From a virus, in the IMG/VR virus record IMGVR_UViG_3300045988_100160, positions 1-64,000 of that record: a stretch of DNA of 64,000 nt; one strand, written 5' to 3'. Within the stretch, counting starts at the first letter, position 1; each line of letters begins with the position of its first letter. The notes under the pieces are model-generated. The model saw nothing but the letters and a program-made list of their open reading frames with translations. It was not told where the DNA came from and did not search any database. Below are positions 1 through 64,000 of the stretch, one piece after another. A program made the position numbers and the translations under genes.

Positions 1-256
1 CCTCTATGAGTTCTAATGACTCTAAATAGTCGCAAAAATCATTATATGATATAACGTCATATAGCCAACACGGCAATTTTTGTGCGTTATGGTTTAACTC
101 CGCCACTTCCTCGATAACTTCGATAATATCCATTGATAGAATACTATTGGCGTTATAGAGTTGCTCAAATTGATGTATAATTTCTTTGCTTTCATCATCA
201 GAATAAACATCAATTAATTGACTATAAATATATTCTTTTTTTTCTTTATCTAGCAC
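1..256 (-). CDS. hypothetical acidic protein, C-terminus lies beyond the left window edge
   Basis: Minus-strand frame open from GTG (256..254) to position 1. AAGAGGG sits 5 nt upstream (rc of 262..268). Absent from the ORF track because no stop lies in the window. Translation starts VLDKEKKEYIYSQLIDVYSDDESKEII. Confidence 0.4.
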   Translation of the reverse strand, partial: MLDKEKKEYIYSQLIDVYSDDESKEIIHQFEQLYNANSILSMDIIEVIEEVAELNHNAQKLPCWLYDVISYNDFCDYLESLELIE

Positions 257-257
257 G

Positions 258-365
258 TTAACCCTCTTTCATTTCTGATAATACTGTATATACTCTATTC
301 ATGAGATATACCATAGATACGGCGAACAAAACTCCAAACAAATTTTTTAATATCAATAATTCCAT
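258..365 (-). CDS. 35-aa hydrophobic peptide (MELLILKNLFGVLFAVSMVYLM...), hypothetical
   Basis: ATG 365..363 preceded by GAGGT. TAA stop (260..258) lies 1 nt before the GTG start of the next ORF. Below the ORF-track size cut-off. Confidence 0.3.
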   Translation of the reverse strand: MELLILKNLFGVLFAVSMVYLMNRVYTVLSEMKEG

Positions 366-449
366 AGGCTATTACCTCGCTTTCTATGGTCTTATTGTCT
401 CATATCTATAGTATTCTGTACAATAGTTTTTATCTATGGTTGCCATAGT

Positions 450-464
450 TTTAAGTTATGACTA
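450..464. repeat. left copy of a 15-bp inverted repeat TTTAAGTTATGACTA
   Basis: Exact reverse complement occurs at 2165..2179. It lies next to the small palindrome CTATGG-ttg-CCATAG (434..448). Confidence 0.6.
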
Positions 465-502
465 ACTACGATAATAAAATACACATGTTTAATGAATATA
501 TA

Positions 503-531
503 TAAATACCACAAATTTATAAAATTGTCAA
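503..531 (-). promoter_or_regulatory. candidate sigma-70 promoter (TTGACA-17-TATTTA)
   Basis: rc of 526..531 is TTGACA, then a 17-nt spacer, then rc of 503..508 is TATTTA. It points at the small ORFs at 365 and 256. Confidence 0.35.
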
Positions 532-654
532 GTCATAGGTAAAATCCAGCGTAAATGAGAATGTCTCTCAATAAAACGTTCATTTATTTGATCTATAAGG
601 TGTCTCTAAAGAGTCCGCCTTATAATTATATGCAAAAGTGCAAAAACGCCGTAG

Positions 655-673
655 AACGCAAATAAATGAATTT
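655..673 (+). repeat. 19-bp exact direct repeat AACGCAAATAAATGAATTT, copy 1
   Basis: Identical 19-mer at 2792..2810. Both copies lie in non-coding DNA. Confidence 0.7.
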
Positions 674-908
674 TAGGGGTATTGTCTAAATGAGAATACG
701 CAAGCAGTCTTTTGTATGCATACATAAGTTATGAATTTGTGTTTTTGTGGTGTACACCGTTGTATATCGAATATTTTCAATGTGTTATTGACAAATGTTA
801 TCATTATTAATTAACATCTAAAATTTTCGATATGGTTTCTGCTGGTGATGGTTGCAATCGTATTGTATGCAATCGAATTTCACGCAACGATTTTTCAAAT
901 GAATATAT

Positions 909-920
909 GAACATATGTTC
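909..920. promoter_or_regulatory. LexA-type (Cheo) box GAACATATGTTC
   Basis: Exact match to the GAAC-N4-GTTC core of the Firmicute SOS-box consensus CGAACATATGTTCG, embedded in cATATGAACATATGTTCA. Degenerate copies at 936..947 and 979..990. Confidence 0.55.
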
Positions 921-1385
921 AAACATCAGTTATCTGAATATGTGTTCATATGAGCATACGTTCAGATGAAAAACATATGAATAACTGTTCATGTATTCAT
1001 CCATGACTAAAATGCATGTATGCACATATATTCATATAAGATATATAACATTGGTTGTATACAATTAAATTGTAGTGTTCCGCTGGTTTTATCGTATTGA
1101 TAATATTTCTCATTCTTGTAGCGGTATATAGTGATGTCTACTATAGAGAGACAAAACATAGATATATGTACACCAAAACAAACAAACGCAAAAAAGCGAC
1201 AAAATGCATATGTTATAAAATCGTGTATTTTCGCTTGTATGCTCGTGTACCACTCTAACGTATAATCATAAGGGGAACACTCGAAAACGCTCGTATAACT
1301 CAAATAATGCAACTTTTATTTGAGAACAATTATCAACTACGCTGGCTTTTCTCATTTGTAGATGCTAATTGAGAATACAACGGCA

Positions 1386-1413
1386 AAACTAAAGGCGGTA
1401 CTTGTGTACCGCC
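1386..1413 (-). terminator. rho-independent terminator after CDS 1420..1707
   Basis: Stem GGCGGTAC/GTACCGCC (1394..1401 and 1406..1413), 4-nt loop, then TTTAGTTTT on the minus strand. Confidence 0.65.
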
Positions 1414-1419
1414 GTTGTT

Positions 1420-1707
1420 TTATTCAAAATCTTCCAATTCTTCCATTAAATCACATTTATAGTCATTATCGACATTGTCTATTAAATACTTTACATACTC
1501 ATCTAAATTATTTTCAATGTCTTCGATGATCTCGTAAGGGTCTACATGTTCCCCTATGTTAGTATGGACTAAATCCAATAATACTTCCTCTAGTTGATAC
1601 TCTTGAGATAATTCGAGAATAGTTTTACTATTGCCGTCAGCGTAACCAATTAAAAACTCGATTAAATCTTGAGCGTTATATTCTTGTTCTATTGTAAAAT
1701 ACATCAT
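1420..1707 (-). CDS. small, strongly acidic protein (95 aa); possible DNA-mimic or anti-restriction type, unproven
   Basis: ORF track. AAAGGA lies upstream of ATGATG. About one third D/E residues (ends ...DLMEELEDFE). Has its own terminator. Confidence 0.6.
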   Translation of the reverse strand: MMYFTIEQEYNAQDLIEFLIGYADGNSKTILELSQEYQLEEVLLDLVHTNIGEHVDPYEIIEDIENNLDEYVKYLIDNVDNDYKCDLMEELEDFE

Positions 1708-1769
1708 AACGTTTTATCCTTTCTAATTCTGATAATGTGGCGGTAGTGATCACTACCGCCAATATTTTC

Positions 1770-2048
1770 CTAGATGTGCAAAATTACCTTTTCCACCTTC
1801 CAATTATACCAATCTAGGCGAACGCCTAAATCAATACCATCTAAGCAATTTCCAAAGAGACTGCAGCCACAAGCGTTTACATTAAAATATTTTTGGTCGG
1901 TGTTAGTCTCATAAGTTCGCTGAGTTTCTGTAAAAGGCTTTTCCCAATTATCCTTACTATAGATAATTGTAATTTTCTTATGAGTATCGTATAAGTCATT
2001 ATTATATACGTACTCGCTTAATGCTGATAAACTAGAAAATCCTTTCAT
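1770..2048 (-). CDS. hypothetical protein (92 aa from the internal ATG)
   Basis: ORF track 1770..2066. I prefer ATG 2048 because AAAGGGG lies upstream. A 22-bp perfect palindrome hairpin (1739..1760) follows the stop. Confidence 0.55.
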   Translation of the reverse strand: MKGFSSLSALSEYVYNNDLYDTHKKITIIYSKDNWEKPFTETQRTYETNTDQKYFNVNACGCSLFGNCLDGIDLGVRLDWYNWKVEKVILHI

Positions 2049-2164
2049 GAGTTTTACCCCTTTCATATATAATTGTTAAAGACCTACGAAAGATATTTAT
2101 CATCTTTCGTTACACTCATTATACACCTAGAGGAACAATCTGCATAATAGAAAAAATCTATAGC

Positions 2165-2179
2165 TAGTCATAACTTAAA
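2165..2179. repeat. right copy (inverted) of the 15-bp repeat TTTAAGTTATGACTA
   Basis: rc of 2165..2179 equals 450..464. It sits in the loop and arm of a local hairpin TATAGCT...AGCTATA (2159..2185). Confidence 0.6.
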
Positions 2180-2467
2180 GCTATACCCCTTGCAGGCGGT
2201 ACTCATGAAATTAAATTGCATACAATACAGTTGTACCACATCATATGAATATATGTTCATATGAGTATACATCGGTTATATGAATGTATGTTCATATGTT
2301 CAAACATTCATATGATTGAATACAACTGAGTTGAACACAACTATATCGAAAGTTTTCGTTCTGTAATCCTTTAGTTATCTAAAGTTTTCGAACTGATTGA
2401 GATTTTTCGATATACTTTATTCATCTAAAGTTTTCAATCTAATCGAAAATTTTGAATGTATTAAATC

Positions 2468-2479
2468 GAACATCTGTTC
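2468..2479. promoter_or_regulatory. LexA-type box GAACATCTGTTC (flanked C...G, so CGAACATCTGTTCG)
   Basis: Fits GAAC-N4-GTTC and includes the outer C/G of the 14-mer consensus. Confidence 0.5.
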
Positions 2480-2791
2480 GCTGGTTGCAGGCGGTCTCGC
2501 AGGTCGTGGCGAACATGTGTGCGGTCAATATGTAATGCCTTGAAAAAACAAACATATGTATCAATATATGAACACATATACATATAAAAAATGGGTGAGA
2601 TATATATGTATATATACATGTGTAAAATATCGTGGACATATACATATAAATATATACAAATGTAAAAATCCGTGGACAATATCATATATATAAACAATAA
2701 AACCACCACAGAATTGATTTAAATCGTTTATACGGTGTGTTTATATCCACGGTGGTATATTTGTATACCCCATATGTGAAAACCACCGTAC

Positions 2792-2810
2792 AACGCAAAT
2801 AAATGAATTT
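2792..2810 (+). repeat. 19-bp exact direct repeat AACGCAAATAAATGAATTT, copy 2
   Basis: Identical to 655..673. Confidence 0.7.
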
Positions 2811-2831
2811 CATGGGATGATGCGGTCGTAT

Positions 2832-2843
2832 GAACATATGTTC
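2832..2843. promoter_or_regulatory. LexA-type box GAACATATGTTC
   Basis: Second exact copy of the 14-bp palindrome TGAACATATGTTCA (2831..2844). Confidence 0.55.
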
Positions 2844-3295
2844 AATCATGGGTGTTGCACCACGGTATCTCAGATGGTTAAAACAAACAGATGTTCGATT
2901 GTTTATTTCTGTGGAAGCATCCATGGTTCGTCAATAGAATAACCCATGAACACACCACAATAAACATTAATAGATAAACACATATATCACCGACACATAT
3001 ATACGTTTATTTAATACCACGACATATACAAATAAAAAATACCACCGCATAAAACGTGGACACATAACGAACGTATAATGTATAAGCATATATGCTGCGG
3101 ATGCACGATTGTTTCATGCAGGTGTTCGCCATGGTTTTCTATGCGATGGTATTTGATTTCTGTGACAACAGTAGATGAACGCATGAACATTTCCGTGTGG
3201 TGAATGGTGGTATGATTGCCTGCGTGATGTGTTTGGGATGCATCACACAATGAATGTGGTGTTTGCCATGCGTTTGCAACCTGTTGTCTATATGT

Positions 3296-3325
3296 ATGAT
3301 AACACAAGACGGTTTGTGTTGTCAA
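3296..3325 (-). promoter_or_regulatory. weak candidate promoter (TTGACA-18-TATCAT) firing into the ORF-free region
   Basis: rc of 3320..3325 is TTGACA and rc of 3296..3301 is TATCAT. No credible ORF lies downstream. Confidence 0.3.
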
Positions 3326-3404
3326 CAACCAATGTGTTTTTCTTGGGTTTTATTTTTTGAAATCTTGTTTTTTATTTTTTGGTTTTTAATTTTTTGGATT
3401 TGGG

Positions 3405-3824
3405 TCATTGGTTTTTGGTTATGCCACATAGGTCTTGAATTAGGAAGCTGTAAGTGTCAAGACATTGGATGCCAATATTGTTTGTTGACTCGTCGACAAA
3501 AACATAGATTGCATTTTTCATATATATCGTGTTTTCTGTAAAGTTGGTGACTACGCCGATATAGACATGTTTATCATTAGACCGTGCCAAAGCGATATCT
3601 CCATCTCTAAGATAACCGTATTTAGTTCTTAACGTAGCAACTGTCGGTAAATCGTCTACGGACTTCTCCACAGGTTTCCCATTGAATAACATTGTGCTAG
3701 CTTTAATGAAATTTGAAGTCTTATTTTCAGGTTTTAAAAACAATGACTTTAAACATTCGATGTTCTCTGGTGTCACTTCTAGTTTTAATTTTAGTGTTCC
3801 CATAGAGTCGTTTTTGGTTTTCAT
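3405..3824 (-). CDS. hypothetical protein (139 aa)
   Basis: ORF track 3405..3917 trimmed to ATG 3824, preceded by AGGAGG. The upstream gene stops at 3826. Confidence 0.65.
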   Translation of the reverse strand: MKTKNDSMGTLKLKLEVTPENIECLKSLFLKPENKTSNFIKASTMLFNGKPVEKSVDDLPTVATLRTKYGYLRDGDIALARSNDKHVYIGVVTNFTENTIYMKNAIYVFVDESTNNIGIQCLDTYSFLIQDLCGITKNQ

Positions 3825-3825
3825 C

Positions 3826-4542
3826 TTAGTCCTCCTGTACGATTTTAAACCATTCTTTATAAAAATTGTCTCCGACTGTTCCAATGAACACTTTTTCATA
3901 AAAGTCGGATATAGCAATTTTTTCCACCGTAGCTTGTTTTACTTTTGTCGGAGGTGTAGTCTTAATATCATTATATAATACTTCTGCTTCGACTTCAACT
4001 TGAGTGCCACTTGGTAATAACGCCTGCAGCTCATCCACAGTAAAATCTGTAGTGTGATACCATTTGTTTGGCTCTAAAGCTACCTGATTGATTAATTCCA
4101 AGTTTTCCTCAGAAGCAAACCATCCGCCATTACACTCAACACCGTCACGCTCACGTGTACCAGTCCAACCAAAACGATTATCGTCTAATTCTACGACATA
4201 ACCCTCTGGAAAGTTAACACCCTCCATTGGTAATCTAACGATTGTACCTGTGCAATCGTTGTATTTAATAATTACATGGTCGCCAATGTTAAACTTTGGT
4301 TTTGGCTGCACTTTTGGTTCATCTGGGTCAACTGTTGTATAATCAAAAGATTTAATCTGAAGTGGAACTGTTGGTTGTTCTGGTTGTTTTTCTAGGGCAT
4401 CCACCAGCTTGTCAGCATATAGTTTAAACTGAGGTAAGTCCAAAGGCTTGTCTTCTAATAGAGACATTAATATGCAACCTCTTAAGTATGCAACGTAATC
4501 AGCTTTTGTGAAATTCTCTTCTATAACGCTTAAGTAATTCAT
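3826..4542 (-). CDS. hypothetical protein (238 aa)
   Basis: ORF track trimmed to ATG 4542 (AGGAGAAAAACATATG). Confidence 0.65.
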   Translation of the reverse strand: MNYLSVIEENFTKADYVAYLRGCILMSLLEDKPLDLPQFKLYADKLVDALEKQPEQPTVPLQIKSFDYTTVDPDEPKVQPKPKFNIGDHVIIKYNDCTGTIVRLPMEGVNFPEGYVVELDDNRFGWTGTRERDGVECNGGWFASEENLELINQVALEPNKWYHTTDFTVDELQALLPSGTQVEVEAEVLYNDIKTTPPTKVKQATVEKIAISDFYEKVFIGTVGDNFYKEWFKIVQED

Positions 4543-4556
4543 ATGTTTTTCTCCTG

Positions 4557-4859
4557 TTAAAAACGTGTAATAAAAACCTCGAACCAATCATTTGTTCTGC
4601 CAGACTCGGCTACCGAGATTATATCTTTTAATGTTTCAATCGATGCCTGATAAATAACCATCTCAGTCTTATTACTTGAATAAGACTGCTGTTTTTCTTG
4701 TGCATCGTGCAACCATTGGTGTAAGAACGGAATATCTACCTTATGTTCCATACTATTCCAATCAAGGTGTTCATTTGCATATTGTTCTACCTCTGAGATA
4801 AGAAAAGCATAATGCAAGTATGGACATCGCCTGTCTTTCCTAAAGATGTAAACCTCCAT
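4557..4859 (-). CDS. hypothetical protein (100 aa)
   Basis: ORF track. AGGAGG lies directly upstream of the ATG. Confidence 0.6.
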   Translation of the reverse strand: MEVYIFRKDRRCPYLHYAFLISEVEQYANEHLDWNSMEHKVDIPFLHQWLHDAQEKQQSYSSNKTEMVIYQASIETLKDIISVAESGRTNDWFEVFITRF

Positions 4860-4870
4860 ATATCCTCCTG

Positions 4871-5185
4871 TTAATCAATTTGAGTGTATATTGTTTTATG
4901 CCCATCATTAATATATTTTTTAATCTGACATAGTTGCGTTACTTCGTCAGGGAATATCAATGGGTCTCTTGGGTTTGCTAATGGACTGCGAGTTAATGTT
5001 CCATCTTCACAAGCCTGCAACAAACGTGCCACCAAAGAACCATCAATAATGTATTCCTCATTTGGTTGAAAGTCACGAAGATTATCTCTGAAAAATCTTC
5101 CGACATTTCTATTGTAGATACTAAAGTGTGCCACAGGGATAACTCTGTGGTTTACAAACACATAAAACTCGTTATATAATCCCAT
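4871..5185 (-). CDS. hypothetical protein (104 aa)
   Basis: ORF track trimmed to ATG 5185 (AGGAGGACTACTAATG). TAATG overlap with the upstream stop. Confidence 0.6.
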   Translation of the reverse strand: MGLYNEFYVFVNHRVIPVAHFSIYNRNVGRFFRDNLRDFQPNEEYIIDGSLVARLLQACEDGTLTRSPLANPRDPLIFPDEVTQLCQIKKYINDGHKTIYTQID

Positions 5186-5586
5186 TAGTAGTCCTCCTGT
5201 GGATTGATACCATAATCCAATGGATTGTATTCTTTTTCTTGAAACACAGTCCATACACGTTTGTCCAAGCGGTTTTCTTTCAAGAATTGATATAACGTAT
5301 CTTGCAGTCGTTTTTCCAATTCCTCGTCTTGTTCATCGGTTAATTTATCGTCTAACGCAATATCGTAATCTTCTTCGATTTTGTCGTTCATATCCCACAT
5401 AATTTGTTCTGCATTAAACATATCTGGAATATAATACGATGGATGTCCGATGCATACCGTTGGACAATCAAGGTTTTGACAATCGTCTTCATAGAAATTC
5501 TCTATGGCATCCTTAATGGTCGCTTGCGGTTCACCACAAGTATCATCGGTTGTCCAACAATATTTAGTTTCATCTAAGATATACAT
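5185..5586 (-). CDS. hypothetical acidic protein (133 aa)
   Basis: ORF track. AGGAGG upstream. D/E-rich middle region (DDKLTDEQDEELEKR). Confidence 0.6.
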   Translation of the reverse strand: MYILDETKYCWTTDDTCGEPQATIKDAIENFYEDDCQNLDCPTVCIGHPSYYIPDMFNAEQIMWDMNDKIEEDYDIALDDKLTDEQDEELEKRLQDTLYQFLKENRLDKRVWTVFQEKEYNPLDYGINPQEDY

Positions 5587-5602
5587 TAGATTTCCTCCTG
5601 TG

Positions 5603-5929
5603 CTATTTAAAGCATTTTAACATCAGTATTGTAAATGAAACACAAGCCAGTACCAATGTTACAACTGTTCCCAAGGGAACATATCTTGTGTTATACTCAA
5701 AACCACCAATAACGTGGGCTGCTTTTTGTTGAATGGCTTCGTTTGCCCACTTCCTGTTAAACTTTTGCCATGAAATATCCCATCTAGCATCACTCAGCTT
5801 ATCTTTTGTTTCTTTTAAGTCATGTTGCAAGTCTTTAATATAGGCATCCTTGGCGATAATCACTTGGTTTTGTTCTTCGATTGTTTTATACAGGTGTTGT
5901 TTATCATTTGATAATTCCATCGTTTTCAT
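5603..5929 (-). CDS. tail-anchored coiled-coil membrane protein (XhlA-like topology)
   Basis: ORF track. N-terminal heptad-like region plus one C-terminal hydrophobic helix (VPLGTVVTLVLACVSFTILML). Same architecture as 10493..10828 and 11027..11410. Confidence 0.55.
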   Translation of the reverse strand: MKTMELSNDKQHLYKTIEEQNQVIIAKDAYIKDLQHDLKETKDKLSDARWDISWQKFNRKWANEAIQQKAAHVIGGFEYNTRYVPLGTVVTLVLACVSFTILMLKCFK

Positions 5930-6056
5930 CAACCTTTTCTACCAATAAGTATTCAATATCTGCAAAAGCTAAGAGTTGTAAAAAGTACATTGGTTCTTCT
6001 TTTGTGTACAAAGTCTGTAATTTTTTATTGGCTTGTTTAAAAGCGATTTTATACAT
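5904..6056 (-). CDS. 50-aa hypothetical protein
   Basis: Found by hand. ATG 6056 overlaps the upstream TAA as TAATG, with AAGAGG upstream. Below the ORF-track cut-off. Confidence 0.4.
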   Translation of the reverse strand: MYKIAFKQANKKLQTLYTKEEPMYFLQLLAFADIEYLLVEKVDENDGIIK

Positions 6057-6400
6057 TATAATACCTCTTGCTCTAAATGGGTTTCAAACAATTTCAAAAA
6101 CTGTAGTTCCGCATTTGGGTCGCCACATTGGTCGGTATCATACATTACTTGGTCTTCTAAAGTCAGTAATGATAGTCCATACGCATATGTAGTCAATTCA
6201 CCGCTATTGCGAATAAACATTAGCTTTGTATATGGTTTAATTTCACCAAAGAAAGACATGTTATGAGTATACATAATCATGTGACCTTGTGGCAATGTAA
6301 TAGAATATACAGAATACATTTGATTGTGTTTGTCATCGATATAACTGTAGATGTTCTCAACTGTTGTGTCGATTTGTTTTAATAATTGTGTACGTTTCAA
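6056..6400 (-). CDS. hypothetical protein (114 aa, TTG start)
   Basis: ORF track. AGGAGG lies 7 nt before the TTG. Confidence 0.55.
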   Translation of the reverse strand: MKRTQLLKQIDTTVENIYSYIDDKHNQMYSVYSITLPQGHMIMYTHNMSFFGEIKPYTKLMFIRNSGELTTYAYGLSLLTLEDQVMYDTDQCGDPNAELQFLKLFETHLEQEVL

Positions 6401-6421
6401 TGGTTTTCCTCCTGTGTAAAG

Positions 6422-6955
6422 TCAAATATTAAACTCAATCTTTAAACTTTTATGTTCAAATGCACGAATTAATTGGTCTTCATATGTGTTGATAACGATT
6501 TGTCTTGCGTCTTTTAATGCATCCCTGATAGTCTCAAGTTGGTCTATTGTATATTCTTGAGTGTCACACAATCTGTACACTTTAGAGTGTATATCTTTAT
6601 ACAGTAAAACCGAATTATCAACATTAGAGATACACCAATCATTTTCCAAATATATCGTACCACAGAACTGCAATATCGTCAATAAATTATCTGAATCAAA
6701 CTTAACGGAAATCTTTGGTTGTCCATTAGACCAGCATTGTCTCATGGTTGTTACAATTAAATCTGGCACATTATCAGACCAGAACTGATTGCGACCCAAA
6801 GTGATGCCATTAAGTTTCATGGGTAATGTCTTTGGGATGATAACATCTGCACCATACTGATTGATACTGCTATAGACGATTTGTTGAGACATATACTCAT
6901 TGAAAATGTCTGTCTCAGGCTGTATGGGGTCTAATCTCAAGTATGTTACTTCCAT
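6422..6955 (-). CDS. hypothetical protein (177 aa)
   Basis: ORF track. AGGAG upstream. TAATG overlap with the upstream gene. Confidence 0.6.
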   Translation of the reverse strand: MEVTYLRLDPIQPETDIFNEYMSQQIVYSSINQYGADVIIPKTLPMKLNGITLGRNQFWSDNVPDLIVTTMRQCWSNGQPKISVKFDSDNLLTILQFCGTIYLENDWCISNVDNSVLLYKDIHSKVYRLCDTQEYTIDQLETIRDALKDARQIVINTYEDQLIRAFEHKSLKIEFNI

Positions 6956-7380
6956 TATTTCTGCTCCTGTGACTCTACATGTGGTTTTTCATGTTTATCA
7001 GCGAGTGTTAAACACTTGTCGCACACGGTCTCCAACTGCTTTCTAACCAAAGTAACTGCTTGGTCTAATTCTTTAATTACTTGTTTGACACACTTCAGGT
7101 CTTCTTTTGTTAATTGGTCGGTGTCTGCATTTGGCAACAACAAAACAATGTCTTTGACTGTCTTGATTTGTTTCCACTCGACAATCTGTTGTTGTAAAGC
7201 TTCAAAGGATAATGTGTGCTCACCTACAGCATTTAAAATCTCTTGATACATTAAATATCGTAAATGATTTAATACTACATTGTCTTCTTTGTGAGAGCCA
7301 ATGTTGTCTGCCATACGGTCAATATACAGCGTAAGTGGATAACCTGCCATAGAATTTACTAAGATGTCTTTATTACTCAT
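6955..7380 (-). CDS. hypothetical protein (141 aa)
   Basis: ORF track. GGAGGT upstream. Confidence 0.6.
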   Translation of the reverse strand: MSNKDILVNSMAGYPLTLYIDRMADNIGSHKEDNVVLNHLRYLMYQEILNAVGEHTLSFEALQQQIVEWKQIKTVKDIVLLLPNADTDQLTKEDLKCVKQVIKELDQAVTLVRKQLETVCDKCLTLADKHEKPHVESQEQK

Positions 7381-7417
7381 TCCAACCTCCGTTTTCTAAT
7401 TCGTAATCAATTTCTTG

Positions 7418-7654
7418 TTATCTTTGCTCGGCGTATAACCGACTATAGTACTTTTGTTTACACGTTGTTGTGCAAAACCGATGATTATGACTTTTAGGTG
7501 TAAACCAACGTCCGCAGCAATCGCATTGTTTCATATGTTTTCTTCGTTCGGCTTCACGTTGATAAAACCCAATCAGAAAATCTTCTGGTACCGCTGGATG
7601 TGGTCTACCGTCAAAACAAGATTTATCTTGCAGAAATTCTGGCAACTTAGACAT
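7418..7654 (-). CDS. small zinc-ribbon protein (CDCCGRW...CTTTC)
   Basis: ORF track. AGGAGG upstream. Four Cys arranged as CxxC...CxxxC. Confidence 0.6.
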   Translation of the reverse strand: MSKLPEFLQDKSCFDGRPHPAVPEDFLIGFYQREAERRKHMKQCDCCGRWFTPKSHNHRFCTTTCKQKYYSRLYAEQR

Positions 7655-7796
7655 GTGTCCACCTCCTGTTATAACTCAAATGTTTTTCGTTGTGTTTTAT
7701 TTTTGTAGCCACGGTTTTGAACCAATGCAGCTTCATAGTTGCTGAGAAAGTCTTCACGAAAGTTGTGTTTGTGTCTAAACTTAATTTAAAAAGCAT
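7647..7796 (-). CDS. 49-aa basic hypothetical protein
   Basis: Found by hand. ATG 7796 with AGGAGA upstream. The stop overlaps the next start (ATGTCTAA). Confidence 0.35.
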   Translation of the reverse strand: MLFKLSLDTNTTFVKTFSATMKLHWFKTVATKIKHNEKHLSYNRRWTHV

Positions 7797-7798
7797 AA

Positions 7799-8014
7799 TT
7801 ATTTCTCCTGTTCATTTAATTCATTTCTAATAATGTCACGCACCATTGCACAATACCATGCACAGTATGGGTCGTGTAATAATTTGGCTTGTTCTTGCCA
7901 TAATTCTTGTAATTGTTCTTTGGTCTTCCTTGGCTTTTCAGCCTGTTTTAATAACTTGCGACCAGCTTTGATTGACTTGGTAATTTTCTTTAATTCCTTT
8001 TCTGTTGGTTGCAA
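7799..8014 (-). CDS. hypothetical protein (71 aa, TTG start)
   Basis: ORF track. The start follows the upstream stop directly. Confidence 0.5.
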   Translation of the reverse strand: MQPTEKELKKITKSIKAGRKLLKQAEKPRKTKEQLQELWQEQAKLLHDPYCAWYCAMVRDIIRNELNEQEK

Positions 8015-8215
8015 CTACATCACCACCAAGTTTTCTTCCAAAGCCACGCTCAAGGCGAATGCTGCACTATCACAATCCCATTTGATTGCATTACCAATTA
8101 ATGTTCTTGCCGATTGTTGTTCTTGCGGTGTCAAGCGAATACCATCTTGTGTTGCTGCCTTAATGGTTCGCACTCGCTCATCGCAATTTCTTCTGATTTC
8201 ATTTCTTGGGTTCAC
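8015..8215 (-). CDS. hypothetical protein (66 aa, GTG start)
   Basis: ORF track. AGGAGG upstream. First gene after the consensus promoter at 8292..8320. Confidence 0.55.
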   Translation of the reverse strand: MNPRNEIRRNCDERVRTIKAATQDGIRLTPQEQQSARTLIGNAIKWDCDSAAFALSVALEENLVVM

Positions 8216-8291
8216 TTTTTGTTCCTCCTGTAATAATAAAACCCCAGATTGTTTAATGTTTAACAGGTGTTTTCCTTACCTGTTGATTACA

Positions 8292-8320
8292 TTATATCAG
8301 TTGGGGTTTTGTGTGTCAAC
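8292..8320 (-). promoter_or_regulatory. consensus sigma-70 promoter TTGACA-17-TATAAT
   Basis: rc of 8315..8320 is TTGACA, spacer is 17 nt, rc of 8292..8297 is TATAAT. Confidence 0.7.
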
Positions 8321-8357
8321 AACTTTTTTACAAAATTTTGACTTTTTTATTTTGCTA

Positions 8358-8780
8358 TTATTTTGTCGTGTATTCTTGCATTAAATCAGCCACAGAAATC
8401 CATCTGTAGCCTGCACCAATGGCATTATACATCTGTACAAACACGGTATCAATTTCTTTATCAACACGCATATCACAGCCGACTAGATGGGTTGCACCAT
8501 CTTTATTGCACACATATCTACTCATGTATTGAACTGCTGATAGCACTTGCTTATCAATATCCATATATTGCTCTTCGGCATCTGCCATGGCTTTAAATAG
8601 TTGGTTAATGTCGTAGTGACCGATGTATGTAAATTCGTTGGTAATATTGTGTATTGTATCGCAAGAGCCATCATCATATAAAATATAATAGTCACCATTC
8701 ACATCTATTCGACATATAATAATAGTAAATCCCTCATCATCAATATATATGTCTCCGACTGTTGTTTTATGTCTATCCAT
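8358..8780 (-). CDS. hypothetical protein (140 aa)
   Basis: ORF track. AGGAGG upstream. Confidence 0.6.
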   Translation of the reverse strand: MDRHKTTVGDIYIDDEGFTIIICRIDVNGDYYILYDDGSCDTIHNITNEFTYIGHYDINQLFKAMADAEEQYMDIDKQVLSAVQYMSRYVCNKDGATHLVGCDMRVDKEIDTVFVQMYNAIGAGYRWISVADLMQEYTTK

Positions 8781-9090
8781 TATCCTTGACCTCCTGTTCT
8801 AGCGTGTAATAAAATTGCTCCAAGAATTGGTCTACTTGATTAATTTCAAACCCAGTGTAAACATGATGTTCATAATCGACAAAACCCTCTGGGTGGTCTT
8901 CCCAAGAACACTCATACACAACTCGACCGTCTTTCAATCGTATCACAAACGCCTTATACATGAGTGTTAATGTTGCGTATTCATCATATGCGACCTCTTG
9001 GTTTGCAACGATTGTAAATTGCTTGTCGGTGTAATCATATGAGGAACCGTTTGTACTAGCCATCTGGAACATATGCATGATATCAAACAT
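8773..9090 (-). CDS. hypothetical protein (105 aa)
   Basis: ORF track 8773..9123 trimmed to ATG 9090 (AGGTG upstream, 8-nt overlap with the upstream stop). Confidence 0.55.
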   Translation of the reverse strand: MFDIMHMFQMASTNGSSYDYTDKQFTIVANQEVAYDEYATLTLMYKAFVIRLKDGRVVYECSWEDHPEGFVDYEHHVYTGFEINQVDQFLEQFYYTLEQEVKDNG

Positions 9091-9325
9091 TGTTAAACAC
9101 CTGTAATCTTTCTTTAAGTGCATTTAGTAGTAAATGTAAGTTGGTCTCACAACAGTAGACAATCTTACGGTTTACAATCTCGCTTTTAAAGATGGTTGTT
9201 ACAATAAAGTGTCCGCCTTTAGTTAATGAGATTGTGCGGTACGTTTTTAGTGTTTCTTTGTAAATCAATGTTGGTTTGTCGTTGTAAATGAATACGTCAC
9301 CAATATGCAATTCTTTTTCTTGCAT
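9083..9325 (-). CDS. hypothetical protein (80 aa)
   Basis: ORF track. GAGGTG upstream. Confidence 0.55.
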   Translation of the reverse strand: MQEKELHIGDVFIYNDKPTLIYKETLKTYRTISLTKGGHFIVTTIFKSEIVNRKIVYCCETNLHLLLNALKERLQVFNNV

Positions 9326-9327
9326 AA

Positions 9328-9552
9328 TTACACCTCGTAATCTTCCTCGTAATCTGGTTCTTCTTCCTCGATGGCTTCAACGGTTATTTCTTCAACAGAA
9401 CCACTAGCATCATATTCGTAAGATGTTACATTGATGTCAAAGTAATCCGCAAGGTCAGATGCAATCTCATACGCTTCTTCTTCGCTATGGGCGGTAATCC
9501 GTGCTTCACCGTAGAATGTACCACTAAAGGTAACATTATAGACCTTTTCCAT
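9328..9552 (-). CDS. small very acidic protein (74 aa, ...EEEEPDYEEDYEV)
   Basis: ORF track (GTG 9564); I prefer ATG 9552. Confidence 0.55.
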   Translation of the reverse strand: MEKVYNVTFSGTFYGEARITAHSEEEAYEIASDLADYFDINVTSYEYDASGSVEEITVEAIEEEEPDYEEDYEV

Positions 9553-9790
9553 TGTTTTTCTCACCCACTCCCATTAATCCAACGACCAACAAACAAATAA
9601 CAAACGCAAGTGTAATTTTGAGCGTGAACCATAGGACTGTCCATGCGATTGCCATGGTTACACCAGCGATACCAATAAGTGCCAATATAAAGGCAATCGC
9701 AACGGCAAGCCATGATAGCTTTGCGACAACCGCAAGAACAATGATTGCAATCCCAAGAATTGCACCAAATAGTGATTCTAATACTTTCAT
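9536..9790 (-). CDS. small integral membrane protein (84 aa, about 3 hydrophobic helices)
   Basis: ORF track. GGAG upstream. Almost entirely hydrophobic sequence. Confidence 0.6.
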   Translation of the reverse strand: MKVLESLFGAILGIAIIVLAVVAKLSWLAVAIAFILALIGIAGVTMAIAWTVLWFTLKITLAFVICLLVVGLMGVGEKNNGKGL

Positions 9791-9808
9791 GTGTTAAGCT
9801 CCATTTCT

Positions 9809-10474
9809 TTAATCATTAGATTTTTCTTCTAGCTCCTTGCGGACAGGTGTCTTTGGTTTCTTTTTATGTGTTGTAAAGTCGCAAGATACCTCGTGACAAG
9901 ACTCACACATTCCAAGCGTTTGTAAATTCACCAAAGATGGATATAAGTAATTCAAGCGTTCAAAAATCGCTCGTGCCACTTGCTGATGTTCCGTGGATGC
10001 TCGCTTGCATAAACGCTTTGGTAAATACTCCATCCATGTGCGTAGAGAGCCACTCACAGTCATGGTAACATTAGTTGCCAAGGGTAAAACATAAGATGCA
10101 ACTTGATATGGAACACCTGCTTTAACCAAACGGCGATATTCAAGAATTTGGTTCTCAATCAATTTATTCATGAGTTGACCCATATCGTCTGTAATCTCCG
10201 GATGTTCCGTGGAATTAAACCATGTGGCATCGCCAAAGTCTGTACCTCGTGTAGACTTCACAGTAAAAGACAAGTGTCTGTGTCGTGTAATCTGTGCAAG
10301 ACATTTCTGTGACATTTCAATATCGAATGTCACCAATGTATGTTCTAATAGTGACAAATGTCCACTAGAGGTGGCTCGAATTAATGCATCCTCGGTTAAT
10401 TCTTTACCATAGCATTGACCCATGGCATGAGTCGCTGTATTAAGTGGTGTATAGTTCTGTAGTTCTACCTGCAT
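9809..10474 (-). CDS. thyX: flavin-dependent thymidylate synthase
   Basis: Contains the ThyX signature RHRxxSxxxxSxR as RHRHLSFTVKSTR. Size of 221 aa is typical. GGAGGT upstream. Confidence 0.85.
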   Translation of the reverse strand: MQVELQNYTPLNTATHAMGQCYGKELTEDALIRATSSGHLSLLEHTLVTFDIEMSQKCLAQITRHRHLSFTVKSTRGTDFGDATWFNSTEHPEITDDMGQLMNKLIENQILEYRRLVKAGVPYQVASYVLPLATNVTMTVSGSLRTWMEYLPKRLCKRASTEHQQVARAIFERLNYLYPSLVNLQTLGMCESCHEVSCDFTTHKKKPKTPVRKELEEKSND

Positions 10475-10492
10475 ATGATACCTCCGTTACCG

Positions 10493-10828
10493 TTAAAACA
10501 TTTGAATTGTAAACCATATTCCCATTACAATGTTAAAAATCGTGAGACCAAAGCACCAAGCCTTAAGCCATAAGATAAAACGCTTGTTTTTCTGTATCTC
10601 ACAGTTAATCGCACGGAATTTTAATCTGTTGTCGATGTTCGTATCTCGAATTATCAAGATGGTATCATCTAAAGTTTTTCGCAACTCTTTGATACTTCGT
10701 GTGTTTGATAACGAGCGTTGATTAGCTGCGGTTTGACCGCTCACCAATAAATCGATAGCATGTGTCCGCTGCTTGACTTTAGTTTCCATTTGTAAGAATT
10801 TGTCCTGTAGTTTCTTTAGATAGCTCAT
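10493..10828 (-). CDS. tail-anchored coiled-coil membrane protein (XhlA-like topology)
   Basis: ORF track trimmed to ATG 10828 (GGGAGG upstream). C-terminal helix FILWLKAWCFGLTIFNIVMGIWF. Confidence 0.55.
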   Translation of the reverse strand: MSYLKKLQDKFLQMETKVKQRTHAIDLLVSGQTAANQRSLSNTRSIKELRKTLDDTILIIRDTNIDNRLKFRAINCEIQKNKRFILWLKAWCFGLTIFNIVMGIWFTIQMF

Positions 10829-10839
10829 TATTCCTCCCA

Positions 10840-11013
10840 TTAGCGGTAAACAACGGCATAATCGGCAGTACCACCATTAGCAAGACCGACTGTAAATACG
10901 GTGTGAAAGCACCAGCCATCTTCAAATAGTTCATTCAATTGTTCTTCTGTGGTACTAAGAGTGTGTGTATGTAATAATACGCATTTGTATTCTGTTGCAT
11001 GTTTTAATTGCAT
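10840..11013 (-). CDS. 57-aa hypothetical protein
   Basis: Found by hand. ATG 11013 preceded by AGGAGA. Fills an otherwise empty 186-nt gap. Confidence 0.5.
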   Translation of the reverse strand: MQLKHATEYKCVLLHTHTLSTTEEQLNELFEDGWCFHTVFTVGLANGGTADYAVVYR

Positions 11014-11026
11014 ATTTTTTCTCCTG

Positions 11027-11410
11027 TTACACCGTCAACCAATAAATCAATGAACCGACATTAATTACAATAACCGCAATTAAATACCAAAAAATACGCT
11101 TATGTGTTTTGCTCATTTGACTCTGTAAGTCGTCAACTCGTGCGGTCAATAAATCTATACGCTCTGTGTGCAGTTGTCCGACTTTTAATAGCGTTGAAAT
11201 AGACTTATGTAGACTAGAGATTGAATCTTGTTGAACATCTTGTTTTTTTGAAAGAACCTCAATTTGTTTATGGTGTTCATTAATAGTACTTGAGTACTCA
11301 CCTAGCTGTAATGTCGTGGTTTGTAATGCTTCGTTATTTTTACCAACATTCTTTGCTAATGTTCCCATCGTTTCGTGTGTTCGTTGGTAAGCATCCATTA
11401 ATTCTGCCAT
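11027..11410 (-). CDS. tail-anchored coiled-coil membrane protein (XhlA-like topology)
   Basis: ORF track. TAATG coupling to the upstream gene. C-terminal helix IFWYLIAVIVINVGSLIYWL. Confidence 0.55.
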   Translation of the reverse strand: MAELMDAYQRTHETMGTLAKNVGKNNEALQTTTLQLGEYSSTINEHHKQIEVLSKKQDVQQDSISSLHKSISTLLKVGQLHTERIDLLTARVDDLQSQMSKTHKRIFWYLIAVIVINVGSLIYWLTV

Positions 11411-11625
11411 TAGTTATCCTCCTGTGTGATATGATAAAAACAATAGTGTGACCCATAGTCAATAGTGATACCCAACGGATTATGCATAATGCGATAATAC
11501 GGCGGTGTAAAGCCATTGTAATGCCACCAATCTTTAATCGCCTTTAATGCATCGGCTTCGGTCTCAAATAGACCATGGTGTTTCGTTTCGTATGTTCGTG
11601 TGTCTTGCCACTCAAGTTTGTACAT
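11410..11625 (-). CDS. hypothetical protein (71 aa)
   Basis: ORF track. AGGAGG upstream. Confidence 0.55.
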   Translation of the reverse strand: MYKLEWQDTRTYETKHHGLFETEADALKAIKDWWHYNGFTPPYYRIMHNPLGITIDYGSHYCFYHITQEDN

Positions 11626-11714
11626 TAGTCCTCCTGTAGTTGTTTTACCATGTTTTTTAGTAACGCACTATTAGGTTTTAAAACACTAAGAGGAGCACAA
11701 TAGCGTTTTTTGCT

Positions 11715-12131
11715 CTAGTCACAAGTTCTAACACCAATAAACTCAATTAAGTTTTCCCAATTGTGTGACTCGTTGCTATTAATGGTAACATAAGTGATGT
11801 CAAATTTGCTGTCGTATAAATCAATAGTACAGCCCTCTAAAGACTTGAATAAGTGTAAATGTTTCTCAGCGGTCGGTAATGCTTTGCGATATAGTTCAAA
11901 GATTTTAAACTCATAGGCTTCACTTAATGCATTAATACTGCTTTCTACATCAACTGTATGTCTGTGGGAATAATATTTATCGACAGGCTTTAATGGTCTA
12001 CTATCGTGAACTTCAAAAATATCACGGCTTGGATTGTAAACAATACATTCTGCCCCATGTACATAGTTTAGAAATACGACTGGTCTACCAAATACATCTT
12101 CACATAGCTCGCCTGCTACAAATTTACTCAT
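11715..12131 (-). CDS. hypothetical protein (138 aa)
   Basis: ORF track trimmed to ATG 12131 (AGGAGA upstream). Confidence 0.55.
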   Translation of the reverse strand: MSKFVAGELCEDVFGRPVVFLNYVHGAECIVYNPSRDIFEVHDSRPLKPVDKYYSHRHTVDVESSINALSEAYEFKIFELYRKALPTAEKHLHLFKSLEGCTIDLYDSKFDITYVTINSNESHNWENLIEFIGVRTCD

Positions 12132-12822
12132 TTGTTTTCTCCTGTGCATTAAAAATCCGTTGTTTGGCAACATCAAAATACATTGGGTCTAACTCAATAC
12201 CAATGAAATCTCGACCCAATTCAACGGCTGCAACACCTGTTGTACCAGAACCCATAAATGGGTCAATAATGGTATATTCTTTTGGCAGAATACCAATAAT
12301 GTTTTTCATTACTTGTAATGGCATCTGACATGGATGCACTGTTTTTTCTGCTGAGGTGTTCTTCACGATATTAATGTTCCACCAATCGTAAATCGGTGTG
12401 CCCTGTGAACCGTTTTCAATCAACCGTTTAATCCGTTTATCATTTGGGTTCTTATATGGTTGTAACACTTGTTTAAAGTCAGGTGTTACACCAAAGAACG
12501 CAATGTCTCGGTGTTGCTTGCGGTTGTTTGAATTATATACCCATGATACCACTTTAGTTGGTGGTCTGTCAATATCAATCGCAAGTTGATACAGTTGTTC
12601 TGGATAGTGAATAACAACAGATGGATGCGATGGATTGAACACCTGTTGCAACATCTGTCTATAATCTCCATCGCTCATTCTGTCGTGATAACCGTTGTAA
12701 TGATACCCAATGTTAAACGGAGGGTCTGACACGATGATATATGGTTTATTTTCCGCTTGCAATTGGGTTTTGATGGGTTGCAATATGGTTCGACAATCGC
12801 ATTGATGTAGCTCAATCATCAT
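12124..12822 (-). CDS. DNA methyltransferase, beta-class amino-MTase (N6-adenine or N4-cytosine)
   Basis: Motif IV is DPPF (VSDPPFNIGY). It precedes motif I, FxGxG (IDPFMGSGTTGVAA). Start trimmed to ATG 12822. Confidence 0.8.
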   Translation of the reverse strand: MMIELHQCDCRTILQPIKTQLQAENKPYIIVSDPPFNIGYHYNGYHDRMSDGDYRQMLQQVFNPSHPSVVIHYPEQLYQLAIDIDRPPTKVVSWVYNSNNRKQHRDIAFFGVTPDFKQVLQPYKNPNDKRIKRLIENGSQGTPIYDWWNINIVKNTSAEKTVHPCQMPLQVMKNIIGILPKEYTIIDPFMGSGTTGVAAVELGRDFIGIELDPMYFDVAKQRIFNAQEKTNE

Positions 12823-13210
12823 AGTCTTCCTCGAATAACATTTTTGCAATTTCTTCATCATAACTAAAGCCAAGTAGCCTTAAGATGTCGTCTTTGTCTT
12901 TTTCAGTAAAGTCTCTATGACCGTTTAGTTTGAGAGACAAATTTGTGAGACTAATTCCTAATAGGGATGCAACTTTACCGACACCCAAATTACGGTCTTT
13001 AAACATTCCTCGCAACATTGTGTGTCGTTCTTGGTATCGTGTTCCAATGTCTACTTTGAGTCGTGCAAGGTATGTTTTGACATCTTCAATATCTTTAAAA
13101 GTGTCATCTTCTAATACATTTTGCAACTTTGACAGCAACACCGATGTTTCTTCAAACTTCTTGTAATCTTCTTCGATTACAACTCCATTAATTCGTACAT
13201 GTGTTTTCAT
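12812..13210 (-). CDS. helix-turn-helix DNA-binding protein (XRE-like C-terminal HTH)
   Basis: ORF track trimmed to ATG 13210 (GGAGGA upstream). HTH-like segment LGVGKVASLLGISLTNLSLKLNG. Confidence 0.5.
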   Translation of the reverse strand: MKTHVRINGVVIEEDYKKFEETSVLLSKLQNVLEDDTFKDIEDVKTYLARLKVDIGTRYQERHTMLRGMFKDRNLGVGKVASLLGISLTNLSLKLNGHRDFTEKDKDDILRLLGFSYDEEIAKMLFEEDYDD

Positions 13211-13228
13211 ATATTCCTCCAATAGTTT

Positions 13229-13247
13229 GGGGCGAACGAGTCGCCCC
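13229..13247 (-). terminator. GC-rich stem-loop just after the adhesin gene (no U-tract)
   Basis: GGGGCGA-acgag-TCGCCCC, a 7-bp stem starting 9 nt after the stop at 13256. The missing T-run makes terminator function uncertain. Confidence 0.35.
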
Positions 13248-13255
13248 ATCTTATA

Positions 13256-14551
13256 TTACTTACTTAATAAATTTTCCAACATTTCAACACGTTCTTTTAA
13301 CTGTTGTAATTCATCTCGTTTAACATTTGTTGTTTTACCAACCTTAAAGTTTACAGATGCATTAGTTACAGAAGAAGAACCAAAAGACTGTCCAACGTAA
13401 AACATTACATTTTCATTCGGAGCGTAGAACGCACCCAATGCACCAGCGTTTGCATTTTTGTAATGTCCAAAGCCTGCACTAATAGAGAACTTATTATGTG
13501 CATCGAAACCATTCCAATGTAATGCTCCTAAAGCAGATACAGATGCAATAGCTGCATTGGTGCCACGTTCTAATTGGTTTACTTTATTGGTAATATCACC
13601 CAACATTTGTTGGCTTGAGTGCTCCAATGTGGTAATTCGGTTTTCATGGTTCATAGACACCTGTTTCAACGCTGAAATATCGCTTGTATGAGCGTTTTGA
13701 ACACGCTCTAGTGTATTTGTTCGTGCACCTAAATTTGTAATCGCTTGGTGGTTATCATTAATTAATGCCATTCCAGTACCAATGTCTGCCGCATTTTGAC
13801 GGATGCGATTATCAAATGTACTTACCGTTGTGCCAAGATTATAAATCTTGTTGCCGTTATTTGTAATTTCATCAATGGCTGCATACAACTGAGAACCATT
13901 GACTGCATCTAAGGAATCTGTGGTAATACGACCAGCAGACACATTTTGTAATTGTCGGTTGTAATTGTGGATTGCACTATAGGTGGAAGATTGTGTAGCA
14001 CCAAATGACACACTGGAGTTTGGACTGTCACCTGCGAACACATGAGTCGTGCCATTGATGTCCATTTGACTAAACGCAACAGGGTCAGATGTTTGAGAGT
14101 TTGTGCCAATTGCCACAGAGTTCTGTACTGGGGCACTTGCGTTGTTGCCAACAACCACAGCATCAATACCACGGACAACAGAGTGAGTACCAATGACAAT
14201 TGAACCTTGGTTGTCAACCGTGTTATTTGCACCGATTACAGTTTGTTCTTGGTGATTGCCAATGTAATTATTATAGCCAATTACAGAGGATTGATTCGCA
14301 GATGTTGTACCATTGCCACCACCTAAGATGATATTATCGTTGCCATTCACAGTATTGTCACGACCCAATACAATCGTATTAGTACCATTCACAACTGTGT
14401 TTGCACCGATTGCAACACTATTATAACCTGTTGCTATAGGGTCAACCGCAGATGGTTCTAAAGAGCCAATCGCAACTGGGTTGGCGGACACACCCATAGT
14501 TGCCATTGCTAATACTGCGGAAATAATCATAGTTTTTGTTTTGTTTTTCAT
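13256..14551 (-). CDS. YadA-type trimeric autotransporter adhesin (431 aa) with a post-anchor coiled-coil tail
   Basis: Signal peptide MKNKTKTMIISAVLAMATMGVSA. Head repeats NSVAIGANTVVNGTNTIVLGRDNTVNG. Neck motif RQLQNVSAGRITTDSLDAVNGSQLY. Stalk heptads. C-terminal beta-barrel anchor AAIASVSALGAL...SISAGFGHYKNANAGALGAFY...ASVNFKV. A further 27 coiled-coil residues follow the anchor. Confidence 0.85.
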   Translation of the reverse strand: MKNKTKTMIISAVLAMATMGVSANPVAIGSLEPSAVDPIATGYNSVAIGANTVVNGTNTIVLGRDNTVNGNDNIILGGGNGTTSANQSSVIGYNNYIGNHQEQTVIGANNTVDNQGSIVIGTHSVVRGIDAVVVGNNASAPVQNSVAIGTNSQTSDPVAFSQMDINGTTHVFAGDSPNSSVSFGATQSSTYSAIHNYNRQLQNVSAGRITTDSLDAVNGSQLYAAIDEITNNGNKIYNLGTTVSTFDNRIRQNAADIGTGMALINDNHQAITNLGARTNTLERVQNAHTSDISALKQVSMNHENRITTLEHSSQQMLGDITNKVNQLERGTNAAIASVSALGALHWNGFDAHNKFSISAGFGHYKNANAGALGAFYAPNENVMFYVGQSFGSSSVTNASVNFKVGKTTNVKRDELQQLKERVEMLENLLSK

Positions 14552-14572
14552 TAGGTTTCTCCTGTTGTTTCA

Positions 14573-14830
14573 TTACAAGGTTTTGTTTAATTTCTGTAGA
14601 TAATCCAATAAGTCTTGCTTGGATGTTTTCTTGATTTGATACATATCCGTTGTTACCCAATCGGAACTACAGATGCATTTAGCACCCAAGGACTTCACAC
14701 GCTTATGCCACTGGTCTGTACACAAGTACATCACGCCTTTTTTCATTCGTAGACATTGTGTCTGCGGCCAGTTGTGTCTGCGGATGCCCTTACCGTTTTC
14801 CATTAATTCGTATGCTTCGTGGAACCGCAT
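14573..14830 (-). CDS. DUF2829-like small protein (Tad2-family candidate)
   Basis: N-terminus MRFHEAYELMENGKGIRRHNW resembles the M.F.EAL..L..GK.V.R..W pattern I recall for DUF2829. A later SSDW resembles the family's C-terminal DW motif. Confidence 0.4.
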   Translation of the reverse strand: MRFHEAYELMENGKGIRRHNWPQTQCLRMKKGVMYLCTDQWHKRVKSLGAKCICSSDWVTTDMYQIKKTSKQDLLDYLQKLNKTL

Positions 14831-15003
14831 TTACAACACTTCTCCTTTCTTGGGAATAAACATAAAATAACCACGCTTAAGAACATTGCCCCAAGCCATT
14901 CTTGGTTATTGAATACAAATGTTTGAATAAATGAACCACCCATCAGCAATAAACATGAGATGTCAATCATTCGTCTAATATCAAGTATTAATTGTTTGTC
15001 CAT
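14803..15003 (-). CDS. small two-helix membrane protein (66 aa)
   Basis: ORF track. AGGAAG upstream. Overlaps both neighbours. Confidence 0.4.
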   Translation of the reverse strand: MDKQLILDIRRMIDISCLLLMGGSFIQTFVFNNQEWLGAMFLSVVILCLFPRKEKCCKCGSTKHTN

Positions 15004-15313
15004 TTTCTTCCTGACCTTTCTTTAATTCTTCTCGACCAATCTTTTGTAAAAATTTCCATGACTTGAACATTGTCTTATAGTCAAGATTGATATATGTTCT
15101 ATTCTTTGGGTGCTTTGGACACGCCAAGTATATCCAATGTTCATTCGCTGACCTTAAATGTTGAAGTATTGGTATTGGCTTGGTTTTACATTTGTAACAA
15201 CCATCTGTTGTCTGACATCGGTCTAACACATCGTCAAACCCATCGCCATAGTTAATGAAATACTCTCGTTTTTTCGGCAGTTTGCGACCACCACCAAATC
15301 CATTAGATGCCAT
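14981..15313 (-). CDS. hypothetical Cys-containing protein (110 aa)
   Basis: ORF track. First gene after the promoter at 15336..15364. Confidence 0.55.
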   Translation of the reverse strand: MASNGFGGGRKLPKKREYFINYGDGFDDVLDRCQTTDGCYKCKTKPIPILQHLRSANEHWIYLACPKHPKNRTYINLDYKTMFKSWKFLQKIGREELKKGQEENGQTINT

Positions 15314-15335
15314 GTCTCACCTGCTTTCTAATAAG

Positions 15336-15364
15336 ATAATATCATATAACTATGCTTATGTCAA
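15336..15364 (-). promoter_or_regulatory. sigma-70 promoter TTGACA-17-TATTAT
   Basis: rc of 15359..15364 is TTGACA and rc of 15336..15341 is TATTAT. Confidence 0.6.
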
Positions 15365-15400
15365 TAACTTATTTTTAATAAACACAAGATTTTTACATAT

Positions 15401-15430
15401 AATAAAAAAGAGACCAACTATGTGGTCTCC
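15401..15430 (-). terminator. rho-independent terminator
   Basis: GAGACCA/TGGTCTC stem (15410..15416 and 15423..15429), then TTTTTTATT on the minus strand. Confidence 0.65.
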
Positions 15431-15470
15431 TGCGTTTTATTTGTTTGTGTCGTCTGCTAATTTGGCTTCA

Positions 15471-15773
15471 TCATAAGGTCTCCAATTCTAAAATCTGTTG
15501 TAAATATTCCAAAACTACATCCAAAGATACTTTTGTGACATCCCCATCAGGTAACAACTGTGTACCATGGTAAATCACGCCATCTTTCAATAGTGCCAAA
15601 CAAAAGACACCATCGTCTTCGGTATACTCGAATTGAATAACGGCTACATTATAACCATTGTTAAACGAGAACCACCACATCTGGCGTTCTTCATACATCA
15701 TGTTTTTTGGTAGAATGGTCGTATATTTAAAACCATCGTGCTCTTGCAATTCTTTAATAATTGTTTTATCCAT
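15471..15773 (-). CDS. hypothetical protein (100 aa)
   Basis: ORF track. AGGAGG upstream. Bracketed by a promoter and a terminator. Confidence 0.6.
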   Translation of the reverse strand: MDKTIIKELQEHDGFKYTTILPKNMMYEERQMWWFSFNNGYNVAVIQFEYTEDDGVFCLALLKDGVIYHGTQLLPDGDVTKVSLDVVLEYLQQILELETL

Positions 15774-15811
15774 TGTTCCTCCTGTGTTAAAAACAATTTG
15801 TTTACACCATT

Positions 15812-15840
15812 ATAATACCATGGATGATTGCGTATGTCAA
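15812..15840 (-). promoter_or_regulatory. sigma-70 promoter TTGACA-17-TATTAT
   Basis: rc of 15835..15840 is TTGACA and rc of 15812..15817 is TATTAT. Confidence 0.6.
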
Positions 15841-15848
15841 CAACAAAA

Positions 15849-15878
15849 TAAAAAAAGACGGAAGAAATTAATCTTCCG
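15849..15878 (-). terminator. rho-independent terminator
   Basis: CGGAAGA/TCTTCCG stem (15859..15865 and 15872..15878) followed by a T-run on the minus strand. Overlaps the end of CDS 15868..16035. Confidence 0.6.
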
Positions 15879-16035
15879 CCATACGATAATGCCATAACGC
15901 ACAATCGTCTATTTCACAAGCCTGCACCTCAGCAAGAGTACCGCAACAACACTCTCTACATTTCTTGTGGATTGCTTCGAGCGGTGTCTTTGGTTTTGAT
16001 GGCTTGCGTTTCTTTTTATTTGTTTTCTTTGGCAT
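15868..16035 (-). CDS. 55-aa basic Cys-cluster (zinc-binding type) protein
   Basis: Found by hand. MPKKTNKKKRKPSKPKTPLEAIHKKCRECCCGTLAEVQACEIDDCALWHYRMAED. Below the ORF-track cut-off. Confidence 0.55.
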   Translation of the reverse strand: MPKKTNKKKRKPSKPKTPLEAIHKKCRECCCGTLAEVQACEIDDCALWHYRMAED

Positions 16036-16855
16036 GTTCAACTGCCTTTCGCAAGTGCTCTAATTCAAGAACACGGTCGATGTGGTCGTGTACTCGCATT
16101 TGTTTCTTGTTGCGTTCGCCAGATAATTCGACAATGGATGTACCACAATCATTTGGTCGATAACCCTTGTCTGCGGAATAACCGCCCCAACCAAGGAATG
16201 AACCTGTTTGGACATCCAAGTGTTCAATTAAAGACCAAGCCTTGGCAATACGGTTGGGTTCTGCGACCATGGTTCTCTCGTAGGTTGTCTTATGTAGATG
16301 CTCGTAGAACGTAATATCGGTATGCAGCCATTCCATTTTATCAGGTTTCTTTGAGTTGTGCCACGTACCGATGACATACAGGTTCTTATTGACATTAAAG
16401 AATACCGATGCCATACCGTGGTAGAACGGAACACCTAATAGCTCAGCGAGCATCTGTTCTGGGATTAAACGGTTGTGTTTCAACGCTCGTTCATATCCAT
16501 GGTTGCCACTTCGGCAGAACAAAATACGGTCTTTAATAGGTTCTAACAAGCGATACGCCGTAAGTACTTGGTCTCCACCATGTTCCGATTGTTCAAATAC
16601 AGATGATGCGGAACTCGTTGTTGCATTGTCTGTAGAGTCACCACCGATAATTAAATACAGATTGTCAATCGTTTTAACTTGAGAAATAAATTTCTCAAAT
16701 GCTTCTCGATTGTGATAGATGTTGCCAACATGAATATCAGAAATATCTGCAATATATGCTCGCTCTGACTCCACTCGCACATCTATTTTATTCACATTTA
16801 GTGATTGTTCAGCAATATTCAAATTCGTTTCTCCATATCTTTTAAACGTGTACAT
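16016..16855 (-). CDS. calcineurin-like metallophosphoesterase
   Basis: Motifs DIHVGN, GGDSTDN and GNHGYE (D-x-H, GD, GNH[DE]). An alternative TTG start at 16822 overlaps the upstream stop as TTGA. Confidence 0.75.
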   Translation of the reverse strand: MYTFKRYGETNLNIAEQSLNVNKIDVRVESERAYIADISDIHVGNIYHNREAFEKFISQVKTIDNLYLIIGGDSTDNATTSSASSVFEQSEHGGDQVLTAYRLLEPIKDRILFCRSGNHGYERALKHNRLIPEQMLAELLGVPFYHGMASVFFNVNKNLYVIGTWHNSKKPDKMEWLHTDITFYEHLHKTTYERTMVAEPNRIAKAWSLIEHLDVQTGSFLGWGGYSADKGYRPNDCGTSIVELSGERNKKQMRVHDHIDRVLELEHLRKAVEHAKENK

Positions 16856-17472
16856 TGGTTGCCACAGAAATTACAAATGGTCTGGTTGTCACCGAATGAC
16901 TCATCGAGATATTCAACCGCTTTACAAGTAGTCATAGGTCTTTGTTCGCCTGCGTACTTATACATACGTTTAAATGTTTGTCTTGCAGAGTCGAACGGAT
17001 AATTGACCTTAATGGTTGGTGTTTTCGCTTCATAACATCTAATGCTTGGTCTCAAGACATCTTCGTCAAGTACACCATTGGAAATTAACTCAGATAAAAC
17101 TTGTTGTGCAATACCCAAGGACTTCTTGAGTCGTCTTGAGGTTAACATTTTGTATTCACCAAAATGTTTGGCAATCTCGCTGACTTTCATGCGTAAGCCA
17201 TACCGCAGCATTAATCGTTTCATACTGCTTGTGCCAATTTCTTTTCTTAGTCGCAAGAACGCATACATTAACTCCTTGATTTCTTCTTGTTCAATCAAGA
17301 TGTCCTCTGGTGAGCGTTCGTAATCAAAATCCCTGTAACGTTTCATCTTGCGTACCAATTTCTTTGATATTCGCTCTTGGTCGAATTCTTTAAAAGACAT
17401 ACGGTTATCAAACTCGTGTATCTTAAAGAGTTCATCCGAATTAGAGCAAAAGAACTCCATTAGTTTATTCAT
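16819..17472 (-). CDS. putative transcription regulator: sigma-70 region-4-like HTH plus C-terminal CxxC...C motif
   Basis: Segment RLMLRYGLRMKVSEIAKHFGEYKMLTSRRLKKSLGIAQQVL resembles sigma region 4. The protein ends with CNFCGNQC. Confidence 0.35.
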   Translation of the reverse strand: MNKLMEFFCSNSDELFKIHEFDNRMSFKEFDQERISKKLVRKMKRYRDFDYERSPEDILIEQEEIKELMYAFLRLRKEIGTSSMKRLMLRYGLRMKVSEIAKHFGEYKMLTSRRLKKSLGIAQQVLSELISNGVLDEDVLRPSIRCYEAKTPTIKVNYPFDSARQTFKRMYKYAGEQRPMTTCKAVEYLDESFGDNQTICNFCGNQCTRLKDMEKRI

Positions 17473-17789
17473 GCGACCACCGTATATCTACTATCAACAC
17501 CTGTAATTCGTTTAGACCGCTCACCGATGGATTGGCAACGGTCTGTACGGAAATCACATTGCACGATTGTACCGACATGTCTGCCGTTATGCGTTATCTT
17601 GCGATAGTTGCCTTTCGTACGTTTCTTCTCTTGTTTTTCTGTTTCCTCATCTTCACGCAAAAAGATTACCTCTGGTGAAATCGAGTATAAATACTGTTGT
17701 ATTAAATCCCTGTTGTTACCATAAATAGAAACACGATACAACTCTCCATTCTTGAACATATCCACTAAGAACATATATCTTTTATGCAT
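17469..17789 (-). CDS. hypothetical protein (106 aa)
   Basis: ORF track. ATGA coupling to the next gene. Confidence 0.5.
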   Translation of the reverse strand: MHKRYMFLVDMFKNGELYRVSIYGNNRDLIQQYLYSISPEVIFLREDEETEKQEKKRTKGNYRKITHNGRHVGTIVQCDFRTDRCQSIGERSKRITGVDSRYTVVA

Positions 17790-17806
17790 GGATTGTTTTA
17801 CCCCTG

Positions 17807-18304
17807 TTATTTATTTGTTGACCCTGTACCACCTGTGCGTTTGGCGGTTGTACAATCGTTATCTGCTAAGTGATATTTTGTAAAGATGCCTTGAACGATA
17901 TGTTCGCCTGCTGAGATTGTTTGAGTGGTGTCTCCATAGTTGTATAACACAACCATGATTTCACCCTCGTTGTCTGGGTTATTGTAATAATCGGCATCAA
18001 TAACCGATGCACCTGTCGCAAGCATTAATTGCCGTTTAATACCCAAAGATGAACGTACTCGTAAATCCAAGTACTCATCAAATGGCATATACGCCTTGAT
18101 GCCTGTGCGGATTAACACCGATTGTTTTGGCTCGATAGTATAATCTTCATTCACATAAATATCATAACCAGCACTATGGGATGTACCTCGTGTTGGTTTT
18201 TTAACGATTGTTCCTAGGCGTGATACAGGCTCAAACCCTCGTACTCGCTTTACTATTGGTTTAAGACCGTGATGTTTTCGTATTGCATTTAATGTTTGAC
18301 TCAT
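17807..18304 (-). CDS. dut: dUTP diphosphatase (trimeric dUTPase family)
   Basis: Motifs SAGYDI and GASVIDADYY. Start trimmed to ATG 18304 (GGAGGA upstream). Confidence 0.8.
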   Translation of the reverse strand: MSQTLNAIRKHHGLKPIVKRVRGFEPVSRLGTIVKKPTRGTSHSAGYDIYVNEDYTIEPKQSVLIRTGIKAYMPFDEYLDLRVRSSLGIKRQLMLATGASVIDADYYNNPDNEGEIMVVLYNYGDTTQTISAGEHIVQGIFTKYHLADNDCTTAKRTGGTGSTNK

Positions 18305-18318
18305 AATCAATCCTCCGT

Positions 18319-18651
18319 TTATACAAGAACTTCAACAGTAATATACTGTCGTCCAAATTTAATGGCATCATCGTATGATGGCATCCAAATATCAATAGCA
18401 TTTGAATAGCCACCACCGAATCTATCTTTTACGACATACGTTCGACCGTTGATAATTACTCGTGTACCGAACGGTAAATCGTCACTTGCGATTGCTCCAT
18501 CGTGTGTCCATTCACCGTTTGCCATTGTACCACGGTCTGTATACGCAGATACCTCGGCTTGCATTTGGTATGCATGCGATGGTATTAAACCACCAAGGAA
18601 TAACACAAATGCAAGCAAACCCAGTCGTAACATATCTAAGCGTTTTTTCAT
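18319..18651 (-). CDS. secreted 3D-domain (RlpA/MltA-like) cell-wall-binding or lytic protein
   Basis: Signal peptide MKKRLDMLRLGLLAFVLFLGGLIPSHA. C-terminal region DDLPFGTRVIINGRTYVVKDRFGGGYSNAIDIW. Start trimmed to ATG 18651 (AGGAGA upstream). Confidence 0.6.
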   Translation of the reverse strand: MKKRLDMLRLGLLAFVLFLGGLIPSHAYQMQAEVSAYTDRGTMANGEWTHDGAIASDDLPFGTRVIINGRTYVVKDRFGGGYSNAIDIWMPSYDDAIKFGRQYITVEVLV

Positions 18652-18768
18652 ATATCTATCTCCTGTTGTCGTAATATTCAACAATTTGTTTAATCCATAA
18701 GTAGCACATATAAATAAATCCAATAAACATTAATATGGCGATTAATTTGTGCACCAGCACCAGAATAA

Positions 18769-19329
18769 TTAAACAGTCCATGATTGCACAGCATCCATTG
18801 CGTGGTTTAATTCATCAACGATACTGTCTTGTGCTTGATACCCAAGTTGCATCGCCCAAATCAACCCAACAGTTAATGTGTAGTCGTTTAATAATGCACC
18901 AGACACAATCTTGTTAACTTTAGACTGATTGTCTTCGTCTAAGCGATACACGGCAATCAGGTTTTCTTTTTCGACTTCATCGAACTCGGAGACGGAATAT
19001 TCTTCCTCAATGTCGCCTTGTGTGTTAACAAATGCATGTACGATAATATCGCCATGGAATACAGTAAAGGCTTCATCAATCACACCCAAGTCGCACAAGC
19101 ATTTGTCCAATGCTTCACCATTCAAGAACGCTTGACGTGCAATCTCACTGGTGTCCTCATCTACATCGCCTGTTAAATACACAAGCCAATGCGGATGCAA
19201 TTTACGAATGTCTTCGCATGATGGTGAGTCTGTGGATGTCAAACAATAAGATTGACCGTTGAACCACAATAGTTGTTCTCCCCAAAGTTTATTTAAACCA
19301 TCTGTATTTATTAATTTTTGTTCTAGCAT
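18769..19329 (-). CDS. hypothetical protein (186 aa)
   Basis: ORF track. AGGAGA upstream. Confidence 0.6.
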   Translation of the reverse strand: MLEQKLINTDGLNKLWGEQLLWFNGQSYCLTSTDSPSCEDIRKLHPHWLVYLTGDVDEDTSEIARQAFLNGEALDKCLCDLGVIDEAFTVFHGDIIVHAFVNTQGDIEEEYSVSEFDEVEKENLIAVYRLDEDNQSKVNKIVSGALLNDYTLTVGLIWAMQLGYQAQDSIVDELNHAMDAVQSWTV

Positions 19330-19343
19330 AATGCAATCTCCTG

Positions 19344-19763
19344 TTATGGTGTAATATCATAAACTTTAAACTCAATGCGTGGATGCTCACTATAGCGTTT
19401 TCTACAGATTACATCACACACTTGATTATCATCGTGCCACACGATACCACTCAAGGCATCCATGACACCTTTTAATACGTTATCAATATCTGGTTTCTTA
19501 GTCGGTAGAATTAAGCCTGATTTCATATCTTCTCGGTCTTTCTTGCGACCACCAGATGGTATCTTTCTATAAATATCAAGTTCAAACAATAATGGAACTT
19601 CCGTTACATCTTTTGGATGCTGTATAGAGTCTTTAATCAGTTGTTTGTAAGCCTTGGACTTTGGAGGGTCGTATGCTCTTACGAAACGACCTCGTCCACA
19701 TAGACGTGGACGACCCTGTGGAACAGGTTCACCCATTACTGTTGCTGAATAAATTAATTTCAA
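19344..19763 (-). CDS. rusA: RusA-family Holliday junction resolvase
   Basis: PVPQGRPR near the N-terminus and KPDIDNVLKGVMDALSGIVWHDDNQV. TTG start with GGAGGT upstream. Confidence 0.8.
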   Translation of the reverse strand: MKLIYSATVMGEPVPQGRPRLCGRGRFVRAYDPPKSKAYKQLIKDSIQHPKDVTEVPLLFELDIYRKIPSGGRKKDREDMKSGLILPTKKPDIDNVLKGVMDALSGIVWHDDNQVCDVICRKRYSEHPRIEFKVYDITP

Positions 19764-19766
19764 GTA

Positions 19767-19949
19767 TTAAACCTCCGCTTTATCGTACAATCGACATAAT
19801 GCATCTGTAATATCATCGCAAGCCTTGTCCACGAGATGAACGGCTTCTTGCTTGGATAGGTCAGATTCTAACATTCGTCTGCGAACTTCCGCTTTCAGTT
19901 CGTTAGTTCTATAATCAATAATCGCAATCATGTGTAATTCTTTTACCAT
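19767..19949 (-). CDS. hypothetical protein (60 aa)
   Basis: ORF track. Tight packing between neighbours. Confidence 0.5.
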   Translation of the reverse strand: MVKELHMIAIIDYRTNELKAEVRRRMLESDLSKQEAVHLVDKACDDITDALCRLYDKAEV

Positions 19950-19952
19950 AAT

Positions 19953-20579
19953 TTATTCTCCGATTACAGCTTTGATTTTATCAACTTGTTCCTTTAAATG
20001 GTTTAAGTCCTTAGAATTGTTGATTACAAAATCACATTGAGATTTTAAATCATCAACAGATGTCTCTGACACATCATTAAGCCGTGTTTCATCGCACGAA
20101 CCATCTCTTTTCTTCATTCTCTTAACCCGTTCTTTTTTATTCGCCGAGATAAAGATTGCAACATTAAATGCTGGGTCTCCGACTTGTAATTCTCTCAACA
20201 TATCAAGTTCATTTTGATAACGACAATCAGTAACAATATATCGACTTGGTTTGTCTATGAGTAGCTGATTCTTTAAGACAACAATCCAAAAGTCTTTAAA
20301 TAAAGCTCGCAATCCATTACCAAGTGCTTGCAGATGCTTCCGCTGTTTGCCATCTAAGACTGTTTTCTCAATCGTTTGTACCACAGGTAGAATACCTTGT
20401 AATTCTTCGATTGAATATCCACTTAGGTCTGATAAATATTTCATACCTGCATCTACACTCTCTGATTGAACAATGGAGACCATCTCTTTAATGGCATCTG
20501 CATATGCATATTGTGGAATGTCACCAAACATTTCAGCAACAGTATCTTTACCAACACCAGCACGACCAATTAATATCAT
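19953..20579 (-). CDS. P-loop deoxynucleoside monophosphate kinase-like protein
   Basis: N-terminal Walker A GRAGVGKDT. Size and layout match phage dNMP kinases. ATGA coupling to the upstream gene. Confidence 0.6.
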   Translation of the reverse strand: MILIGRAGVGKDTVAEMFGDIPQYAYADAIKEMVSIVQSESVDAGMKYLSDLSGYSIEELQGILPVVQTIEKTVLDGKQRKHLQALGNGLRALFKDFWIVVLKNQLLIDKPSRYIVTDCRYQNELDMLRELQVGDPAFNVAIFISANKKERVKRMKKRDGSCDETRLNDVSETSVDDLKSQCDFVINNSKDLNHLKEQVDKIKAVIGE

Positions 20580-20881
20580 TCTACTACCTCCGCATCCGAC
20601 ACGTCTGCGTTTACAGGCTCTGCATCGAAGTTGAAACTAAAGATTTTCTGTAAACGCTCTTGTGTGATATATTTTGTATGTTTCTTTTTGTCTGGGAAAT
20701 ACAGTCTCACTCGTGGTGCGAGATAACCTGCTTGACTTCGTTCCCCATGCAGTTTTGTACAAATGTAAAACTCATCACCAACGCTTAAGTCATTAACAAA
20801 TGCTGTTCTCGATTGTCGATGAATTGCTGTGACTCGGTAACGGTCAACAGTACGAAACTCTTGAGTTTTTATGTTTAACAT
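20576..20881 (-). CDS. hypothetical protein (101 aa)
   Basis: ORF track. Overlapping start and stop with both neighbours. Confidence 0.5.
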   Translation of the reverse strand: MLNIKTQEFRTVDRYRVTAIHRQSRTAFVNDLSVGDEFYICTKLHGERSQAGYLAPRVRLYFPDKKKHTKYITQERLQKIFSFNFDAEPVNADVSDAEVVE

Positions 20882-21753
20882 TATTTTTTAATCCTTTCTT
20901 GATAGTATGGACAGCAGTATGCCACCGAGCAATAGTCTTTACATTTACGACCCATTGGATATGTCTTGGACACCCATCGGTCTTTTGCGGAACACTCTCG
21001 TGGTAACTCCTGTTTAGCGATGGCATTTACCAAGGCATCTTTCTTGTATAACGCATAATCAAGCAACCGTTTGTCATTCATCTTAGGCAGTTGTATCAAG
21101 TAGCATTGTTTATCCAGATTAAATGTTTTAATCGTATTGATTGGCTCTTTAATAATCACTTGTAAAAACATGTCGTTAACTGGTATGCCATGTTTCCCCA
21201 ATAGTATACGATATAAATTTTGTTGCTTGCAGTAATCGCCATAATGATGTAACCCATCGTACACCCATTGTTGTCGCATCTCGGTTTCACCCTTGCGTTT
21301 ACCACGAGTGATTGTATATGGTCGCCACAAAGGTCTACCACCCATCATTGTCGCACACTTATATGCACCAACGACTTTATAATCATACAAGGTATGATGC
21401 TCTAAGTCAATACAGTCCATCTGACCTGTGAGACCCTGATAATTTAATCGAAACTCGCCTGCGTAATTCTGGGGTAGACAATTCTCAAGTATACCATGCA
21501 TGCTTGTACCGACTGTCGCAGCAATCGAGGAAAATGGATTGATTGTCTCTGGATTGTTTGCCTTTAGATACATATATAATGTTGGAGACAATACCTCTGT
21601 GACTGAGAAGTGGTCTCTATTTAAGTTCCTGAGACAACTTGCATTTACCAACAATGGTTTAGCAAGACATCGTTGCCCCATACGACATTCTTTCATGCAA
21701 TCTTTCACAAGTATGGTTTTGCCGTCAGGACACAAAAATGAATTTTCTTTCAT
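20881..21753 (-). CDS. PD-(D/E)XK nuclease, Cas4/RecB-like, with a terminal Cys cluster
   Basis: IDLEHHTLYDYK fits D...(D/E)xK. Cys residues at the N-terminus plus CKDYCSVAYCCPYY at the C-terminus resemble the Cas4 Fe-S arrangement. Confidence 0.65.
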   Translation of the reverse strand: MKENSFLCPDGKTILVKDCMKECRMGQRCLAKPLLVNASCLRNLNRDHFSVTEVLSPTLYMYLKANNPETINPFSSIAATVGTSMHGILENCLPQNYAGEFRLNYQGLTGQMDCIDLEHHTLYDYKVVGAYKCATMMGGRPLWRPYTITRGKRKGETEMRQQWVYDGLHHYGDYCKQQNLYRILLGKHGIPVNDMFLQVIIKEPINTIKTFNLDKQCYLIQLPKMNDKRLLDYALYKKDALVNAIAKQELPRECSAKDRWVSKTYPMGRKCKDYCSVAYCCPYYQERIKK

Positions 21754-21779
21754 GTATTCACCTGCTTTCGTATATACCT

Positions 21780-21808
21780 ATTATACAGTATTTATCTGTG
21801 TTTGTCAA
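21780..21808 (-). promoter_or_regulatory. consensus sigma-70 promoter TTGACA-17-TATAAT
   Basis: rc of 21803..21808 is TTGACA and rc of 21780..21785 is TATAAT. Confidence 0.7.
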
Positions 21809-21828
21809 CAATTTTCCACATAATAAAA

Positions 21829-21864
21829 AGACCCAAGCGTGAAAGGAGGAAAACGCTTGGGTCT
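21829..21864 (-). terminator. strong bidirectional hairpin terminator ending the tRNA operon
   Basis: 11-bp stem AGACCCAAGCG/CGCTTGGGTCT with T-runs on both strands. Confidence 0.7.
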
Positions 21865-21992
21865 TTTAAAGGAGTGCACTGTATTAACGTGCCAGTGCGA
21901 ACACTAAAGATTAAGATGATGGTTTGTAGAGGATTGCAAAATGTTTTCGTCTTTTGCTTGACGCTATTGCGTACGCAACAGTAGTAGTTGTG

Positions 21993-22065
21993 TGCACCCA
22001 GCAAGATTTGAACTTGCATCACGAGAAGATGATAAAATCGTTGCTTTTCATTAAGCTATGGGTAC
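21993..22065 (-). ncRNA. tRNA-like element (73 nt) with a non-canonical anticodon region
   Basis: 7-bp acceptor stem GTACCCA/TGGGTGC, D arm GCTT..AAGC, T arm GCAAG-TTCAAAT-CTTGC. I could not fold a 5-bp/7-nt anticodon arm by eye. Confidence 0.35.
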
Positions 22066-22220
22066 ATAACGACTTGGGTTTTACCCCAAGTCAGTCAGGA
22101 GGAAAAATCATGCGTATCTCTTGGACTGTTACCCAAGACATACGATGTATGCCATCCGAATGAGAAACCCTTGAGTAACCCATTCGGTGATACAATGCCG
22201 TAACATATGTATCGTGGCTA

Positions 22221-22306
22221 TGGTGCCGTTGATAGGATTCGAACCTATGAAGCTATAAGCGACAGATTTACAGTCTGTTGTCTTTATCCATCTTGACTAC
22301 AACGAC
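22221..22306 (-). tRNA. tRNA-Tyr (GTA), class II with long variable arm, CCA encoded
   Basis: Acceptor GTCGTTG/CAACGGC, anticodon loop CTGTAAA, T arm AGGTTCGAATCCT, 86 nt. Confidence 0.8.
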
Positions 22307-22310
22307 ATGC

Positions 22311-22400
22311 TGGAGGAAAGTGTGGGATTTGAACCCACGGAACATTTCTGTTCAACAGTTTTCAAGACTGTCGCATTAAACCAGACTCTGCCAACTTTCC
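22311..22400 (-). tRNA. tRNA-Ser (TGA), CCA encoded
   Basis: Acceptor GGAAAGT/ACTTTCC, anticodon loop CTTGAAA, long variable arm, T arm GTGGGTTCAAATCCCAC, 90 nt. Confidence 0.85.
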
Positions 22401-22403
22401 ATG

Positions 22404-22478
22404 TGGCTCTTGGGATAGGACTCGAACCTATAACTCTCTGGTTAACAGCCAGATGCTCTACCATTGAACTACCCAAGA
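22404..22478 (-). tRNA. tRNA-Asn (GTT), CCA encoded
   Basis: Acceptor TCTTGGG/CCCAAGA, anticodon stem TCTGG/CCAGA with loop CTGTTAA, T arm TAGGTTCGAGTCCTA, 75 nt. Confidence 0.85.
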
Positions 22479-22641
22479 ATAAATACAACACCACTATATA
22501 CTATCGGATTTGCACTCGATATTTCCGCCCAAAAGGACTTTGTTTTACTCTTAAACTAAGTATGTAGCTGTTGCGTGGCATACATGGTAAAACATTCCAT
22601 GGCTACGTTCTACCCTTAACGGCAATGCATGAATACCGTTT

Positions 22642-22731
22642 TGGAGGATGGTACAGGATTTGAACCTGTGGTTGTTTTGCAACAACATTTCTTTAGCAAA
22701 GAAACTCAATAAGCCACTCTGACAACCATCC
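22642..22731 (-). tRNA. tRNA-Ser (GCT), CCA encoded
   Basis: Acceptor GGATGGT/ACCATCC, anticodon stem TTTCT/AGAAA with loop TTGCTAA, long variable arm, T arm CAGGTTCAAATCCTG, 90 nt. Confidence 0.85.
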
Positions 22732-22832
22732 ATGTGAGTGGGTTGAGAAAACAGGGTACCTCCGTTCTCTCTCTAACGGCAAACCAACTCATACCGACCA
22801 CCATGGTTGCGACCCATAGTGGATTTACCTTA

Positions 22833-22949
22833 TGGAGAATGTTGGATTCGAACCAACGTCTTCTACTTCGTACACTCTGAACCGTCAAATTTCTGGAGTC
22901 GAACCAGTATGTTGAACCTCATAGTGCTTTACCATTAAGCTAATTCTCC
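22833..22949 (-). ncRNA. aberrant tRNA-like gene (117 nt): canonical acceptor, D and T arms but about 45 extra nt in the anticodon/variable region
   Basis: GGAGAAT...ATTCTCC acceptor pairing, D arm GCTT-AATGGTA-AAGC, T arm GTTGG-TTCGAAT-CCAAC. The 68-nt middle contains a second T-arm-like hairpin, CTGG-TTCGACT-CCAG. Confidence 0.4.
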
Positions 22950-23313
22950 ATGTCTACCGCCATACAATCCTTGTTGTATCATTCGACCACCGAAAGATTG
23001 CAATCTCGATGTCTTATGTTCGTATACGTCTATACTCATCGGCGGTAGATGTGTATACACTCCGTTGCTTATCGCACGTCAACGACTGCGGATTTTAACG
23101 TCTGGTCTGACGGCAGTAAGAAATTCGTAGTATGGTTTTAATACTTACATTTCTACATATGATTGTTGTCGCTTTATCTAGCGTGTGCAATTATGGAATG
23201 GCACAAGACCCTAGGTTGACATCTCTAGTGATGGTTTGCAGTTGTCTCTGACATGTTTTCTCGTCACATGTAACGCCACACTTTTGACACGGTAGTCAGC
23301 ACCGTATGCTATT

Positions 23314-23372
23314 TGGGTCTCTTGGGAATCGAACCCAAGCTCAAGTGTACTGATTGCATCCTGCAACGACCC
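23314..23372 (-). ncRNA. truncated tRNA-like element (acceptor plus T arm, no D arm)
   Basis: GGGTCGT/GAGACCC acceptor (one mismatch) and T arm TTGGG-TTCGATT-CCCAA. Only 59 nt long. First structured element after the promoter. Confidence 0.3.
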
Positions 23373-23455
23373 ATGTGTGTCAACGGATGTGACTCCGTTG
23401 ACTATGTTAAGAAAGGAGGTGCACCAAGGAGGAACACAACCCTTGGTACATTATT

Positions 23456-23484
23456 ATAATAACACTTGCAGTCGTATATGTCAA
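23456..23484 (-). promoter_or_regulatory. sigma-70 promoter TTGACA-17-TATTAT driving the tRNA/sRNA operon
   Basis: rc of 23479..23484 is TTGACA and rc of 23456..23461 is TATTAT. Confidence 0.6.
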
Positions 23485-23500
23485 GTATTGATTTGTGTTT

Positions 23501-24661
23501 TTATGAGAAATAATTTATCTCTGTTAAATGAGATGTTTTATCGTCATACTTGAATTGGAAGATGTTTGCTGGCCCTCGTAATTTTCTGCGAGTTTTACCA
23601 ATTTTAACATATGTATGGTTCTTGATTTTCTCACGCTCGTCAAAATCAAGTTGCGTGTCAGTCATATACGGTCGCCATAACAACAGAATAATATCTGCGA
23701 TGGCTTTAAGTGCATTAGAACCTTTGATGTATCTCAAGATTGGTTCATATGGTTTCTTACTTTTTTCTTTGCCAAAGGTGTTTTGAGATTCCTCATTGAA
23801 CTGACAAAGCATAAACAAAATCAAATTGAATTTCTTAACGTATTCTTTCATTTTGTTTGCATTTTTTGACAACACAGGAATGTCGTCAATGTCAGGTATC
23901 AAGTGGAAATGGTCGAATATAACAAAATCCACAGGGAAATCATTGGCATAACACGCTTCGGTAATCTTCTCAAGGTCTTCAATGGTCTTATTTGGTTCGT
24001 CAACAAAGCGTACACGCTTATCCAATATAGATGCCACTTGAGAGTAAATCTCAATGCCTTGTTCTGTTTGCAACATCTCGAATAACTCGTCTTCTTCAAC
24101 CTCAAGAATTTCCTTGACAATTTCAGCTAAGAATTGACCTCGTGGCATCTCCAATGAGAAAATCAAGACATTATCCTTTGAGTCCATCAACCGATGTGCG
24201 GCAACCTTGGCTGCAAAGAATGATTTACCTTGGTTGGTATACGCACCAAGCAACACGATTTCTCTACGCTTAACACCATTGATAGCAAAATCTAAGGATG
24301 GGAATCCAAGGGGAACACCCTCTTGACCGATGAATGTCTTCATGTCTTCAAACGAGTCTTTAAATCCATGGACTTTTTCCCAAAGTTCTTCACTATTTGA
24401 GGCGGTCACATCGAGATAATTTTTGACATCTTCAATGGTTCTATCCCATCTCTTCGCTAACATGGTTGCAATATCGGCAAGCACCATTTTGTCGTTGACT
24501 GACTTGCAGAACCGAGATGCTTTTTTATATTGGTCTTCTTTCCTTGGGTATTCTTCCAACAGGACATTCAAGCATGTAATATCTAATGGTTCAGTCTCAA
24601 GTGAGCCAATGTCAATATTTTGTACTAACAAGTCGTTATAATCTTTACATTGTTTCTCCAT
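23501..24661 (-). CDS. DnaB-like replicative DNA helicase
   Basis: Walker A GAYTNQGKS, Walker B-like VIFDHFH, RecA-type C-terminal domain, 386 aa. GGAGGA upstream. Confidence 0.8.
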   Translation of the reverse strand: MEKQCKDYNDLLVQNIDIGSLETEPLDITCLNVLLEEYPRKEDQYKKASRFCKSVNDKMVLADIATMLAKRWDRTIEDVKNYLDVTASNSEELWEKVHGFKDSFEDMKTFIGQEGVPLGFPSLDFAINGVKRREIVLLGAYTNQGKSFFAAKVAAHRLMDSKDNVLIFSLEMPRGQFLAEIVKEILEVEEDELFEMLQTEQGIEIYSQVASILDKRVRFVDEPNKTIEDLEKITEACYANDFPVDFVIFDHFHLIPDIDDIPVLSKNANKMKEYVKKFNLILFMLCQFNEESQNTFGKEKSKKPYEPILRYIKGSNALKAIADIILLLWRPYMTDTQLDFDEREKIKNHTYVKIGKTRRKLRGPANIFQFKYDDKTSHLTEINYFS

Positions 24662-24930
24662 TAGTCCTCCGATAACGTAATCACGGTATTGGATTTCTTA
24701 TGATATTCATCGACATAATACTCATTGGTATTGCCATTAAATGTCACTTCCCAGTATGTATGGTCGTAATCATCATGTGTTGACATAACCAATGCTTTAT
24801 GGTTTCGCAATGTTTTTGAGAACCAAACAATGTTTAGAGACTCAGATACCTCATCAACTTTATTGTCTTCGACATTCATGGTAAGCAATACGGCTTCGAT
24901 ACAGTTATCAATAAATTTATTCATTACCAT
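24661..24930 (-). CDS. hypothetical protein (89 aa)
   Basis: ORF track 24661..25050 trimmed to ATG 24930 (AGGAGG upstream). TAATG coupling to the helicase gene. Confidence 0.55.
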   Translation of the reverse strand: MVMNKFIDNCIEAVLLTMNVEDNKVDEVSESLNIVWFSKTLRNHKALVMSTHDDYDHTYWEVTFNGNTNEYYVDEYHKKSNTVITLSED

Positions 24931-25816
24931 GTAACCTCCTGTGGTGTTCAATAATATTCTTCCCAAGTTCATATATAATCGGAATAGACACGGAATTACC
25001 AGCTTGTTTATACAATTGTGCGTTCGATTGTATCTTTGCACAGGTATCAAACTGTTGGTCTGTAAATCCTTGTAATCGCCAGAATTCTCTAGGGGTCAAC
25101 TTGCGTATTACATTAGGATTGCGACTTAATAATATCTTTGGTTCAATACCACCGCCCTTGACACACGTCAAAGTTGGGGATAACCCATGTGGTGAATATA
25201 TGCGACCTCGTTGTGGATTGCCAACAAAAGAAGTCGTATTGATTATGTTTCCGACTTGAACAATAGATTGTTCGCTTTGGTTTGGTCTGTATAAAATGTC
25301 TTCGGTACATCCGTTTCCAAGATGTCCGATAATGTACACCCTTTCACGGTTTTGTGGTAGTCCAAAGTCTTTTGTGTTATACACACGCCATGCGATACTG
25401 TACCCTGCTTTGTCCATTTCAGACAAAACCGAGTAAAATCCACATCCGTTGTCAATTGACAAGAGGTTTTTAACATTCTCAATAAGCAACCATTGGGGTT
25501 TATGTTTTGTTTCATGTAATAGCCTCGTAATCTGATAAAACAAACCACTTCGAGTGTTTTCCATGCCGTGTTTAAGACCAGAAATGGATACCGACTGGCA
25601 TGGAAAACCACCGCACCACAGGTCTGCATACGGCATCTCTGTACCGTTTAATGCACGAATACCTGGTGAAAACCAAAGATTATCCGTTGGGTATAACGCA
25701 CGGTATGATGCTTGTGCGTATTTGTCTTGTTCGCACCAACCAATGCACTCCATGCCAGCTTTGGTTAAGCCAGAGTGGAAACCGCCGATACCAGCGAATA
25801 AATCAATGAATTTCAT
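24917..25816 (-). CDS. DNA (cytosine-5) methyltransferase
   Basis: Motif I FAGIGGF, motif IV GGFPCQSVS, motif VI ENV (LIENVKNL), motif VIII QNRERVYI. Confidence 0.9.
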   Translation of the reverse strand: MKFIDLFAGIGGFHSGLTKAGMECIGWCEQDKYAQASYRALYPTDNLWFSPGIRALNGTEMPYADLWCGGFPCQSVSISGLKHGMENTRSGLFYQITRLLHETKHKPQWLLIENVKNLLSIDNGCGFYSVLSEMDKAGYSIAWRVYNTKDFGLPQNRERVYIIGHLGNGCTEDILYRPNQSEQSIVQVGNIINTTSFVGNPQRGRIYSPHGLSPTLTCVKGGGIEPKILLSRNPNVIRKLTPREFWRLQGFTDQQFDTCAKIQSNAQLYKQAGNSVSIPIIYELGKNIIEHHRRLHGNE

Positions 25817-25830
25817 ACAGACCTCCTGTG

Positions 25831-26046
25831 TTATATCTTTATGGTTTTTAACCTTGGTCGTATCTCATAACCAATACCACCATCAATATCTCGAATAAAC
25901 CGAACATCGACCAAGTGAGAGATATCACTCACAGGCAGTTTACGCAATTCTTCTTCGGTATAATGGGATGCCAAATGCAGCAACAATGCCATATCAAGAC
26001 TCTTGCGAACATTTGTGGCAAACGCTCGTGTAACCCATTGTAACAT
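25831..26046 (-). CDS. hypothetical protein (71 aa; start uncertain)
   Basis: The ORF-track start at 26190 would overlap the upstream gene by 128 nt. The first non-overlapping ATG is 26046, but it lacks a clear SD. Confidence 0.35.
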   Translation of the reverse strand: MLQWVTRAFATNVRKSLDMALLLHLASHYTEEELRKLPVSDISHLVDVRFIRDIDGGIGYEIRPRLKTIKI

Positions 26047-26062
26047 ATCCAAACGTGGTTCG

Positions 26063-26785
26063 TCAACGTACAAATTGTGGTTCAATGACTTTGTGGATTT
26101 CAACTTGATGTTTTGGTCTATAGACGGCACAGTATAATTCGTCTCCAACAAAGTCAAAATCTTCTGGCTCAATGTCTTTTGGGATTTCATATGTGTCCAT
26201 CTCTTTCGTAAAACGATTGTACACCAACAGGTGTGTCATATTAGTAAACACAAGTATTTGACCTTGAGATAACGCACCATTGTTATTAATATCTTCGTTG
26301 AAACAATCAAGTTGATATTCATGAGAAAACTTTGGTTTTGCATCCAAGTAATCACATGTGTACTCTTGAATTAAACGCATGTTTTTCTTGAATGGTCGAA
26401 TGGATGTGAATGTCTTATAGAATGAGTCGTAAGCCACGTTAAATACCTTGTGTGGCATCTTAATGGTTTCCTGAACTTCAAATGTCTCTGCATCGAGTAC
26501 AGTCAACAAGAACCCATCAACAGTTGCATTTGTCGTGTAGATAACATCCAAGTCGTCACGATAAGACAACGTGTTCATATGACCCAAGCGTGGCTTATCT
26601 TTAAACCGTTTTTTGTATACGACCGTACCACAATCGGTACATACACGCATAATATCTTGTGTTTGGTTGTCACTTGAAATGGTTGCGATAACGAATTTAT
26701 TACGCTTGGTGTCGTAACAGAAACCCTGACATTGGTTGACAGGTGCTTCCAATGGGATTTTGGTAATTAATTGTGTTTTTAACAT
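26063..26785 (-). CDS. hypothetical protein (240 aa)
   Basis: ORF track. 7-nt overlap with the upstream stop. Confidence 0.6.
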   Translation of the reverse strand: MLKTQLITKIPLEAPVNQCQGFCYDTKRNKFVIATISSDNQTQDIMRVCTDCGTVVYKKRFKDKPRLGHMNTLSYRDDLDVIYTTNATVDGFLLTVLDAETFEVQETIKMPHKVFNVAYDSFYKTFTSIRPFKKNMRLIQEYTCDYLDAKPKFSHEYQLDCFNEDINNNGALSQGQILVFTNMTHLLVYNRFTKEMDTYEIPKDIEPEDFDFVGDELYCAVYRPKHQVEIHKVIEPQFVR

Positions 26786-27249
26786 GGGATGTCTCCAATG
26801 TCATAAAATGTATCGTGCAAGAATAGACTCCCATCTGGTTGAATACCATAATGGTCTACTTTGAAATAACCATTGTCATATTCTCTGGAGAAACCACCTA
26901 ATTGTTCATATCTTGCGTTCAAAATCTTGTATTGCAAGAACAACTCTTGATGTTCTTGTGAGAACAACGCAATAATCTTTGGGTAGTCCGTTGGATTATC
27001 CAAGAAATCATCAAAAGAAATATCTTCGTTTAAAACAACTTGACCATATAATTTATGCAATTCATATCCATCCAACTCTTGTAACTTGGATGTCAAGAAC
27101 TGGTATTCGATGTCTTCTGCTGCTGATTTTGCAATGAGTTCTTCCCATTGTTGTTTTACTGACATCATGTCTGTAAACATATAAGATGGACTTTCGAAAT
27201 AATCCTCGTATTCACCTTGGCAATACACCAGTAAAAACATATCTGTCAT
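26779..27249 (-). CDS. hypothetical acidic protein (156 aa)
   Basis: ORF track. GGTGGTG upstream. Confidence 0.6.
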   Translation of the reverse strand: MTDMFLLVYCQGEYEDYFESPSYMFTDMMSVKQQWEELIAKSAAEDIEYQFLTSKLQELDGYELHKLYGQVVLNEDISFDDFLDNPTDYPKIIALFSQEHQELFLQYKILNARYEQLGGFSREYDNGYFKVDHYGIQPDGSLFLHDTFYDIGDIPC

Positions 27250-27253
27250 TTAA

Positions 27254-27562
27254 TCACCACCCAATCGTTTGCAAACTCATCTTGTGGCTCTGGTGTGTAA
27301 ATACCGATGTATCTGCCATTTGTGTCAACAGATAAGAAAACTTTTCTTGTGGTGTAGACAATGTTTGTTCTTTCCATACATAATCTACGAAGTGAACTTC
27401 CCAAGACTGGTCGTTAAACATCGGTGTAAATCCAAGGACACCAAACTGTTGTGTAATCGTTTGTGTTTGTGGCGGTCTAGCCAATTGTAATCTTGCGACA
27501 TATGCCATAGAATGACAAGAAGAACTATTGGTTTCAAACACGCCCTGTCTAATCAGTTTCAT
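27254..27562 (-). CDS. hypothetical protein (102 aa, N-terminus MKLIRQGVFETNSSSCHS)
   Basis: ORF track 27254..27739 trimmed to ATG 27562 (GGGGGT upstream, 14-nt overlap with the upstream gene). Confidence 0.55.
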   Translation of the reverse strand: MKLIRQGVFETNSSSCHSMAYVARLQLARPPQTQTITQQFGVLGFTPMFNDQSWEVHFVDYVWKEQTLSTPQEKFSYLLTQMADTSVFTHQSHKMSLQTIGW

Positions 27563-28466
27563 GAGATACCCCCTGTGTTTCACAGCATTGAAAATACGAA
27601 CGTAAATCCGTTTCATTGAAATGTTTAATACCGTTTCTTGTCCGACTTGATGGAGCAAAATATTGTTCAACGGCATTAATATACATAGAGTGTTCACCTT
27701 GGTAAAAGGTTTCGTACTCTTCTGTAGATATTTTACCACGGATTTCTAATTGTTGCAACCCCAAGTTATCGAATGATACAACATCGAATATTTTCGTTAA
27801 TTGCATAACATTAGATTTCCATTCGATATGACTTGGGGTGTTCAAATTGACTTTACCTGTGTTGAAGCCAAAGTCCTTTTCCCCAAGGATTAATAACTTA
27901 CGGTATTTAACCCCAAGTTCAACCACATCGTTAAAGTCGTCAATACCATTAATTACATGGATAACCGTGTGTGGATAATCTGCAATCCAATCTGGTAGCG
28001 ATAAACACCCCTGTAAGGAGCGATAAGAGATGCCAAGACCAAATATGTATGGCTTTAGTTGTAACAACCCTGTATCGCCAAATTCAGTAATATAACGCTC
28101 GTTCATAGTGATATTGACAATCAACCCAAGTTTCCATAAGTTCTTAACGAATTGGATTAAATCTGGTGTTACTTCATTGACACCCAATGCAATCTCAGTT
28201 CCTCTAGGGAGTTTTGCATCGATTAATACCTGTTGTAGAATACCATAGTGACATTCTTGTCCATTCACTAGGGCAGACTCGTGACAAAATGCACAAGTAG
28301 ATTTTTGTGTTACCGTGTTATAACCATATGGACATTGTGTAGACACACGAATATCAATATTGAGTGGTGTATCTAGTGTTAAATCCTGATGGTCTGGGTA
28401 TTCGATAATGCGTGTGCCATCTCGTAAATCCAGCCAAATATTGGCATTTCCGTTTGTATATTTCAT
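27549..28466 (-). CDS. putative Fe-S / radical-SAM-like enzyme with a non-canonical Cys triad (C-x14-C-x2-C)
   Basis: DIRVSTQCPYGYNTVTQKSTCAFCHE sits where radical-SAM proteins carry CxxxCxxC. Start trimmed to ATG 28466 (AGGAGA upstream). I saw no GGE-type SAM motif. Confidence 0.3.
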   Translation of the reverse strand: MKYTNGNANIWLDLRDGTRIIEYPDHQDLTLDTPLNIDIRVSTQCPYGYNTVTQKSTCAFCHESALVNGQECHYGILQQVLIDAKLPRGTEIALGVNEVTPDLIQFVKNLWKLGLIVNITMNERYITEFGDTGLLQLKPYIFGLGISYRSLQGCLSLPDWIADYPHTVIHVINGIDDFNDVVELGVKYRKLLILGEKDFGFNTGKVNLNTPSHIEWKSNVMQLTKIFDVVSFDNLGLQQLEIRGKISTEEYETFYQGEHSMYINAVEQYFAPSSRTRNGIKHFNETDLRSYFQCCETQGVSHETD

Positions 28467-28486
28467 GATTTTTCTCCTGTAATAAA

Positions 28487-28741
28487 TCAACCAATGTACT
28501 TATCGTTAATCTCAAGTAGACTGTGTGGTATAACCTGTAAGTCGTAATCCTTGTATTTAACCAACACCATAGCAACCAAGGCCGTCACCATTCGGCATAC
28601 ACTTAAAATGCCAAAGATGCCAATCGTCAATGCAATGAGCGTTGGTTGTTGCATATTTAACACCAACAGTAAAATCACATATAGTGTCCAATACAGAACA
28701 CGAAAGGTAAATACTGGATGTTGTTCAATTAGTTTTTTCAT
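28487..28741 (-). CDS. small membrane protein (84 aa)
   Basis: ORF track. AGGAGA upstream. Two long hydrophobic segments. Confidence 0.55.
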   Translation of the reverse strand: MKKLIEQHPVFTFRVLYWTLYVILLLVLNMQQPTLIALTIGIFGILSVCRMVTALVAMVLVKYKDYDLQVIPHSLLEINDKYIG

Positions 28742-29462
28742 GTTTTATCTCCTGTTGTAATAAAAAATCGCCCCATTGTTTAGCCATCGCATCTGCCATG
28801 CCCTTGAAAGTCTTAGAGCGTAACCGTCTACGTTCTTCGGCAGATTTTGTTTCGGTCAATGCATCTGAAATCCATTTTTGCATACGCTTGCCACTTTTAA
28901 AAGTAAGCGTCTCACCCTCGTCTACGACATTCGTAGATTCTAACAGCGGTAAACCCTTGAGCCATAAACATGTTGTTTACCGTGCTTGGTCGCCAAACAT
29001 AAATGGTTGAACGATTTGGTCTGGCTTGCGGTATCTCGTTGACATAACACCAACAGGGTTTTCTACCGCAATATAATCAATGTTTGTATTCATAAGTGCC
29101 ATAAAGAAGTTTGCACCATCTTCTTGGTCTTGCTTACGATTTGGAAACTTTGGATGTGGTCTGCGGTCTTTAATCGGAAGATGTTTGTCCTTAGGATGAT
29201 AATACCATTTTGCACCACTAGATGTCAAGTATGTGCATGGCGGATGTGCAATCATGAGGTGCCATTTATCGACAAACACAAGATTACCGCTTTGGGTAAC
29301 ACCGCCTTTACGCTTGATTACTTGTAGTGCATCATCTTGGATATGCCACTCTGGATGTCCACCAGAGCATTCAACCAAGTCACAGCTATAGGCGTTAAAC
29401 CCAAGTTTTCTAAAGGCTGCACAAACGGTTTGAGACTCTTCGCATGCAATTAATACATTCAT
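28725..29462 (-). pseudogene. C5-methyltransferase-like gene interrupted by one in-frame TAA (28979..28977)
   Basis: The 161-aa ORF (MNVLIACEESQ...HPPCTYL...AVENP...FGDQAR) stops at TAA. The same frame then runs 83 more sense codons before TGA at 28725: TTCLWLKGLPLL...RSKTFKGMADAMAKQWGDF. Confidence 0.6.
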
Positions 29463-29632
29463 TAGAACTCAACCTCCTGCACCCATTGCTCCAAATAATC
29501 AAAACCTGTTCCATCTAGCACTTCTAATGAAAAGTACTTTTTACCATCTTTCACAATGGCTTTATTTTCGCAATAAGCGGTAATATCGTTTGAACCGAAT
29601 AAATCTTCATAAGATACAACTTTCATTTTCAT
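29462..29632 (-). CDS. 56-aa hypothetical protein
   Basis: Found by hand. ATGA overlap with the primase stop and TAATG overlap with the next start. AGGAGG upstream. Confidence 0.5.
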   Translation of the reverse strand: MKMKVVSYEDLFGSNDITAYCENKAIVKDGKKYFSLEVLDGTGFDYLEQWVQEVEF

Positions 29633-30549
29633 AATTCAACCTCCTGTTTCGGATATTTAACAACACGCACGTTTAACTCTGGTGCGTACTTATTGATGTC
29701 TTCTCGTGTCTTTAATAATGCCTTTCGACCTGTCGCATCACACTCTGGATTATCAACAGCCAATGCGAATGTGATATCTCCATTATATCGCTTTTGCAAC
29801 TCCCAGAGTAAACCGATTTGGTCTTTAGTTAAGCGACCACCAAGATACCCAACACATGGTACACCTTGTTGATGTGCTGACATAACATCGAGATAACCCT
29901 CGGCAACATGCAGTACACCGTTTGGTTTTAACATCTTAATAGCACGATGATAATTAAACAATAGTTGTCGTTTAATGAACACATCGTCTTCTCTTGTGTT
30001 TTTGTACTTAGGTTCATTGGTCTCCTCTAGTCGTCTCTTGGAAAATCCAACGATACGACCATAGGCATCTTGAATTGGAATGACAATCCCTGAAGATTGC
30101 ACTCCCAAGAAACCACCAGCATCATAGCCAATCAAGAACTCGTCTAGGATTGCATCATTGATACCACGCTTGATATTCATGTATTCACGAACGGCATCAA
30201 CAGCTTTGTGATACTTCATGGCAACCTTAGTGTTTTGACCTACGATGCTTTTCTGCTTTTGGTATGTTGGGTCATCTGTTGATACCTCGTACTTTTCTGC
30301 CAAGGCTTCTACCGCTTGATAGAACGGAAGACCCTCTACTTCTGCATAGAAACCGATGGCATCACCAGATGAACCACATCGGTGACAATAGTATCGGTCA
30401 CCCAAGATACAGAACTCTGTTGGGTTATCCCCATGACAAATAGGACATGTTCCTCGTGGCACTTTACCGCCGTTTCGTGATAACGTGGTGTATTCTTCCA
30501 CGAGTTCTTGTATATCTATCTTATATCGTAGTGTTGAGATTGTGTTCAT
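29629..30549 (-). CDS. DNA primase (DnaG-like: CHC2 zinc finger plus TOPRIM)
   Basis: Zinc finger CPICHGDNPTEF...CHRCGSSGD. TOPRIM motif HVAEGYLDVMS and a later DNPECDATG. Confidence 0.8.
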   Translation of the reverse strand: MNTISTLRYKIDIQELVEEYTTLSRNGGKVPRGTCPICHGDNPTEFCILGDRYYCHRCGSSGDAIGFYAEVEGLPFYQAVEALAEKYEVSTDDPTYQKQKSIVGQNTKVAMKYHKAVDAVREYMNIKRGINDAILDEFLIGYDAGGFLGVQSSGIVIPIQDAYGRIVGFSKRRLEETNEPKYKNTREDDVFIKRQLLFNYHRAIKMLKPNGVLHVAEGYLDVMSAHQQGVPCVGYLGGRLTKDQIGLLWELQKRYNGDITFALAVDNPECDATGRKALLKTREDINKYAPELNVRVVKYPKQEVEL

Positions 30550-31159
30550 ACCAATTATATTCCTCCTGTAGTTTTTTAATCAAAGTATTCATCTCATAAT
30601 CTATTGTATCATCAAAACAACACTTTAGCAAGTATAATGTGTTAACTAGTTCTCTCACAGGGACAGGCTTGTTGTCTCTGACTTCTATAAGCGGTAGATA
30701 CTCACTAATCGGCTCAACGTGTGTAATGAATTTTGGGCTAACCGAACAGTTGCGAACAACTCGTTCACGGTCAACTAGATATAACTCCTCAAATGGACTA
30801 TATGGATTTTCCACATGCTCCAACACACTCAATAGTTGTTGATACGATGTTTCAATACTACGGACAATCTCCTCAGCATTATCAAAAGAACCTTTGATGG
30901 TTGCTCTGCGTTTATTGATAAATTGAGACACAGGCATTTGTTTATGTGTCATAGCAGACTTTTCACTAAGATAACAAAAGTCTTTATGTCTAAGAGATGT
31001 CAAGTATTCTCCATTAGATAGAATCAATAAACCGTCATCTGTTGGTTGTATTGTTTGATACCCATGTTCATAAATTAGCTCCATCAACTTTATTAGATTC
31101 TTTCGTATATCCAGTGAGTACAATAAATGAAAGTATCTTAAATTGTCTTCAATCTTCAT
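30521..31159 (-). CDS. hypothetical protein (212 aa), replication-module position
   Basis: ORF track. GGGGGT upstream. Confidence 0.6.
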   Translation of the reverse strand: MKIEDNLRYFHLLYSLDIRKNLIKLMELIYEHGYQTIQPTDDGLLILSNGEYLTSLRHKDFCYLSEKSAMTHKQMPVSQFINKRRATIKGSFDNAEEIVRSIETSYQQLLSVLEHVENPYSPFEELYLVDRERVVRNCSVSPKFITHVEPISEYLPLIEVRDNKPVPVRELVNTLYLLKCCFDDTIDYEMNTLIKKLQEEYNWYEHNLNTTI

Positions 31160-31160
31160 G

Positions 31161-31601
31161 TTACCCCCAATAATTTAAATCTGACATTTCCCATATCTCA
31201 AGCTCTGTCTCTGGATGTGGCTTGCGAATAATAAATATAAACGTCTCGTTCTTCATGTAGTCAAAGATAAACAAATATGAACGCTTATCTCTTTGATATG
31301 AGCCAAAGCCAATATGTTCGATATTCCAATTTCGTGCAAAAGGTCTTATTTCTTCTTCAAACACAATCCTGAGTGCATTGCCGACCAACTGATAATCAAA
31401 TGGCTTGTGAGTATCTGCAATAGATTCTAATTTGAGAAATACTTCTTCTTTATTTGCTGTTTTTAGCTTGGCTAAATATTTATGGCTATTGAGTCTAGTG
31501 AAGAATGTATTCACATTTATATCTTCAATTTTTCTCTTTGGCGTTGGTTTCTTCTTGTTAACAACCAAGAACCCTAGTTGGTTAACTCTACGCATTGTCA
31601 T
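31161..31601 (-). CDS. hypothetical protein (146 aa)
   Basis: ORF track. The start overlaps the upstream stop. Confidence 0.55.
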   Translation of the reverse strand: MTMRRVNQLGFLVVNKKKPTPKRKIEDINVNTFFTRLNSHKYLAKLKTANKEEVFLKLESIADTHKPFDYQLVGNALRIVFEEEIRPFARNWNIEHIGFGSYQRDKRSYLFIFDYMKNETFIFIIRKPHPETELEIWEMSDLNYWG

Positions 31602-31926
31602 CTAACCATTTCTTAATGTCAAACTGTTTACGTTCTCTAACGGTTGTGTTTGTATTAGCTTTTGCGAATTGAACTGCATTTAACTCGTTTGCCTGAATAA
31701 ATAGGTCGGTTAAAGACATCTCTTTATATTCCAACGAGTTCATGTATTTATGTAACTTCAACATAGAGTTTTCGTCAACCTGCATAAAGAATGAGCGAAC
31801 TTTAAAGAACTCAGATGTTGGTTTGTTATTTTTGAACGCACCATTTTTGGTACACTTTTTAAAGTATTGCATGGCGAGTGTCCATGCTTTTTTCTTTGGT
31901 TCTTGTTTTTCAAAGTCGGTTGCCAT
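31588..31926 (-). CDS. hypothetical basic protein (112 aa)
   Basis: ORF track. AGGAGG upstream. First gene after the promoter at 31977..32005. Confidence 0.6.
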   Translation of the reverse strand: MATDFEKQEPKKKAWTLAMQYFKKCTKNGAFKNNKPTSEFFKVRSFFMQVDENSMLKLHKYMNSLEYKEMSLTDLFIQANELNAVQFAKANTNTTVRERKQFDIKKWLDDNA

Positions 31927-31976
31927 GATGTTCCTCCTGTCTGATAAATAGTTTGTTTCTGACTTGTTGTACCATC

Positions 31977-32005
31977 ATTATAGCATACCTGTATTACCAA
32001 GTCAA
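31977..32005 (-). promoter_or_regulatory. sigma-70 promoter TTGACT-17-TATAAT
   Basis: rc of 32000..32005 is TTGACT and rc of 31977..31982 is TATAAT. Confidence 0.65.
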
Positions 32006-32119
32006 GGAAGTTTTTATCTGACTAAGAAAAATACAATCGGCTTGCCGATTATTGCGAAGCAATTCATATGGTTTGTCGTGTATCTTATGTTATTCGAACG
32101 TAGTGAGAATACATAAGAT

Positions 32120-32360
32120 ACCAAACAAGTATTCCACTACTGTATGAAAACCTTAAGTAGAAAAACAGAGAGTGAAAACATATGTATGGGGAACAACAGT
32201 TTTAAGACCAAAGTATTAATAACCAAGGTATGAACAACCAATGTATTCCATACCAACGTTTTAATCCAAAGGTATTCATACACAAGTATACTTAGGTATT
32301 AATACACAGGTATATTCTTATGTATTAATACTAAGGTTTGATAGGGTATCACAAAAGTCT
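32120..32360. repeat. array of about 10 degenerate 10-11-mers (GGTATTnATA / AGTATTAATA) at 13-16-bp spacing; iteron-like
   Basis: Example stretch: aaAGTATTAATAacc aaGGTATGAACAacc aaTGTATTCCATAcc aaGGTATTCATAcac GGTATTAATAcac GGTATATTCTTATGTATTAATAc. No ORF in this region. Confidence 0.55.
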
Positions 32361-32429
32361 AAATTTGTCAAGGATAAATATCACAATTTTACACAAAATT
32401 TTAGACATAAGAATTACATTGTTTGAACG

Positions 32430-32460
32430 CCAAAATACCCAAGCCGTATTTGACTTGGGT
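32430..32460 (-). terminator. rho-independent terminator after ssb
   Basis: ACCCAAG/CTTGGGT stem (32437..32443 and 32454..32460), then ATTTTGG on the minus strand. Confidence 0.6.
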
Positions 32461-32496
32461 TGATTTTGGTTCTCAATATTTGATTGTTAATCTTTG

Positions 32497-33102
32497 TTAG
32501 AATGGGATGGAGTCATCCTCGGAGCCACCAAAAGTGTCTCCCATAGCAGAACCACCAAAGGATTGAACACTATCGGATGCAGAACCACCGAACGCACCGC
32601 CAGAGCCACCTGTGATTAAGTCGATGATTTGAATACCCTTGAGTTTGAGTGAAACACCGTACATTGTTGGTGTTTCATACGGTCTTGCACCCAACCATAA
32701 TGCAACTTTAGAGCCTTTCCAAATTTGTGTTTTGGTGTCCATTGGTTTTTTGTTGCCATCAACTAATTGGATGATGTTCTCATGAACTGTACCGTTTTTG
32801 TCAGTAAACTCAGTCTTAGTAGTCGCCTTTAATTGCCATCCGTACTGTTTAGATTTAGTTAATGGGAACTTAGGTCTATCAACCTCTTTTTCTTCGTCTA
32901 CACGAGAGTTATGGGTTTCGGATTGCTCCCAGATGCCCATCAACTGTTGTTGTAACGCTTTGGCATCTGCATCATCCAGTTTAATGGTAATGGTATATTT
33001 GTTTTGACCCATGTAGTCGTCAACGACACCATTAATCTTACAGAATACAGACTCACCAACAGGAGTCACAACATCCACGATTTTTTCGTTTACTTTTGCC
33101 AT
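32497..33102 (-). CDS. ssb: single-stranded DNA-binding protein
   Basis: OB-fold-sized N-terminal part, Gly-rich linker and the canonical acidic tail DDSIPF. Start moved to ATG 33102 because the promoter overlaps the longer TTG ORF. Confidence 0.8.
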   Translation of the reverse strand: MAKVNEKIVDVVTPVGESVFCKINGVVDDYMGQNKYTITIKLDDADAKALQQQLMGIWEQSETHNSRVDEEKEVDRPKFPLTKSKQYGWQLKATTKTEFTDKNGTVHENIIQLVDGNKKPMDTKTQIWKGSKVALWLGARPYETPTMYGVSLKLKGIQIIDLITGGSGGAFGGSASDSVQSFGGSAMGDTFGGSEDDSIPF

Positions 33103-33156
33103 ATGCTTTTGTTCCTTTCCGTTCGGAAAATACTTTTGAAGTTCAATCAACTTCAC

Positions 33157-33185
33157 TTGCAATTATACACCACTTGTGATATAAT
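33157..33185 (+). promoter_or_regulatory. sigma-70 promoter TTGCAA-17-TATAAT (TG-extended) for the polymerase gene
   Basis: TTGCAA at 33157..33162 and TATAAT at 33180..33185, preceded by TGa. Confidence 0.65.
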
Positions 33186-33190
33186 GTCAA
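33162..33190 (-). promoter_or_regulatory. consensus sigma-70 promoter TTGACA-17-TATAAT for ssb, overlapping the plus-strand promoter
   Basis: rc of 33185..33190 is TTGACA and rc of 33162..33167 is TATAAT. Confidence 0.7.
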
Positions 33191-33227
33191 TAACGAATAA
33201 AAATGTTTTCAAACAGGAGGTAAAAAT

Positions 33228-36200
33228 ATGGCAGACAACTTTATTCACTTGCATCTGCACTCACAGTTTTCCAACTATGGGATGAAAGATGCAATTAGTT
33301 CTGTAGATGGTATCATTAAGCGTATACACGAACTTGGACAACGAGGGTTTGCACTCACAGACCACAATGGTTGTTCAGGCTTGATTGATACATATGTGCA
33401 TCTACAGAAATATAACAAGAAACATGGCACAGATTTAAAACTTGTGATGGGGTCAGAGTTATATTATACATATGATGTCCACATAAAGGACAAATCATAT
33501 AATCATATCTTGTTTCTTGCGAAAAATCAAGTCGGACTTGAGAACTTGTTCAAGTTAACAAGTGAAGCACATAAACACTATTATTACAAGTCAAGATGTG
33601 ACCTTGATATGATACGCAAGTACTCAGAGGGTTTAATCTGTACATCGGCATGCATGGGTGGATGGCTTAAGGGTGATAATCGTGAGTCGTTAATTCCGCA
33701 GTTCAAAGACATCTTTGGTGACGACTTATATTTTGAAATCCATACATATCAACATGAAGACCAAAAGCGTTTTAATGCAATGGTTGCAGAAATGGGTGCA
33801 AAATATGATGTACCATTGATTGCCGCTTGTGACTCTCATTATGTGTATGAAGAAGATTACGCTTTACATAAGGCTTTCCGTGGTCGTTCTCAAGATGACG
33901 ATGAAGACCAATACTATGGTTCAAACGACTTCTTTATCCAATCGGAAGCGCAGGTATTCGACCGTCTATATCCACAATTTGGTGTTGATATGGTTGAAGA
34001 CATGGTGAAGAATACCAATATTATTTTTGACAAATGTAATACACAAGTTGATTTCAACTTGGATGTCTATCCAAAGTATGTTAAAGATGGCGATGTAAAA
34101 CCTGTGTTTTTAGATGCGTTGAGACAGGGGTATAAACAAAAGATTTTAAATCAGGTGACCCCAGAATTTAAGAAACGTGTTGACGAACGTGTCCCACATG
34201 AGATTGATATTTTGGAGCAAGTTGGTTATATGGACTATCTGTTGATTACCAAAGATATTCTCGATGCTTGTCGTGAACGTGATATTCCAGTTGGACATGG
34301 TCGTGGTTCGGTTGGAGGATGCGAGTGTGCATATTTACTCGATATTACATCTTTGGATGCTATTACAAACAACTTGTATTTTGAACGGTTTGCAAACCCC
34401 AATCGTGTATCACCCCCAGACGTTGACAACGATTGCTCTAAGGTAAGACGAGGAGAAGTTATTCAATATCTTGAAGAAAAATACAAATATGTCTATCAAT
34501 GTCGTACATTTTCCTACATGAAAGCATCTGGAGCATTAAAAGAAGCTGCACGATGTCTAGGCGTAGACCATACTATTGCAGATGCCTATTCAAAGAAAAT
34601 CAAGGATGTATCTTTTGACGATGATGAAGATTTCCATGATAACGACCTTGAGTATGCAAAACTTGATTATATAAATGATGGTAAACATCAAGAGATGTTT
34701 GAACTCGCTAAGAAGCTGGTCGGTATTATGACTGGCTTTGGGAAACACGCATCGGCAGTCATTGTTTCAAACCAAGATATTACCAAGTATTGCTCACTAG
34801 AGATGCAAAAAAATTCTCAAACAAAAGAAGAAACCTTTGTGGCATCCACAAACTTTAAACATTTAGAGTCTATGGGTTTTCTAAAAGAGGATATTCTTGG
34901 TCTTAGAACCTTGGATGTAATCAATGATTGTGTAACGATGGCTGGTGTCAAAAACAGTCTTGACTTGGCAAAATTACCTTGGGATGATAAACCTACGTTA
35001 GACTTGCTATGTAAAGGTGATACACTTGGAGTATTCCAAATGAAATCACAAGGAATGGTAAGAACTCTTAAAAGTATTGCCCCAAAGAACTTTGTCGATT
35101 TAATCGCTGTGGTTGCCCTGTATAGACCAGCGTGTATTTTAACAGGCATGTTAGATGAGTATATTGACCGCCGTAATGGTAAGCCGTTTGAGTACTTAGA
35201 TGAACGATTAAAAGAACCATTAGGTGAAACATATGGTATCATGGTGTTCCAAGAACAAATTATGCGTGTGTGTCAGATTATCGCTGGATATTCAATGGCG
35301 GAAGCAGATACGGTAAGACGTGCGGTTGGTAAAAAAGACCACGATTTAATGCAAGAGATTACGGCAGAATTTGTTGACCGTGCGGTTGCGAATGGTACAG
35401 ATAAAGATGTGGCGAAACAAATTTTAGACATGATTATTGCAGCGGCGAGCTATGGATTTAATAAGGCTCACAGTCAATCATACGGCTACATGGCATACAT
35501 AACGGCATACCTCAAGGCACACTATCCGCTCGAATTTTATGTGGCAACTATTAACTCCGAAGATGGCAACCAAGAGAAAATCTTGCCGTACATCCAAGAG
35601 ATGCAACGCAAGGGCATCAAGATATTACCACCTGACCTACGCTACAGTGAACGTGAGTGGACAGTCGAAGATAGTTCTGTGCGTGTTGGTCTTTCGTACA
35701 TCAAAGGTATTAACAAGATTGAAAAACCACACGAATATACAATAGATGCCATCTTTAGTAAATACTCTAAGTTGCAATTACAGGGTCTAGTCGGTAGTGG
35801 TGCATTAGACTTCTTGGGTAATACACATGAACTCATGGCGTTAATTCCTGAGTATAAGTCATATGATAAAGACCGCAAGAACGCTTTGCATAAAATACAT
35901 GAGTGGCAATCTAAGTTACAACAACACGAAGACACCATGTATACAAACGATGGATTGTTCTCTGATAAAGAATTAAAGTCTTTGGATAAAAAGAAACAGA
36001 ACATCGAAAAGAAAATCCAAGAATGGACAGACAAGTATAACTCTATAATGCTCATAGAACGCCCAAATTTGAGCTCTAAGGTGCCTGTGGTATCTCTTAG
36101 GTATGAATACCTTGGGTGTACGTTTGAAGACCCTTTAAAAGCATATAACACAAATTTAGCCAATGGTCGTGACGTCAAGGCAATCATTGTGTCTGATTTT

Positions 36201-36383
36201 AAAACGAAAACAACCAAGGCTGGCAAACCTATGGCATATGTATTCGACCATGTTGGCAACAAGTATGTCATGTGGTCTAACTACTTGGTTGAGTTACAGG
36301 TCGGTACAGGATATTATATCCAAGTGCGTGGCGACACAATCACAAAGGTTAAGCCATTGGAATTAAAACAAAATAACGCTTAA
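33228..36383 (+). CDS. dnaE: DNA polymerase III alpha subunit (DnaE-type, N-terminal PHP domain)
   Basis: PHP motif HLHLHSQFS, GHGRGSVGG, palm aspartates PPDVDNDC, 1051 aa. AGGAGG upstream. Confidence 0.9.
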   Translation: MADNFIHLHLHSQFSNYGMKDAISSVDGIIKRIHELGQRGFALTDHNGCSGLIDTYVHLQKYNKKHGTDLKLVMGSELYYTYDVHIKDKSYNHILFLAKNQVGLENLFKLTSEAHKHYYYKSRCDLDMIRKYSEGLICTSACMGGWLKGDNRESLIPQFKDIFGDDLYFEIHTYQHEDQKRFNAMVAEMGAKYDVPLIAACDSHYVYEEDYALHKAFRGRSQDDDEDQYYGSNDFFIQSEAQVFDRLYPQFGVDMVEDMVKNTNIIFDKCNTQVDFNLDVYPKYVKDGDVKPVFLDALRQGYKQKILNQVTPEFKKRVDERVPHEIDILEQVGYMDYLLITKDILDACRERDIPVGHGRGSVGGCECAYLLDITSLDAITNNLYFERFANPNRVSPPDVDNDCSKVRRGEVIQYLEEKYKYVYQCRTFSYMKASGALKEAARCLGVDHTIADAYSKKIKDVSFDDDEDFHDNDLEYAKLDYINDGKHQEMFELAKKLVGIMTGFGKHASAVIVSNQDITKYCSLEMQKNSQTKEETFVASTNFKHLESMGFLKEDILGLRTLDVINDCVTMAGVKNSLDLAKLPWDDKPTLDLLCKGDTLGVFQMKSQGMVRTLKSIAPKNFVDLIAVVALYRPACILTGMLDEYIDRRNGKPFEYLDERLKEPLGETYGIMVFQEQIMRVCQIIAGYSMAEADTVRRAVGKKDHDLMQEITAEFVDRAVANGTDKDVAKQILDMIIAAASYGFNKAHSQSYGYMAYITAYLKAHYPLEFYVATINSEDGNQEKILPYIQEMQRKGIKILPPDLRYSEREWTVEDSSVRVGLSYIKGINKIEKPHEYTIDAIFSKYSKLQLQGLVGSGALDFLGNTHELMALIPEYKSYDKDRKNALHKIHEWQSKLQQHEDTMYTNDGLFSDKELKSLDKKKQNIEKKIQEWTDKYNSIMLIERPNLSSKVPVVSLRYEYLGCTFEDPLKAYNTNLANGRDVKAIIVSDFKTKTTKAGKPMAYVFDHVGNKYVMWSNYLVELQVGTGYYIQVRGDTITKVKPLELKQNNA

Positions 36384-36395
36384 AACGCAAAAAAT

Positions 36396-36425
36396 GGGGA
36401 GTATACCAATTACGGTATACTCCCC
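36396..36425. terminator. bidirectional hairpin terminator between convergent units
   Basis: 12-bp stem GGGGAGTATACC/GGTATACTCCCC with 6-nt loop, flanked by A-run and T-run. Confidence 0.75.
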
Positions 36426-36454
36426 ATTTGTATTATGTAGAATATTTAACATAC

Positions 36455-36488
36455 TAAAAAGACAATATCGGACATCCACTCTTGTCCG
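36455..36488 (-). terminator. rho-independent terminator ending the lysis cassette
   Basis: CGGACA/TGTCCG stem (36469..36474 and 36483..36488), then ATATTGTCTTTTT on the minus strand. Confidence 0.55.
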
Positions 36489-36515
36489 CTAGAGAGATGA
36501 AGAAGACCACCTCCG

Positions 36516-37010
36516 CTAACCCTTGGCGATTTTATACACAAGGGCAGTTCCAAGAACAATGTTTAAAATTTTACTGTTGCGGTTCTGTTGTTGTGCTTTC
36601 TTGATTATCTCTTTTTGCTGATTCAAGTATATTTCTGCTTTCTCTAATGATAGCCTTTGCATTTGTAGCATCTGTTCTTGCTGCCTTAACGAGTTCTGTG
36701 CTTCTATCAATAGCTGCCGTTGTTCCTCGAGTTGCTTCAAGGCTTCGAGTAACGCTTGTTGTGACTCGTTCGTTGACATCTTGGCTATGCTCAACTGCTG
36801 TTCTAATTCGTTGATTGTATTCAACTGACTGTCTATTGTATTCTCCAGCGTGTCGAAGTTCTTCATTAGCACGTTGTATTGGCTTTGTGTCAATACGACT
36901 GTCTGCTCTGATGTAGCTCCAGATACAGATGGCACACATAAGAATAATCCCAAGAATAATAATACCGTTACGCTTTGGATTCGACATAATGTATGTTCTA
37001 ATATTTTCAT
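36516..37010 (-). CDS. alternative +1-frame ORF (164 aa) almost fully overlapping 36571..37014; signal-peptide-like N-terminus, coiled coil, C-terminal TM
   Basis: ATG 37010 lies 4 nt after ATG 37014 and shares the same SD. The frame stays open for 164 codons. G-ending codons are unusually frequent, so it may be a shadow frame. Confidence 0.3.
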   Translation of the reverse strand: MKILEHTLCRIQSVTVLLFLGLFLCVPSVSGATSEQTVVLTQSQYNVLMKNFDTLENTIDSQLNTINELEQQLSIAKMSTNESQQALLEALKQLEEQRQLLIEAQNSLRQQEQMLQMQRLSLEKAEIYLNQQKEIIKKAQQQNRNSKILNIVLGTALVYKIAKG

Positions 37011-37014
37011 TCAT
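36571..37014 (-). CDS. type-II membrane protein (N-terminal TM plus extracytoplasmic domain), spanin-position candidate
   Basis: ATGA coupling to the upstream stop. AGGAG lies 5 nt upstream. TM segment GIIILGIILMCAICIWSYI. A/T-rich third codon positions resemble neighbouring genes. Confidence 0.6.
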   Translation of the reverse strand: MNENIRTYIMSNPKRNGIIILGIILMCAICIWSYIRADSRIDTKPIQRANEELRHAGEYNRQSVEYNQRIRTAVEHSQDVNERVTTSVTRSLEATRGTTAAIDRSTELVKAARTDATNAKAIIRESRNILESAKRDNQESTTTEPQQ

Positions 37015-37298
37015 CGTATCTCCTGTGTATCTTGTGCAGATGGCACAAGTGTGCCACGCTCATACTCAAGATTCTCTAAGATTGAAATTTTTTGTTGCAA
37101 TAACGCACGTTCTTGTTTCGTTACCTGTAGTTGTACTTGTGTTTCATGCAGTTCTCTCTCGGTTTCTTCCAATTGTTTCTCGTGCGTATGTATACCACTA
37201 AACAATAGATACACACACACGAATAATCCAATTAGACACACTGAGAAGACAGTACCAACTGTTTTCCATAATGGAGGTTTCTCGATGTGGAAATTCAT
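37011..37298 (-). CDS. N-terminally anchored coiled-coil membrane protein (95 aa), i-spanin-like topology
   Basis: ORF track trimmed to ATG 37298 (ATGA overlap with the amidase stop, GGGGGA upstream). TM segment VGTVFSVCLIGLFVCVYLLFSGI followed by heptads. Confidence 0.55.
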   Translation of the reverse strand: MNFHIEKPPLWKTVGTVFSVCLIGLFVCVYLLFSGIHTHEKQLEETERELHETQVQLQVTKQERALLQQKISILENLEYERGTLVPSAQDTQEIR

Positions 37299-37873
37299 AT
37301 GTTTATCCCCCATTCGTTATTAGCGATAAACCGTGCGTTACCACGCAAGTTGTCACCACCAGACCACTCTGGGTCTCCTTGGTGGAGAACCCATAAATCC
37401 CATCGTTCACACGTTGAGTCTGGGCCGTAAGTATTGTTTGGGTATGGCGTTGGGTCGTTATAACACAAGTCCATGCCGTCTTTGTTGTCGGCGGCTTCGG
37501 AGTGAGTCATAACATGCTGTATGTCCAAAGGAATACCAATTTGTACACACAATAGTGCAATTACATAAGACATTGCGTAAATTTGTGCTTCTGTTGGAGG
37601 TTCTGTGCCCATATTGTAGATGCCAGTCGCATCCCAACAACCGTTCATTACGATGCCGATTGAACGACTGTTTCGCATATATGTGTGATCACGGTGTTCT
37701 GTTAAGTCATCAACATCGGTAAACAAATTGCCGTCTTTATCAATGCAGATGTGATATTTGTCTGTGTGACTTTGGTTATAATAACCAGCACTCCAATGTA
37801 GATAAATGTGATCAATATAACCTCGTGCGTTTGTTGCCATGGTTATCAACTCGTCTTTTGTTAATTGTCTCAT
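37295..37873 (-). CDS. endolysin: N-acetylmuramoyl-L-alanine amidase (amidase_2 / PGRP type)
   Basis: Segments IYLHWSAG, HTYMRNSRSIGI and VMTHSE match the zinc-amidase pattern. ATGA coupling to the holin candidate. Confidence 0.75.
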   Translation of the reverse strand: MRQLTKDELITMATNARGYIDHIYLHWSAGYYNQSHTDKYHICIDKDGNLFTDVDDLTEHRDHTYMRNSRSIGIVMNGCWDATGIYNMGTEPPTEAQIYAMSYVIALLCVQIGIPLDIQHVMTHSEAADNKDGMDLCYNDPTPYPNNTYGPDSTCERWDLWVLHQGDPEWSGGDNLRGNARFIANNEWGINI

Positions 37874-38253
37874 TTCGTATCACCCTTTTCGTCATTAATT
37901 ACAGGAACATTTGTTTGTTGTCGCATGTGTGCTTTCGAGTCCAGTTCGTCAGATTCACCATCGCCATCTGAATCAATAAGAGCGACACCATACGCAAGAA
38001 GTCCTGTTACAGTTTGTGTAGAGAAGATAACGGAAACAAACAACCTTAGCTCCGTTAAGAGAGACACGAGAATATTTACGTTTAGTCCGATGTGCATCGC
38101 ATAGATTGCATATAGCCATACAATCAGGTAAATGAATATCGGAACAAAACTGGTTGTAATTACAAATTTTACGAATTGTAGAGAACGAATATTCCCATGG
38201 GTTTCTCTCAATCGACCCCAGTATTCCTTGGCTTTAGAAAATATTGTGTCCAT
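37870..38253 (-). CDS. holin candidate (127 aa, 2-3 TM helices, charged C-terminus)
   Basis: Hydrophobic segments FVKFVITTSFVPIFIYLIVWLYAIYAM and VSVIFSTQTVTGLLAYGVALI. Acidic/basic tail. Lies immediately upstream of the endolysin. Confidence 0.6.
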   Translation of the reverse strand: MDTIFSKAKEYWGRLRETHGNIRSLQFVKFVITTSFVPIFIYLIVWLYAIYAMHIGLNVNILVSLLTELRLFVSVIFSTQTVTGLLAYGVALIDSDGDGESDELDSKAHMRQQTNVPVINDEKGDTK

Positions 38254-38256
38254 TGA

Positions 38257-38523
38257 TTACCTCCGAGAGTATTCTTCCAAGGCATCAATGCGTTGTCCAA
38301 TATGTTTTATATCACTTTCCATTCCACTAAGTTTGATAGACATGTTGTATCGGTCAACACGACCTGTTTCAATATCCTTGAGAATTGCGGCAATAGTTGT
38401 GCTTAAGTTGTCAATTGAGACTTTTAATGGAGAAATAATCATGACTTTAAAAACAAAGCCGATGAAACTTCCAACAAACACAAGTATGCCACATATCAAG
38501 GAAATCATCGTAAGTAGTTCCAT
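38257..38523 (-). CDS. small N-terminally anchored coiled-coil membrane protein (88 aa)
   Basis: ORF track. GAAAGG upstream. TM segment ISLICGILVFVGSFIGFVF. First gene of the lysis cassette. Confidence 0.55.
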   Translation of the reverse strand: MELLTMISLICGILVFVGSFIGFVFKVMIISPLKVSIDNLSTTIAAILKDIETGRVDRYNMSIKLSGMESDIKHIGQRIDALEEYSRR

Positions 38524-38540
38524 TGATTGCCTTTCGTATT

Positions 38541-38569
38541 AAAAACTAAGGGAGACGGTGGTGTCTCCC
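38541..38569 (-). terminator. rho-independent terminator after the tail fibre gene
   Basis: GGGAGAC/GTCTCCC stem, then TTAGTTTTT on the minus strand. Confidence 0.65.
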
Positions 38570-38577
38570 ATGTTGTA

Positions 38578-39648
38578 TTATAAGCTGTCAGAGGATTCTA
38601 AAATTGTATTGTTTCTATATCTGTAGATAACGTAGTATGGAGTTTGTTTTACAAAGAATACATTAGAAGTACCAACTTGTAAAGCCTTTCCAATATAGTC
38701 TTTTGATTTGTTATCAGATGCAGATACTTGACTAAAGAACCTTTCTTCTTCTCGTCCATATCCTTCTGCCTGATAGTAAGAGAAATCTAATTTAAGATTA
38801 ACCCCATGTCCAATGCCTTTAGCAATATTTTGGAGAGATGAGCCACTATAAGGAGCCCACATTTGGCTAGTGAGTGCATCGTCTATGATTAAGGTGTCAA
38901 TATCGCTAACCTTAGTCTTAACATAATTTTTGATTTTTTGGAACTCACTTTGACCAAGCGTTGGTTGATTGTTTTTGTCTCCAATATGATTCAACTCAAC
39001 AACTTTATTGTTGTAGATTGAAACACTTACTTTATCGCTACCACCTAAGCTGAGCTCTTTTGTCTCAACAAAAGAGCCTTTATCAAATACAGCGTTTAAA
39101 TTACCAAAGGCAATATTAATATCTGAAATATGATTATCAAGATACCCAAAATATCCAGCCGTATATGAGTCTCCTGCATTAGAGCTTGAAACAGATACAT
39201 TTGCAAGTCCATCTGAATTAAATTCAACAGTTTTATTATCAATTTTTACTTTAAAGTGTGGTTCGCCACTAAGAGTAAAGTTTGGATTTCCAACTAATAA
39301 TGTTGACTGTAAAGCTATTGGTTTATAATCTGTTCGTGGCATTGGTTTGCCCCAGTTAGAAATAACTGCTGAGAGAACAGAGTCAACAGTAGAGTCGTCA
39401 CACCAGATGTTGTTCTCCAACAGTTTATTCCGTGCTTGTTCGGCTGTAGATGGTTTACCGCCTTTTAAGCTATCAAGCCACTCTTGTTCTGTACCAATGA
39501 AACCGTTGCGAACGGCAACACGATATGCATCGTCACCGTCACGACCGTCTATACCATCTCGACCCGGTTTACCCTCAAAGTTTGGGATAGCAACATTGAC
39601 CTGTATAGGGTCAACCAAAGAAATTTTTGTAATAGTATCGTCTGCCAT
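38578..39648 (-). CDS. tail fibre / receptor-binding protein with a short collagen-like G-X-Y stretch
   Basis: GKPGRDGIDGRDGDD near the N-terminus. Last structural gene. 356 aa. Confidence 0.55.
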   Translation of the reverse strand: MADDTITKISLVDPIQVNVAIPNFEGKPGRDGIDGRDGDDAYRVAVRNGFIGTEQEWLDSLKGGKPSTAEQARNKLLENNIWCDDSTVDSVLSAVISNWGKPMPRTDYKPIALQSTLLVGNPNFTLSGEPHFKVKIDNKTVEFNSDGLANVSVSSSNAGDSYTAGYFGYLDNHISDINIAFGNLNAVFDKGSFVETKELSLGGSDKVSVSIYNNKVVELNHIGDKNNQPTLGQSEFQKIKNYVKTKVSDIDTLIIDDALTSQMWAPYSGSSLQNIAKGIGHGVNLKLDFSYYQAEGYGREEERFFSQVSASDNKSKDYIGKALQVGTSNVFFVKQTPYYVIYRYRNNTILESSDSL

Positions 39649-39668
39649 AGTTTATCTCCTGTAAAAAA

Positions 39669-40007
39669 TTAATGCATAGAAATGTCATGGATAATCTCGA
39701 TGTCACCCATACAAACTTTATAAGACTTATTATCCTTGAGAAGAAACACATCGTATTTACCCTTGCGTATTCGTTCATCAATACCAAGAGTTATGTCATA
39801 TCCAATTTGTACCAAGACTTGATTGCCACTAATCGAACACATTGCCGTACACAAGACATTATTTTTCATGTCTCTGATTTTGCATACCGCAGATGCATCG
39901 TCTAGTGTAAAATCAGGGTTTTGACTATTGATGATATACAGACGTTCCCAATCAGCACCAGTATGTAATGTCTCAGGTACATCAATCACATAGTTGATAT
40001 TAATCAC
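39669..40007 (-). CDS. hypothetical tail-module protein (112 aa, GTG start)
   Basis: ORF track. The GTG overlaps the upstream GAT TAA. Confidence 0.5.
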   Translation of the reverse strand: MININYVIDVPETLHTGADWERLYIINSQNPDFTLDDASAVCKIRDMKNNVLCTAMCSISGNQVLVQIGYDITLGIDERIRKGKYDVFLLKDNKSYKVCMGDIEIIHDISMH

Positions 40008-40500
40008 CTGCCTTTATTAGATTTAATACAACCGTTATCCACCCAGAGATTGTATGCTCAAATGATGTGCTATTGTTTTTACAATAAGCAATACCATCTG
40101 AGTTGATACCAACGAGATAATCAGAGCCACGATATAATGGGAACTCTGGAGCTTTAACAATCGCACCAACATTTGGAGAATTAAATCTGTCGTCTGCCAT
40201 TTGGAATGATACGATTGTTGCTCTATATTTAGAACTTGGGTATTCTTCCGTATAAACGGCATCCCCATGCTTAATCCTGAAGATTAATGCTTTAGAAGAA
40301 CCGCCTGTGTTATCAGATGGTTCTTCTGGTGTAATCTCTGGCTGTTCAATCACATAGGGTTTAATCTCACCGTTAACCAATTGTATTTCCCATGTGTTAT
40401 AGAACTGCTCGGTTTCAATGGCGGTTGTTCCATCTATATGTACCTCAATAGGTGAAGAACACACGCATAGACCAGTGTTATTATCAAATATATAGAACAT
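40000..40500 (-). CDS. hypothetical tail-module protein (166 aa)
   Basis: ORF track. AAAGGG upstream. Confidence 0.55.
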   Translation of the reverse strand: MFYIFDNNTGLCVCSSPIEVHIDGTTAIETEQFYNTWEIQLVNGEIKPYVIEQPEITPEEPSDNTGGSSKALIFRIKHGDAVYTEEYPSSKYRATIVSFQMADDRFNSPNVGAIVKAPEFPLYRGSDYLVGINSDGIAYCKNNSTSFEHTISGWITVVLNLIKAGD

Positions 40501-40506
40501 ATGTTA

Positions 40507-43500
40507 TTACCCTTTCTTGCCAATCACAAGAACATATAGAACGCCAAAAGCAAGGAAATTGTTTATCCAGTCATTACCGCCATTGCCACCGCTAGTATAC
40601 TTAATAACGTATTTACTTTGGCATACAGCTTTTCTACCTTGTAAGCCAACAATAAAACCATTGTCATTGTTATTTGGTTGATTACCTTGGAGATAAACGG
40701 TACACCCTTTTACCATTCTATCCCATTGCCTATCCCATTCTCTTCTTCCGCTAGATGTTGAGCCATCACGAATATGTTTTTCCGTAAAGTTGTACCCAAT
40801 CGGTACAAAAGTGCACTCACTAACACTATAGTTGCCAATCGGTGGAACATCTTGACCGTGAGCCACAGTAAGAATCGCATAGTCAATATTCTTGACTTTA
40901 AATCCAGCGTTTATAATTGAGTCAGCACTAATAGTTGAACCTGTGATATTAGCACCACGGATATTACCATTAGGGTCAACAGAGAATGTTCCGTTGTCAT
41001 TTCTAATGGTAGAACTTATGATTGTACCACTATGGACATCCCCCAAGTTAGCACTAATAGCACTCAAGGAGTCAGCTTTAATCTTGTCAGCAGTTACTGC
41101 ATTGGCTTGCAACATTTTATCTGTAATAATGTTGTCGTCAAACTTAGCTTGACCTGTGACATGAAGCAATCGACCATCAATCAACGTGCCTGCGGAAGAC
41201 AAATTGATTTTCGATACCAGCTTGTCGCCTGTCAAGTTTTCTTCAACTTTTAGTTGAATAGCACTAGCAGTTTGTGTCAATTGAGAAGACATCTCACTTT
41301 TAGCATCGTCAATCTTCTTTTGTACGCTTGAGGAGATGCCATACACAGTCTGAACCATTTGTGTCAAACGACCATCAATAGCGTTAACTTGAGTTAAAAT
41401 CCCATTTTTAGACTGTGTGATTTCAGACCGTAAAGTATTTTCTGTGTTTGAAATCTTGGTTGTGTTTGCTGTTACATCATTTTTAATACCATCTACTTTA
41501 TCACTAAGAGTAGAGACAAAGTTTTCAATCGTGGTTAAACCAAGAGCTTCTCTATCGAGCATCTCTGCATCAATAGTTGCTTTTACTTGAACTGTTTGTT
41601 CAGGAGAAAATTCTCCAAGTCCAAAGTAATCTTCAAAAGCAACAGACACGTTATATAAACCACCATCGCTATTGTATACAAACAAAGGTTCTTTAGTTCT
41701 GTAGTCTGTACCGTCAATACGAACAACGGCTTCGCAACCTTTTGGAATCGCATTGTAGTTTACTCTAAAGGATTGCAAGAATGATTTAATCGTTACAGAT
41801 GGAGCGGTTGGTTTCGGTAGATTATACCCATACTTAGTAGGAGCACTATAGATTTCCTCTGAGTTAACTGCATAGACCCAAACAGTACCATTCCGACCAA
41901 TTCGGCTTAAATCAATTTCTCCGCTAATTTCCGATGTCATTAACAATAGATTATCTGTAGACAAAGAATCAGACGAACGTACTTCATATCGGTCTATATC
42001 TGCGGTTGTCACACGTTTCCATGAGATGGTTGCATTTTCCTTAGTAAAACGAATCACAACATTCTCTGGTGCAGATGGGTTACCAACCTTAGGAACAATC
42101 GTATAAATGTATGTTACCATCGATTCTTCATGTGGCAACTCTTTAGAATCATACGGTATAATCCTGAAATGGACTTTGTCATTTTTCTTAAGACCAATCA
42201 CAGGCATGATACCATGGCTAATACCATAGACTTTCCAATCACCGAGTACACCGTCACGTTCAATCTGAACCGAGACTTGTGAATATCCATAATTGATGTC
42301 GTTTGGTTCTGTAAACACAAGCATAGCATCATATGTGGGAACACCATTGACTTTTTGTCTATAGACTTGTTCAACAGATACATTCTCTACAGGTTTTACA
42401 GTTTCAGGTGTTAAATTAATCTCTTTTGAATTATCCCCTGTAGGGGCGAATACTTTAAGAGATGCACCAAAGGCATCGTCATAGATTGATGGATTGTATT
42501 GTTTAGCAGAAATTTCAAACGTGCCATCTTCTTCTTTCATTTCAACGATACGCACTTGTTGATTTTCAAACAAGGTTTGTTTTTCGCCATTTTCATCAAT
42601 GTATGTTTTTGTGACTGTTACAACATCGCCAGCTTCAAGATGGGATGCCATAAGACCTGTCTTAAATGTTACCGTAATTGGACATAAGCGAATAATATCT
42701 CGTGCGATTTTCCCAAGTCGTAAGCATTGGGTTTGTCTGCGGACACCCTTAAACTCAATATCTTGTTCTACAGGGCGACCAATGCCAATCGGTGGTGGTA
42801 ATTGGTTTGTTGCATCTTCAACGATTAATTTAACAGCAGTATAATCCAATGCAGGTTCCACATAAGTTAAATTAAACTTGTTTGGACTTTGTTCGATGGA
42901 TGCACCTTTGTAAGATAATGAGTTTTCAACGATATTATCATCATTAAATGCATACACAGGTGTTTCCAATCGCTCACACCGTAGTTTGATTTTATTGTTT
43001 GAGAATACAACGAAACCAAGGAATGAATTTAAGATTGACTGCATGTTTTCTAAATGAGATTTTGTTTCATTAAGAATTATATCAAGCTCATATCGTTTTT
43101 CTGATTTCGTTACACCGTATGGGTCGTTATATGTAATTACTTCGTCACAATAATTTGCAACATCCGTGAATGATTCCATATCAAGAACCTCTGGCGTAAT
43201 GTATTTACCAGCACCATAGACATCATTTGTTAAGTAATCATACAAGCATACCGCTGGGTTTTTAGAATACTCAGTTTTGCCTGTACGCCAATCATACACC
43301 TTGCGACCTCTAACGATAGCAGTAATCGTTGGATTGCCTGCACCCATTTTATCAGTATAACGCAAGTCTGCAACCATGTAAGCAATATTTGGATAACCGC
43401 CTGTTGTTTTGTAAGTCGATGGAGCTTCCGCATCGTGTTTCCCATCGTATAATACAACAGTACTTTCTTTGGCATCTTGCTCACCGTTTGTCGTGAAGAA

Positions 43501-44346
43501 TACGTCTTTTTTATAACAAGGTAGGACATCTGTTGTTTGTATCTTGTTCGGTGAATCTTGACAAATTACAGGGTCTACAAGTTCCCATCCGTCTTTTTGT
43601 AAGTCGGATAAATATGTATCACCCAAGATAATCTGATAGACTTTACCAAACGTATTACACGCAAGAGAATACTTGTCGTCAATCTTAGTATTATCTTCTG
43701 TTAAGAAAATGTATGTTTCTTTGCCGTTTGCTTTGAGAACCAACTTAGGAAATTTATTAAAGTCTTTATAGTCAATATCGTCTTGATAAATGGATTGTTG
43801 TGATGTAGATGGTAATTGTACTATACCTCTAAAGCCTTTAGACGGTGCAGAACCGCCTGTGATTTGAGCGGTTGCATCTTGCCATTTATTATTACGGATG
43901 CCAAATATATTGACTTTCTTCGATACAGAACCACCGTTTTTAATCGGCAGTAAATATCCGTTGGCAGTTGCACCGAAGAAGCCATCAATTTCACCCTCAC
44001 CAACAATAACATGCTTTAGTAATTTACGACCGTTAACATCCATATGATGATACGTTTGTAAACCGCCAGCTTTAGACTGACCGTAAATAATTGGGATTGT
44101 GCCCTCAGATGTCACTTGGTTATTCTTAGAGTCAAACGTAGACTCTGGTGTATGATTCTTTTGTTTATCAAACAGTCCACCAATGGCAGAGCCAAGAGAT
44201 AAACCATACATGGCTGCGGTAAATGCTTTTACACCACCTAGGAACGCCCATGGAGCACCAGCACCAAAGCCAAAGGCGATAGCCGCAGCAAGTCCAAGGA
44301 ATTTACCAACACGACCTTTACCGCCTTTTCCTCCGCCTTTACCCAT
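40507..44346 (-). CDS. central tail fibre / host-specificity protein (lambda J-like), 1279 aa
   Basis: MGKGGGKGGKG start resembles the lambda J N-terminus. Size and position after the L-like protein fit. C-terminal coiled-coil and fibre region. Confidence 0.7.
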   Translation of the reverse strand: MGKGGGKGGKGRVGKFLGLAAAIAFGFGAGAPWAFLGGVKAFTAAMYGLSLGSAIGGLFDKQKNHTPESTFDSKNNQVTSEGTIPIIYGQSKAGGLQTYHHMDVNGRKLLKHVIVGEGEIDGFFGATANGYLLPIKNGGSVSKKVNIFGIRNNKWQDATAQITGGSAPSKGFRGIVQLPSTSQQSIYQDDIDYKDFNKFPKLVLKANGKETYIFLTEDNTKIDDKYSLACNTFGKVYQIILGDTYLSDLQKDGWELVDPVICQDSPNKIQTTDVLPCYKKDVFFTTNGEQDAKESTVVLYDGKHDAEAPSTYKTTGGYPNIAYMVADLRYTDKMGAGNPTITAIVRGRKVYDWRTGKTEYSKNPAVCLYDYLTNDVYGAGKYITPEVLDMESFTDVANYCDEVITYNDPYGVTKSEKRYELDIILNETKSHLENMQSILNSFLGFVVFSNNKIKLRCERLETPVYAFNDDNIVENSLSYKGASIEQSPNKFNLTYVEPALDYTAVKLIVEDATNQLPPPIGIGRPVEQDIEFKGVRRQTQCLRLGKIARDIIRLCPITVTFKTGLMASHLEAGDVVTVTKTYIDENGEKQTLFENQQVRIVEMKEEDGTFEISAKQYNPSIYDDAFGASLKVFAPTGDNSKEINLTPETVKPVENVSVEQVYRQKVNGVPTYDAMLVFTEPNDINYGYSQVSVQIERDGVLGDWKVYGISHGIMPVIGLKKNDKVHFRIIPYDSKELPHEESMVTYIYTIVPKVGNPSAPENVVIRFTKENATISWKRVTTADIDRYEVRSSDSLSTDNLLLMTSEISGEIDLSRIGRNGTVWVYAVNSEEIYSAPTKYGYNLPKPTAPSVTIKSFLQSFRVNYNAIPKGCEAVVRIDGTDYRTKEPLFVYNSDGGLYNVSVAFEDYFGLGEFSPEQTVQVKATIDAEMLDREALGLTTIENFVSTLSDKVDGIKNDVTANTTKISNTENTLRSEITQSKNGILTQVNAIDGRLTQMVQTVYGISSSVQKKIDDAKSEMSSQLTQTASAIQLKVEENLTGDKLVSKINLSSAGTLIDGRLLHVTGQAKFDDNIITDKMLQANAVTADKIKADSLSAISANLGDVHSGTIISSTIRNDNGTFSVDPNGNIRGANITGSTISADSIINAGFKVKNIDYAILTVAHGQDVPPIGNYSVSECTFVPIGYNFTEKHIRDGSTSSGRREWDRQWDRMVKGCTVYLQGNQPNNNDNGFIVGLQGRKAVCQSKYVIKYTSGGNGGNDWINNFLAFGVLYVLVIGKKG

Positions 44347-44360
44347 ATGTCACCTGCTTT

Positions 44361-45179
44361 CTATGTTCTGACTGTAAATTCAAATGGCACAGACAAGAAT
44401 CCTGCATATCGTTTTTGATTGTTATGTCGCTTGCAGTCAGATGGAGTTTTGTCACACCCAGCTTGTACCGTACATTGTTTATTTAATAAAAAGTTTGTCG
44501 CCTGTAATAACGGATATTCTAATTTAACAGTTTTATTAGTAATAAAACCAACGATTTTTCTTGCTTCACCCTCAACGATTAATACACCATTGGTATAGTC
44601 TTGTTCAGACACCGTGGTATTTAACGTAACTTCATATCCGTTGTTAGTTTGTTGTATATTTGTAATTGTTGGTGTCATTTGTTTAACAACGGCTTTACAT
44701 GATGCATCGCCAAATACAGATGTGCAAGAATATTGCGTTCTGCGACCACCACGCACGTTCGGAACATCGCTTGTGACTGTTACCTTAAAGATGCCGTCAC
44801 TAGATAGTTCAGGTGAGTCAACTCGACCCATAAACACAGGTTTAATCAATCGATTATTCGCAAGAGACTCAGGATATAAAATCCTGTAGATATAGATGCG
44901 ACTACCTGTGAATGGTATGCCTTTGAACAACAGTTGAGTAAACTTATCAGTAGCATTAGAAATTTCTAATTCGCATGAGTCGATAGAACTGTCAACGGTT
45001 TTATTGATTTCCCCTCGGCGGATTGGTAACGCCAAGTAAGTGTTGCCGTTGAATTGTATATTTATATCACATGAGCATAAATATAATGTCATGTTAGGAA
45101 TGTGCACTTCGTAAAGTTCGATGTCAAACACCGAACCGCTTTCCAAAGCATCACGAAACGCAACAGGTAGATTAATCAT
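44361..45179 (-). CDS. distal/minor tail protein (gpL / DUF2163-like) with a C-terminal Cys cluster
   Basis: Position just before the J-like gene. C-terminus CDKTPSDCKRHNNQKRYAGFLSVP resembles the Fe-S-binding end of L-like proteins. Confidence 0.55.
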   Translation of the reverse strand: MINLPVAFRDALESGSVFDIELYEVHIPNMTLYLCSCDINIQFNGNTYLALPIRRGEINKTVDSSIDSCELEISNATDKFTQLLFKGIPFTGSRIYIYRILYPESLANNRLIKPVFMGRVDSPELSSDGIFKVTVTSDVPNVRGGRRTQYSCTSVFGDASCKAVVKQMTPTITNIQQTNNGYEVTLNTTVSEQDYTNGVLIVEGEARKIVGFITNKTVKLEYPLLQATNFLLNKQCTVQAGCDKTPSDCKRHNNQKRYAGFLSVPFEFTVRT

Positions 45180-45190
45180 ACATCCTCCTG

Positions 45191-45565
45191 TTAGATTACT
45201 TTTTCAATTTGTACGCTTGCCGTAAACCCAACGGCATTACCGTGTGTGCCATTCTCGATTGTAAAGTCTCGTAGCACTTTTAGATTGAACTCGTTGGTTG
45301 CAAAACGGCAGATTTGTTCTTTACCAAACTCATCGGTAAACACAAAATGTCTTGTGTTACCACCAACAGTTTCACAAAAGTCTTCAAATGTCTTTTGTTG
45401 TTCTGTTGTTCCTCGTAACGAGATATTCCAAGTTCTTGTCGGTGTTACCGCATTTTGTCGTACTTGTTTTTTACCACTTGCGAATACAACTTCTTGTGTA
45501 GCGAACTTGAGACCTTTTTCAACCTCGAATATATACGGTAAAGGAAACTTAGGTAAATTAGCCAT
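45191..45565 (-). CDS. minor tail protein (gpM-like by size and position)
   Basis: 124 aa. TAATG coupling. Lies between the K-like and L-like genes. Confidence 0.45.
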   Translation of the reverse strand: MANLPKFPLPYIFEVEKGLKFATQEVVFASGKKQVRQNAVTPTRTWNISLRGTTEQQKTFEDFCETVGGNTRHFVFTDEFGKEQICRFATNEFNLKVLRDFTIENGTHGNAVGFTASVQIEKVI

Positions 45566-45984
45566 TAGTTATTCCTTTCTTGACGGAAACCACAATAGAA
45601 TAATGGTTGCCAATAACTGCGTTTAAAAACAGCAGATAACGACTTATCGGTGATACATGGAACTTGCATCGCCAGTATTTGTCCATTTTGTAAATAAATT
45701 CCTGTATGTAAATCACCATCAACATTGAATACCACAACATCACCATGTTGTAAATCATTCGCATCTCTGACCTTATTAAAGTATTTCAATAAGTATCGTA
45801 AGAGTCGCATTTGATGGTTCTTGTGAAAATCTTCACACGACACAGGGTCTTTCTTCCCATCATCAAAACAATGTGTATATCCATGGTCTTTATACCACAT
45901 TCTACATACATCAGCACAATGGTATTGACCTTTTGATTTATCAAAGCCATATTTCAACCCAAGGTATTTCGTTATGTCTTCCAT
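45565..45984 (-). CDS. NlpC/P60-family tail peptidase (gpK-like)
   Basis: Catalytic Cys context YHCADVCRMWY and His context GDVVVFNVDGDLHTGIY. GGAGGT upstream. Confidence 0.65.
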   Translation of the reverse strand: MEDITKYLGLKYGFDKSKGQYHCADVCRMWYKDHGYTHCFDDGKKDPVSCEDFHKNHQMRLLRYLLKYFNKVRDANDLQHGDVVVFNVDGDLHTGIYLQNGQILAMQVPCITDKSLSAVFKRSYWQPLFYCGFRQERNN

Positions 45985-45999
45985 ATGACCTCCAAAGTA

Positions 46000-46028
46000 A
46001 AAAATAATAGAGGGGTAAATACCCCTCT
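46000..46028 (-). terminator. rho-independent terminator just after the tape measure gene
   Basis: AGAGGGGT/ACCCCTCT stem (46009..46016 and 46021..46028), then ATTATTTTTT on the minus strand. Confidence 0.65.
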
Positions 46029-46062
46029 ATCTATAGTATCAAACATTCGACTTTTGTAACAC
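46025..46062. repeat. 38-bp conserved element, copy a (CTCTATCTATAGTATCAAACATTCGACTTTTGTAACAC)
   Basis: 32/38 identical to copy b (59993..60030). Confidence 0.7.
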
Positions 46063-46066
46063 GATT

Positions 46067-49000
46067 TTATGATTGTTTTAATTTCCCCAATGCAATGAGT
46101 TTTTGGTATTTAGACAAGAAATCTTGGTCGGATATTGTTTGTTTTACAAACACAGGTTGAGCAATAGATTGTTGTGAACCAGAACTATTGTTCGCCATAT
46201 AGTTCATACCCTTAGTCATAGCGTTGGTATTAGCAACCATTTGGTTCATTAATCGGTCTTGTCTCTTAGTTGCATCCGACATCGCACCATGTTTTGTTTC
46301 CTCATGTTGCCACTTCGGTTCGATACCACTTGTTACACCGACCCCAAGGTCTTTTGCCGCTTGATTAAGTAATTGACGACCTCGTGCTTTATCTGAGGTA
46401 GGAATAATCCATTCTTTTTTACCACCCTCACCAACACGGACTAATTGGTCTTTATCAACAGAACCGCCACCAGCGAATTTTAACAAGCCAAACTGTTTAG
46501 CAAAACCCATGACAGTACTAAGTGTACCCATCCATTTGTTATTACCACCGCCAGCAATCTTCATGCCAGCATTGATATATTGAGATACATCGGTTTTACC
46601 GTCTTTATCTGTGGCGTTCTCTGGTAAGTCTACCTTGGATGCATCGCCTTGGACATTACCATATATTACCGCATCGGTAAATGTCGCTTGTTGCCAAGCA
46701 GTACCGTTTTGTGTATTAGCCATGAATGTCTCAAAGTTTTTATCAAGATTTCGTGTCGATTGAGCAGTTAACATTTGATGGTCTAGACTTTCGTCAATAC
46801 CTCCAATGTTTTTACCGTCTTTACCATCGCCACCCAACACAGGATTGATACCTTTTTGATATTTCTTATCGAATCTCTTTAGTAAGTTCTGTAGCAAACC
46901 ACCATTACCGTCTTGGATTTTAAATATCATTTTTAAGGCATCTTCGGCAAGTTGTTTCCACAAGTCTTTCCAAATGTCTTTAAACTTTTTACCCTCAAAT
47001 AACAATCCATGGAATACATCGTGCGTTTGTTGCTTGATGTTCTTATTGAGTGAATTACCTGTTTTCTTGATTTGAACCTCTAGCTTCTTGAGTTCAAGAC
47101 CAGTCTTACGGATGTCAGCATCAGTATATTCAGAGTCACCACGTTTAAATGCCTCAACCATGTCATGATATTTCTTGGTTTTGATTGTGTATTCTTCAAC
47201 CAAGCGGTTGACTGTTCGCAAGTCAGATACCCAGAAGTTTTCAGATATGCCTGCAATCTCACGGTCTAAGTCTTCGCTTTCATGACGGTCTTTCATCATT
47301 TGTGTGGCTTCGTCATAGTCTTTGTCACGATATTTATCTTGAAGACGGTGAGTCATGGTTGCTTCGTATTTCTTCATGGTTTCTTGAAGACTCTTGACAT
47401 TGGCTTGAGGATTGAGCTTTAATAACTCATCAATCTCTTTTTGCATGCCCTTTAGCTTTTCAGTCAAAGCCGCAGTCTCTTGTGCAAAATCAGCTTGCTG
47501 TTTTGGTTTCATGGCGTTTTCCATCTCAAGCTGAGTTTTGGCAAGTTTTAAGGCGATGTTTTCAATCTTCTTTTGCTTGTCTATGATTTTGTTCGCACGA
47601 TTATCAGCGGTTTTGTCCTCATCGCCATAACCGTTGTCAGCCAAGGCACGAGCCTTTTGTTGTCTTACCCAGTTATGCTCTTGTGAAGACCGCTCAACGT
47701 ATTGGTCGAAGTAAGATGCGTATTCTTCTGGTGTGTTATTGACAGCTTTACTTAAAACTTTTTGCCAATTATCTCGTTCTTTATGTTGCAGCTCATACAC
47801 AAGGAACGCAAGTTGTGTTTCAAAAGCAGTATAATCAGAGCCGTTTTCTCTTGCGAACTCTTTTAGGTCTTCCAACCGACTATCTTGCCATTGAGCAATA
47901 CCAAAAGCATGACCGTCTGATGCCGTTGGGTCTAGGCTATCATATGACTCTACTTGTAGATTACCGACAATACCATACGCTTGGTTTGGAGTAAAACCCT
48001 GTTTTATCAAGAAGTCAATAGCTGCACCAACTCGTGTTTCTGCCAAAGGGTTCTTTTCTTTCTTGCTTGAGGATTTACCATTTTTCCCTTTAGAGTCTTC
48101 GCCTGCTCCATCAGGTATTTCACTACGAGTGTAATTACCTGTGTTGCCACCACCGACAGTACCATCGCCTGTATGACCTGAACTTGCAGTCATGTTCAAT
48201 TCATTCAGTTTTTCCGCTTGTTCAACCTTAATGTTTGCAATTGCTCGTGCATTAAGTTTAGCGATGGCATCTTGAGCCTCAGATTGCCATTGTTGAGCCA
48301 TCGACAGAGACTCTTGAGAGATATGCATTTGTCGTTCTAAATCAGATGCTCTGTTTTCAAACGCTTGTGCACCTTGCATGTCACCCTCTGCTCGTCTTGC
48401 TTCGGCTTCGGCTTTATCTTCCTCAAGTTGTTTCTTGAGTTCGTCAATCTTGGCGGTCGCACGTTTTTCTTTCCACTCGCCAATGATTTGTAACAGCTTA
48501 GCATAAGCCAGTTGAGCAAGACCGACCCAACCAATGTACTCTTTCAGCAACGCCATCCGTCTAATCCATCCTGTCTCTTCACTTTTGAGAGACTCGATGT
48601 TTTCATTAGTTGCCGCTCTTAATTGATTTGCGGTTTCAGCGATTGCCGCACGTTCATCCTTGGCAGACTTCTCAAGTTCTTCTTTCTTGCGTGTAATAGC
48701 ATTTTGTGCTCTTTGGCTTTGTTCTTCTGCACTATCTGCGGCAAGCACATAAGCAGTTTCTTCTTCGCCAAGTATCGCAATAAGACCTTGTTCTGTTTCA
48801 TGGATTTGGTTTTGTAACAGCATGCGTTCTTGTTCTGTTGTTGCAGTATCAGCGATTTTTTCTTTCAGTCTTGCATGAATAGTGATATATTGTTCTGCAA
48901 CACCTCTAGCCTCTTCCATACGAGATGCCGTTTCTTCGTATTGTTGAGCAAGTTTTTGATGAGTAGAATAATCTTCATACAACGTTTTAGTAGTATCTTG

Positions 49001-51043
49001 AGATGCATTGTAGACATCCATTAATACATCTGCAACCAATGCAAGTGTCATAACGATGCCAAGCCATCCGCCTGCCATCATTTTCAAGCCAGAACCAACA
49101 CCACGGATTGCACCGCTTGTTGTTGCCATCGCACGACCAACACCGCTTGTCGCAACAGATGCCTCTTGTGCGGCAACAATGTATTTATTAACATGTGTTG
49201 TTGCAGTAGACCACAACCGAGAAACATTCTTAAGTACAAATTGGCTGACTTGACCGTATCTACGTTGGACAATCAAGGCGGCAACCGTTGCACCAACAAT
49301 AGTATACATTGAGGTTGGAACAGAGTCAAGCCATTGTAATAAGCCTAGTACAATATCTAGTGCACCCTTAAAGGCTTTACCCATCGTATGGCTACTAGAG
49401 GTCATTTTCTCCCATTGAGCAGACACTTGTTTTAATTTGGTTTCAATGGTATCGAGTTGCATACCAACTTGTGCATTTGTGAAACCCATAGAAGAAGACG
49501 ATTGCTTTAATGCCTCAAGGTATTCATTGAGGTCTAACATGGCATCGGCTTTATTCCATTGCCATTTACCACCAGAGATTGCCTTGAGGAGACCCTCCAT
49601 GGACTCTTTAGACCCTTGTGCTTTAATCATTAAATCAAGCAACACATCGTCAACCTTACGGAATGATTTTTCGCCGTTCTCTCCGACTTTGTAAACTTCG
49701 ATACCAAACTCTTGTAATGCAGTAATCGCTTTCTTAGAGTGAATAGAACCGAAAATAGATTTCAAGGCGTTACCGATTTCACCACCCTCAGCTTGTGTCT
49801 TCCTAGCCATTACAGCAACGAGTGCTTGTGCAGAATGGAATGATACACCAACTTCGGCGGCAGATTGTGCCATACGTTTGTTAGCCTCGGATAATGTTTG
49901 TGCAGATACCGTGTAGTTATGAGCCAATGCAGTCCATGAGTCAATAATGCGATTTGATACAGACATGGCATCATTAGCATTGTGGATTTGGAAACCCCAT
50001 TGCATGATTGAAGACTCAAGTGCTTTATTGGCAGATACAATGTCGAACGCATCGGCAACCGCAAGTTTGGTGGCTGCATCTGTCAACGCAAGAACAGTAT
50101 TGTTATCTTTATATGCACGACCCCATAACTTAGCAGACTCAATCATTTCATGGCTTGTTGTGCCATACTTAACAGCAAGGCTTTGTAATTTACTTTGCAT
50201 TTCCTCAAGTTCATGCTTGAAGTGTTCTGCCTCTTGCCCTGATAGTTGAAGACCATTAATCATATGTGATGGGTCAACTTCCATAAGGCTTTTGGCAAAA
50301 GCATTAGTCTGACCTGTACCGTGTTTCATTACTTGAGCGAAACCAGCCATATCCTTTTCAACATGAGCCATTTGTGTGAAGCTTTGGATGGTCTTGTCTA
50401 AAGCAAAAGATGCAACCATTCGTGTTGCCAAATAACCAAGTCTATGACCTACATTTTCTGTGTCAATACCCCATTGCTTTAAAAAACCAATGTGCTCTCT
50501 TGTTGCCAAGTTAACAGCTTTTTGTGCTTGATATAACTTCTGCAATTCAGCATTTAACGCTCGTGCATTTTGAGCGTATGCCATCGGATTTGATGCAAAA
50601 TTCTGTCTATAGTTTTCTTCGGCTTGTCGCTTTAAGTTTGCAATCTGACCTGAGAAAGACTGCTCTTTTGCAACCATGGTTGACCGTTGTAATGCTTGCC
50701 CTAGTTTTTCAATATTACGAGATGCATCAGTGACTTCTTTAGAGACACCTTTAGTCATATCTCTTACGTTTGAAAATTGGGAGACAACACGCCCAAGTGA
50801 CCCTGTAAGTTTGTCGCTACTGTCGGATGCAGTTTTAAGACTACGGTCTAATTGTGCGGCATAATCGGTTAATTTCTTAAATTGGTCGCCACCCGCTTTA
50901 ACATTGATGGAAATATCTTTTACATTCTTAAGACGACCGATTGCTTTGTCAAGTTCGTTAAGACCAGATATAACCTTTTTGGTATCATCATGAATATTGC
51001 CATAATTGACCTTTATGTCATATCCGAATTTTTTATTAGCCAT
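46067..51043 (-). CDS. tail tape measure protein (1658 aa) with an embedded lysozyme-like domain
   Basis: Largest ORF. Follows the frameshifted chaperones. Long coiled coils and hydrophobic segments. Internal GIVGNLQVES...AFGIAQWQ resembles tail-lysozyme domains. Confidence 0.85.
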   Translation of the reverse strand: MANKKFGYDIKVNYGNIHDDTKKVISGLNELDKAIGRLKNVKDISINVKAGGDQFKKLTDYAAQLDRSLKTASDSSDKLTGSLGRVVSQFSNVRDMTKGVSKEVTDASRNIEKLGQALQRSTMVAKEQSFSGQIANLKRQAEENYRQNFASNPMAYAQNARALNAELQKLYQAQKAVNLATREHIGFLKQWGIDTENVGHRLGYLATRMVASFALDKTIQSFTQMAHVEKDMAGFAQVMKHGTGQTNAFAKSLMEVDPSHMINGLQLSGQEAEHFKHELEEMQSKLQSLAVKYGTTSHEMIESAKLWGRAYKDNNTVLALTDAATKLAVADAFDIVSANKALESSIMQWGFQIHNANDAMSVSNRIIDSWTALAHNYTVSAQTLSEANKRMAQSAAEVGVSFHSAQALVAVMARKTQAEGGEIGNALKSIFGSIHSKKAITALQEFGIEVYKVGENGEKSFRKVDDVLLDLMIKAQGSKESMEGLLKAISGGKWQWNKADAMLDLNEYLEALKQSSSSMGFTNAQVGMQLDTIETKLKQVSAQWEKMTSSSHTMGKAFKGALDIVLGLLQWLDSVPTSMYTIVGATVAALIVQRRYGQVSQFVLKNVSRLWSTATTHVNKYIVAAQEASVATSGVGRAMATTSGAIRGVGSGLKMMAGGWLGIVMTLALVADVLMDVYNASQDTTKTLYEDYSTHQKLAQQYEETASRMEEARGVAEQYITIHARLKEKIADTATTEQERMLLQNQIHETEQGLIAILGEEETAYVLAADSAEEQSQRAQNAITRKKEELEKSAKDERAAIAETANQLRAATNENIESLKSEETGWIRRMALLKEYIGWVGLAQLAYAKLLQIIGEWKEKRATAKIDELKKQLEEDKAEAEARRAEGDMQGAQAFENRASDLERQMHISQESLSMAQQWQSEAQDAIAKLNARAIANIKVEQAEKLNELNMTASSGHTGDGTVGGGNTGNYTRSEIPDGAGEDSKGKNGKSSSKKEKNPLAETRVGAAIDFLIKQGFTPNQAYGIVGNLQVESYDSLDPTASDGHAFGIAQWQDSRLEDLKEFARENGSDYTAFETQLAFLVYELQHKERDNWQKVLSKAVNNTPEEYASYFDQYVERSSQEHNWVRQQKARALADNGYGDEDKTADNRANKIIDKQKKIENIALKLAKTQLEMENAMKPKQQADFAQETAALTEKLKGMQKEIDELLKLNPQANVKSLQETMKKYEATMTHRLQDKYRDKDYDEATQMMKDRHESEDLDREIAGISENFWVSDLRTVNRLVEEYTIKTKKYHDMVEAFKRGDSEYTDADIRKTGLELKKLEVQIKKTGNSLNKNIKQQTHDVFHGLLFEGKKFKDIWKDLWKQLAEDALKMIFKIQDGNGGLLQNLLKRFDKKYQKGINPVLGGDGKDGKNIGGIDESLDHQMLTAQSTRNLDKNFETFMANTQNGTAWQQATFTDAVIYGNVQGDASKVDLPENATDKDGKTDVSQYINAGMKIAGGGNNKWMGTLSTVMGFAKQFGLLKFAGGGSVDKDQLVRVGEGGKKEWIIPTSDKARGRQLLNQAAKDLGVGVTSGIEPKWQHEETKHGAMSDATKRQDRLMNQMVANTNAMTKGMNYMANNSSGSQQSIAQPVFVKQTISDQDFLSKYQKLIALGKLKQS

Positions 51044-51057
51044 TCATTTTCTCCATT

Positions 51058-51653
51058 CTATTCAGATGAATACCCAGAACTCAAAAGACCACGGATGGCA
51101 TCTGCCCCTGTGACGGAATTTGAGTCCACGAAAGAGTCACCATCTGACTCATCCATTTTATTGTTTTCGTTTAAAGCGGTAGATAGACCCTCAAGTTCTG
51201 GCAAGGTATATGCCATGAGACTTGCCTTTGTTTCACTCGTGTGTTGAACTAGGGATGCGATTACATTGTCGAGTCCGCCATCGCCTGTAGATTGCTCAGT
51301 ATCTTTTTTTTTAAACCTGAGATACACATGTATTCGTCTAAGATTTCAACACCACTCTCAAGGTCAACAACATTCATGACCTCTTTCCTAGGGATATGCA
51401 ACGCAAGTTCAAATAATTCACACATGGCATTAAATGCCACATAATCATATTTCACTTTACCATTCTTATCAAGTTCAAACGTACCATCATCTTTAGTGAT
51501 TGGTGTTGGTAAATTCAAATATAAGTACTTGTCATTAATCTTAGACAACAATCGTTCCACTTTTGCATAGTCACCCAAAATCATTGGATGTATTTGATAT
51601 TCTTTCCCATTTAACTCAACATATTTACTCTTAGGAATTAATGTGTCTGTCAT
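51058..51653 (-). CDS. tail assembly chaperone, -1 frameshift fusion (GT-like)
   Basis: ORF 51058..51327 is in the -1 frame relative to 51261..51653. They overlap across A AAA AAA AAG. Confidence 0.6.
51261..51653 (-). CDS. tail assembly chaperone (G-like, short product)
   Basis: Lies directly upstream of the tape measure gene. Contains the slippery run near its 3' end. Confidence 0.7.
   Translation of the reverse strand: MTDTLIPKSKYVELNGKEYQIHPMILGDYAKVERLLSKINDKYLYLNLPTPITKDDGTFELDKNGKVKYDYVAFNAMCELFELALHIPRKEVMNVVDLESGVEILDEYMCISGLKKKILSNLQAMADSTM
51304..51312 (-). other. programmed -1 ribosomal frameshift slippery run (A9 on the mRNA, includes A AAA AAG)
   Basis: Nine T residues on the plus strand at 51304..51312. 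The zero frame reads GGT TTA AAA AAA AAG. Confidence 0.6.
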
Positions 51654-51671
51654 TTGTTAAATCTCCATATA

Positions 51672-51702
51672 CAAAAAATAGGGGCATCGTAAAGATGCCC
51701 CC
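51672..51702 (-). terminator. rho-independent terminator after the major tail gene
   Basis: GGGGCATC/GATGCCCC stem, then TATTTTTTGT on the minus strand. Confidence 0.7.
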
Positions 51703-51709
51703 ATAAGTA

Positions 51710-52510
51710 TTACTGAATTTCTTGAGTGATTTCCAAGATTTTACCGTCAGTACGAGTAGTATCGTACATAACTTCAAACTCCAACTGAGGAGCAGATGCT
51801 TTTTGACGTTCGTGGTCGATGTCCATTTTACCTGTCGCACGAGCACGGAAGATATGAGTATGAAGAACAACTTTTTTGCCATCTCCCATATCAACAGGGT
51901 TGGAAACGTGGCGGATTTCCACGAATTGAGGAACAGATGTTGCTTTCATTGTTGCACGACGAGAAGTTGTGTCAGTACGTAAACCAGATACTTCGATGTA
52001 TTTGTTTGTTACAGACTCACCCAAAGTGATTGCACCGCTTGCAGTAATTGTGAACTCACCAGCAGATGGAAGTTGAGATTTAACATATTTTAGTGTCACA
52101 CGTTCGTCTTCCATTTGAACATCATTCGCAAGTACAACGATTGTGTCCTCTGGAATAACATTGGACACATTTGGTACAGTAAATGTAGTACCGCTTGCAA
52201 TCAATGTAGGTTCAACGCTAAAGATTAGAGTACCTTTATTGTCGATTTCAGCACCAGTTGTCACACCTAAGTAGTCAAGGTTGAAACGTGCTTCAGTAAA
52301 GGAAGCAGATACAGAGGACTCTTTATTCAAGATATAGATTGGTGGTAAGGCATCTGAGCCATACACCTTCTCGTCAGAGGAACTGAAAGATAGTTTCATT
52401 GTTTGAAGTGTACCGAGTTTATAGGCTTCAACTTTGCCGTTGACAACCCTTTTCGCCCAAGCTTCACCTACACCGTTCAATACAAAGTTTTTACCAGTTT
52501 GTGTAGCCAT
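51710..52510 (-). CDS. major tail (tube) protein
   Basis: 266 aa. Positioned between the neck genes and the chaperones. Followed by its own terminator, as is typical for abundant structural genes. Confidence 0.6.
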   Translation of the reverse strand: MATQTGKNFVLNGVGEAWAKRVVNGKVEAYKLGTLQTMKLSFSSSDEKVYGSDALPPIYILNKESSVSASFTEARFNLDYLGVTTGAEIDNKGTLIFSVEPTLIASGTTFTVPNVSNVIPEDTIVVLANDVQMEDERVTLKYVKSQLPSAGEFTITASGAITLGESVTNKYIEVSGLRTDTTSRRATMKATSVPQFVEIRHVSNPVDMGDGKKVVLHTHIFRARATGKMDIDHERQKASAPQLEFEVMYDTTRTDGKILEITQEIQ

Positions 52511-52528
52511 TAAGTATTTCTCCTGTAA

Positions 52529-52948
52529 TTAAGACCAAGTAAATGGTCGAACTCTAAACATATAACCAATGAGACCTGCTGTGCCTGTTGAGAATGAACC
52601 CTCGGCATACACAGACATATCTTCATAATGTTGTTTCAATAATTTATTCAGGTGGATATATAAGTCATTCATAAGTTTACGATTGTTACTGCGACCAATA
52701 AGTCGAAACTCAAGCATATTCTTATTTACCATCCAATTCTTTGTTCCACCAACGGATGGTATAAATGACATAACAAAGTAAATCTCTTGTTTTTCATCGA
52801 CAAGTTCAGCACCTGCTAACCCTCGTCTCATTTTTGTGTTCCATTCAGCAAGACTCGTTGGGTCTTTCACCCTTAGTAACATAGCCAAGGTTTCATCCTT
52901 GCGGAATAAATCCCATATTTCATCTAATAGTTGTACCGTATACTTCAT
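52529..52948 (-). CDS. tail completion / tail terminator-type protein (positional call)
   Basis: 139 aa. ATGA coupling to the upstream gene. Confidence 0.4.
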   Translation of the reverse strand: MKYTVQLLDEIWDLFRKDETLAMLLRVKDPTSLAEWNTKMRRGLAGAELVDEKQEIYFVMSFIPSVGGTKNWMVNKNMLEFRLIGRSNNRKLMNDLYIHLNKLLKQHYEDMSVYAEGSFSTGTAGLIGYMFRVRPFTWS

Positions 52949-53553
52949 GCGTTTGCCCCTTTAAAACATCCTTCGATTGAGTTCATTAACCACTCATCGA
53001 CTGCTTCATTGATTGCATCTTCGAGTTCTATACACCAATAGAAAACCTCGGTCTCTACAATATGTAGTGGCTCTTGGGGTTCTAATGGTGGCAATGGTTT
53101 TGCCTTGGGATTTTTCCGTGGTAACGGTTTCTCAAGATTTTTACCATATAATTTACCGCTAGAGGTTGTGTCCTTTCCATCTTGTTTTGGCGAATGAACA
53201 GTCTCTCCTTTGGCACGACCTGTGATTGCATTTCCATTAGCTGTCCTAGCGTTGTTGAACCATGAGGAGTTCATATAGTCTGAGACATCTGGGTTACCCA
53301 TGTCTCCAATTTCTGTGCTACTATTGGTTACCATAAGTGAACCAGAGCCATACTCAAGGATAAAAGCACCAAGACCCTCAAAGTCTAAACCAAGTCTAAC
53401 CATGTTTTTGCTTGGTGTATATCTTCTAAGTGTTATGTCGTGAGCAGTATATTTGCCTTTGTCGTTCGCACTCCATTGTTGCTTGATGCGTTCAGTTAAA
53501 GCGAATAAATGGTCTTCGACAACCTTAGAGACAACATCTTGGATTGTTTCCAT
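52945..53553 (-). CDS. neck / head-tail joining protein (positional call)
   Basis: 202 aa, located in the head-tail connector block. Confidence 0.4.
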   Translation of the reverse strand: METIQDVVSKVVEDHLFALTERIKQQWSANDKGKYTAHDITLRRYTPSKNMVRLGLDFEGLGAFILEYGSGSLMVTNSSTEIGDMGNPDVSDYMNSSWFNNARTANGNAITGRAKGETVHSPKQDGKDTTSSGKLYGKNLEKPLPRKNPKAKPLPPLEPQEPLHIVETEVFYWCIELEDAINEAVDEWLMNSIEGCFKGANA

Positions 53554-53555
53554 GG

Positions 53556-54143
53556 TTAGCCACGCTCATCTGGTGAGCACTGCACATACAAGAACGGAGC
53601 AAAATCGAACTTGTTAATTGCATCAATTTGCAAGAACTGTCCATTGATTTCTATTCTGTCCAATAGTGCAACTTCTGTATCTTTGGGTAAAATAAAACGC
53701 TTGGTTGTAGTCGGTAGCAAGCCATAGTCGAACATATGCATTTTGGCAGAAACATCTTCGTATACACACTTTAAGTCTTTTACTTTTTGTGTAGCGGTGG
53801 TGCCTGCCGTGTTACCATATTCGTCTAATTGATTGTCAACACTATAGATATTTACTGTGGTATTTGTTGTATAAAACTCACCTTTATCTCCATTAAATGA
53901 GTTTGTTTTTGCGACCAAGAACAACGTATCGCCATTCTTGCGTTCGCAGATGTCTCCACACTCAAGTGCAGAGTCAGACATTAGATTTCCCCATCTGACA
54001 TTATTCACAAGAAACCGTTTAGTACCACGACCGATACGAGTAAATAACACAAACTCAGGTTTCTTGCCATCACATTTAACAGTCTCTCTCCATGATGCGA
54101 ACATCCGAGTACAGTCAAACTTCGGTGTATACTTTTCTTTCAT
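53556..54143 (-). CDS. neck / head-closure protein (positional call)
   Basis: 195 aa, located in the head-tail connector block. Confidence 0.4.
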   Translation of the reverse strand: MKEKYTPKFDCTRMFASWRETVKCDGKKPEFVLFTRIGRGTKRFLVNNVRWGNLMSDSALECGDICERKNGDTLFLVAKTNSFNGDKGEFYTTNTTVNIYSVDNQLDEYGNTAGTTATQKVKDLKCVYEDVSAKMHMFDYGLLPTTTKRFILPKDTEVALLDRIEINGQFLQIDAINKFDFAPFLYVQCSPDERG

Positions 54144-54155
54144 ATAACACCTCCG

Positions 54156-54728
54156 TTAAAATCTGTAGCGAGACAATAGAGACTTAATCTCGTTCGTAAA
54201 CAAATTAGGGTCAGCAAGGGAAAATCTAGCATCAAGTGTAGTCATTGAGTCTAATGCAGTAAAGGTAGATACTTGAGATATATTCATGGCAAGCATGGCA
54301 CATGCAGTTTTTACTTCTTCTGGGATTTCATCAAATCCATATTTGTATGTGACCTTGTAATATCTTGCACCACGTAAGAAGATTTTTGAGTATGACATTC
54401 TGTCGTTACTATTCAATAAGTAAACGTATTTACTGCCGTCAAAGTCATACAGATAGGGTTCTATTTCAACACCGACTTCACTAATATCTCGTGTATGAAT
54501 ACCTTGGATAGACTCAATATCTATCACAGGGTCATTTTTAAGAATAAGAACGCCTTTGCGGTTTGGATGAACCACTTCGGTTGTCACATTGGATGAAAAC
54601 TTGGATTTACCGTTGTTCGTTCCAACGTAGGCATCAATCATTGTCGATGCGAAACGAACATGAGTCTCATCAAAAGGAATGATTGAACCGTATTCGTCAA
54701 TCTCATTTTGTTCTAAGTACATCGACAT
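54156..54728 (-). CDS. head-tail connector / adaptor protein (positional call)
   Basis: 190 aa, second gene after the capsid gene. Confidence 0.4.
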   Translation of the reverse strand: MSMYLEQNEIDEYGSIIPFDETHVRFASTMIDAYVGTNNGKSKFSSNVTTEVVHPNRKGVLILKNDPVIDIESIQGIHTRDISEVGVEIEPYLYDFDGSKYVYLLNSNDRMSYSKIFLRGARYYKVTYKYGFDEIPEEVKTACAMLAMNISQVSTFTALDSMTTLDARFSLADPNLFTNEIKSLLSRYRF

Positions 54729-54741
54729 ATTGACTCTCCTG

Positions 54742-54951
54742 TTATTCAGCTTCCGTTTCTTCTTTTTCTTTAGACTGTTTTGTGTCTAAGGGTTTAACAA
54801 CTTTGCCAGATTTTTTATCCACAGGTTCTAATACAGCTTCATTTAAAGCGTATTCTTCCTCGGACACCTCAAAGCGACCGTTGTCAGATTCAATGATGCG
54901 ACCACATAAATAAATACGTTTTGCATCACTATCTTTTAATGTTACTAGCAT
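54742..54951 (-). CDS. small hypothetical head-module protein (69 aa)
   Basis: ORF track trimmed to ATG 54951 (GGAGA upstream). The longer ORF would run through the capsid terminator. Confidence 0.45.
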   Translation of the reverse strand: MLVTLKDSDAKRIYLCGRIIESDNGRFEVSEEEYALNEAVLEPVDKKSGKVVKPLDTKQSKEKEETEAE

Positions 54952-54968
54952 ATGTATCTCCATTCGGT

Positions 54969-54997
54969 TAAAACATTGGGGTGTCAAAAGACACCCC
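54969..54997 (-). terminator. rho-independent terminator after the major capsid gene
   Basis: GGGGTGTC/GACACCCC stem with loop AAAA, then AATGTTTT on the minus strand. Confidence 0.7.
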
Positions 54998-55024
54998 TGT
55001 GATTAATCGTTTGAATTAGGCGTA

Positions 55025-56047
55025 TTACGCTTCAACAAAATCAACTTTGAAGTGAGCACCTGCATCTGCACCTTTGGCAACAACTGCATCAAACAATACT
55101 GCAACATACTCGTCAAGCAAGTCTTTAGTGTCACCCATTTTGAATACACGAGCTTCGGAATCGCCAACCCAATGACGTTCAATTAAGTTTTCGTTTACAA
55201 CATACAATGTATGTTTTTTATTGGATGGGTCATATGGGATATAGTTATCTGGGATTAATGGCAAGTAGCCAGCTTGAGTACGGATAGTATTTACGATGAA
55301 ACCATTGCCTAAATCAACTTTATCAGCAGATTGGTCTACACTAAAGTTAGGACGGCGAAGCTCTGCACGACTTAAGTAATCAATAGTCAATGGGTTCGCA
55401 TAGATAGCTGTAGGCATACCTACGAACTTAGTAGATGCCAAGTTTTGAGCCATTTTAGTACGAATAGTATCTGTTACAAAGTCGCCAGAAGCTGTTGCAA
55501 AACTGTAAGGGTTAGCCACAGTTACAGAGTCTGTAATTTGTGTTGCCAAACCACAGTATTCAGTAGCAGTAGAGTCTTCTGTAGAAGTTGCATCACCTGT
55601 CCAAATACCCTTGTTAGATGTTTGGTATAAATCCACAAGCATATCAGCCATGTCTTTGTTCAACATTTGTTTAGCCAATTCATCGCCTTGTTGAGCAACA
55701 ATATCTTGATCAAATAAAGAATATTTAATACCAGAAGTGATTGCTTTAATAAACAACGCACGTTCTTTACGACCGTAGTCTTCATCGTAAGCACCTGTAA
55801 CACCGTATTTACCAGAGTCACCTGTACGTGCATCTACGAATTTTGCGTTGTGTGCAATCTTAGTTTGTTCCCAGTAGCGAGATGGATGACCTGTCGCCAT
55901 TACGGATTTGATACGGTCACGAATTGTCACTTGACGGTTTAACAAGTCAAGCATGTCTTTTTGGAACTTAGGAAGTTCGATGTAGTGAGATTGATTGTAA
56001 TCTGCAACTGCTGCCGCAGAAATAAAACCTGTTTTAGTTACTGCCAT
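55025..56047 (-). CDS. major capsid protein
   Basis: 340 aa. Follows the protease-scaffold gene. AGGAGA upstream. C/T-ending codon bias. Own terminator. Confidence 0.75.
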   Translation of the reverse strand: MAVTKTGFISAAAVADYNQSHYIELPKFQKDMLDLLNRQVTIRDRIKSVMATGHPSRYWEQTKIAHNAKFVDARTGDSGKYGVTGAYDEDYGRKERALFIKAITSGIKYSLFDQDIVAQQGDELAKQMLNKDMADMLVDLYQTSNKGIWTGDATSTEDSTATEYCGLATQITDSVTVANPYSFATASGDFVTDTIRTKMAQNLASTKFVGMPTAIYANPLTIDYLSRAELRRPNFSVDQSADKVDLGNGFIVNTIRTQAGYLPLIPDNYIPYDPSNKKHTLYVVNENLIERHWVGDSEARVFKMGDTKDLLDEYVAVLFDAVVAKGADAGAHFKVDFVEA

Positions 56048-56094
56048 ATTATGTAGTCTCCTGTTATAAATAGTTTACCAATAGTGTTTCTGTA

Positions 56095-56997
56095 TTATAA
56101 TACAGAGCTAACCATATCTGCGAAGTCTGTGAATTTTTCTTTCTTACCAGCTTCAAGTTTTGCTTTTGTTTCAAGATTTTTAACATCAGAAACAATAGGT
56201 GTTTCTTTTGCGGATGCTTCGATTTCTGCATCTTTGTCAGCAACAGCTTTTTCTAATTCAGCAATTTTCGCATCTTTTTCAGCGATTGTTGCATCTTTAG
56301 CAGAACATTCAGTAGTCAAACGTTCAACCTCTGCTTTTGTAGTTGCCAATTCTTGAGCTTCAACTTTTGCTTGTTCAGCTTTTGCATTAGCTTCTAATTG
56401 AGCCTTGATTGTTTCTTCAATAAGGTTTTGAATTTCTTGTTTTTCCATTTGTTTTCCTTTCGCTGCTTTTGCAGCAATTTCAGCAATATAAGTGTTTTGG
56501 TATGCGGCTGCGTTTTTAAACAACATTGCAACACCAGTAAATTCGACATCTGCCATTTCAATATAGTCTTCGTGTTCTCGAAGATTAAACATGGCTTCCA
56601 CGGAGAACCCAAGGGAGTCAACGGTCTTTTTAATGAAGTCCGCAATATCTGGGAAATCATTTTTATACATGATGCCTGTAAACTTTAGCTCATCACCATC
56701 GACCCAACACTTTTCGACAACACCAATTTTATTTCTTTGATTGTGAGTAGTCATAAGTTCATCTGGAAATAACCATGGGTCATAATCACAATTAATACCC
56801 ATAAGGTTCATTGTAGATGCACATTTTCTAGCTTCATCCGAAGATAATACCACTGGTCTGTCAACACCATTAGGCGTGTAATCAGACGGTGTGTTCAAAA
56901 ACATACAAGTTCCTGTAAAACGCATTGCATTGGGGTGTAAATTATCAAGAGTTACACTAATTGCATTAGCTTGCAAGAATACCTTTTGCTTATTCAC
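56095..56997 (-). CDS. prohead protease - scaffold fusion protein
   Basis: N-terminal half has HK97-protease-like motifs (TTHNQRNKIGVV...DGDELKFTG, LGFSVEA). C-terminal half is an A/E/K-rich coiled coil (AKAEQAKVEAQELATTKAEVERL). Confidence 0.6.
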   Translation of the reverse strand: MNKQKVFLQANAISVTLDNLHPNAMRFTGTCMFLNTPSDYTPNGVDRPVVLSSDEARKCASTMNLMGINCDYDPWLFPDELMTTHNQRNKIGVVEKCWVDGDELKFTGIMYKNDFPDIADFIKKTVDSLGFSVEAMFNLREHEDYIEMADVEFTGVAMLFKNAAAYQNTYIAEIAAKAAKGKQMEKQEIQNLIEETIKAQLEANAKAEQAKVEAQELATTKAEVERLTTECSAKDATIAEKDAKIAELEKAVADKDAEIEASAKETPIVSDVKNLETKAKLEAGKKEKFTDFADMVSSVL

Positions 56998-58294
56998 TAT
57001 CTGTCTCTCCTTTCTCCGTAGATTTCTCTAAAGGAACATCTTGTGGGGTGGATGTCACTCGTTGTTCAATTAGAGATGATTTATATTCATCGAGCAATTG
57101 ATTGCCCTTTTGAATATCAGGGAGTTCAATACCAAGAACGCCATTTAGTTCTTGACGAGCCTCGTTGATTGTGATAACATTACCATCAACAAGTTTTCTA
57201 ACTCGTTCAACGGCATCAGCTTGTTGAGCTTTAGTAGGAGTAAACACAAAACGGAACTCGATTTTGCCACCATATCCAAGTCTATCTACGACATACTTAT
57301 TGATGGCACGTTCAAATATCTTCGCCCATGGCTTAATTGTATATTCCAACATCTCGTTGTCTTTTTCAGATGATGTAGAACGGTCATTTGAGATAGCAAC
57401 CCCAAGTCGTTCTGGTGGAATATTAAAGCATGTGGCAATGATTTGTAGTAATAACTTTTGCCAATTTAGAGATGCTGACTCGTCACCAATTGGAGATACT
57501 TGTTTTGCATCTAATTGCGTTGTACCAACAATCGCAACAGCGGATTGACCTTGGATTTCACTTTCGATGTAAACTCGAACTTTCTCGATTTCTTCTTGGG
57601 ATGCGTTTGCACCAAGATTAATCAAATACTTTGGCATCGCATTAGAGGAAATATCGTTTGCATACTCTTGTACCTCAGACAGATACTTGATATGCCTGTA
57701 TGCTTGCTCTAATGGAGAATAACCAAATTCATCATAGGTCAATTTCGTGCGTTGTAACATTGCGATTTTGTCACATTTATACCACTCTTGAACACCATTG
57801 GCGTTCTGCATGTATCTTGGTTGGTTTAAATCACCAGACCAATTTGTGACAACTTCGATTGTTTGAGCATCAATAGGGAACAAATATAAAGGTCTGTCAC
57901 GCTTGACAACCTTTTGTTCAAAAAATGCTAGGTCTAACACAATTAAATCTTCAAATAGTTTACCAATGAAATCGTAGTAGTCGTCCACAGGATTAGGTTG
58001 TTTGATGATTTCGGTTACTTTACGAATTGCTTTTTTATTTTCATTATCATCAATCGAAACAACCTCCCATGGCAATGCTAGGATGCCCTCTCGTATCTGA
58101 TTAATAGCACTTCTAGCGATAGGTGTTTTTGCCATGTTTCGTAACGCATCGACACTCAACTTAGTTTCCGTGTTTTTGCGTTTCTTATTACCCCAACGAC
58201 CAAACCATGTTTGTGTGACATTGGCAATAGTATCTCGTGTAACGAAAGCACTCATCCATGCGTAAATTTTTTCTCGTAGGTTCATCGTTTCCAA
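56990..58294 (-). CDS. portal protein
   Basis: 434 aa. Lies between the large terminase and the protease, overlapping both. Confidence 0.75.
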   Translation of the reverse strand: METMNLREKIYAWMSAFVTRDTIANVTQTWFGRWGNKKRKNTETKLSVDALRNMAKTPIARSAINQIREGILALPWEVVSIDDNENKKAIRKVTEIIKQPNPVDDYYDFIGKLFEDLIVLDLAFFEQKVVKRDRPLYLFPIDAQTIEVVTNWSGDLNQPRYMQNANGVQEWYKCDKIAMLQRTKLTYDEFGYSPLEQAYRHIKYLSEVQEYANDISSNAMPKYLINLGANASQEEIEKVRVYIESEIQGQSAVAIVGTTQLDAKQVSPIGDESASLNWQKLLLQIIATCFNIPPERLGVAISNDRSTSSEKDNEMLEYTIKPWAKIFERAINKYVVDRLGYGGKIEFRFVFTPTKAQQADAVERVRKLVDGNVITINEARQELNGVLGIELPDIQKGNQLLDEYKSSLIEQRVTSTPQDVPLEKSTEKGETDSE

Positions 58295-59964
58295 CCTTTC
58301 ATGAATGATAGTGTGTCCATTCGTTTCTTACGAATTGTACCCATCGCACCAACATTGATAGTCGATGAGTTTTCTAAGAATTTAGATATACACCGTTCCA
58401 AACAGTCAGGTGCATCATCGTGGTCTTTCGGAAAGTTCTTAAGTTGACTTTCGAGAACACGATGGTTTTTGTTAAACTTGATGTACCCCTGTTTTATCTT
58501 CGGTGCAAGCGAGCGTATTCGAGTACCCTTGTTGTCGCTCGCTGTACTACGAGCAGAAATCCAGTTTACATACAGACCCATATCAATAGCAGTCTGTTGT
58601 AATGTCTTCGAGAAGAACTCTTGGAATACGTTTTCTTCTACAATGAAACCGTCTAAACGACCATTGTATTTGTCGAGATACAACAGTATATCATTAATAA
58701 TAATATCTGGTGACCTGCGTTCAATGTCGGCTTCCAATACATATAAGTAGTTATCTACGCCACGACCGACGAATATAATCGCAGAATAATCAGATGTCCG
58801 TGACTTACCCATTGATAAATCGACAGATGCATATATCTGCTTCATCTTAGGTAAGTTCGTTTCGTTATAATAGTTAGCCTTAATCCACGACTCTTTAAAT
58901 ACTCGGCTTGCTTCGGTCATAGGATTGTTTTGATACTCGGAGTTAAATGCTTCATCATCTTGCATACGCAAAATCATGAGTTCTTGATACCAGTTATCAC
59001 GAGACAATCTCATTTTCTCTTCGTATGAACAATTAAGGTGTTCGAACAAACCAAAGTTACGACCCTCCCACATTATTTTGACACCGTCCATCATTTCATC
59101 TCGATGTTCTTCAAAATAATCAGATGCGTTCTTTGCCGCATCTGGGTCGGACAAGTCATTAAAGATTTCTTCCCATACAGTCCAACAAGGACTTTCGGAA
59201 AACGTGTATACGGCTTTATATGTTGCACGGTTCCAGTTGTTAAACTTGGAGTCGGTCAACACTTTATATAGTAATGATTCATAATGCAACACCGAACCAA
59301 CATATAAAAATACAGTTCGAGGATTGCCAATCGGCATCAATACTTTCATGAACCAATCATATAATTTCTTACGTTGGTTTTCTGTTTCTACTGCTTCGTC
59401 ATTCTCAAGGTCGTCTAAGATAACAACTTCTGGTCGAATATTGTTATAACTTGAACCACGTAAGGATTGACCGCTTGACTTTGCAAACACTTGAATTTTG
59501 TTTTTTGTAACAATCTTGTCGCTCGCCCATGTCTTATCACCTTTAAGAAGACCAAAGTCTTTTTTCAAACGTTCATTGTCTTCAAGTTCGTCTTTTATCG
59601 TTTGAATGAACTCTTTGGCTTGTTCAAAGGTATCAGATATAATCAGTATGTTCTTACGATAACCATACACGATTAACCATATAGGGAACACGACCGAGAT
59701 AATACGGCTCTTGCCGTGACCTCGTGGTGCCGCACGAACAAACTTGTTATGCAAGTTGTCAAAGTGCAGTATCATATTTTCTGCATCCCTAAACATCGAA
59801 TGATGAAAGTCGCAGAATGGAGTAGAGAATATATGGGGAAAATATGTCTTAGCGAAATGTTCCAAGTTTGTAGCACCAATATCTTTGTCAGTTGGTGTGT
59901 TATCACTTGGCTCTGTTGTCGCTCGAGATGCCCCTAGTAGCGTGTCTAAAATGTTTTCAGCCAT
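58282..59964 (-). CDS. terL: terminase large subunit
   Basis: Walker A-like APRGHGKS and Walker B VVILDDLEND, with a C-terminal nuclease-sized domain. Start trimmed to ATG 59964 (AGGAGG upstream). Confidence 0.85.
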   Translation of the reverse strand: MAENILDTLLGASRATTEPSDNTPTDKDIGATNLEHFAKTYFPHIFSTPFCDFHHSMFRDAENMILHFDNLHNKFVRAAPRGHGKSRIISVVFPIWLIVYGYRKNILIISDTFEQAKEFIQTIKDELEDNERLKKDFGLLKGDKTWASDKIVTKNKIQVFAKSSGQSLRGSSYNNIRPEVVILDDLENDEAVETENQRKKLYDWFMKVLMPIGNPRTVFLYVGSVLHYESLLYKVLTDSKFNNWNRATYKAVYTFSESPCWTVWEEIFNDLSDPDAAKNASDYFEEHRDEMMDGVKIMWEGRNFGLFEHLNCSYEEKMRLSRDNWYQELMILRMQDDEAFNSEYQNNPMTEASRVFKESWIKANYYNETNLPKMKQIYASVDLSMGKSRTSDYSAIIFVGRGVDNYLYVLEADIERRSPDIIINDILLYLDKYNGRLDGFIVEENVFQEFFSKTLQQTAIDMGLYVNWISARSTASDNKGTRIRSLAPKIKQGYIKFNKNHRVLESQLKNFPKDHDDAPDCLERCISKFLENSSTINVGAMGTIRKKRMDTLSFMKGWKR

Positions 59965-59992
59965 TAACACACCTCCTTACAGAAAATTCGTT

Positions 59993-60030
59993 CTCTATAT
60001 ATAGTATAAAACACTTTAATTTTGTAACAC
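59993..60030. repeat. 38-bp conserved element, copy b (CTCTATATATAGTATAAAACACTTTAATTTTGTAACAC)
   Basis: 34/38 identical to copy c and 32/38 to copy a. Lies between terS and terL. Confidence 0.7.
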
Positions 60031-60049
60031 TTTTTTTTGAGAAAAACTA

Positions 60050-60658
60050 TCAATTTTGTTGAATTTTTGCATAATTTGCCAATAAAATCTTATTATCTTT
60101 CATCTGTTCACGCACTTTATTCGCCAAAACAGGGTCTTCTTTATTAATAATATCCATAATTTCAACGATAATAGAGTTCATAGCTTGGAATGTATAAATT
60201 TTCTCTGCGACTGTTTGCATGTCCTTTAGGATAGATTGTTTTCTTGCGATATATTTCTCTTGGTCTAACATTAAGTCTTTCATACGCTTGTAAATAACAT
60301 CGGCATCCGAATAACCAGTCGCCTGTTGACATTGTAAGTCGTCAATAAAGAGTTGTATCATTTCGATTTGTGTTTCAACCATATCAAGTAAGTTCTTTTG
60401 TTGGTTATAGGTGTTAACAACTTCGGTTTCTTCCGATGGTTGCATCTCTTGGACTAAATTTGTGCGACACCAATCACCGACCATCTTAGGTGTAATTAAG
60501 ATATTCTGTAGTTCGCCCTTATGTTCTTTATTCAATTGTCGTGCGATGGCTGTGTATGACTTACCAGCGTTTCGCCAATCGGTTACATAGTCGCCGAGAC
60601 CAAAAAAGTCAATGCGGTTCTCATAACCTTTCTTACGTTTTAATGCGACTTCATTCAT
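60050..60658 (-). CDS. terS: terminase small subunit (HTH-containing)
   Basis: 202 aa, directly upstream of terL. HTH-like segment KSYTAIARQLNKEHKG. Confidence 0.6.
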   Translation of the reverse strand: MNEVALKRKKGYENRIDFFGLGDYVTDWRNAGKSYTAIARQLNKEHKGELQNILITPKMVGDWCRTNLVQEMQPSEETEVVNTYNQQKNLLDMVETQIEMIQLFIDDLQCQQATGYSDADVIYKRMKDLMLDQEKYIARKQSILKDMQTVAEKIYTFQAMNSIIVEIMDIINKEDPVLANKVREQMKDNKILLANYAKIQQN

Positions 60659-60693
60659 AATGTCAGATTCTCCAAAAATATTTCAAAAAGTTG

Positions 60694-60722
60694 TTGACAC
60701 GATATATTTCATCATGTATTAT
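60694..60722 (+). promoter_or_regulatory. sigma-70 promoter TTGACA-17-TATTAT for the recombinase unit
   Basis: TTGACA at 60694..60699 and TATTAT at 60717..60722. Confidence 0.65.
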
Positions 60723-60760
60723 ATAAGTAGAAACAGGAAACATACAGGAGGAAATAAATC

Positions 60761-61291
60761 ATGGCTAATACAACAGAACCAATCAGAAATTTATCCAAAG
60801 TCCAAGAAATGAAACAAGCACTTGGCAACGACCGAGACAAAATGTTATTCACCCTTGGTATTAACTCTGGTCTCCGCATCAGCGACCTAGTAGGGTTGAC
60901 CGTAGATGATGTTAAACCAGAGATGGAATTGTATGAACAAAAAACAGGTAAGTTTAAACGGTTCATGTTATCCAAAGAAGTGTACGCATTGTTATGCGAA
61001 TACGCAAGCCGATGCAAGCATTGGCTGTTCCCAAGTCGCTCTGGTGACGGTCATATCTCAACTGTACAAGCGTGGAGAAAAATCAAGGCTGCATCCGTGA
61101 AATGCGGTTTAGATAACATCGGTACACACTCTATGCGTAAAACCTTTGGGTATCACGCATACCGCAAGGGTGTACCAATTGCATACCTTATGCAAGTCTT
61201 TAATCACTCCTCGGAAGCAATCACAATGCGATACATTGGTATCACAACCGAGGAATTAAATACTAAAGTTTATGCCATTATGGCTTTATAA
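60761..61291 (+). CDS. tyrosine site-specific recombinase, catalytic domain only (176 aa)
   Basis: Candidate R-K-H-R-H-Y catalytic set: GLRISDL, KTGKFKRF, HSMRKTF, NHSS, MRYIG. Only about 25 residues precede the first catalytic Arg. AGGAGG upstream. Confidence 0.8.
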   Translation: MANTTEPIRNLSKVQEMKQALGNDRDKMLFTLGINSGLRISDLVGLTVDDVKPEMELYEQKTGKFKRFMLSKEVYALLCEYASRCKHWLFPSRSGDGHISTVQAWRKIKAASVKCGLDNIGTHSMRKTFGYHAYRKGVPIAYLMQVFNHSSEAITMRYIGITTEELNTKVYAIMAL

Positions 61292-61306
61292 CAGGAGGAG
61301 AAACTT

Positions 61307-61561
61307 ATGATTGCAACTATTTTAATTCTATTATTGGTTACAGCAGTTAGTCTTGCGATTGCTTTGGTAGTCGGATGGTTGACATCGCCACGAACAGCAG
61401 GGTTCTTATATATTATTGTCGCTGGCATGTTTGGTGCATCCACTATTAGTAATATCTTAGATGGTACTGTAAGATTTGGTGACTCTTGGTTATCTTTTGC
61501 AATTTGTGCAATCTTTATTTATATCGGATTGCGATTCATTGCCGAGTTCCCAGAGTATTAA
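61307..61561 (+). CDS. small integral membrane protein (84 aa, 3 hydrophobic helices)
   Basis: ORF track. AGGAGGAG upstream. Co-oriented with the recombinase. Confidence 0.6.
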   Translation: MIATILILLLVTAVSLAIALVVGWLTSPRTAGFLYIIVAGMFGASTISNILDGTVRFGDSWLSFAICAIFIYIGLRFIAEFPEY

Positions 61562-61576
61562 TCACAAAGCAATCAA

Positions 61577-61636
61577 CAGGGCATACATAAGTTTATATCT
61601 TATGATATATTCTTATGTATGCCCTGTTTGTGTTTC
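61577..61636 (+). terminator. rho-independent terminator (15-bp stem)
   Basis: CAGGGCATACATAAG (61577..61591) pairs with CTTATGTATGCCCTG (61612..61626), then TTTGTGTTT. Confidence 0.7.
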
Positions 61637-61932
61637 TTGGGGTTGAGTCTGTATGTCTCACCTGTATGTTGTTCTGTAGGCTCATAGGTTAGGTCTCAAA
61701 CATAATATCTGACTATAAAGCAAACACGTTAGTGTTTATTGTCGAAGACAATCCTATAGGTATATACTTATGTATTCTTTAGAGTATTCTTGTTTAGATT
61801 GCTTCGCAATACTCCTTACGGAGTGTCTTTCAAGTCGGTTTCTTAAGTTTGGGGCAAAACCCTTTTTCAAAAGCTGTTTCTTAAAACTCTTTCAAGAAAA
61901 CCATCGCTTTAAAACCTATAAGTGAAAACTCT

Positions 61933-61970
61933 CTCTATATATAGGGTAAAACACTTGATTTTTGTAACAC
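61933..61970. repeat. 38-bp conserved element, copy c (CTCTATATATAGGGTAAAACACTTGATTTTTGTAACAC)
   Basis: 34/38 identical to copy b. Lies in ORF-free DNA. Confidence 0.7.
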
Positions 61971-62366
61971 ATTTTTCATAAAATTGGATAAATATTTTAT
62001 TTTACAAGCTAAAATTTACCCCTCAAAAATGCCACTCCGCCCAGTAAACATCTGCGTTTTGAGACTTGAAAAAATTTTTTAGCTTTTATGAGTAAAAAAT
62101 GCCACATAAGTCTTAAATCGGTAAAATCCGATACATGATTTTTAACTCACGCCACACTAGGTTGGTGTCACTACACTAGGCTTACGACAGTATAATTCTT
62201 GGGTTGGACACAATTTGACCCACGTGGGATAAAATCGAACGAATGTACGTTGGAAAACACAACCATAGTATTATGACGAGTTTTCGCCAACGCCATCCTA
62301 GGGTCGTGATTTTTGGTGGAAAATATTTTGGCTTCGGCTGCAAGTTAGTCTGACTAAAAATAAAGC

Positions 62367-62390
62367 AATCACCATACTAGTATGGTGATT
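62367..62390. repeat. 24-bp perfect palindrome AATCACCATACT|AGTATGGTGATT
   Basis: Read directly from the sequence. The half-site CA(C/T)CATACTAG recurs at 62509..62523 and 62974..62989. Confidence 0.8.
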
Positions 62391-62953
62391 AACTATGTTG
62401 AAAAAGATTGTCTATACGATACACAATCCTAGTAGGATGCAACCCTAGTACCATGTCACAAACTTATAATAACGCTATACTAGGAAAACATATATCAGAA
62501 AACATAATCATCATACTAGGGTTTACGTTTTATAGAAATTACATAAGTTACCCTGTGTGCAACTATAAAAATTTCTACAAAAATTTTAAACGATTGTATT
62601 TTCGATAGACAACCCTAATTGGAAAATACGATTGTTCCATATGATGTTTCATATCTTAGACAATCAATAAGAACGATTGTTTTCTCGATAGTTTTTGCGA
62701 TTGCTTTCTACATATGTCATATGTTCGTATGTATGAAACCATAGATAAAACAAGGGTTTGTAGACCATTGTATGTTATGGGGTATGGAACATTTGTATGT
62801 GCGTGACAAGTTTGTTCATATGTGTTGACTGTGGTATGGTCTTTTGTATGGTCTTGGGTTTGTTATGATTATACCGCCCCCAGTTGAGAATGGTTCTCCC
62901 TTTTGGATATTGAAAATTTTCGATACGCCTAGGGGTGTCTCATTGGTTCATAT

Positions 62954-62965
62954 GAACACATGTTC
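62954..62965. promoter_or_regulatory. LexA-type box GAACACATGTTC
   Basis: Fits GAAC-N4-GTTC. Embedded in TTCATATGAACACATGTTCACATATG. Confidence 0.5.
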
Positions 62966-63110
62966 ACATATGCACCATACTAGGGTTAGTCAATCAATCG
63001 AATAGTATCAATGTAATAGAATATCCATTATCATTCATTCATTATCATTTGTATTCTCAATATGTAGATATCCTAGATAGACAAATGTCGATATATATGT
63101 TTGTACATAT

Positions 63111-63122
63111 GAACATTTGTTC
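63111..63122. promoter_or_regulatory. LexA-type box GAACATTTGTTC
   Basis: Fits GAAC-N4-GTTC. Embedded in ACATATGAACATTTGTTCATGTG. Confidence 0.5.
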
Positions 63123-63638
63123 ATGTGTCAGCTAATGGTTTACAGTTGGGTAACATATGAGCAGATACTCATGTATGCACCATATGCATTATACTCATGA
63201 TTTTTAGTAATGTTTGTTATTGGTGTTTGGCTGGTGGTGGTTACAATTGTATTTTATAAAATGTATTTTGATTGGGTATATCAATAGGGTTTGAAAATTC
63301 TGTAGTACACATCAAACCCAAGTCCCCACCCTAGTAGCCTACATACGCACCACCACACACGCACAATAGACATATACATACGTCTATACATCTGTTACAT
63401 ACATTAATTATACATATGTATAAACCAAATAAAAATACAACGGTATACATCAATCGTATATAACCGTTATATTTTGCGTTGTATGGTCTTTTGTTTTCGT
63501 TGCATATGTTTATATTCGAAAGTCTTTAAACGCACCATATAACTCAAATAACGCAATTGTATTTTCTCATTTAGGTAAACATATTGAGAATACCAGCGTA
63601 TATATGAATGGTTGTTCATATGATAGATATAAATATAA

Positions 63639-63663
63639 GCGGTACAGAATTGATCTGTACCGC
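63639..63663 (-). terminator. hairpin terminator after CDS 63674..63997
   Basis: GCGGTACAG/CTGTACCGC 9-bp stem with T-rich flanks on both strands. Confidence 0.6.
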
Positions 63664-63673
63664 TTGTTATTGT

Positions 63674-63997
63674 TTATAGATTTAAGTTATTCGCTATTAG
63701 ATTTTGGTAACAAATATATAATTCATGTTCAAGGAACGGCAACCATTTATATTTATCTGCTTTCTTTAAGGTTGACTCATATAAGTCTATAATTTCATTC
63801 ATGACATACACTCTATATTGTGGCGTGCGATCAAATTCAGTTTGTTTATATCGTGGCTCGTATGAGTTATATCTTGACTCTTCAACTAAAACTAATAATC
63901 TTTCTTTTTCTTTGGTTAGCTTGCCACTTTTGGCGTATGCTTGTAGTGTATCAAGGATAACGTATTTTGTGTATGATATTGAAATAGTAAAACTCAT
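63674..63997 (-). CDS. hypothetical protein (107 aa)
   Basis: ORF track. Followed by a terminator. Confidence 0.5.
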   Translation of the reverse strand: MSFTISISYTKYVILDTLQAYAKSGKLTKEKERLLVLVEESRYNSYEPRYKQTEFDRTPQYRVYVMNEIIDLYESTLKKADKYKWLPFLEHELYICYQNLIANNLNL

Positions 63998-64000
63998 CTT

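Follow-up and report, generated by a model that had tools for sequence, protein, structure and literature searches.

The window analysed here, a stretch of 64,000 nucleotides, comes from an uncultured siphovirus of ~68 kb whose host we infer to belong to the genus Veillonella; no known phage related to the window was found at the DNA level. Approximately 7% of the genome is gene-free DNA dense with several repeat families, and three ORF-free zones bracket the early small-gene cassettes of the phage (Table 1). The early small-gene block, whose first gene is a minus-strand one starting at ~257, lies off the window; some 4.5 kb of small genes between the zones are off-window in all. No gene was called in the equivalent of zone 1 across 10 related contigs, and the 95-aa gene that follows it was called at the same position in nearly all relatives. 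A small tyrosine recombinase is the sole recombinase- or regulator-like gene found adjoining the zones.

In its gene content the genome looks virulent, with its own replisome, nucleotide-metabolism genes, tRNAs and no repressor. No integrated copy of the phage was seen; contigs carrying the recombinase never exceeded 200 kb, the longest being 63-70 kb, which fits a virulent phage or an episome alike and is compatible with a lifestyle like that of GIL01. A cousin with 64% TerL identity is located in a 232-kb Veillonella contig. A screen of 68 proteins from the window and the related genome L002, with Pfam among the searches, detected no HTH, S24, LexA_DNA_bind, LexA-like, RHH, ParA or ParB match. 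Proteins resembling gp7 of GIL01 might escape Pfam.

Sites and repeat units in the ORF-free zones

A first-pass annotation had described a cluster of Gram-positive LexA (Cheo) boxes, GAAC-N4-GTTC, in what it called the left ORF-free region. All of its coordinates are correct, namely the exact sites at 909-920 and 2832-2843 (both GAACATATGTTC) and at 2468-2479 (inside CGAACATCTGTTCG, 2467-2480), and the one-mismatch GAAT sites at 936, 979, 2247 and 2282; a further one-mismatch site (GAGC) lies at 952. The excess over chance also holds, as a count over the whole window gave 6 exact sites against 0.73 +/- 0.80 expected, a number reached by 0 of 100 dinucleotide shuffles. Of the six, one (46182) falls within the 58 kb of coding DNA and the other five share 4.6 kb without ORFs; the densities differ ~60-fold, which bears out the description of the sites as non-coding. 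ATGAAY-N4-RTTCAT occurs at 5 sites against 0.16 expected, and CGAAC-N4-GTTCG with at most one mismatch at 5 against 1.1. The optimal B. subtilis site, CGAACATATGTTCG, has a GAAC-N4-GTTC core with an ATAT spacer, and the core and ATAT-type spacer of the phage sites agree with the Gram-positive consensus, as annotated. The supposed single left-hand region is, however, two of three zones, and a second set of sites, located at its right-hand end (62954, 63111, 63159 and 63606), had been overlooked in the window.

Table 1. Positions of the ORF-free zones, adjoining genes, arrays and individual sites in the window.
Feature	Positions	Strand	Remarks
Zone 1, ORF-free	259..1419		No credible ORF; between the off-window early small-gene block and two small genes
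Array A, 8-bp-phased GAAY/RTTC	895..1040		12-nt cores at 901, 909 (strict), 936, 952, 979, 1022
Acidic small ORF, 95 aa	1420..1707	-	Between zones 1 and 2; no family match
Small ORF, 98 aa	1770..2066	-	Directly downstream of array B along transcription
Zone 2, ORF-free	2067..3404
Array B, within ~125-bp imperfect palindrome	2216..2340		Cores at 2247, 2282, 2290 (direct), 2298
Putative promoter TTGAAC-17-TATAAC	2275..2303	-	Read by eye; ~200 nt upstream of start codon at 2066
Canonical 14-bp Cheo box CGAACATCTGTTCG	2467..2480		Perfect 14-mer
One-mismatch canonical-type site CGAACATGTGTGCG	2510..2523		Right half not kept as GTTC
Degenerate array unit GAACACATATAC inside ATATATGAACACATATACATATAA	2570..2581		Matrix 23.1 bits
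Strict box GAACATATGTTC, TATG..CA flanks	2832..2843		Poorly conserved
AAAC-N4-GTTCG site	2884..2897		Equivalent to Clostridium-type GAAC-N4-GTTT variant
Tyrosine recombinase, small, 176 aa	60761..61291	+	PF00589 8e-24, phrog_216 5e-54
Zone 3, ORF-free	61562..63673		From recombinase/membrane-protein operon to end of early small-gene block
One-mismatch canonical-type site CGAACGAATGTACG	62236..62249
Strict box GAACACATGTTC, CATATG flanks	62954..62965		Adjoins conserved island
Strict box GAACATTTGTTC, CATATG/CATGTG flanks	63111..63122
Symmetric variant GAGCAGATACTC (ATGAG..CTCAT)	63159..63170		Matrix 21.5 bits; orthologues retain GAGY..ACTC
Unit GAATGGTTGTTC, ATATATG/CATATGA flanks	63606..63617

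The true repeat unit is longer than a Cheo box. It reads (A)CATATGAAY-N4-RTTCATATG(T) and is composed of GAAY/RTTC tetramers separated by ATAT-like 4-bp spacers, with a period of 8 bp. A 24-nt matrix derived from the sites matched 16 places at a threshold of >=15 bits, all ORF-free and none coding, which gives at least 16 units across the three zones and 0 in the 58 kb of genes. The CATATG flanks previously noted around the sites are indeed present, but as part of the repeat itself, as the matrix shows, rather than as mere surroundings. Units occur in runs of 3-5, arranged -><-, ->-><-, -><-<- or -><--><-, and most array units depart from the exact box by one mismatch (GAAT, GAGC or ATTC); in array A the matrix scores range from 17.8 to 28.8 bits. 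Whether tetramers are paired as inverted, direct or everted repeats, their spacing peaks at 8, 16 and 24 bp, in the ORF-free zones only; the window taken by itself also shows this phasing. Inverted pairs dominate, with 71 inverted, 17 everted and 53 direct at 8 bp, and structural genes have no such peak, which argues for operator arrays. The extended form CGAAC-N4-GTTCG is fully matched only at 2467-2480, with one mismatch at 2510, 2884 and 62236.

Two other readings of the unit were rejected. As a micro-ORF, ATG AAY NNN TGT TCA TAT G (MNxCSY...), it would yield peptides of 7 to >=100 aa, and conservation is confined to the DNA motif. A sequencing adaptor or artefact was ruled out by the variation of spacer and flanks and by the internal position of the sites in the Veillonella phage family.

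Conservation and occurrence in other phages

Across 16 related genomes the arrays persist and single boxes turn over. The number of strict Cheo boxes per genome ranges from 0 to 6, and one relative (L107) has none at all and retains the arrays, which counts against a LexA reading. So does the identity of the arrays over the 16 genomes, where half-sites (0.845) and spacers (0.839) do not exceed the background (0.879). Conservation is among the lowest at two of the three exact boxes first noted, 909 (half-site identity 0.70) and 2832 (0.69); the latter is lost in L028 and lies within the least conserved part of zone 2. In array A, 952 is as poorly conserved as 909 (0.70), and 979 is highly conserved (0.92). 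Array B is the best-conserved array, at 0.89-0.97 compared to 0.85 for its zone. The degenerate unit at 2570 has a matrix match of equal score in 9 of the 10 relatives L103-L112, and the AAAC..GTTC of the 2884 site is retained in L002 and L028. In 10 further genomes arrays were found at the same three zones and nowhere else in those loci.

The site at 2467-2480 alone behaves as a canonical LexA box and, judged by its letters and their conservation, looks like the best candidate for a LexA site. In 8 distinct relatives its left half is GAAC in 8/8 and its right half GTTC in 6/8 and GTTT in 2/8, around the spacers ATCT, AAAT or ATAT; half-site identity is 0.94 compared to 0.875 for the spacer. 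CGAACAT(C/A)TGTT(C/T)G is found at the equivalent position in 9 of the 10 relatives L103-L112 and is absent there in L110. The annotated LexA boxes are real and much too numerous for chance, but they are the best matches within a longer repeat, and one alone looks like a conserved canonical site. A cluster of discrete LexA operators is not supported, as the repeat is phased and degenerate and its half-sites carry no extra conservation.

A search with the unit matched 70 contigs, compared to 4 for an everted control pattern and 26 viral contigs for a composition-matched control 22-mer; given these control matches many single outside matches may be chance, which tempers any claim across lineages. 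In unrelated phages tandem repeat units directly adjoin tandem canonical CGAACATAYGTTCG boxes (L058/L076) or a single one (L057), which favours LexA. Among the unrelated carriers are 165-kb contigs in which the unit abuts tandem canonical LexA boxes, phages of 62-65% GC, and phi29-like genomes in which the unit lies ~50 bp from both genome ends; the terminal repeats of Amedibacillus phage AD70P2, a cultured relative of the phi29-like carriers, are without the unit. One unrelated carrier is T7-like and probably has a Gram-negative host, which again speaks against LexA. Within the available stretches, tblastn, blastp and phmmer found no protein common to the unrelated carriers and this family, and no DNA-binding Pfam family recurred beside the unit in unrelated phages.

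What might bind the arrays

Taken together, we consider the arrays to be probably protein-binding operator arrays of some kind. As for the protein, we tentatively favour multi-dimer operator arrays for a repressor that reads the Cheo box, with host LexA as the leading candidate, while regarding this as rather less than an even prospect. The consensus for B. subtilis LexA is CGAAC(n)4GTTCG (PMC4551915). The phage units resemble it in the GAAC-N4-GTTC core, the AT-rich (ATAT) spacer, the occurrence of GTTT/AAAC variants and the restriction to non-coding DNA, although this consensus is that of Bacillus and Clostridium and may not be that of the host. The GTTT/AAAC variant in the relatives' 2467 box and in the window site at 2884 is the form seen in C. 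difficile LexA operators (PMC4234289), which favours the LexA reading, as does the lack of an HTH, S24 or LexA-like protein among the 68 screened. We found no LexA motif for Veillonella or Negativicutes in the literature. A B. subtilis LexA query for a Veillonella LexA returned Bacillus only, and ten representatives looked up from 150 LexA clusters were Weissella, Cellulosilyticaceae and metagenome proteins only.

Several features of the units differ from a Cheo box and count against LexA. With only ATGA-N8-TCAT fixed, the inner half-site is GA[A 73% / G 21%][C 47% / T 48%], so that the third base is sometimes G and the fourth splits almost evenly between C and T. GAAC stands in both halves of just 6 of the 39 unique family sites. 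The array units are mostly flanked by T...A within CATATG instead of the canonical C/G, and the CATATG frame is conserved equally with the core and past the LexA footprint. Stacking at 8 bp occurs in all orientations, including an enrichment of direct and everted phasing that a pure dimer site would not need. For most arrays the nearest start codon is 180-770 nt away, and just one array overlaps a plausible promoter: the boxes at 2282-2301 overlap the putative promoter in array B, both hexamers of which are kept in most group-A relatives. The virulent appearance of the genome also weighs against LexA.

The closest precedent for LexA control is GIL01, in which LexA binds a full box and an adjacent lone half-site with the assistance of gp7 (PMC4551915). 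Both phages have several LexA-type boxes, including a full box and an adjacent lone half-site, in their control regions; like the non-integrated GIL01, this phage has no classical repressor and was never seen integrated, and the degenerate sites would need a helper. GIL01 uses host LexA and gp7 on dinBox1/dinBox1b and dinBox2/3, and its gp6 is a LexA-domain homologue. In contrast, no gp6- or gp7-like protein was detected here, and the phage is a ~68-kb siphovirus with a replisome for which lysogeny is putative. Moreover, GIL01 has 2+2 boxes over mapped promoters, compared to at least 16 units, in arrays and palindromes, over three ORF-free zones of 1-2 kb.

Were host LexA the binder, the arrays would load several dimers of a winged-helix repressor that reads the Gram-positive Cheo box, with the canonical box at 2467-2480 as the high-affinity member. 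On degenerate units and lone half-sites LexA might be stabilised by a phage helper, as by gp7 in GIL01. Occupied arrays would shut embedded promoters, for example TTGAAC-17-TATAAC at 2303-2275, and RecA-driven cleavage of LexA would then govern whether the accessory or early cassettes are expressed or the zones fire. In addition, the 16 or more units per genome could soak up LexA as genome copies rise. A bolder extension, which we think unlikely, is that the arrays are a previously undescribed portable phage element. Here stacks of 8-bp-phased LexA-type half-sites, with the oriented unit CATATGAAT-NNNT-GTTCATATGTTCA, would be kept by unrelated phages in ORF-free DNA near the leading or packaging ends. 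They would serve the SOS repressor as landing pad or sponge, sensing the loss of LexA or titrating it during genome replication and thereby forcing the host into SOS.

Alternatively, a phage-encoded protein that is hard to recognise so far may use the arrays as operators or as centromere-like landing pads. It could be a small RHH protein of the omega, ParG or MetJ type or a LexA-domain mimic like GIL01 gp6, and the Cheo resemblance may be partial mimicry or coincidence; we regard this as nearly as likely as host LexA. A phage repressor that mimics LexA, one of the roles proposed in the first-pass annotation, is thus a serious rival. RHH proteins of these types bind contiguous 7-8-bp units in either orientation, as with the 7-bp heptads of omega of pSM19035, the 4-bp boxes and 4-bp AT spacers of ParG of TP228, and the metboxes of MetJ. 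The phage arrays are similar in their contiguous short units, direct and inverted, their 4-bp boxes with 4-bp AT-rich spacers, and the position of such arrays upstream of operons. They differ in the sequence of the unit and in a clear preference for the inverted arrangement, and neither an RHH nor a ParA gene was found. A phage-encoded binder would suit the contiguous 8-bp units in direct, inverted and everted order, the conserved frame CATATGA...TCATATG that exceeds a LexA site, and the turnover of sites within retained arrays. It would also suit a lineage-specific motif, as the cousin prophage of Veillonella sp. 3310 lacks this one and carries other repeats, ATCTATAGAT and ATAGGGGTATAYCG, in the equivalent zone; its lack of the motif also counts against LexA. 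A small binder could have escaped notice, since the majority of the phage's proteins match no family. However, the screened proteins are without HTH, RHH, ParA or ParB domains, and the recurrence of the unit in unrelated phages is accompanied neither by a common protein nor by a DNA-binding family beside it.

It is unlikely that the functional units are the palindromes rather than the boxes, acting as hairpin or cruciform origins, as packaging or recombination sites, or as hairpins of non-coding transcripts near the leading or packaging end. Two arrays do sit in imperfect palindromes of ~110-125 bp with long predicted hairpins. Array A is nested within 899-1000 (inverted repeat I2; fold z -5.6 on the plus and -4.2 on the minus strand), and the palindrome of array B is inverted repeat I1, with 57-nt arms (z -5.0 and -6.6; -4.6 to -8.3 for the orthologous regions of 8 relatives). 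Zone 2 also contains 46-bp tandem TTTTCGA repeats, 40-nt AT-rich repeats and a DnaA-box-like CGTGGACA, and a conserved minus-strand promoter at 3325-3296 is directed into it. Among the proteins of the phage are DnaB, DnaG and Pol III alpha but no recognised initiator, and other phages carry the unit ~50 bp from their genome ends or <=1.2 kb from packaging ATPases. On the other hand, the lone units at 2832, 62954 and 63606 lie outside palindromes, and 62954 has no significant fold around it (z = +0.3). The relatives are too alike to reveal compensatory changes. At gathering thresholds Rfam returned tRNAs only, microRNA-hairpin matches on the palindromes being spurious, and a G-U wobble test for a strand-specific RNA hairpin gave an orientation bias of only 23:11 among hybrid sites. 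For recombination, the unit can be read as 8-6-8, CATATGAA / YNNNNR / TTCATATG, with the 176-aa recombinase adjacent. Yet a tyrosine-recombinase core site has two inverted arms around an asymmetric overlap of 6-8 bp and is present once or a few times, whereas here the spacer is too short at 4 bp, copies run to dozens with at least 16 in phased arrays, and the asymmetry has no fixed orientation (23 against 11).

Least probable, in our view, is neutral or selfish low-complexity DNA, in which AT-rich CATATG palindromic repeats spread by slippage or duplication and GAAC-N4-GTTC is a by-product: single boxes are not above background conservation and some are among the least conserved positions, an 8-bp unit flips between relatives (GAAC to GTTC at 909), and the 22-mer control indicates that some outside matches are chance, but the arrays occupy the same three places in all close relatives, and the ~90%-TerL group has similar ones, a random mix would give far fewer inverted pairs, array B is better conserved than its zone, AT-rich arrays are upheld in the 62-65% GC phages, and the everted control falls far below the unit.

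Significance

Whichever reading holds, the locus carries a caution for motif scans: what matches a Cheo box exactly can be just the most visible part of another, longer repeat. Human samples contain this phage very commonly, and the exact recombinase protein, identical to the letter, is present in 453 blocks of public assemblies. If something other than LexA binds the arrays, they would mark an unknown regulator, or else a device for packaging or origin function, shared by phages that are otherwise unrelated. If LexA binding is true, GIL01, the single well-studied case, would be extended to another type of virus and to the diderm Firmicutes, and a prevalent phage of Veillonella, an abundant human commensal, would be reading or manipulating its host's SOS state by means of a multi-site array.

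Phased half-sites in the ORF-free zones

The first-pass annotation had placed exact GAAC-N4-GTTC boxes (strict matches to the Cheo box, the Gram-positive LexA site) at 909, 2468 and 2832, and GAAT variants at 936, 979, 2247 and 2282. All of these positions are correct on re-reading of the window. The excess over chance that it had estimated is also borne out, with six exact sites in the window against 0.73 +/- 0.80 in 100 dinucleotide shuffles, none of which reached six, and an equal density in coding DNA was not found: five exact sites are ORF-free and one is in a gene (46182). Three of the five lie on the left and two, previously overlooked, on the right (62954, 63111). Allowing up to one mismatch gives 50 sites, of which 15 are in the ORF-free 8% of the window; these 15 have ATATG...CATAT flanks in common. 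A 24-nt matrix derived from the sites has 16 hits of 15 bits or more, every one within zones 1-3, the three ORF-free stretches, and none across the 58 kb of coding DNA in the window. The box cluster is a solid observation.

When the frame was tabulated with ATGA-N8-TCAT alone fixed, the 63 unique family sites shared (A)CATATGA...TCATATG(T), with loose inner half-site bases (third position A 73%, G 21%; fourth C 47%, T 48%); GAAC stands in both halves of 6 of 39 unique 16-mers. GAAY/RTTC tetramers alternate with 4-bp ATAT-like spacers, and the CATATG flanks result from this phasing: in C-ATAT-G the C closes one box, ATAT is the spacer and the G opens the next. Distances between boxes were counted over 82 kb of low-coding DNA drawn from ten genomes and peak at 8, 16 and 24 bp, peaks that are absent from structural genes; the phasing is also seen in the window taken alone. 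Pairs 8 bp apart are inverted (71), direct (53) or everted (17), and 42 pairs at 16 bp are inverted. Phased units come in runs of three to five (-><-, ->-><-, -><-<-, -><--><-), and two larger imperfect palindromes, 899-1000 and 2216-2340, each enclose one run. Both fold far better than shuffles (z = -4.2 to -6.6), as do the equivalents of the latter in eight relatives (z = -4.6 to -8.3). The three control zones hold Cheo-type half-sites in phased arrays. CATATG as such has 23 copies in the ORF-free zones vs 36 in 58 kb of genes, a 7.9-fold enrichment.

The phage, its host and its low-coding region

The window covers 64 kb of the roughly 68-kb genome of an uncultured siphovirus, for which no DNA relative was found in INPHARED; IMG/VR holds many, as 64-73-kb contigs from human samples. 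Its genes include a Mu-like large terminase and portal, a 1658-aa tape measure, DnaE-type Pol III alpha, DnaB, DnaG, RusA, ThyX, dUTPase, dNMP kinase and a T7-SSB-like protein, the last a weak match under the family cut-off. Veillonella, a diderm Firmicute, is almost certainly the host, because a cousin with 64% TerL identity is carried on a 232-kb Veillonella sp. 3310 contig. The YadA-like adhesin is unusual phage cargo and agrees with a diderm host.

The minus strand carries almost every gene, in a stretch that runs from 60658 to 3405, and the rest of the genome is a low-coding-density region of about 10 kb, whose zones 1-3 likewise lack called genes in ten related contigs with independent gene calls. 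An exact copy of the 176-aa recombinase was found in 453 public assembly blocks; the longest carrier contigs are 63-70 kb, and none is longer than 200 kb or chromosome-sized. Integration of this lineage has therefore not been seen, and the phage is very common and would be either a virulent phage or an episome.

Features of the window phage, beginning with the low-coding region in order
Feature	Position	Strand	Details
Zone 3	61562-63673		ORF-free
Small-gene block			about eight genes; mostly off-window, read from family member L002
Zone 1	259-1419		ORF-free
Two small genes	1420-2066		
Zone 2	2067-3404		ORF-free
Tyrosine recombinase	60761-61291		176 aa, catalytic domain only; adjoins zone 3
DNA methyltransferases	12124-12873, 24917-25816		two: one N6/N4 type, one C5 type
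YadA-like trimeric autotransporter adhesin	13256-14551	minus	head, stalk and membrane-anchor domains
tRNA cluster	21993-22949	minus	Rfam: six; ARAGORN: four (Tyr, Ser x2, Asn)
Plausible promoter	2303-2275		TTGAAC-17-TATAAC; overlapped by boxes 2282-2301
Perfect canonical box	2467-2480		CGAACATCTGTTCG
Canonical-type sites, one mismatch	2510; 2884; 62236		
Conserved island	62841-62924		zone 3; invariant stretches CCGCCCCCAG, CCCTTTTGG, TTTTC
Second repeat family	763-831, 2342-2464, 62598-62607, 62912-62925		(T)ATCGAAA-N-TTTTCGAT(A); includes 46-bp tandem duplication, 2366-2457
Third repeat family	62150-63335		ACTAGG / CCCTAG / TACTAGG; 8 copies in zone 3 vs 7 in all coding DNA
AT-rich tandem repeats	2562-2680 and 3055		three, 38-40 nt, with CGTGGACA
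T-rich stretch	3296-3400		downstream of last long-operon gene; 97-100% identical in 16 relatives
Conserved promoter-like site	3325-3296	minus	TTGACA-18-TG-n-TATCAT, directed into zone 2; palindrome ACACAA...TTGTGT in spacer

The zones hold other elements as well. The zone 3 island is 78-99% conserved in all family groups while adjacent non-coding DNA diverges, and a compensatory substitution in some relatives turns its small hairpin from GAGAATGGTTCTC into GATAATGGTTATC; the island may be an origin or a site for packaging or recombination. In the second repeat family, TTTCGATA is enriched 42-fold in the ORF-free zones, and relatives at about 90% TerL identity carry the perfect palindrome ATATCGAAAGTTTTCGATA. 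Zone 2 looks origin-like, because AT-rich repeats and the DnaA-box-like CGTGGACA (two mismatches) join TTTTCGA repeats there.

Conservation and occurrence outside the family

In ten further genomes, matrix scores of at least 18 bits are confined to zones 1-3, and strict boxes range from none (L107, a family member) to six per genome. Across 16 close relatives, identity is 0.845 in half-sites, 0.839 in spacers, 0.882 in flanks and 0.879 in the rest of the zones. Conservation is low at boxes 909 (0.70) and 2832 (0.69); the 909 unit is reversed in several relatives, GAAC becoming GTTC, and the inverted pair shifts by 8 bp. The array inside the 2216-2340 palindrome (2247-2309) is well conserved (0.89-0.97), and similar units such as TATATGAATGTATGTTCATATG are retained at about 90% TerL identity. 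From this family-wide pattern, single boxes come and go while the arrays, as a class, persist. No array motif is present in the Veillonella sp. 3310 cousin; its equivalent ORF-free zone, of about 2 kb and adjoining its recombinase (L032, 6100-8160), holds ATCTATAGAT palindromes and ATAGGGGTATAYCG. The latter also occurs in the group at about 90% TerL identity and, as CTATAGGGGTAT, in unrelated phi29-like contigs of 12 kb, within their terminal repeats.

The 22-mer CATATGAAY-N4-RTTCATATG matches 70 IMG/VR stretches, about 14-17 of which belong to the window family. The outside matches are partly chance, because composition-matched controls also match (everted half-sites 4 stretches, permuted half-sites 26), as single matches only. 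Several are not chance. Two 165-168-kb contigs, L058 and L076, carry tandem units at 16-bp spacing that abut tandem canonical CGAACATAYGTTCG boxes, with pairs of the latter at 15-bp spacing followed directly by a terminator (L058 150-340, L076 730-815). The phi29-like contig L057 has a canonical box in its terminal repeats and an array-type unit 31 bp away, and five related 12-kb phi29-like contigs have one unit about 50 bp from both ends. A lineage of 62-65% GC bears an AT-rich island with six phased units, and contigs L087 (82-3922) and L081 show seven canonical CGAACATAYGTTCG-type boxes within 4 kb. Hybrids of a GAAC half and a GAAT half make up 52 of 65 outside sites, often with a third in-phase half-site (TTCA) after them, giving an oriented unit, CATATGAAT-NNNT-GTTCATATGTTCA, that also occurs in the window at 2282-2303. 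No protein common to these carriers and the window family was detectable, and no DNA-binding family recurs beside the unit in the carriers; packaging ATPases recur within 1.2 kb of it in about six lineages.

Candidate binders of the arrays

We consider that the arrays are probably protein-binding operator arrays of some kind, of which binding by LexA and by a phage protein are sub-cases. Our tentative candidate for the binder is host LexA, perhaps assisted by another protein, in which case the arrays might act as a sensor or sink of the SOS repressor. The core and spacer fit the Cheo consensus, which is Gram-positive and may not be that of Veillonella; the canonical box at 2467-2480 is conserved; and the unit adjoins canonical boxes in unrelated phages and is present in phages without any common protein. 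A precedent is the tectivirus GIL01, in which LexA, assisted by phage gp7, occupies a full box and a lone adjacent half-site (PMC4551915; PMC6182141). Against host LexA, the array half-sites are under no extra constraint, the units have T/A flanks and a conserved CATATG frame, direct and everted phasing is enriched too, the boxes lie far from start codons and those at 2282-2301 alone overlap a plausible promoter, the cousin prophage is without the motif, the gene set looks virulent, and one unit carrier, T7-like, probably infects a Gram-negative host.

A hidden phage-encoded binder or LexA mimic is a close rival, only slightly less likely than host LexA. No HTH, LexA-like, S24, ribbon-helix-helix or ParA/ParB domain was found in a screen of 68 proteins from the window and L002. 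A structural role of the palindromes, in an origin, in packaging or in RNA, is improbable, and that the arrays are neutral repeats is more improbable still.

The proposal that the boxes are LexA operators stands in part: there is one credible canonical box, at 2467-2480, but the arrays are not a small set of separate SOS operators. Two kinds of site are present, array units with T/A flanks and canonical-type sites with C/G flanks. GAAC of the 2467 box is invariant in eight distinct relatives; GTTC is retained in six of them and reads GTTT in the other two, while the spacer (ATCT, AAAT, ATAT) and flanks of the box vary. Nine of the ten further genomes, all but L110, have the form CGAACAT(C/A)TGTT(C/T)G at the corresponding position. 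The lexA, recA and ruvC operators of C. difficile are GAAC-N4-GTTT (PMC4234289). This box alone behaves like a real LexA operator, and membership of that class is supported, weakly, for it only. LexA-type control regions as such are known in phages, and the arrays of this Veillonella phage may be a variant of them.

Follow-up and report, generated by a model that had tools for sequence, protein, structure and literature searches.

The window (the whole stretch of 64,000 nucleotides analysed here, positions 1 to 64,000 of the IMG/VR record IMGVR_UViG_3300045988_100160) carries on its minus strand a unit of non-structural genes, the fourth of which is predicted to encode a complete trimeric autotransporter adhesin (TAA). 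The features of this locus, in the direction of transcription and with the modules of the adhesin placed under its gene, are as follows.

15408 to 15431, minus strand: intrinsic-terminator-like hairpin with a U-run (9-bp stem, TTTTATTATA tail), closing the preceding transcription unit
15336 to 15364, minus strand: near-consensus sigma70-type promoter (TTGACA-17-TGnTATTAT, 11/12, extended -10)
14981 to 15313, minus strand: orf110, a Cys-rich ORF and first gene of the unit, syntenic in all relatives
14803 to 15003, minus strand: 66-aa ORF with hydrophobic stretches in its translation
14573 to 14830, minus strand: Tad2-like/DUF2829-like gene of 85 aa (PF11195), directly upstream of the adhesin gene
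14559 to 14562, minus strand: GGAG ribosome-binding site, 7 nt before the adhesin ATG
13256 to 14551, minus strand: predicted complete TAA gene (ORF call, Pfam, PDB matches, family alignment, dN/dS)
14483 to 14551, minus strand: predicted signal peptide, aa 1-23, MKNKTKTMIISAVLAMATMGVSA (hydropathy, n/h/c layout, family-wide conservation)
13958 to 14482, minus strand: head, aa 24-198, with beta-roll YadA-head (Hep_Hag) repeats (PF05658), then an INGTTHVFAG...VSFG segment
13823 to 13957, minus strand: neck and start of the stalk, aa 199-243, RQLQNVSAGRITTDSLDAVNGSQLY... (PF05662)
13565 to 13822, minus strand: coiled-coil stalk, aa 244-329 (model helix), differing in length among relatives
13346 to 13564, minus strand: membrane anchor, aa 330-402, a pore helix and four beta-strands (PF03895, alignments to 2lme and 9gh4)
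13259 to 13345, minus strand: post-anchor tail, aa 403-431, a short linker and about two and a half heptads (heptad spacing, model, alignments)
13228 to 13248, minus strand: GC-rich hairpin (8-bp stem, 6 GC pairs), 7 nt past the adhesin stop
12812 to 13209, minus strand: downstream HTH-like gene of 132 aa, right flank of the insertion site

The hairpin that closes the preceding unit is conserved in the related loci L084-L091 and L093. The promoter, called by consensus match only, is conserved in the close relatives L084-L092, some 52 nt ahead of orf110, and takes a variant form in L093; at the corresponding position it is missing from most of the more distant relatives. It probably opens the unit to which the adhesin gene belongs, and is the promoter-like site nearest to that gene, three genes upstream. 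The ATG of the adhesin gene follows the upstream stop after just 21 nt, so that the gene has no promoter of its own. Profile searches assigned orf110 to no family. The 66-aa ORF, which has homologues ahead of the Tad2-like gene in L093, L094, L097 and L086, probably encodes a small membrane protein, to judge from its translation. The Tad2-like gene, described earlier as DUF2829-like from the letters of the DNA, does match PF11195 (Tad2-like, formerly DUF2829) with an E-value of 5e-5 and 24.2 bits, slightly under the 25-bit cut-off, and occupies an identical position in all relatives. On the downstream side, the GC-rich stem-loop reported in the same description is real. It lacks the U-run that would follow on the coding strand in a canonical intrinsic terminator, and may serve as an attenuating terminator or a 3'-end stabiliser. 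Such a hairpin is found 6-9 nt past the stop in every adhesin-bearing relative regardless of the next gene, is missing wherever the adhesin is missing, and shows a compensatory change between the window and L088. The hairpins come in two stem forms, which share no common alignment register. An Rfam search of 12-16 kb of the window returned nothing relevant, and plus-strand ORFs overlapping the adhesin gene are of 57 aa at most. For the HTH-like gene we prefer the start at 13209 over that at 13249 because a GGAGG site lies ahead of the former.

The adhesin ORF encodes 431 aa plus a stop, and its product is a predicted TAA with all modules present above curated thresholds. Using the gathering cut-offs of Pfam, YadA_head (PF05658) scores 37.8 bits (cut-off 25), YadA_stalk/neck (PF05662) 33.8 bits over aa 200-243 (cut-off 28.4) and YadA_anchor (PF03895) 35.7 bits over aa 350-402 (cut-off 22.7). 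The head, stalk and anchor profiles that the sequence-only reading proposed for searching thus score above threshold, and its claim of a complete YadA-type TAA, with signal peptide, head, neck, stalk and anchor, is borne out. The predicted Sec signal peptide, followed by NP after the cleavage site, has a basic n-region, a hydrophobic h-region and a VSA c-region and is devoid of Cys; it was called by hydropathy scan, not by a dedicated predictor. The neck motif RQLQNVSAGRITTDSLDAVNGSQLY does not vary across the family. Sequence matches in the PDB are to TAAs only (Fusobacterium nucleatum CbpF, PDB identifier 9gh4; BpaC; UspA1; YadA, PDB identifier 2lme; SadA fragments), and the anchors of both YadA and CbpF could be aligned, the former over aa 319-402 and the latter over aa 317-419. 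The AlphaFold monomer has a mean pLDDT of 57.6 and does not model the barrel (pLDDT about 30). It shows strands over aa 39-148 at pLDDT 70-80, corresponding to the beta-roll head, an unbroken helix over aa 219-346 with pLDDT up to 90, and a helical conformation for residues 412-430. Foldseek searches with this model against the PDB found generic beta-helices only, with a best E-value of 0.27.

Beyond F402, where the Pfam anchor match stops, the protein continues for 29 residues (KVGKTTNVKRDELQQLKERVEMLENLLSK), close enough to the 27 counted previously after the last barrel strand. Within this tail L415, L418, V422, L425 and L429 follow a 3-4-3-4 heptad spacing, and we infer that aa 403-431 form a periplasmic coiled coil. 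In the classical proteobacterial architecture a terminal aromatic beta-signal ends the protein at the barrel; the adhesin instead extends 29 residues past F402, within the definition of a short periplasmic domain (more than 10 and fewer than 100 residues past the barrel, mainly coiled coil). TAAs with short coiled-coil periplasmic domains are known from the Vta adhesins of Veillonella parvula (PMC7549365; bioRxiv 10.64898/2026.01.22.700529), and such domains are near-universal in Negativicutes TAAs and required for protein stability in V. parvula. The Veillonella Vta adhesins and the adhesin of the window share the same module order, viz., signal peptide, head, neck, stalk, anchor and post-anchor coiled coil, and the tail layout of the latter (FK.G, linker, heptads) aligns with that of Veillonella loci L005, L069 and L025 and Megasphaera locus L028. 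Veillonella and Megasphaera anchors are also the nearest cellular anchors found, with 33-46% identity over anchor and tail. They differ in several respects: the tail is 29 aa long in the window and about 40-50 aa in Veillonella adhesins, the anchor motif reads ALHWNGFDAHNK as against GLHPLDF... in Veillonella, the 431-aa protein compares with fetched Veillonella and Megasphaera reading frames of 434 to about 1,230 aa, and the gene is carried by a phage, unlike the chromosomal Vta genes.

The best PDB sequence match, CbpF (PDB identifier 9gh4; PMC12012533), has low identity to the adhesin and is likewise small, a TAA of 489 aa comprising head repeats, neck, anchor and extra C-terminal residues. 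CbpF binds the human receptor CEACAM1 (PMC12012533). The adhesin of the window gives no hint of the same specificity, and CbpF is encoded by a chromosomal gene of an organism with 27% GC, unlike the phage-borne adhesin. Among mobile elements, the eib genes of E. coli are reportedly located on prophages, as Sandt and Hill are said to have found. The Eib and Cla TAAs of E. coli thus resemble the adhesin of the window in being borne on mobile elements and in size; however, they are associated with temperate prophages, are expressed in lysogens and have a proteobacterial architecture without a periplasmic tail. Their phenotypes are chain-like adhesion and serum resistance, the latter conferred by EibG and Cla (PMC13534694).

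The phage origin of the locus is clear. The window has genes for a terminase, portal, tape measure, J-like tail protein, DnaE, primase and DnaB, four tRNAs and nucleotide-metabolism genes, and represents a siphovirus-type phage of ~66 kb. The possibility that the contig is a chromosomal island, raised in the sequence-only reading as something that would undo its case, is rejected given the full phage gene set and the occurrence of relatives on contigs of 61-73 kb; the adhesin homologues form more than 120 clusters, none of which is on a contig longer than 73 kb. The adhesin family belongs to abundant uncultured siphovirus-type phages of ~65-72 kb found in human-associated metagenomes; some of the contigs bear 7000000xxx identifiers, and we take these to be Human Microbiome Project assemblies. 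Megablast of 10 kb of the window against deposited phages found no match, and tblastn of the adhesin against phages gave weak, partial matches only.

The premise that outer-membrane adhesins are normally chromosomal, and with it the novelty of a phage copy, does not survive. At least 80 deposited phage records, many of them from virulent phages, include an annotated adhesin gene of the YadA-anchor kind, and such genes have been discussed before (PMC3728262; PMC10654107). The sequence-only reading had itself named annotation of such adhesins in related phages as something that would remove the novelty; the phages concerned here are unrelated ones. The adhesin is a solid find and not a new kind of thing. 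The known examples from proteobacterial phages, such as Pantoea phage vB_PagM_AAM22 gp20, Erwinia phage vB_EamP-S6 gp046, Salmonella phage SKML-39 gp201, Cronobacter phage GAP32_424 and Salmonella phages FSL SP-058/076, share with the adhesin of the window a phage location, a signal peptide, a coiled-coil passenger and a PF03895 anchor. Like it, they are of about 320-580 aa, and their genes have small non-structural genes as neighbours and lie apart from the tail module. They are often beside a dUTPase, and the order dUTPase-then-TAA is also seen in L004. The label 'Solobacterium' carried by the latter was rejected, as Solobacterium is a monoderm genus and the contig is of 5 kb with phage-like gene content. 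The proteobacterial-phage adhesins show weak similarity to that of the window (28.6% over stalk and anchor) and belong to another host clade and another phage lineage. Pantoea gp20, the only one scanned, matches the anchor model only, whereas in the protein of the window both head and neck are complete and of YadA type. In five of these phage TAAs, all with a signal peptide, the chain stops at the barrel in ...GW, ...QW or ...EW, in contrast to the 29-aa post-barrel coiled coil predicted here. Thus, the predicted architectures of phage TAAs mirror those of their hosts, with a Negativicutes-style tail in this family and a barrel end in the proteobacterial copies, and the type of anchor and tail is a usable host-range clue for uncultured phages.

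The host is most likely a Veillonella, or at least a member of the Veillonellaceae or Negativicutes. We base this on anchor-plus-tail similarity restricted to Veillonella and Megasphaera, on the relatives of the endolysin and on GC content. The anchor and tail matched Veillonella and Megasphaera loci only, with tblastn alignments extending to residues 424-430, and the wider C-terminal sequence neighbourhood of the adhesin is that of Veillonellaceae; the coiled coil of the tail, with its 20 or so residues, cannot by itself prove homology. The named relatives of the endolysin are Negativicutes throughout. The GC content of the window (38.0%) falls within that of Veillonella loci (36.6-40.5%). 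By raw tetranucleotide distance Veillonella loci are the closest cellular loci, with Pasteurellaceae near and the composition-corrected ranking noisy. TerL and DnaE point to no host, since their identity to isolated phages is about 36% at most, and no literature linking Veillonella phages with autotransporters was found. The sequence-only reading had treated the tail as the main clue to the host. Its diderm Firmicute host is indeed very probable; the tail by itself, however, does not single out Veillonella, since post-anchor tails occur in 96% of Synergistia and 62% of Fusobacteriia TAAs as well as in 99.8% of those of Negativicutes (bioRxiv 10.64898/2026.01.22.700529).

Comparison of related loci reveals that the adhesin gene is an accessory cassette, which is gained or lost whole and undergoes head swaps and stalk variation. 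It is found at a fixed site after the Tad2/DUF2829-like gene in 26 of 31 informative loci. In the remaining five (L093-L097) the Tad2-like gene directly abuts the HTH-like gene, which therefore represents the right flank of the insertion site. Heads have been swapped in four or more relatives, with a GNGV-repeat head replacing the window-type head in L086, L088, L092, L108 and P0124; identities across such a swap are 74% for the signal peptide, 40% for the head and 98% for anchor and tail. Against genome loci the head domains show about 34-39% identity to Proteobacteria and Veillonella alike, with no sign of recent exchange. Indels in the stalk result in proteins of 389-455 aa among relatives, and an internal deletion in L110 leaves a version of 257 aa without the neck, while the ORF is intact in all other copies examined. 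The five relatives without the gene and the neckless version of L110 imply that it is dispensable.

The gene is nevertheless under purifying selection, which is strongest on the neck, the barrel and the post-barrel tail. Over 17 distinct alleles, dN/dS is 0.18 for the whole gene at a dS of about 0.6, with values of 0.16 for the head, 0.08 for the neck (aa 199-230), 0.39 for the stalk (aa 231-329), 0.08 for the anchor and 0.09 for the tail. The tail, absent from the proteobacterial phage copies, is thus as constrained as the barrel, and this provides independent evolutionary support for the claim, made recently from experiments, that TAAs of diderm Firmicutes need a periplasmic coiled coil. The suggestion that the gene resembles a moron stands in part. 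The moron concept is said to originate from the work of Juhala and Hendrix on lambdoid phages. Like lambdoid morons, the adhesin gene is a discrete extra gene between conserved neighbours, with presence/absence polymorphism and its own 3' hairpin; unlike them, it has neither its own promoter nor a deviating GC content (39.8% in the gene and 38.0% in the window), and its presence in most relatives under purifying selection also counts against the label.

We propose that the gene encodes a functional type Vc adhesin, an accessory gene of a Veillonella-type phage that would make the infected cell stickier, and we give this reading as a whole an even chance of being right. The host RNA polymerase would transcribe the gene from the sigma70-like promoter and, as part of a non-structural unit, it would probably be expressed early. 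The protein would be exported by Sec and the trimer inserted by BAM into the outer membrane of the infected cell. The short C-terminal coiled coil would remain periplasmic and stabilise the trimer, as in the V. parvula adhesins, while head and stalk extend outward from the cell surface. The infected cell could then become stickier through autoaggregation, co-aggregation or retention in a biofilm, so that progeny would be freed beside susceptible cells, and head swapping may retune the ligand. TAAs of V. parvula promote autoaggregation and biofilm formation (PMC7549365), and autoaggregation by TAAs is mediated by their heads (PMC7568254). Annotations of YadA-type adhesins in phages go back more than ten years, and the present family is a good system for asking what they do. 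Human-associated metagenomes contain the family in abundance, in more than 120 sequence clusters, and with an intact gene under purifying selection. The family also offers natural variants in the form of loss, head swap, stalk-length change and internal deletion, and has a likely host genus, Veillonella, with a genetic toolkit and established adhesin assays.

The main rival to the proposed stickiness is superinfection exclusion or receptor shielding, whereby a trimeric fibre displayed early would mask or bind the phage's own or a competitor's receptor, blocking secondary adsorption so that progeny are not wasted on infected cells or debris. Phage T5 Llp and the lambdoid Cor proteins exclude superinfection by other means. 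We consider this possible, though not favoured. The locus does have a conflict-related character, with a putative counter-defence Tad2-like gene in the same non-structural unit and adjoining DNA methyltransferases, and the copy in Erwinia phage S6 adjoins a lipoprotein and a membrane protein. A link between head type and tail fibre is also suggestive, as all three alternative-head phages of the close group fall in one fibre cluster; yet L128, with a window-type head, is in the same cluster, and the sample is small and phylogenetically non-independent. Moreover, phage-borne TAAs are not known to exclude phages, and a conserved beta-roll head (dN/dS 0.16) is not obviously needed for simple shielding. 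It is improbable, in our view, that the adhesin is a conversion factor aiding the bacterium in lysogeny, pseudolysogeny or a carrier state through adhesion to tissue or partner cells or through serum resistance of the kind known for EibG and Cla (PMC13534694). The human-associated origin of the phages, a 176-aa tyrosine recombinase at 60761-61291 and an HTH/CI-like ORF just downstream of the adhesin, with weak matches, would suit such a role. However, the recombinase is reduced to its catalytic core, we found no clear repressor module, and the phage's own DnaE, primase, helicase, nucleotide-metabolism genes and tRNAs fit a virulent lifestyle. In addition, a scan of 185,579 species-representative genomes with the single protein found no copy, and hence no prophage copies, and among homologue-bearing contigs, all of 73 kb or less, the gene is never seen integrated.

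Two further readings carry little weight against an adhesin of the infected cell. Some homologues are labelled 'tail protein' or 'receptor binding protein; phage particle associated protein' (Yersinia phage fHe-Yen8-01, Pantoea phage LIET2), and there is a weak match to PHROG 17426, annotated as a tail 'adhesin', as would be expected of a fibre or receptor-binding protein of the virion rather than a host outer-membrane protein. Outer-membrane proteins are common contaminants of phage preparations, and a search of the literature on fHe-Yen8-01 found no paper. A conserved signal peptide, barrel anchor and periplasmic tail would make no sense in a virion assembled in the cytoplasm, and the gene, part of a non-structural unit, is some 24 kb away from those for the tail, a separation also noted in PMC3728262; a virion component is thus very unlikely. 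That the gene is a recently captured host gene, drifting and functionless for the phage, is hardly credible. Its dispensability in five relatives and the internally deleted copy are what such drift would produce, but the low dN/dS over 17 alleles, the intact ORF in every other copy examined and the conserved site and hairpin speak against it, and an anchor at most 33-46% identical to the cellular anchors found indicates an old phage lineage.

Finally, the function of the head may be coupled to the adsorption apparatus of the phage, with head and tail-fibre types exchanged together, although we regard this as a long shot. Such coupling would arise if the adhesin of the infected cell and the virion had a surface structure, or partner cells, as their common target. 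Infected cells would then be tethered to the next susceptible hosts, or the receptor would be occupied, and phage-borne TAAs would represent a general 'infected-cell targeting' device, with the anchor adapted to each type of host envelope.

The ORF at 13256-14551 (minus strand, 431 aa) has the coordinates that the sequence-only reading gave it, and its assignment there as a complete YadA-type trimeric autotransporter adhesin (TAA) is borne out, since the three defining Pfam models of a TAA all score above their curated cut-offs:

YadA_head (formerly Hep_Hag), 37.8 bits against a cut-off of 25
YadA_stalk/neck, aa 200-243, 33.8 bits against a cut-off of 28.4
YadA_anchor, aa 350-402, 35.7 bits against a cut-off of 22.7

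The only solved structures matched by the adhesin sequence are those of TAAs, the best being CbpF of Fusobacterium nucleatum (9gh4; PMC12012533), and the YadA anchor structure (2lme) could be aligned with aa 319-402. The N-terminus (MKNKTKTMIISAVLAMATMGVSA-NP) is laid out in n-, h- and c-regions like a Sec signal peptide and lacks Cys. A further 29 residues (KVGKTTNVKRDELQQLKERVEMLENLLSK) lie C-terminal to F402, where the Pfam anchor match stops; their hydrophobic residues show a 3-4-3-4 spacing, and residues 412-430 are helical in a monomer AlphaFold model that is otherwise poor.

By its gene content the window is a phage genome, as had been claimed. It encodes a large terminase, a portal, a 1658-aa tape-measure protein and a J-like tail protein, a DnaE-type polymerase, primase and DnaB helicase for replication, and also two DNA methyltransferases, ThyX, a dNMP kinase and an amidase endolysin. 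The following are referred to here:

12124-12873, minus strand, N6/N4-type DNA methyltransferase (PF01555)
22221-22731, minus strand, cluster of four tRNAs (Tyr-GTA, Ser-TGA, Asn-GTT, Ser-GCT)
24917-25816, minus strand, second DNA methyltransferase
33228-36383, plus strand, DnaE-type polymerase (1051 aa)
37295-37873, minus strand, Amidase_2 endolysin
38578-39648, minus strand, tail-fibre-like protein (356 aa)
60761-61291, plus strand, tyrosine recombinase (176 aa, catalytic core only)

A DNA-level search of the deposited-phage collection with the window gave no matches, and TerL and DnaE are just ~33-36% identical to those of isolated phages. The phage is more likely lytic or non-integrating than temperate, its tyrosine-recombinase core notwithstanding, because a scan of 185,579 species-representative genomes turned up no adhesin copy, the longest contigs of the homologue clusters measure 60-73 kb with none longer, and the genome is replication-autonomous. 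The polymerase is the sole large plus-strand gene, the rest of the genome being on the minus strand, and beyond the recombinase ~2 kb of AT-rich, nearly ORF-free sequence (61600-63600) may represent a genome end or an origin region.

The adhesin is flanked by the following genes and signals:

15408-15431, minus strand, canonical terminator, three genes upstream of the adhesin
15336-15364, minus strand, near-consensus sigma70 promoter with an extended -10, three genes upstream of the adhesin
14573-14830, minus strand, Tad2-like ORF (85 aa), directly upstream of the adhesin
13228-13248, minus strand, GC-rich hairpin, 3' of the adhesin stop

The terminator-then-promoter pair (15336-15431) delimits a unit comprising orf110, a small membrane ORF, the Tad2-like gene and the adhesin; the pair is kept in the close relatives of the window, and the intergenic region is missing from most of the more distant group. 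Just 21 nt, with a GGAG site inside, lie between the Tad2-like stop and the adhesin ATG, and the adhesin thus has no promoter of its own; it is plausibly transcribed early by the host polymerase. The Tad2-like protein, whose match to PF11195 (formerly DUF2829) is weak (24.2 bits; cut-off 25), may be an anti-Thoeris sponge, and in every relative its gene (38-94% identity) sits at this position. The hairpin is not followed by a U-run on the coding strand, and the mechanical start (13249) of the downstream ORF (12812-13249, minus strand) falls within it. The start of this ORF is most likely the ATG at 13209, with a GGAGG site in front, which would give a 132-aa product with weak HTH_31 and CI-like matches. 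This HTH-like gene occurs in the close group and in adhesin-less relatives, and not in the more distant group. The PF01555 methyltransferase lies beside the adhesin cassette, and its presence varies between relatives.

A protein search found more than 120 clusters of adhesin homologues (70-98% identity, 389-455 aa), and the order of Tad2-like gene, adhesin and downstream gene is constant in relatives. Of 32 related IMG/VR loci, retrieved via the neighbouring exonuclease gene and then scored for the adhesin, 26 have it immediately behind the Tad2-like gene; five (L093 and L094-L097) lack it, their Tad2-like gene abutting the HTH-like gene, and L098 is a truncated locus. Stalk indels account for the length differences between full-length copies. 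In four loci (L086, L088, L092, L108) and a metagenomic protein (P0124), a GNGV-repeat head takes the place of the window-type head, while signal peptide, stalk, anchor and tail are kept; between window and L086, identity is lowest in the head (40%), rises to 69% over neck and stalk and 74% over the signal peptide, and reaches 98% over anchor and tail. A GC hairpin of 7-10 bp stands 6-9 nt past the stop in every adhesin-bearing locus, irrespective of the next gene, with a compensatory change between window and L088 (GGGGCGA/TCGCCCC to GGGGCGG/CCGCCCC), and was not found in the fetched relatives without the adhesin. For the whole gene, dN/dS is 0.18 (Nei-Gojobori, pooled across 17 distinct alleles); it is lowest in neck and anchor (0.08 each) and in the tail (0.09), 0.16 in the head and highest in the stalk (0.39). 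Its presence or absence, head swaps and low dN/dS thus mark the gene as an accessory cassette kept by selection, and the earlier description of the gene as a moron stands as to cassette and hairpin but not as to a promoter of its own. The post-barrel tail is constrained as much as the barrel. In V. parvula the periplasmic extension is required for TAA protein stability, according to bioRxiv 10.64898/2026.01.22.700529, and the phage copy lends evolutionary support to a role of this tail. One allele of 257 aa (L110, 10559-11332) has an internal deletion and no neck, its head part being joined straight to the distal stalk; signal peptide, anchor, tail and hairpin are intact.

The best supported mechanism is one in which the adhesin would be exported via Sec in the infected cell and inserted by BAM as a trimeric barrel, with the C-terminal coiled coil staying in the periplasm and stabilising the trimer, and with head and stalk displayed on the cell surface. 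The outcome that we favour as most likely is that infected cells would adhere or aggregate differently, because Veillonella TAAs are drivers of autoaggregation and biofilm formation (PMC7549365), TAA autoaggregation is mediated by heads (PMC7568254), and the heads of the phage adhesins, though conserved, can be exchanged. The main rival is superinfection exclusion or receptor shielding by the adhesin. The tail-fibre-like protein occurs in discrete variants among the fibre set (L121-L138), and one fibre cluster is common to all three alternative-head phages of the close group (L086, L088, L092), a weak hint in support of this rival or of some coupling to adsorption; however, the cluster also holds the fibre (L128) of L087, a phage with the window-type head, and the sample is small and non-independent. 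There is little support for the adhesin as a virion component, against which stand the location of the gene and the conservation of signal peptide and anchor, or for a drifting gene, in view of the dN/dS values; lysogenic conversion fares no better, any sign of integration being lacking. The family offers a tractable system for studying phage-TAA function.

The adhesin had been read as the strongest clue to a diderm Firmicute host, with its tail as the main support. Periplasmic extensions are carried by 99.8% of the TAAs of Negativicutes, and they are also common in Synergistia (96%), Synechococcus (92.5%) and Fusobacteriia (62%) but rare in Proteobacteria (bioRxiv 10.64898/2026.01.22.700529); by itself the tail is not specific to Veillonella. 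In an alignment-seeded genome scan, proteobacterial matches covered head and neck alone, and anchor and tail (aa 320-431) matched, at 33-46% identity, only Veillonella and Megasphaera loci, bar two doubtfully binned MAG contigs. The window tail shares an FK.G-linker-heptad layout with short-tail Veillonella and Megasphaera adhesins, and the nearest metagenomic relatives outside the family resemble, in their anchors, either Megasphaera micronuciformis (61-67% identity) or a Veillonella MAG (92%). The endolysin, whose named cellular relatives all belong to Negativicutes (Sporomusa, Propionispora, Thermosinus), is by sequence a useful host marker independent of the adhesin. The GC content of the window (38.0%) falls within that of the Veillonella loci (36.6-40.5%) and outside that of the Megasphaera loci (44-53%). 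By raw tetranucleotide distance Veillonella came closest among the cellular loci compared, with Pasteurellaceae near by and a noisy ranking once composition was corrected for. Anchor and tail similarity, endolysin relatives and GC thus point to a diderm Firmicute, very probably a member of Negativicutes and, with less assurance, probably Veillonella.

The claim of novelty was overstated, as phage-borne YadA-anchor adhesins are already annotated. One of them, gp20 of Pantoea phage vB_PagM_AAM22 ('adhesin containing YadA_anchor domain'), lies directly after a dUTPase and as a query matched 80 deposited phage records, among them N4-like phages, Ackermannviridae and jumbo phages of Erwinia, Salmonella and Cronobacter, as well as phages of Yersinia, Escherichia and Aeromonas. 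Virulent Salmonella phages were reported in 2013 to carry yadA homologues 'next to... a dUTPase', distant from tail genes, and further cases, cyanophages among them, are listed there (PMC3728262); PF03895 was counted in 19 N4-like genomes in 2023, with speculation on a role in virulence (PMC10654107). In all five proteobacterial phage TAAs that we checked, a signal peptide is present and the barrel closes the protein (...GW, ...QW or ...EW), whereas the window adhesin has a Negativicutes-style tail, and a full head and neck besides; phage TAAs therefore mirror the architecture of the host clade. The window adhesin is thus a Negativicutes-type, full-headed, periplasmic-tailed version of an already known kind of gene, from a phage family that is human-associated and very abundant. 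A 411-aa TAA (L004, 2850-4085) on a phage-like 5 kb contig (CALEMV010000347.1, binned 'Solobacterium'; gene order SSB, methyltransferase, dUTPase, TAA) resembles the window adhesin in its head (72% identity) but has a more host-like anchor that is just 33% identical. It probably represents a second phage lineage mis-binned into a monoderm MAG, and such genes are therefore in circulation between phages that infect this group of hosts. Yersinia phage fHe-Yen8-01 encodes a TAA homologue (L120, 1339-2313) that has a signal peptide and ends in ...GW; its record labels it 'receptor binding protein; phage particle associated protein'.

Follow-up and report, generated by a model that had tools for sequence, protein, structure and literature searches.

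A conserved family of CTAG-core motifs in non-coding DNA of a Veillonella phage: putative docking sites for a DNA-binding protein

Why should CTAG tetranucleotides cluster in a long gene-free stretch of a phage genome, and what, if anything, reads them? The window, the 64,000-nucleotide stretch of DNA that was analysed, comes from a Veillonella phage of ~68 kb, for which metagenomes supplied about 30 relatives. The phage is a member of an uncharacterised family of Veillonella phages, likewise ~68 kb long, known from metagenomes of the human mouth and gut. A search of 50,697 deposited phage genomes, in near or distant mode, returned no DNA match and no close relative. TerL is at most 36% identical to deposited phage genomes, and the literature on Veillonella phages turned up nothing relevant. 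The phage encodes its own DnaE, DnaB and DnaG as well as two DNA methyltransferases (C5 and N6/N4), lacks a recognised origin and leaves ~5 kb of its genome non-coding. The relatives were sorted into groups 1, 2 and 3, with L041 and L206 as more distant members. L041 (Veillonella sp. 3310) lies inside a 232-kb bacterial contig and L206 inside a 167-kb bacterial contig. Site-by-site comparison within group 1 used seven relatives (six at site 5), and the alignment across the three groups comprised 26 sequences. The features discussed below are collected in Table 1.

Table 1. Positions of the motif sites and neighbouring features in the window.
Feature	Position	Strand	Remarks
TerS, small terminase subunit	60050-60658		N-terminal helix-turn-helix
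Tyrosine recombinase, 176 aa	60761..61291	+	catalytic domain only; PF00589 8e-24, phrog_216 5e-54
Strong left-bounding hairpin	61575..61628	.	25-nt arms, 92% complementary; kept in groups 1, 2 and 3
NC1, non-coding region holding the motif family	61629..63634	.	between two terminator hairpins ending convergent transcription units
Late-promoter-like element	61940..61970	minus	190 nt from the first CTAG site
Site 1, imperfect dyad GCCACA-CTAG-GTTGGTGTCA	62150..62170	.	CTAG and right half kept in 7/7 group-1 relatives; left half varies
Site 2, CACTACA-CTAG-G	62169..62186	.	left half 4.7 bits; CTAG changed to CTAT in L002 and L005
Site 3, dyad CGCCATC-CTAG-GGTCGTGATT	62291..62311	.	both halves 6-7.8 bits
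Small second dyad/hairpin TTAGTC-T-GACTAA	62345..62357	.	9 nt left of the palindrome
Perfect palindrome AATCACCATACTAGTATGGTGATT	62367..62390	.	9-bp arms AATCACCAT / ATGGTGATT, centre ACTAGT
Conserved right flank of the palindrome, AACTATGTTG	62391..62400	.	nearly invariant in groups 1 and 2
Site 5, ATACACAATC-CTAG-TAGGATGC	62419..62442	.	CTAG in 6/6 relatives; both flanks change, e.g. ATACTAGGTGG
Site 6, GCAACC-CTAG-TACCATGTCA	62435..62458	.	CTAG in all group-1 and group-2 relatives; flanks vary
Site 7, half-site TAACGCTATA-CTAG-G	62470..62487	+	fully conserved in group 1
Site 8, half-site AATCATCATA-CTAG-GGTTT	62506..62524	+	14/15 bases match the left half of the palindrome
Conserved 75-nt block, mid-array	62851..62925	.	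CTTGGGTTT...ACCGCCCCCAG...CCTTTTGG...AAATTTTCGAT; deeply conserved, nearly invariant in 26 sequences
Site 9, weak member CGC-CTAG-GGGTGTC	62922..62939	.	GGGGTGTCT conserved, CTAG not
Site 10, half-site ATGCACCATA-CTAG-GGTTA	62970..62988	+	ACTAG (62979-62983) invariant in 26/26, three groups; flanks vary
CTAG at 63073, non-member	63066..63083	.	both halves <0 bits; absent from all relatives
Site 12, CCCCACC-CTAG-TAG	63324..63341	+	left half 5.6 bits; CTAG in 4/7 group-1 sequences
Bidirectional terminator-like hairpin, right border of NC1	63635..63667	.	

A CTAG-core motif family in non-coding DNA

Between positions 62153 and 63340, CTAG starts at 62157, 62176, 62298, 62377, 62429, 62445, 62480, 62516, 62929, 62980, 63073 and 63331. 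Mononucleotide composition predicts 3.8 occurrences, so that a preliminary description of this DNA was right both in counting twelve and in expecting about four. A Markov-2 model raises the expectation to 5.2 (P=0.008), while the density in the rest of the window, 1.13 per kb, would give 1.3 (Poisson P=2e-8), and every other 1-kb bin of the window holds at most four. The sites also share their context. The hexamer ACTAGG/CCTAGT occurs at 8 of the 12 array sites versus 7 of the 71 CTAG elsewhere, and scoring of the 8 nt flanking CTAG with a leave-one-out weight matrix yielded the flank motif wCAYCAyM-CTAG-K, with more than 4 bits at 13 of 24 half-sites in the array against 4 of 142 elsewhere (Mann-Whitney P=2e-7). 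When the non-coding region is compared with coding DNA, ACTAGG, TACTAGG and CATACTAG show the highest enrichment of any 6-, 7- and 8-mer, respectively, and the 13-mer of the palindrome arm, allowing up to three mismatches, matches 8 times in 0.82 kb here against 14 times in the other 63 kb. The sequences quoted in the preliminary description were all found at their positions, the common CTAG context that it proposed is real except at 63073 and, partly, at 62929, which stand outside the motif family, and the enrichment survives the shuffled-control check that it suggested. Since the ACTAGG hexamers outside the region all lie inside genes, a dispersed promoter motif is ruled out. Spacing between the sites has no helical regularity.

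The surrounding region, NC1, had been described as free of ORFs, and further analysis confirmed that it is non-coding. It contains no conserved ORF of at least 60 codons, and recoding TAG, TGA or TAA brings none to light, which rules out hidden genes using a reassigned stop codon (with such genes the TAG excess would have been only apparent). Its substitutions lack the 3-nt periodicity that is strong in a coding control (1/39/5), which excludes small conserved ORFs, and no Rfam family matches it at gathering score or at E<=1, which excludes a known RNA family. Every relative, L041 and L206 among them, has a gene-free stretch of 2-2.6 kb at this place. Insulated on either side by terminators, NC1 contains several abundant repeat families and borders on the genome's most AT-rich DNA, GC being 31% at 63-64 kb, beside the array, versus ~0.38 for the genome. 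No conserved RNA fold was found on either strand of the 75-nt block in the middle of the array. Two GAAC-N4-GTTC dyads, separate from the CTAG family, lie beside the array at 62954 and 63111; the CTAG family does not match this dyad, which eliminates a LexA (Cheo-box) operator. On the minus strand, the array lies upstream of a late-promoter-like element that is present in three copies in the window versus 0 expected, the other two being located just upstream of the TerL gene and of the gene starting at 45984.

Conservation of the palindrome and of the individual sites

The 24-bp palindrome singled out in the preliminary description is present and perfect, and it is unique in the window even at three mismatches. 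Its conservation in relatives, proposed there as a check, was found in groups 1 and 2, with identical arms in 10 of 11 of these relatives. Over 8 distinct sequences, 8 of the 9 arm pairs are constant while 4 of the 6 central bases vary: the centres read ACTAGT, CCTATG, CTTAGA, TCTATA or TCTATG, with an invariant middle TA. L012 carries a symmetric change in both arms (C>T / G>A), and the resulting arm, AATCATCAT, is the natural half-site variant seen at 62506. The DNA around the palindrome is only ~66% identical between groups 1 and 2. Because the arms are invariant while both the neighbouring DNA and the centre vary, base-specific protein contacts are suggested rather than a mere hairpin. The half-site recurs as single copies, as had been noted, with CATCATACTAG at 62509-62519 and CACCATACTAG at 62973-62983. 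To the left of the palindrome, the small second hairpin has a different stem in groups 2 and 3, where TAGTCnG is kept beside each group's own CTAG-centred palindrome.

Elsewhere in the array, CTAG itself is kept despite mutating flanks at 62157, 62429 and 62445. Three CTAGG sites are common to all three groups. A homologue of site 1, ccacCTAGGTTG, occurs in every group-3 relative, site 5 has the counterpart CACAATACTAT in group 2, and site 8 corresponds to TATACTATGGTTT in group 2 and to CATCtTcCTAGGGAA, there often palindromic, in group 3. At site 3 it is the right arm that is conserved and resembles the palindrome arm, its CTAG being lost in 3 of 7 relatives. The CTAG at 63073 is best read as a chance occurrence. 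Group 3 has only 3-4 CTAG sites, hence no enrichment, together with a palindrome that has different arms and lies at a different place, so the array as such is not universally required. L041 and L206 carry CTAG-centred dyads or clusters with different arms in the same non-coding region. The CTAG-core motif family of NC1 is real and evolutionarily conserved.

Candidate functions of the array

The motif sites most likely serve as docking sites, as yet putative, at which a DNA-binding protein of the phage would act on a control region, be it an origin, a late switch or a packaging region. The specific form of this reading that we tentatively favour, and hold at a little below an even call, is that the array is the recognition-site family of one dimeric sequence-specific protein within a cis-acting control region. 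A single DNA-binder, encoded by the phage or possibly by the host, would recognise a half-site of ~11-14 bp, (A/T)(A/T)TCAyCAyM-CTAG. Two half-sites placed head to head would make the perfect palindrome the strongest, dimer-binding site, four further sites would be imperfect dyads, and the remainder would be single half-sites. Spread over 1.2 kb, some ten sites might be drawn into a higher-order complex by cooperative binding and looping, and the most probable job of this complex would be to mark a replication origin or a switch region upstream of the late-promoter-like element. Counting for a binding array are the non-coding nature of the region, its lack of a conserved RNA fold and the confinement of the motif to it. 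Counting against it are the flanking genes, which apart from those of the recombinase and TerS have no recognisable DNA-binding domain (domain searches of the small flanking proteins returned nothing DNA-binding), and a terminator scan that flags the palindrome on the minus strand, pointing to a possible hairpin role. Besides the recombinase and TerS, candidate binders encoded by the phage include an HTH-like protein (12812-13249) and a sigma-like protein (16819-17472). The general idea of the preliminary description, one dimeric site plus half-sites for a dedicated binder, is upheld by the flank motif, the invariant arms and the retention of CTAG; its suggestion of a recombinase core is not.

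About ten motif copies in 1.2 kb of non-coding DNA beside an AT-rich stretch agree with one of the marks of an iteron-type origin. A DnaA-box cluster is absent and is thereby ruled out as the explanation, searches with Pfam, PHROGs and NCBIfam recognised no initiator protein, and ~25 kb separate the replication genes from the array. A partition site, also proposed earlier, is unlikely, as no ParA/ParB (or ParM/ParR) was found among the scanned proteins, namely those of the early region (scanned as concatenates) and of the flanking genes. A protelomerase target of the telRL type was rejected, given that the only enzyme at hand is the 176-aa recombinase, that the centre of the palindrome is non-palindromic in most relatives and that relatives lie inside large bacterial contigs. 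As a conserved and testable site family, these motifs offer a handle on the origin, late switch or packaging signal, a route to the protein that reads the 24-bp palindrome, and a route to replicons and genetic tools for Veillonella, a genus with few.

Several explanations compete with this reading. Composition alone goes some way towards the CTAG count, the Markov-2 expectation being above five already and an order-3 model reproducing all 12, and genome-wide CTAG occurs 83 times against a trinucleotide expectation of 79, indicating no special avoidance. The sites at 62176, 62298, 62929, 63073 and 63331 are lost in close relatives, and TATACT at 62476-62481 was scored as a -10 hexamer. Most CTAG sites could then have no dedicated function, in non-coding DNA freed from the coding-frame constraint on TAG, with unrelated conserved elements such as -10-like (T/C)ATACT boxes happening to include CTAG. 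We regard this as distinctly improbable: composition leaves unexplained the shared 7-8-nt flanks (P=2e-7), the dyads, the retention of CTAG beside mutating flanks, the invariance of ACTAG in 26 sequences and the CTAG clusters of L206, and the other large ORF-poor region (266-3440) has just 1.9 CTAG per kb, in different contexts. The palindrome could instead act as a nucleic-acid structure, a DNA cruciform or an RNA hairpin, and not as a protein site. Together with the neighbouring small hairpin it would form a tandem two-hairpin element on the minus-strand transcript, working as a weak intrinsic terminator or as a put/nut-like antitermination signal before the late promoter and the terminator at 61575-61628, and the remaining CTAG sites would be unrelated to it. 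On the minus strand, the terminator scan picked out positions 62391-62366, followed by the tail CTTTATTTTT, the predicted fold reaches -13.6 kcal/mol (z = -2.6), the change in both arms of L012 is compensatory, and group 3 and L041 keep the architecture and not the sequence (a CTAG-centred palindrome with different arms, a TAGTCnG hairpin with a different stem). However, the covariation amounts to one pair in one sequence, which 73 of 500 shuffles equal, and apart from this pair the arm sequences do not change. The stem is rich in AU, contains just 3 G-C pairs and starts from A-U pairs at the base; group 2 has a weak U-tract and group 3 has none; there is no evident promoter upstream of the palindrome, and the single arm copies at 62298, 62506 and 62970 are left unexplained. 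A structural role for the palindrome is thus rather unlikely, though it deserves some weight. The array could also be a packaging-initiation (pac/cos) region in which TerS binds CTAG-core sites and positions the first cut. The TerS and TerL genes are downstream of it, IMG/VR contigs tend to end 3.2-4.5 kb upstream of TerL (as do 9 of 19 truncated flanks, five of them from near-complete genomes), and the two phage DNA methyltransferases could modulate a palindromic tetranucleotide. These contig ends, however, differ in sequence and lie ~0.3-1 kb rightward of most CTAG sites, often at hairpins and where the region varies most, so that they look like assembly breaks; between the array and the TerS gene there are genes for the recombinase and for membrane proteins and a strong terminator; and TerL belongs to the Mu-like headful type, whose pac sites tend to be short. 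We give the packaging explanation a low probability.

The adjacent tyrosine recombinase raises another set of possibilities. This 176-aa enzyme aligns to Xer residues 110-272, has an invariant catalytic set (R, H-x-x-R, H, Y), is preceded by its own promoter (TTGACA-17-TATTAT at 60694-60722) and belongs to a large Firmicutes family of ~180-aa enzymes without an assigned role. The palindrome could be its core site, in the manner of lox, dif or FRT, with the half-sites as accessory or pseudo-sites and with multimer resolution, inversion or integration as its role. A 9-6-9 layout with conserved arms and a spacer free to vary fits this proposal, being expected if the two partners are copies of one site; the gene is 1.1 kb away, with all catalytic residues and a promoter, and the IMG/VR contig L007 starts exactly at the first base of the palindrome. 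The layout and the intact recombinase nearby are thus in place, but the two are not co-conserved: the recombinase is found in group 3 (88% identity), L041 (55%) and L206 (61%), all of which are without this palindrome. Because relatives keep the recombinase and lack the palindrome, the enzyme is a poor candidate for the binder and is not favoured. The centre of the group-3 palindrome, 3 nt, is too short for a tyrosine-recombinase spacer, and the ACTAGT spacer is itself palindromic, giving no directionality. The 11 relatives compared proved collinear and free of inversions, neither they nor the other contigs inspected showed a recombinant junction, and in L041 and L206 the region next to the recombinase is uninterrupted within the 232-kb and 167-kb contigs, with no prophage junction in it. 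A metagenome scan for junctions, with a pattern that was too degenerate (16 specified bases), gave mostly chance matches; the 3 relevant contigs among the matches listed all show the normal context. As other contigs end at other, unrelated hairpins, the end of L007 looks like an assembly break, and a fixed genome terminus at the palindrome is rejected on the same ground. The recombinase core with accessory sites listed in the preliminary description is therefore unsupported; we find it improbable, and the CTAG sites are probably not a recombination site. In a variant of this idea, CTAG-centred dyads would be substrates that the enzyme reads through their CTAG centre and shape and not through arm sequence. 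The dyad reads AATCACCATA-CTAG-TATGGTGATT in this phage; group 3 has TTATGA-CTAG-GTCATA, and L041 has TTTGA-CTAG-TCGAA. We consider this variant very unlikely; if true, it would establish a minimal recombination system that a family of Negativicutes phages conserves beside its terminase genes. The role of the mini recombinase is probably not explained by this palindrome.

Comparison with known systems

Core sites of tyrosine recombinases consist of inverted arms around a spacer, as in loxP (13-8-13), dif (11-6-11) and FRT (13-8-13, with the spacer TCTAGAAA). The palindrome resembles them in its inverted arms and 6-bp centre, in arms that are conserved while the centre drifts, and in the recombinase gene 1.1 kb away. 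It differs in not being co-conserved with the recombinase, in the absence of observed products and in a centre that is symmetric in this genome; moreover, the phage enzyme lacks an N-terminal core-binding domain. Dyads read by shape would instead recall the recognition of folded or symmetric sites at integron attC or CTX attP. A packaging region would be likened to the repeated hexamers of P1 pac or to the R sites of lambda cosB. P1 pac contains seven TGATCA/G hexamers in 162 bp, and Dam methylation controls its cleavage. Common to both are a short palindromic core repeated near terminase genes and, in this phage, encoded DNA methyltransferases; unlike P1 pac, the array extends over 1.2 kb and no defined DNA end maps to it.

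Arrays of operators offer a further parallel. TrpR operators, GNACTAGTNNACTAGTNC, form a CTAG-core array, and the omega protein of pSM19035 binds WATCACW heptads, a repeat array of the ribbon-helix-helix type. As in these arrays, CTAG with its flexible TA step lies at the centre of dyad half-sites and the orientations are mixed, and the arm AATCAC resembles WATCACW. In contrast to them, the sites do not form contiguous heptads, there is no evident promoter overlap, and a gene resembling those for TrpR or omega was not found. The last comparison is with the iteron or dyad origins of phages and plasmids, such as the lambda ori iterons, the ori/PER elements of Streptococcus thermophilus and lactococcal phages, and EBV oriP, which combines a dyad-symmetry element with a family of repeats. 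The array departs from these in lacking a recognised initiator gene and DnaA boxes, in its irregular spacing and in having shrunk to 3-4 copies in one of the relative groups. It is like them in grouping ~10 related sites, each 13-24 bp long, of which one is a strong dyad and others are weaker or half sites, within a dedicated non-coding stretch beside AT-rich DNA; the phage also supplies a helicase, primase and polymerase of its own.

CTAG motifs in the gene-free stretch NC1

NC1, the gene-free stretch at 61629-63634, lies between two strong hairpins that terminate convergent transcription units. As described from the sequence alone, it is free of ORFs, and none appeared when TAG, TGA or TAA was read as sense. 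Hidden coding was rejected, as substitutions among relatives lacked codon periodicity (1/39/5 in the coding control, the final 60 nt of the neighbouring gene), and no Rfam family matched the region.

The preliminary description had counted twelve CTAG tetranucleotides in 62153-63340 where about four were expected. All twelve lie at the positions claimed, and base composition gives an expectation of 3.8. A Markov-2 model predicts 5.2 (P ≈ 0.008), and the CTAG density in the remainder of the window corresponds to 1.3 (P = 2e-8). The sites also share their context, as had been claimed: ACTAGG/CCTAGT is found at 8 of the 12 array sites versus 7 of 71 CTAG outside, and a leave-one-out weight matrix of 8 flanking bases exceeded 4 bits in 13/24 array half-sites versus 4/142 elsewhere (P = 2e-7). 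An unbiased k-mer comparison against coding DNA ranked ACTAGG, TACTAGG and CATACTAG as the top 6-, 7- and 8-mers of the region.

The 24-bp palindrome (62367-62390; 9-bp arms around ACTAGT) is perfect and unique in the window, and the two half-site copies reported with it were confirmed. Two features had escaped the first reading. Sites 62157, 62298, 62429 and 62445, named by their CTAG start, are imperfect dyads, and the family can therefore be written CAYNAyM-CTAG-KrTNRTG. In addition, wherever a site has a single good half by the weight matrix, that half lies on the same side (7/7). Of the twelve CTAG, that at 63073 falls outside the family and that at 62929 is a marginal member.

Coordinates of features in the window
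Feature	Position	Strand	Remark
YadA-like trimeric autotransporter adhesin gene	13256-14551	-	head, stalk and anchor domains
tRNA cluster	21990-22950	-	Rfam, 6 tRNA-like matches; ARAGORN, 4
TerL (large terminase subunit), Mu-like	58282-59970		portal gene downstream
TerS (small terminase subunit)	60050-60658		HTH-like N-terminus
Tyrosine recombinase, 176 aa	60761-61291	+	catalytic domain only; all catalytic residues present
Left boundary hairpin of NC1	61575-61628		after plus-strand recombinase and membrane-protein genes
Right boundary hairpin of NC1	63635-63667		after minus-strand operon of small genes
31-nt element	46032-46062, 60000-60030, 61940-61970	-	strand as read
GAAC-N4-GTTC dyads	909-920, 2468-2479, 2832-2843, 62954-62965, 63111-63122

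Relatives of the phage and conservation of the sites

The 64-kb window covers most of a phage genome of about 68 kb (37% G+C) whose map is circular by comparison with the related contig L002, and nearly all of its genes lie on the minus strand. No DNA-level similarity was found to any of 50,697 deposited phages; IMG/VR contains about 30 relatives from human-associated metagenomes, most of them 64-73 kb long. A Veillonella sp. 3310 contig of 232 kb contains a distant relative (TerL 64% identical), and the host is therefore Veillonella. The phage encodes a replication set (DnaE, a DnaG-type primase, a DnaB-type helicase and SSB) as well as ThyX, dUTPase, RusA, two DNA methyltransferases and a tRNA cluster. 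Among loci L057-L068, several relatives have a dnaE gene (33228-36383 in the window) extended by 0.8-1.2 kb, with matches of 3.9-4.4 kb versus 3.15 kb in the window, which points to insertion of an intein, an intron or a homing endonuclease. One Rfam tRNA match (22833-22949) spans 117 nt, a length that may denote an intron-containing or otherwise unusual tRNA. For Veillonella, the YadA-like adhesin gene probably acts in lysogenic conversion.

The relatives divide into three groups; their non-coding region is 84-95% identical to the window in group 1 (L001, L002, L004-L007, L028), about 66% identical in group 2 (L009-L012), and alignable only in patches in group 3 (L013-L029). The palindrome is conserved: its arms AATCACCAT / ATGGTGATT are identical in 10/11 group 1 and group 2 genomes and the flanks TGACTAA...C and AACTATGTTG are conserved too, while the six central bases vary (ACTAGT, CCTATG, CTTAGA, TCTATA, TCTATG) around a fixed middle TA. 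In L012 both arms are altered symmetrically to AATCATCAT / ATGATGATT, a single compensatory event that is statistically weak (equalled by 73/500 shuffles); the variant arm matches exactly the half-site that occurs naturally at 62506. In group 1 genomes, CTAG is retained at 62157, 62429 and 62445 despite changing flanking bases, sites 62480, 62516 and 62980 are fully conserved, and 62176, 62298, 62929, 63073 and 63331 are dispensable. Three sites persist across all three groups (ccacMCTAGGTTG, CATCnTMCTAGGG and A(T/C)ACTAGG), and in the last of these ACTAG never varies across 26 sequences, amid DNA that is otherwise variable.

With structural-gene DNA of the same loci as baseline, CTAG density in NC1 was 3.4-5.4 versus 1.5-2.0 per kb in group 1 and 2.9-4.4 versus 0.6-1.1 in group 2; group 3 showed no enrichment (about 2.0 versus 1.4-2.1, with one locus at 3.4). 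The AATCACCAT palindrome is absent from group 3, which carries another CTAG-centred palindrome, TTTTATGA-CTAG-GTCATAAT, at a different position adjoining a TAGTCTG hairpin. The more distant locus L041 carries TTTGA-CTAG-TCGAA, and L206, a prophage in a 167-kb contig with a recombinase 61% identical, holds five sCTAGTTT within 155 nt of a 2.6-kb gene-free region. CTAG-centred motifs are therefore an old feature of the region, with lineage-specific flanks.

Across the phage family, the non-coding element with the highest conservation is a 75-nt block at 62851-62925, nearly invariant in 26 relatives of the three groups, which reads CTTGGGTTT..ACCGCCCCCAG..GAGAAtggTTCTC..CCTTTTGG..AAATTTTCGAT. Its GAGAA/TTCTC becomes GATAA/TTATC in five genomes, and no conserved RNA fold was predicted for it on either strand.

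Alternative readings of the palindrome and the array

Composition alone could account for the number of sites, since an order-3 Markov model reproduces the CTAG count, but it reproduces neither the shared flanks nor the conservation. The palindrome might instead act through its structure: a terminator scan flagged it on the minus strand, and group 3 keeps a two-hairpin architecture with other sequences. An AU-rich stem, the lack of a conserved U-tract and a covariation that amounts to one event speak against this. Nor does a simple hairpin predict the combination of an arm that is invariant amid diverging DNA and recurs in single copy, a variable centre and several weaker dyads, a pattern that base-specific recognition by a dimeric protein does predict.

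A recombinase core site, as proposed earlier, would suit the 9-6-9 geometry and the intact tyrosine recombinase nearby. This gene has its own promoter (TTGACA-17-TATTAT, 60694-60722) and a strong ribosome-binding site, is followed by a gene for an 84-aa membrane protein, and belongs to a family of >1,500 proteins of about 180 aa in Firmicutes and Negativicutes; its position beside the terminase genes is retained in distant prophages. The proposal failed on co-conservation, as enzymes 88%, 55% and 61% identical occur in lineages without the palindrome. Furthermore, no inversion or recombinant junction was seen in 11 collinear relatives or in three further contigs, two relatives that sit within bacterial contigs show no break in the region, and the likeness to lox/dif-type cores is one of geometry only. 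A packaging site would fit the concentration of contig ends 3.2-4.5 kb upstream of TerL, where 9/19 truncated upstream flanks of loci L001-L029, five near-complete genomes included, end in a 1.3-kb zone (about 63200-64500). Yet these ends differ in sequence and lie where the region varies most, several of them at hairpins. The zone is either a stretch of variable, repeat-rich DNA in which assemblies tend to break or one that hints at imprecise physical ends. Contig L007 begins exactly at the palindrome, which looks like an assembly break; other contigs end at unrelated hairpins. For the suggested partition site, no partner genes were found among the early-region proteins and flanking genes scanned, and a protelomerase target was dismissed for want of an enzyme and a conserved centre.

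Surroundings and putative role of the array

A 31-nt element, TATAGnrTAAAACACTTnAnTTTTGTAACAC, occurs three times in the window versus 0 expected. Two copies lie directly upstream of late genes, one ahead of TerL and one ahead of the gene that starts at 45984, and the third lies in NC1, with the first CTAG site 190 nt away. Leftward of it come about 300 nt of DNA 91-100% conserved and then the left boundary hairpin, an arrangement reminiscent of a late promoter whose leader is terminated, like lambda pR'-tR'. Other repeat families and the genome's most AT-rich DNA also flank the array. The octamer ACGATTGT has 18 copies in the window versus 3.5 expected, on both strands and within genes and outside, three of them inside a 90-nt segment of NC1 (62590-62680), and recurs many times in the group 3 non-coding region.

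A second ORF-poor region of about 3 kb (266-3440) follows NC1 after about 3 kb of small genes beyond the limits of the window. GAAC dyads and the AATTTTCGAT motif are common to both regions, but this second one lacks the CTAG family and has repeated CGTGGACA boxes at about 2630-3066. The GAAC-N4-GTTC dyads are of the Gram-positive LexA (Cheo-box) type, with 6 exact matches in the window versus 0.73 expected, 5/6 within the two ORF-poor regions. They are frequently extended to CATATGAACAnnTGTTCATATG, with a perfect CGAACATCTGTTCG at 2466-2481, and may mark SOS-controlled promoters; no CI repressor was recognisable in the phage.

Our results show that the CTAG array is a real, conserved feature. 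The dedicated DNA-binding protein of the preliminary description fits the pattern of one dimeric site with half-sites, although its recombinase-core candidate is not supported and its partition candidate is unlikely. Most likely, judging from sequence, the family comprises putative binding sites of one protein, a dimer that would recognise the arm bases specifically and assemble across the CTAG sites on a cis-acting control region. Given the late-promoter-like element, the neighbouring repeat families and the AT-rich DNA, we infer that a replication origin or a late-switch region is the likeliest role. The 24-bp palindrome could serve as bait, making the mechanism directly testable. We would class it as a putative cis-acting array of binding sites in the non-coding control region of an unstudied phage family; the array may be likened to the iteron/dyad arrays of origins and to operator arrays.
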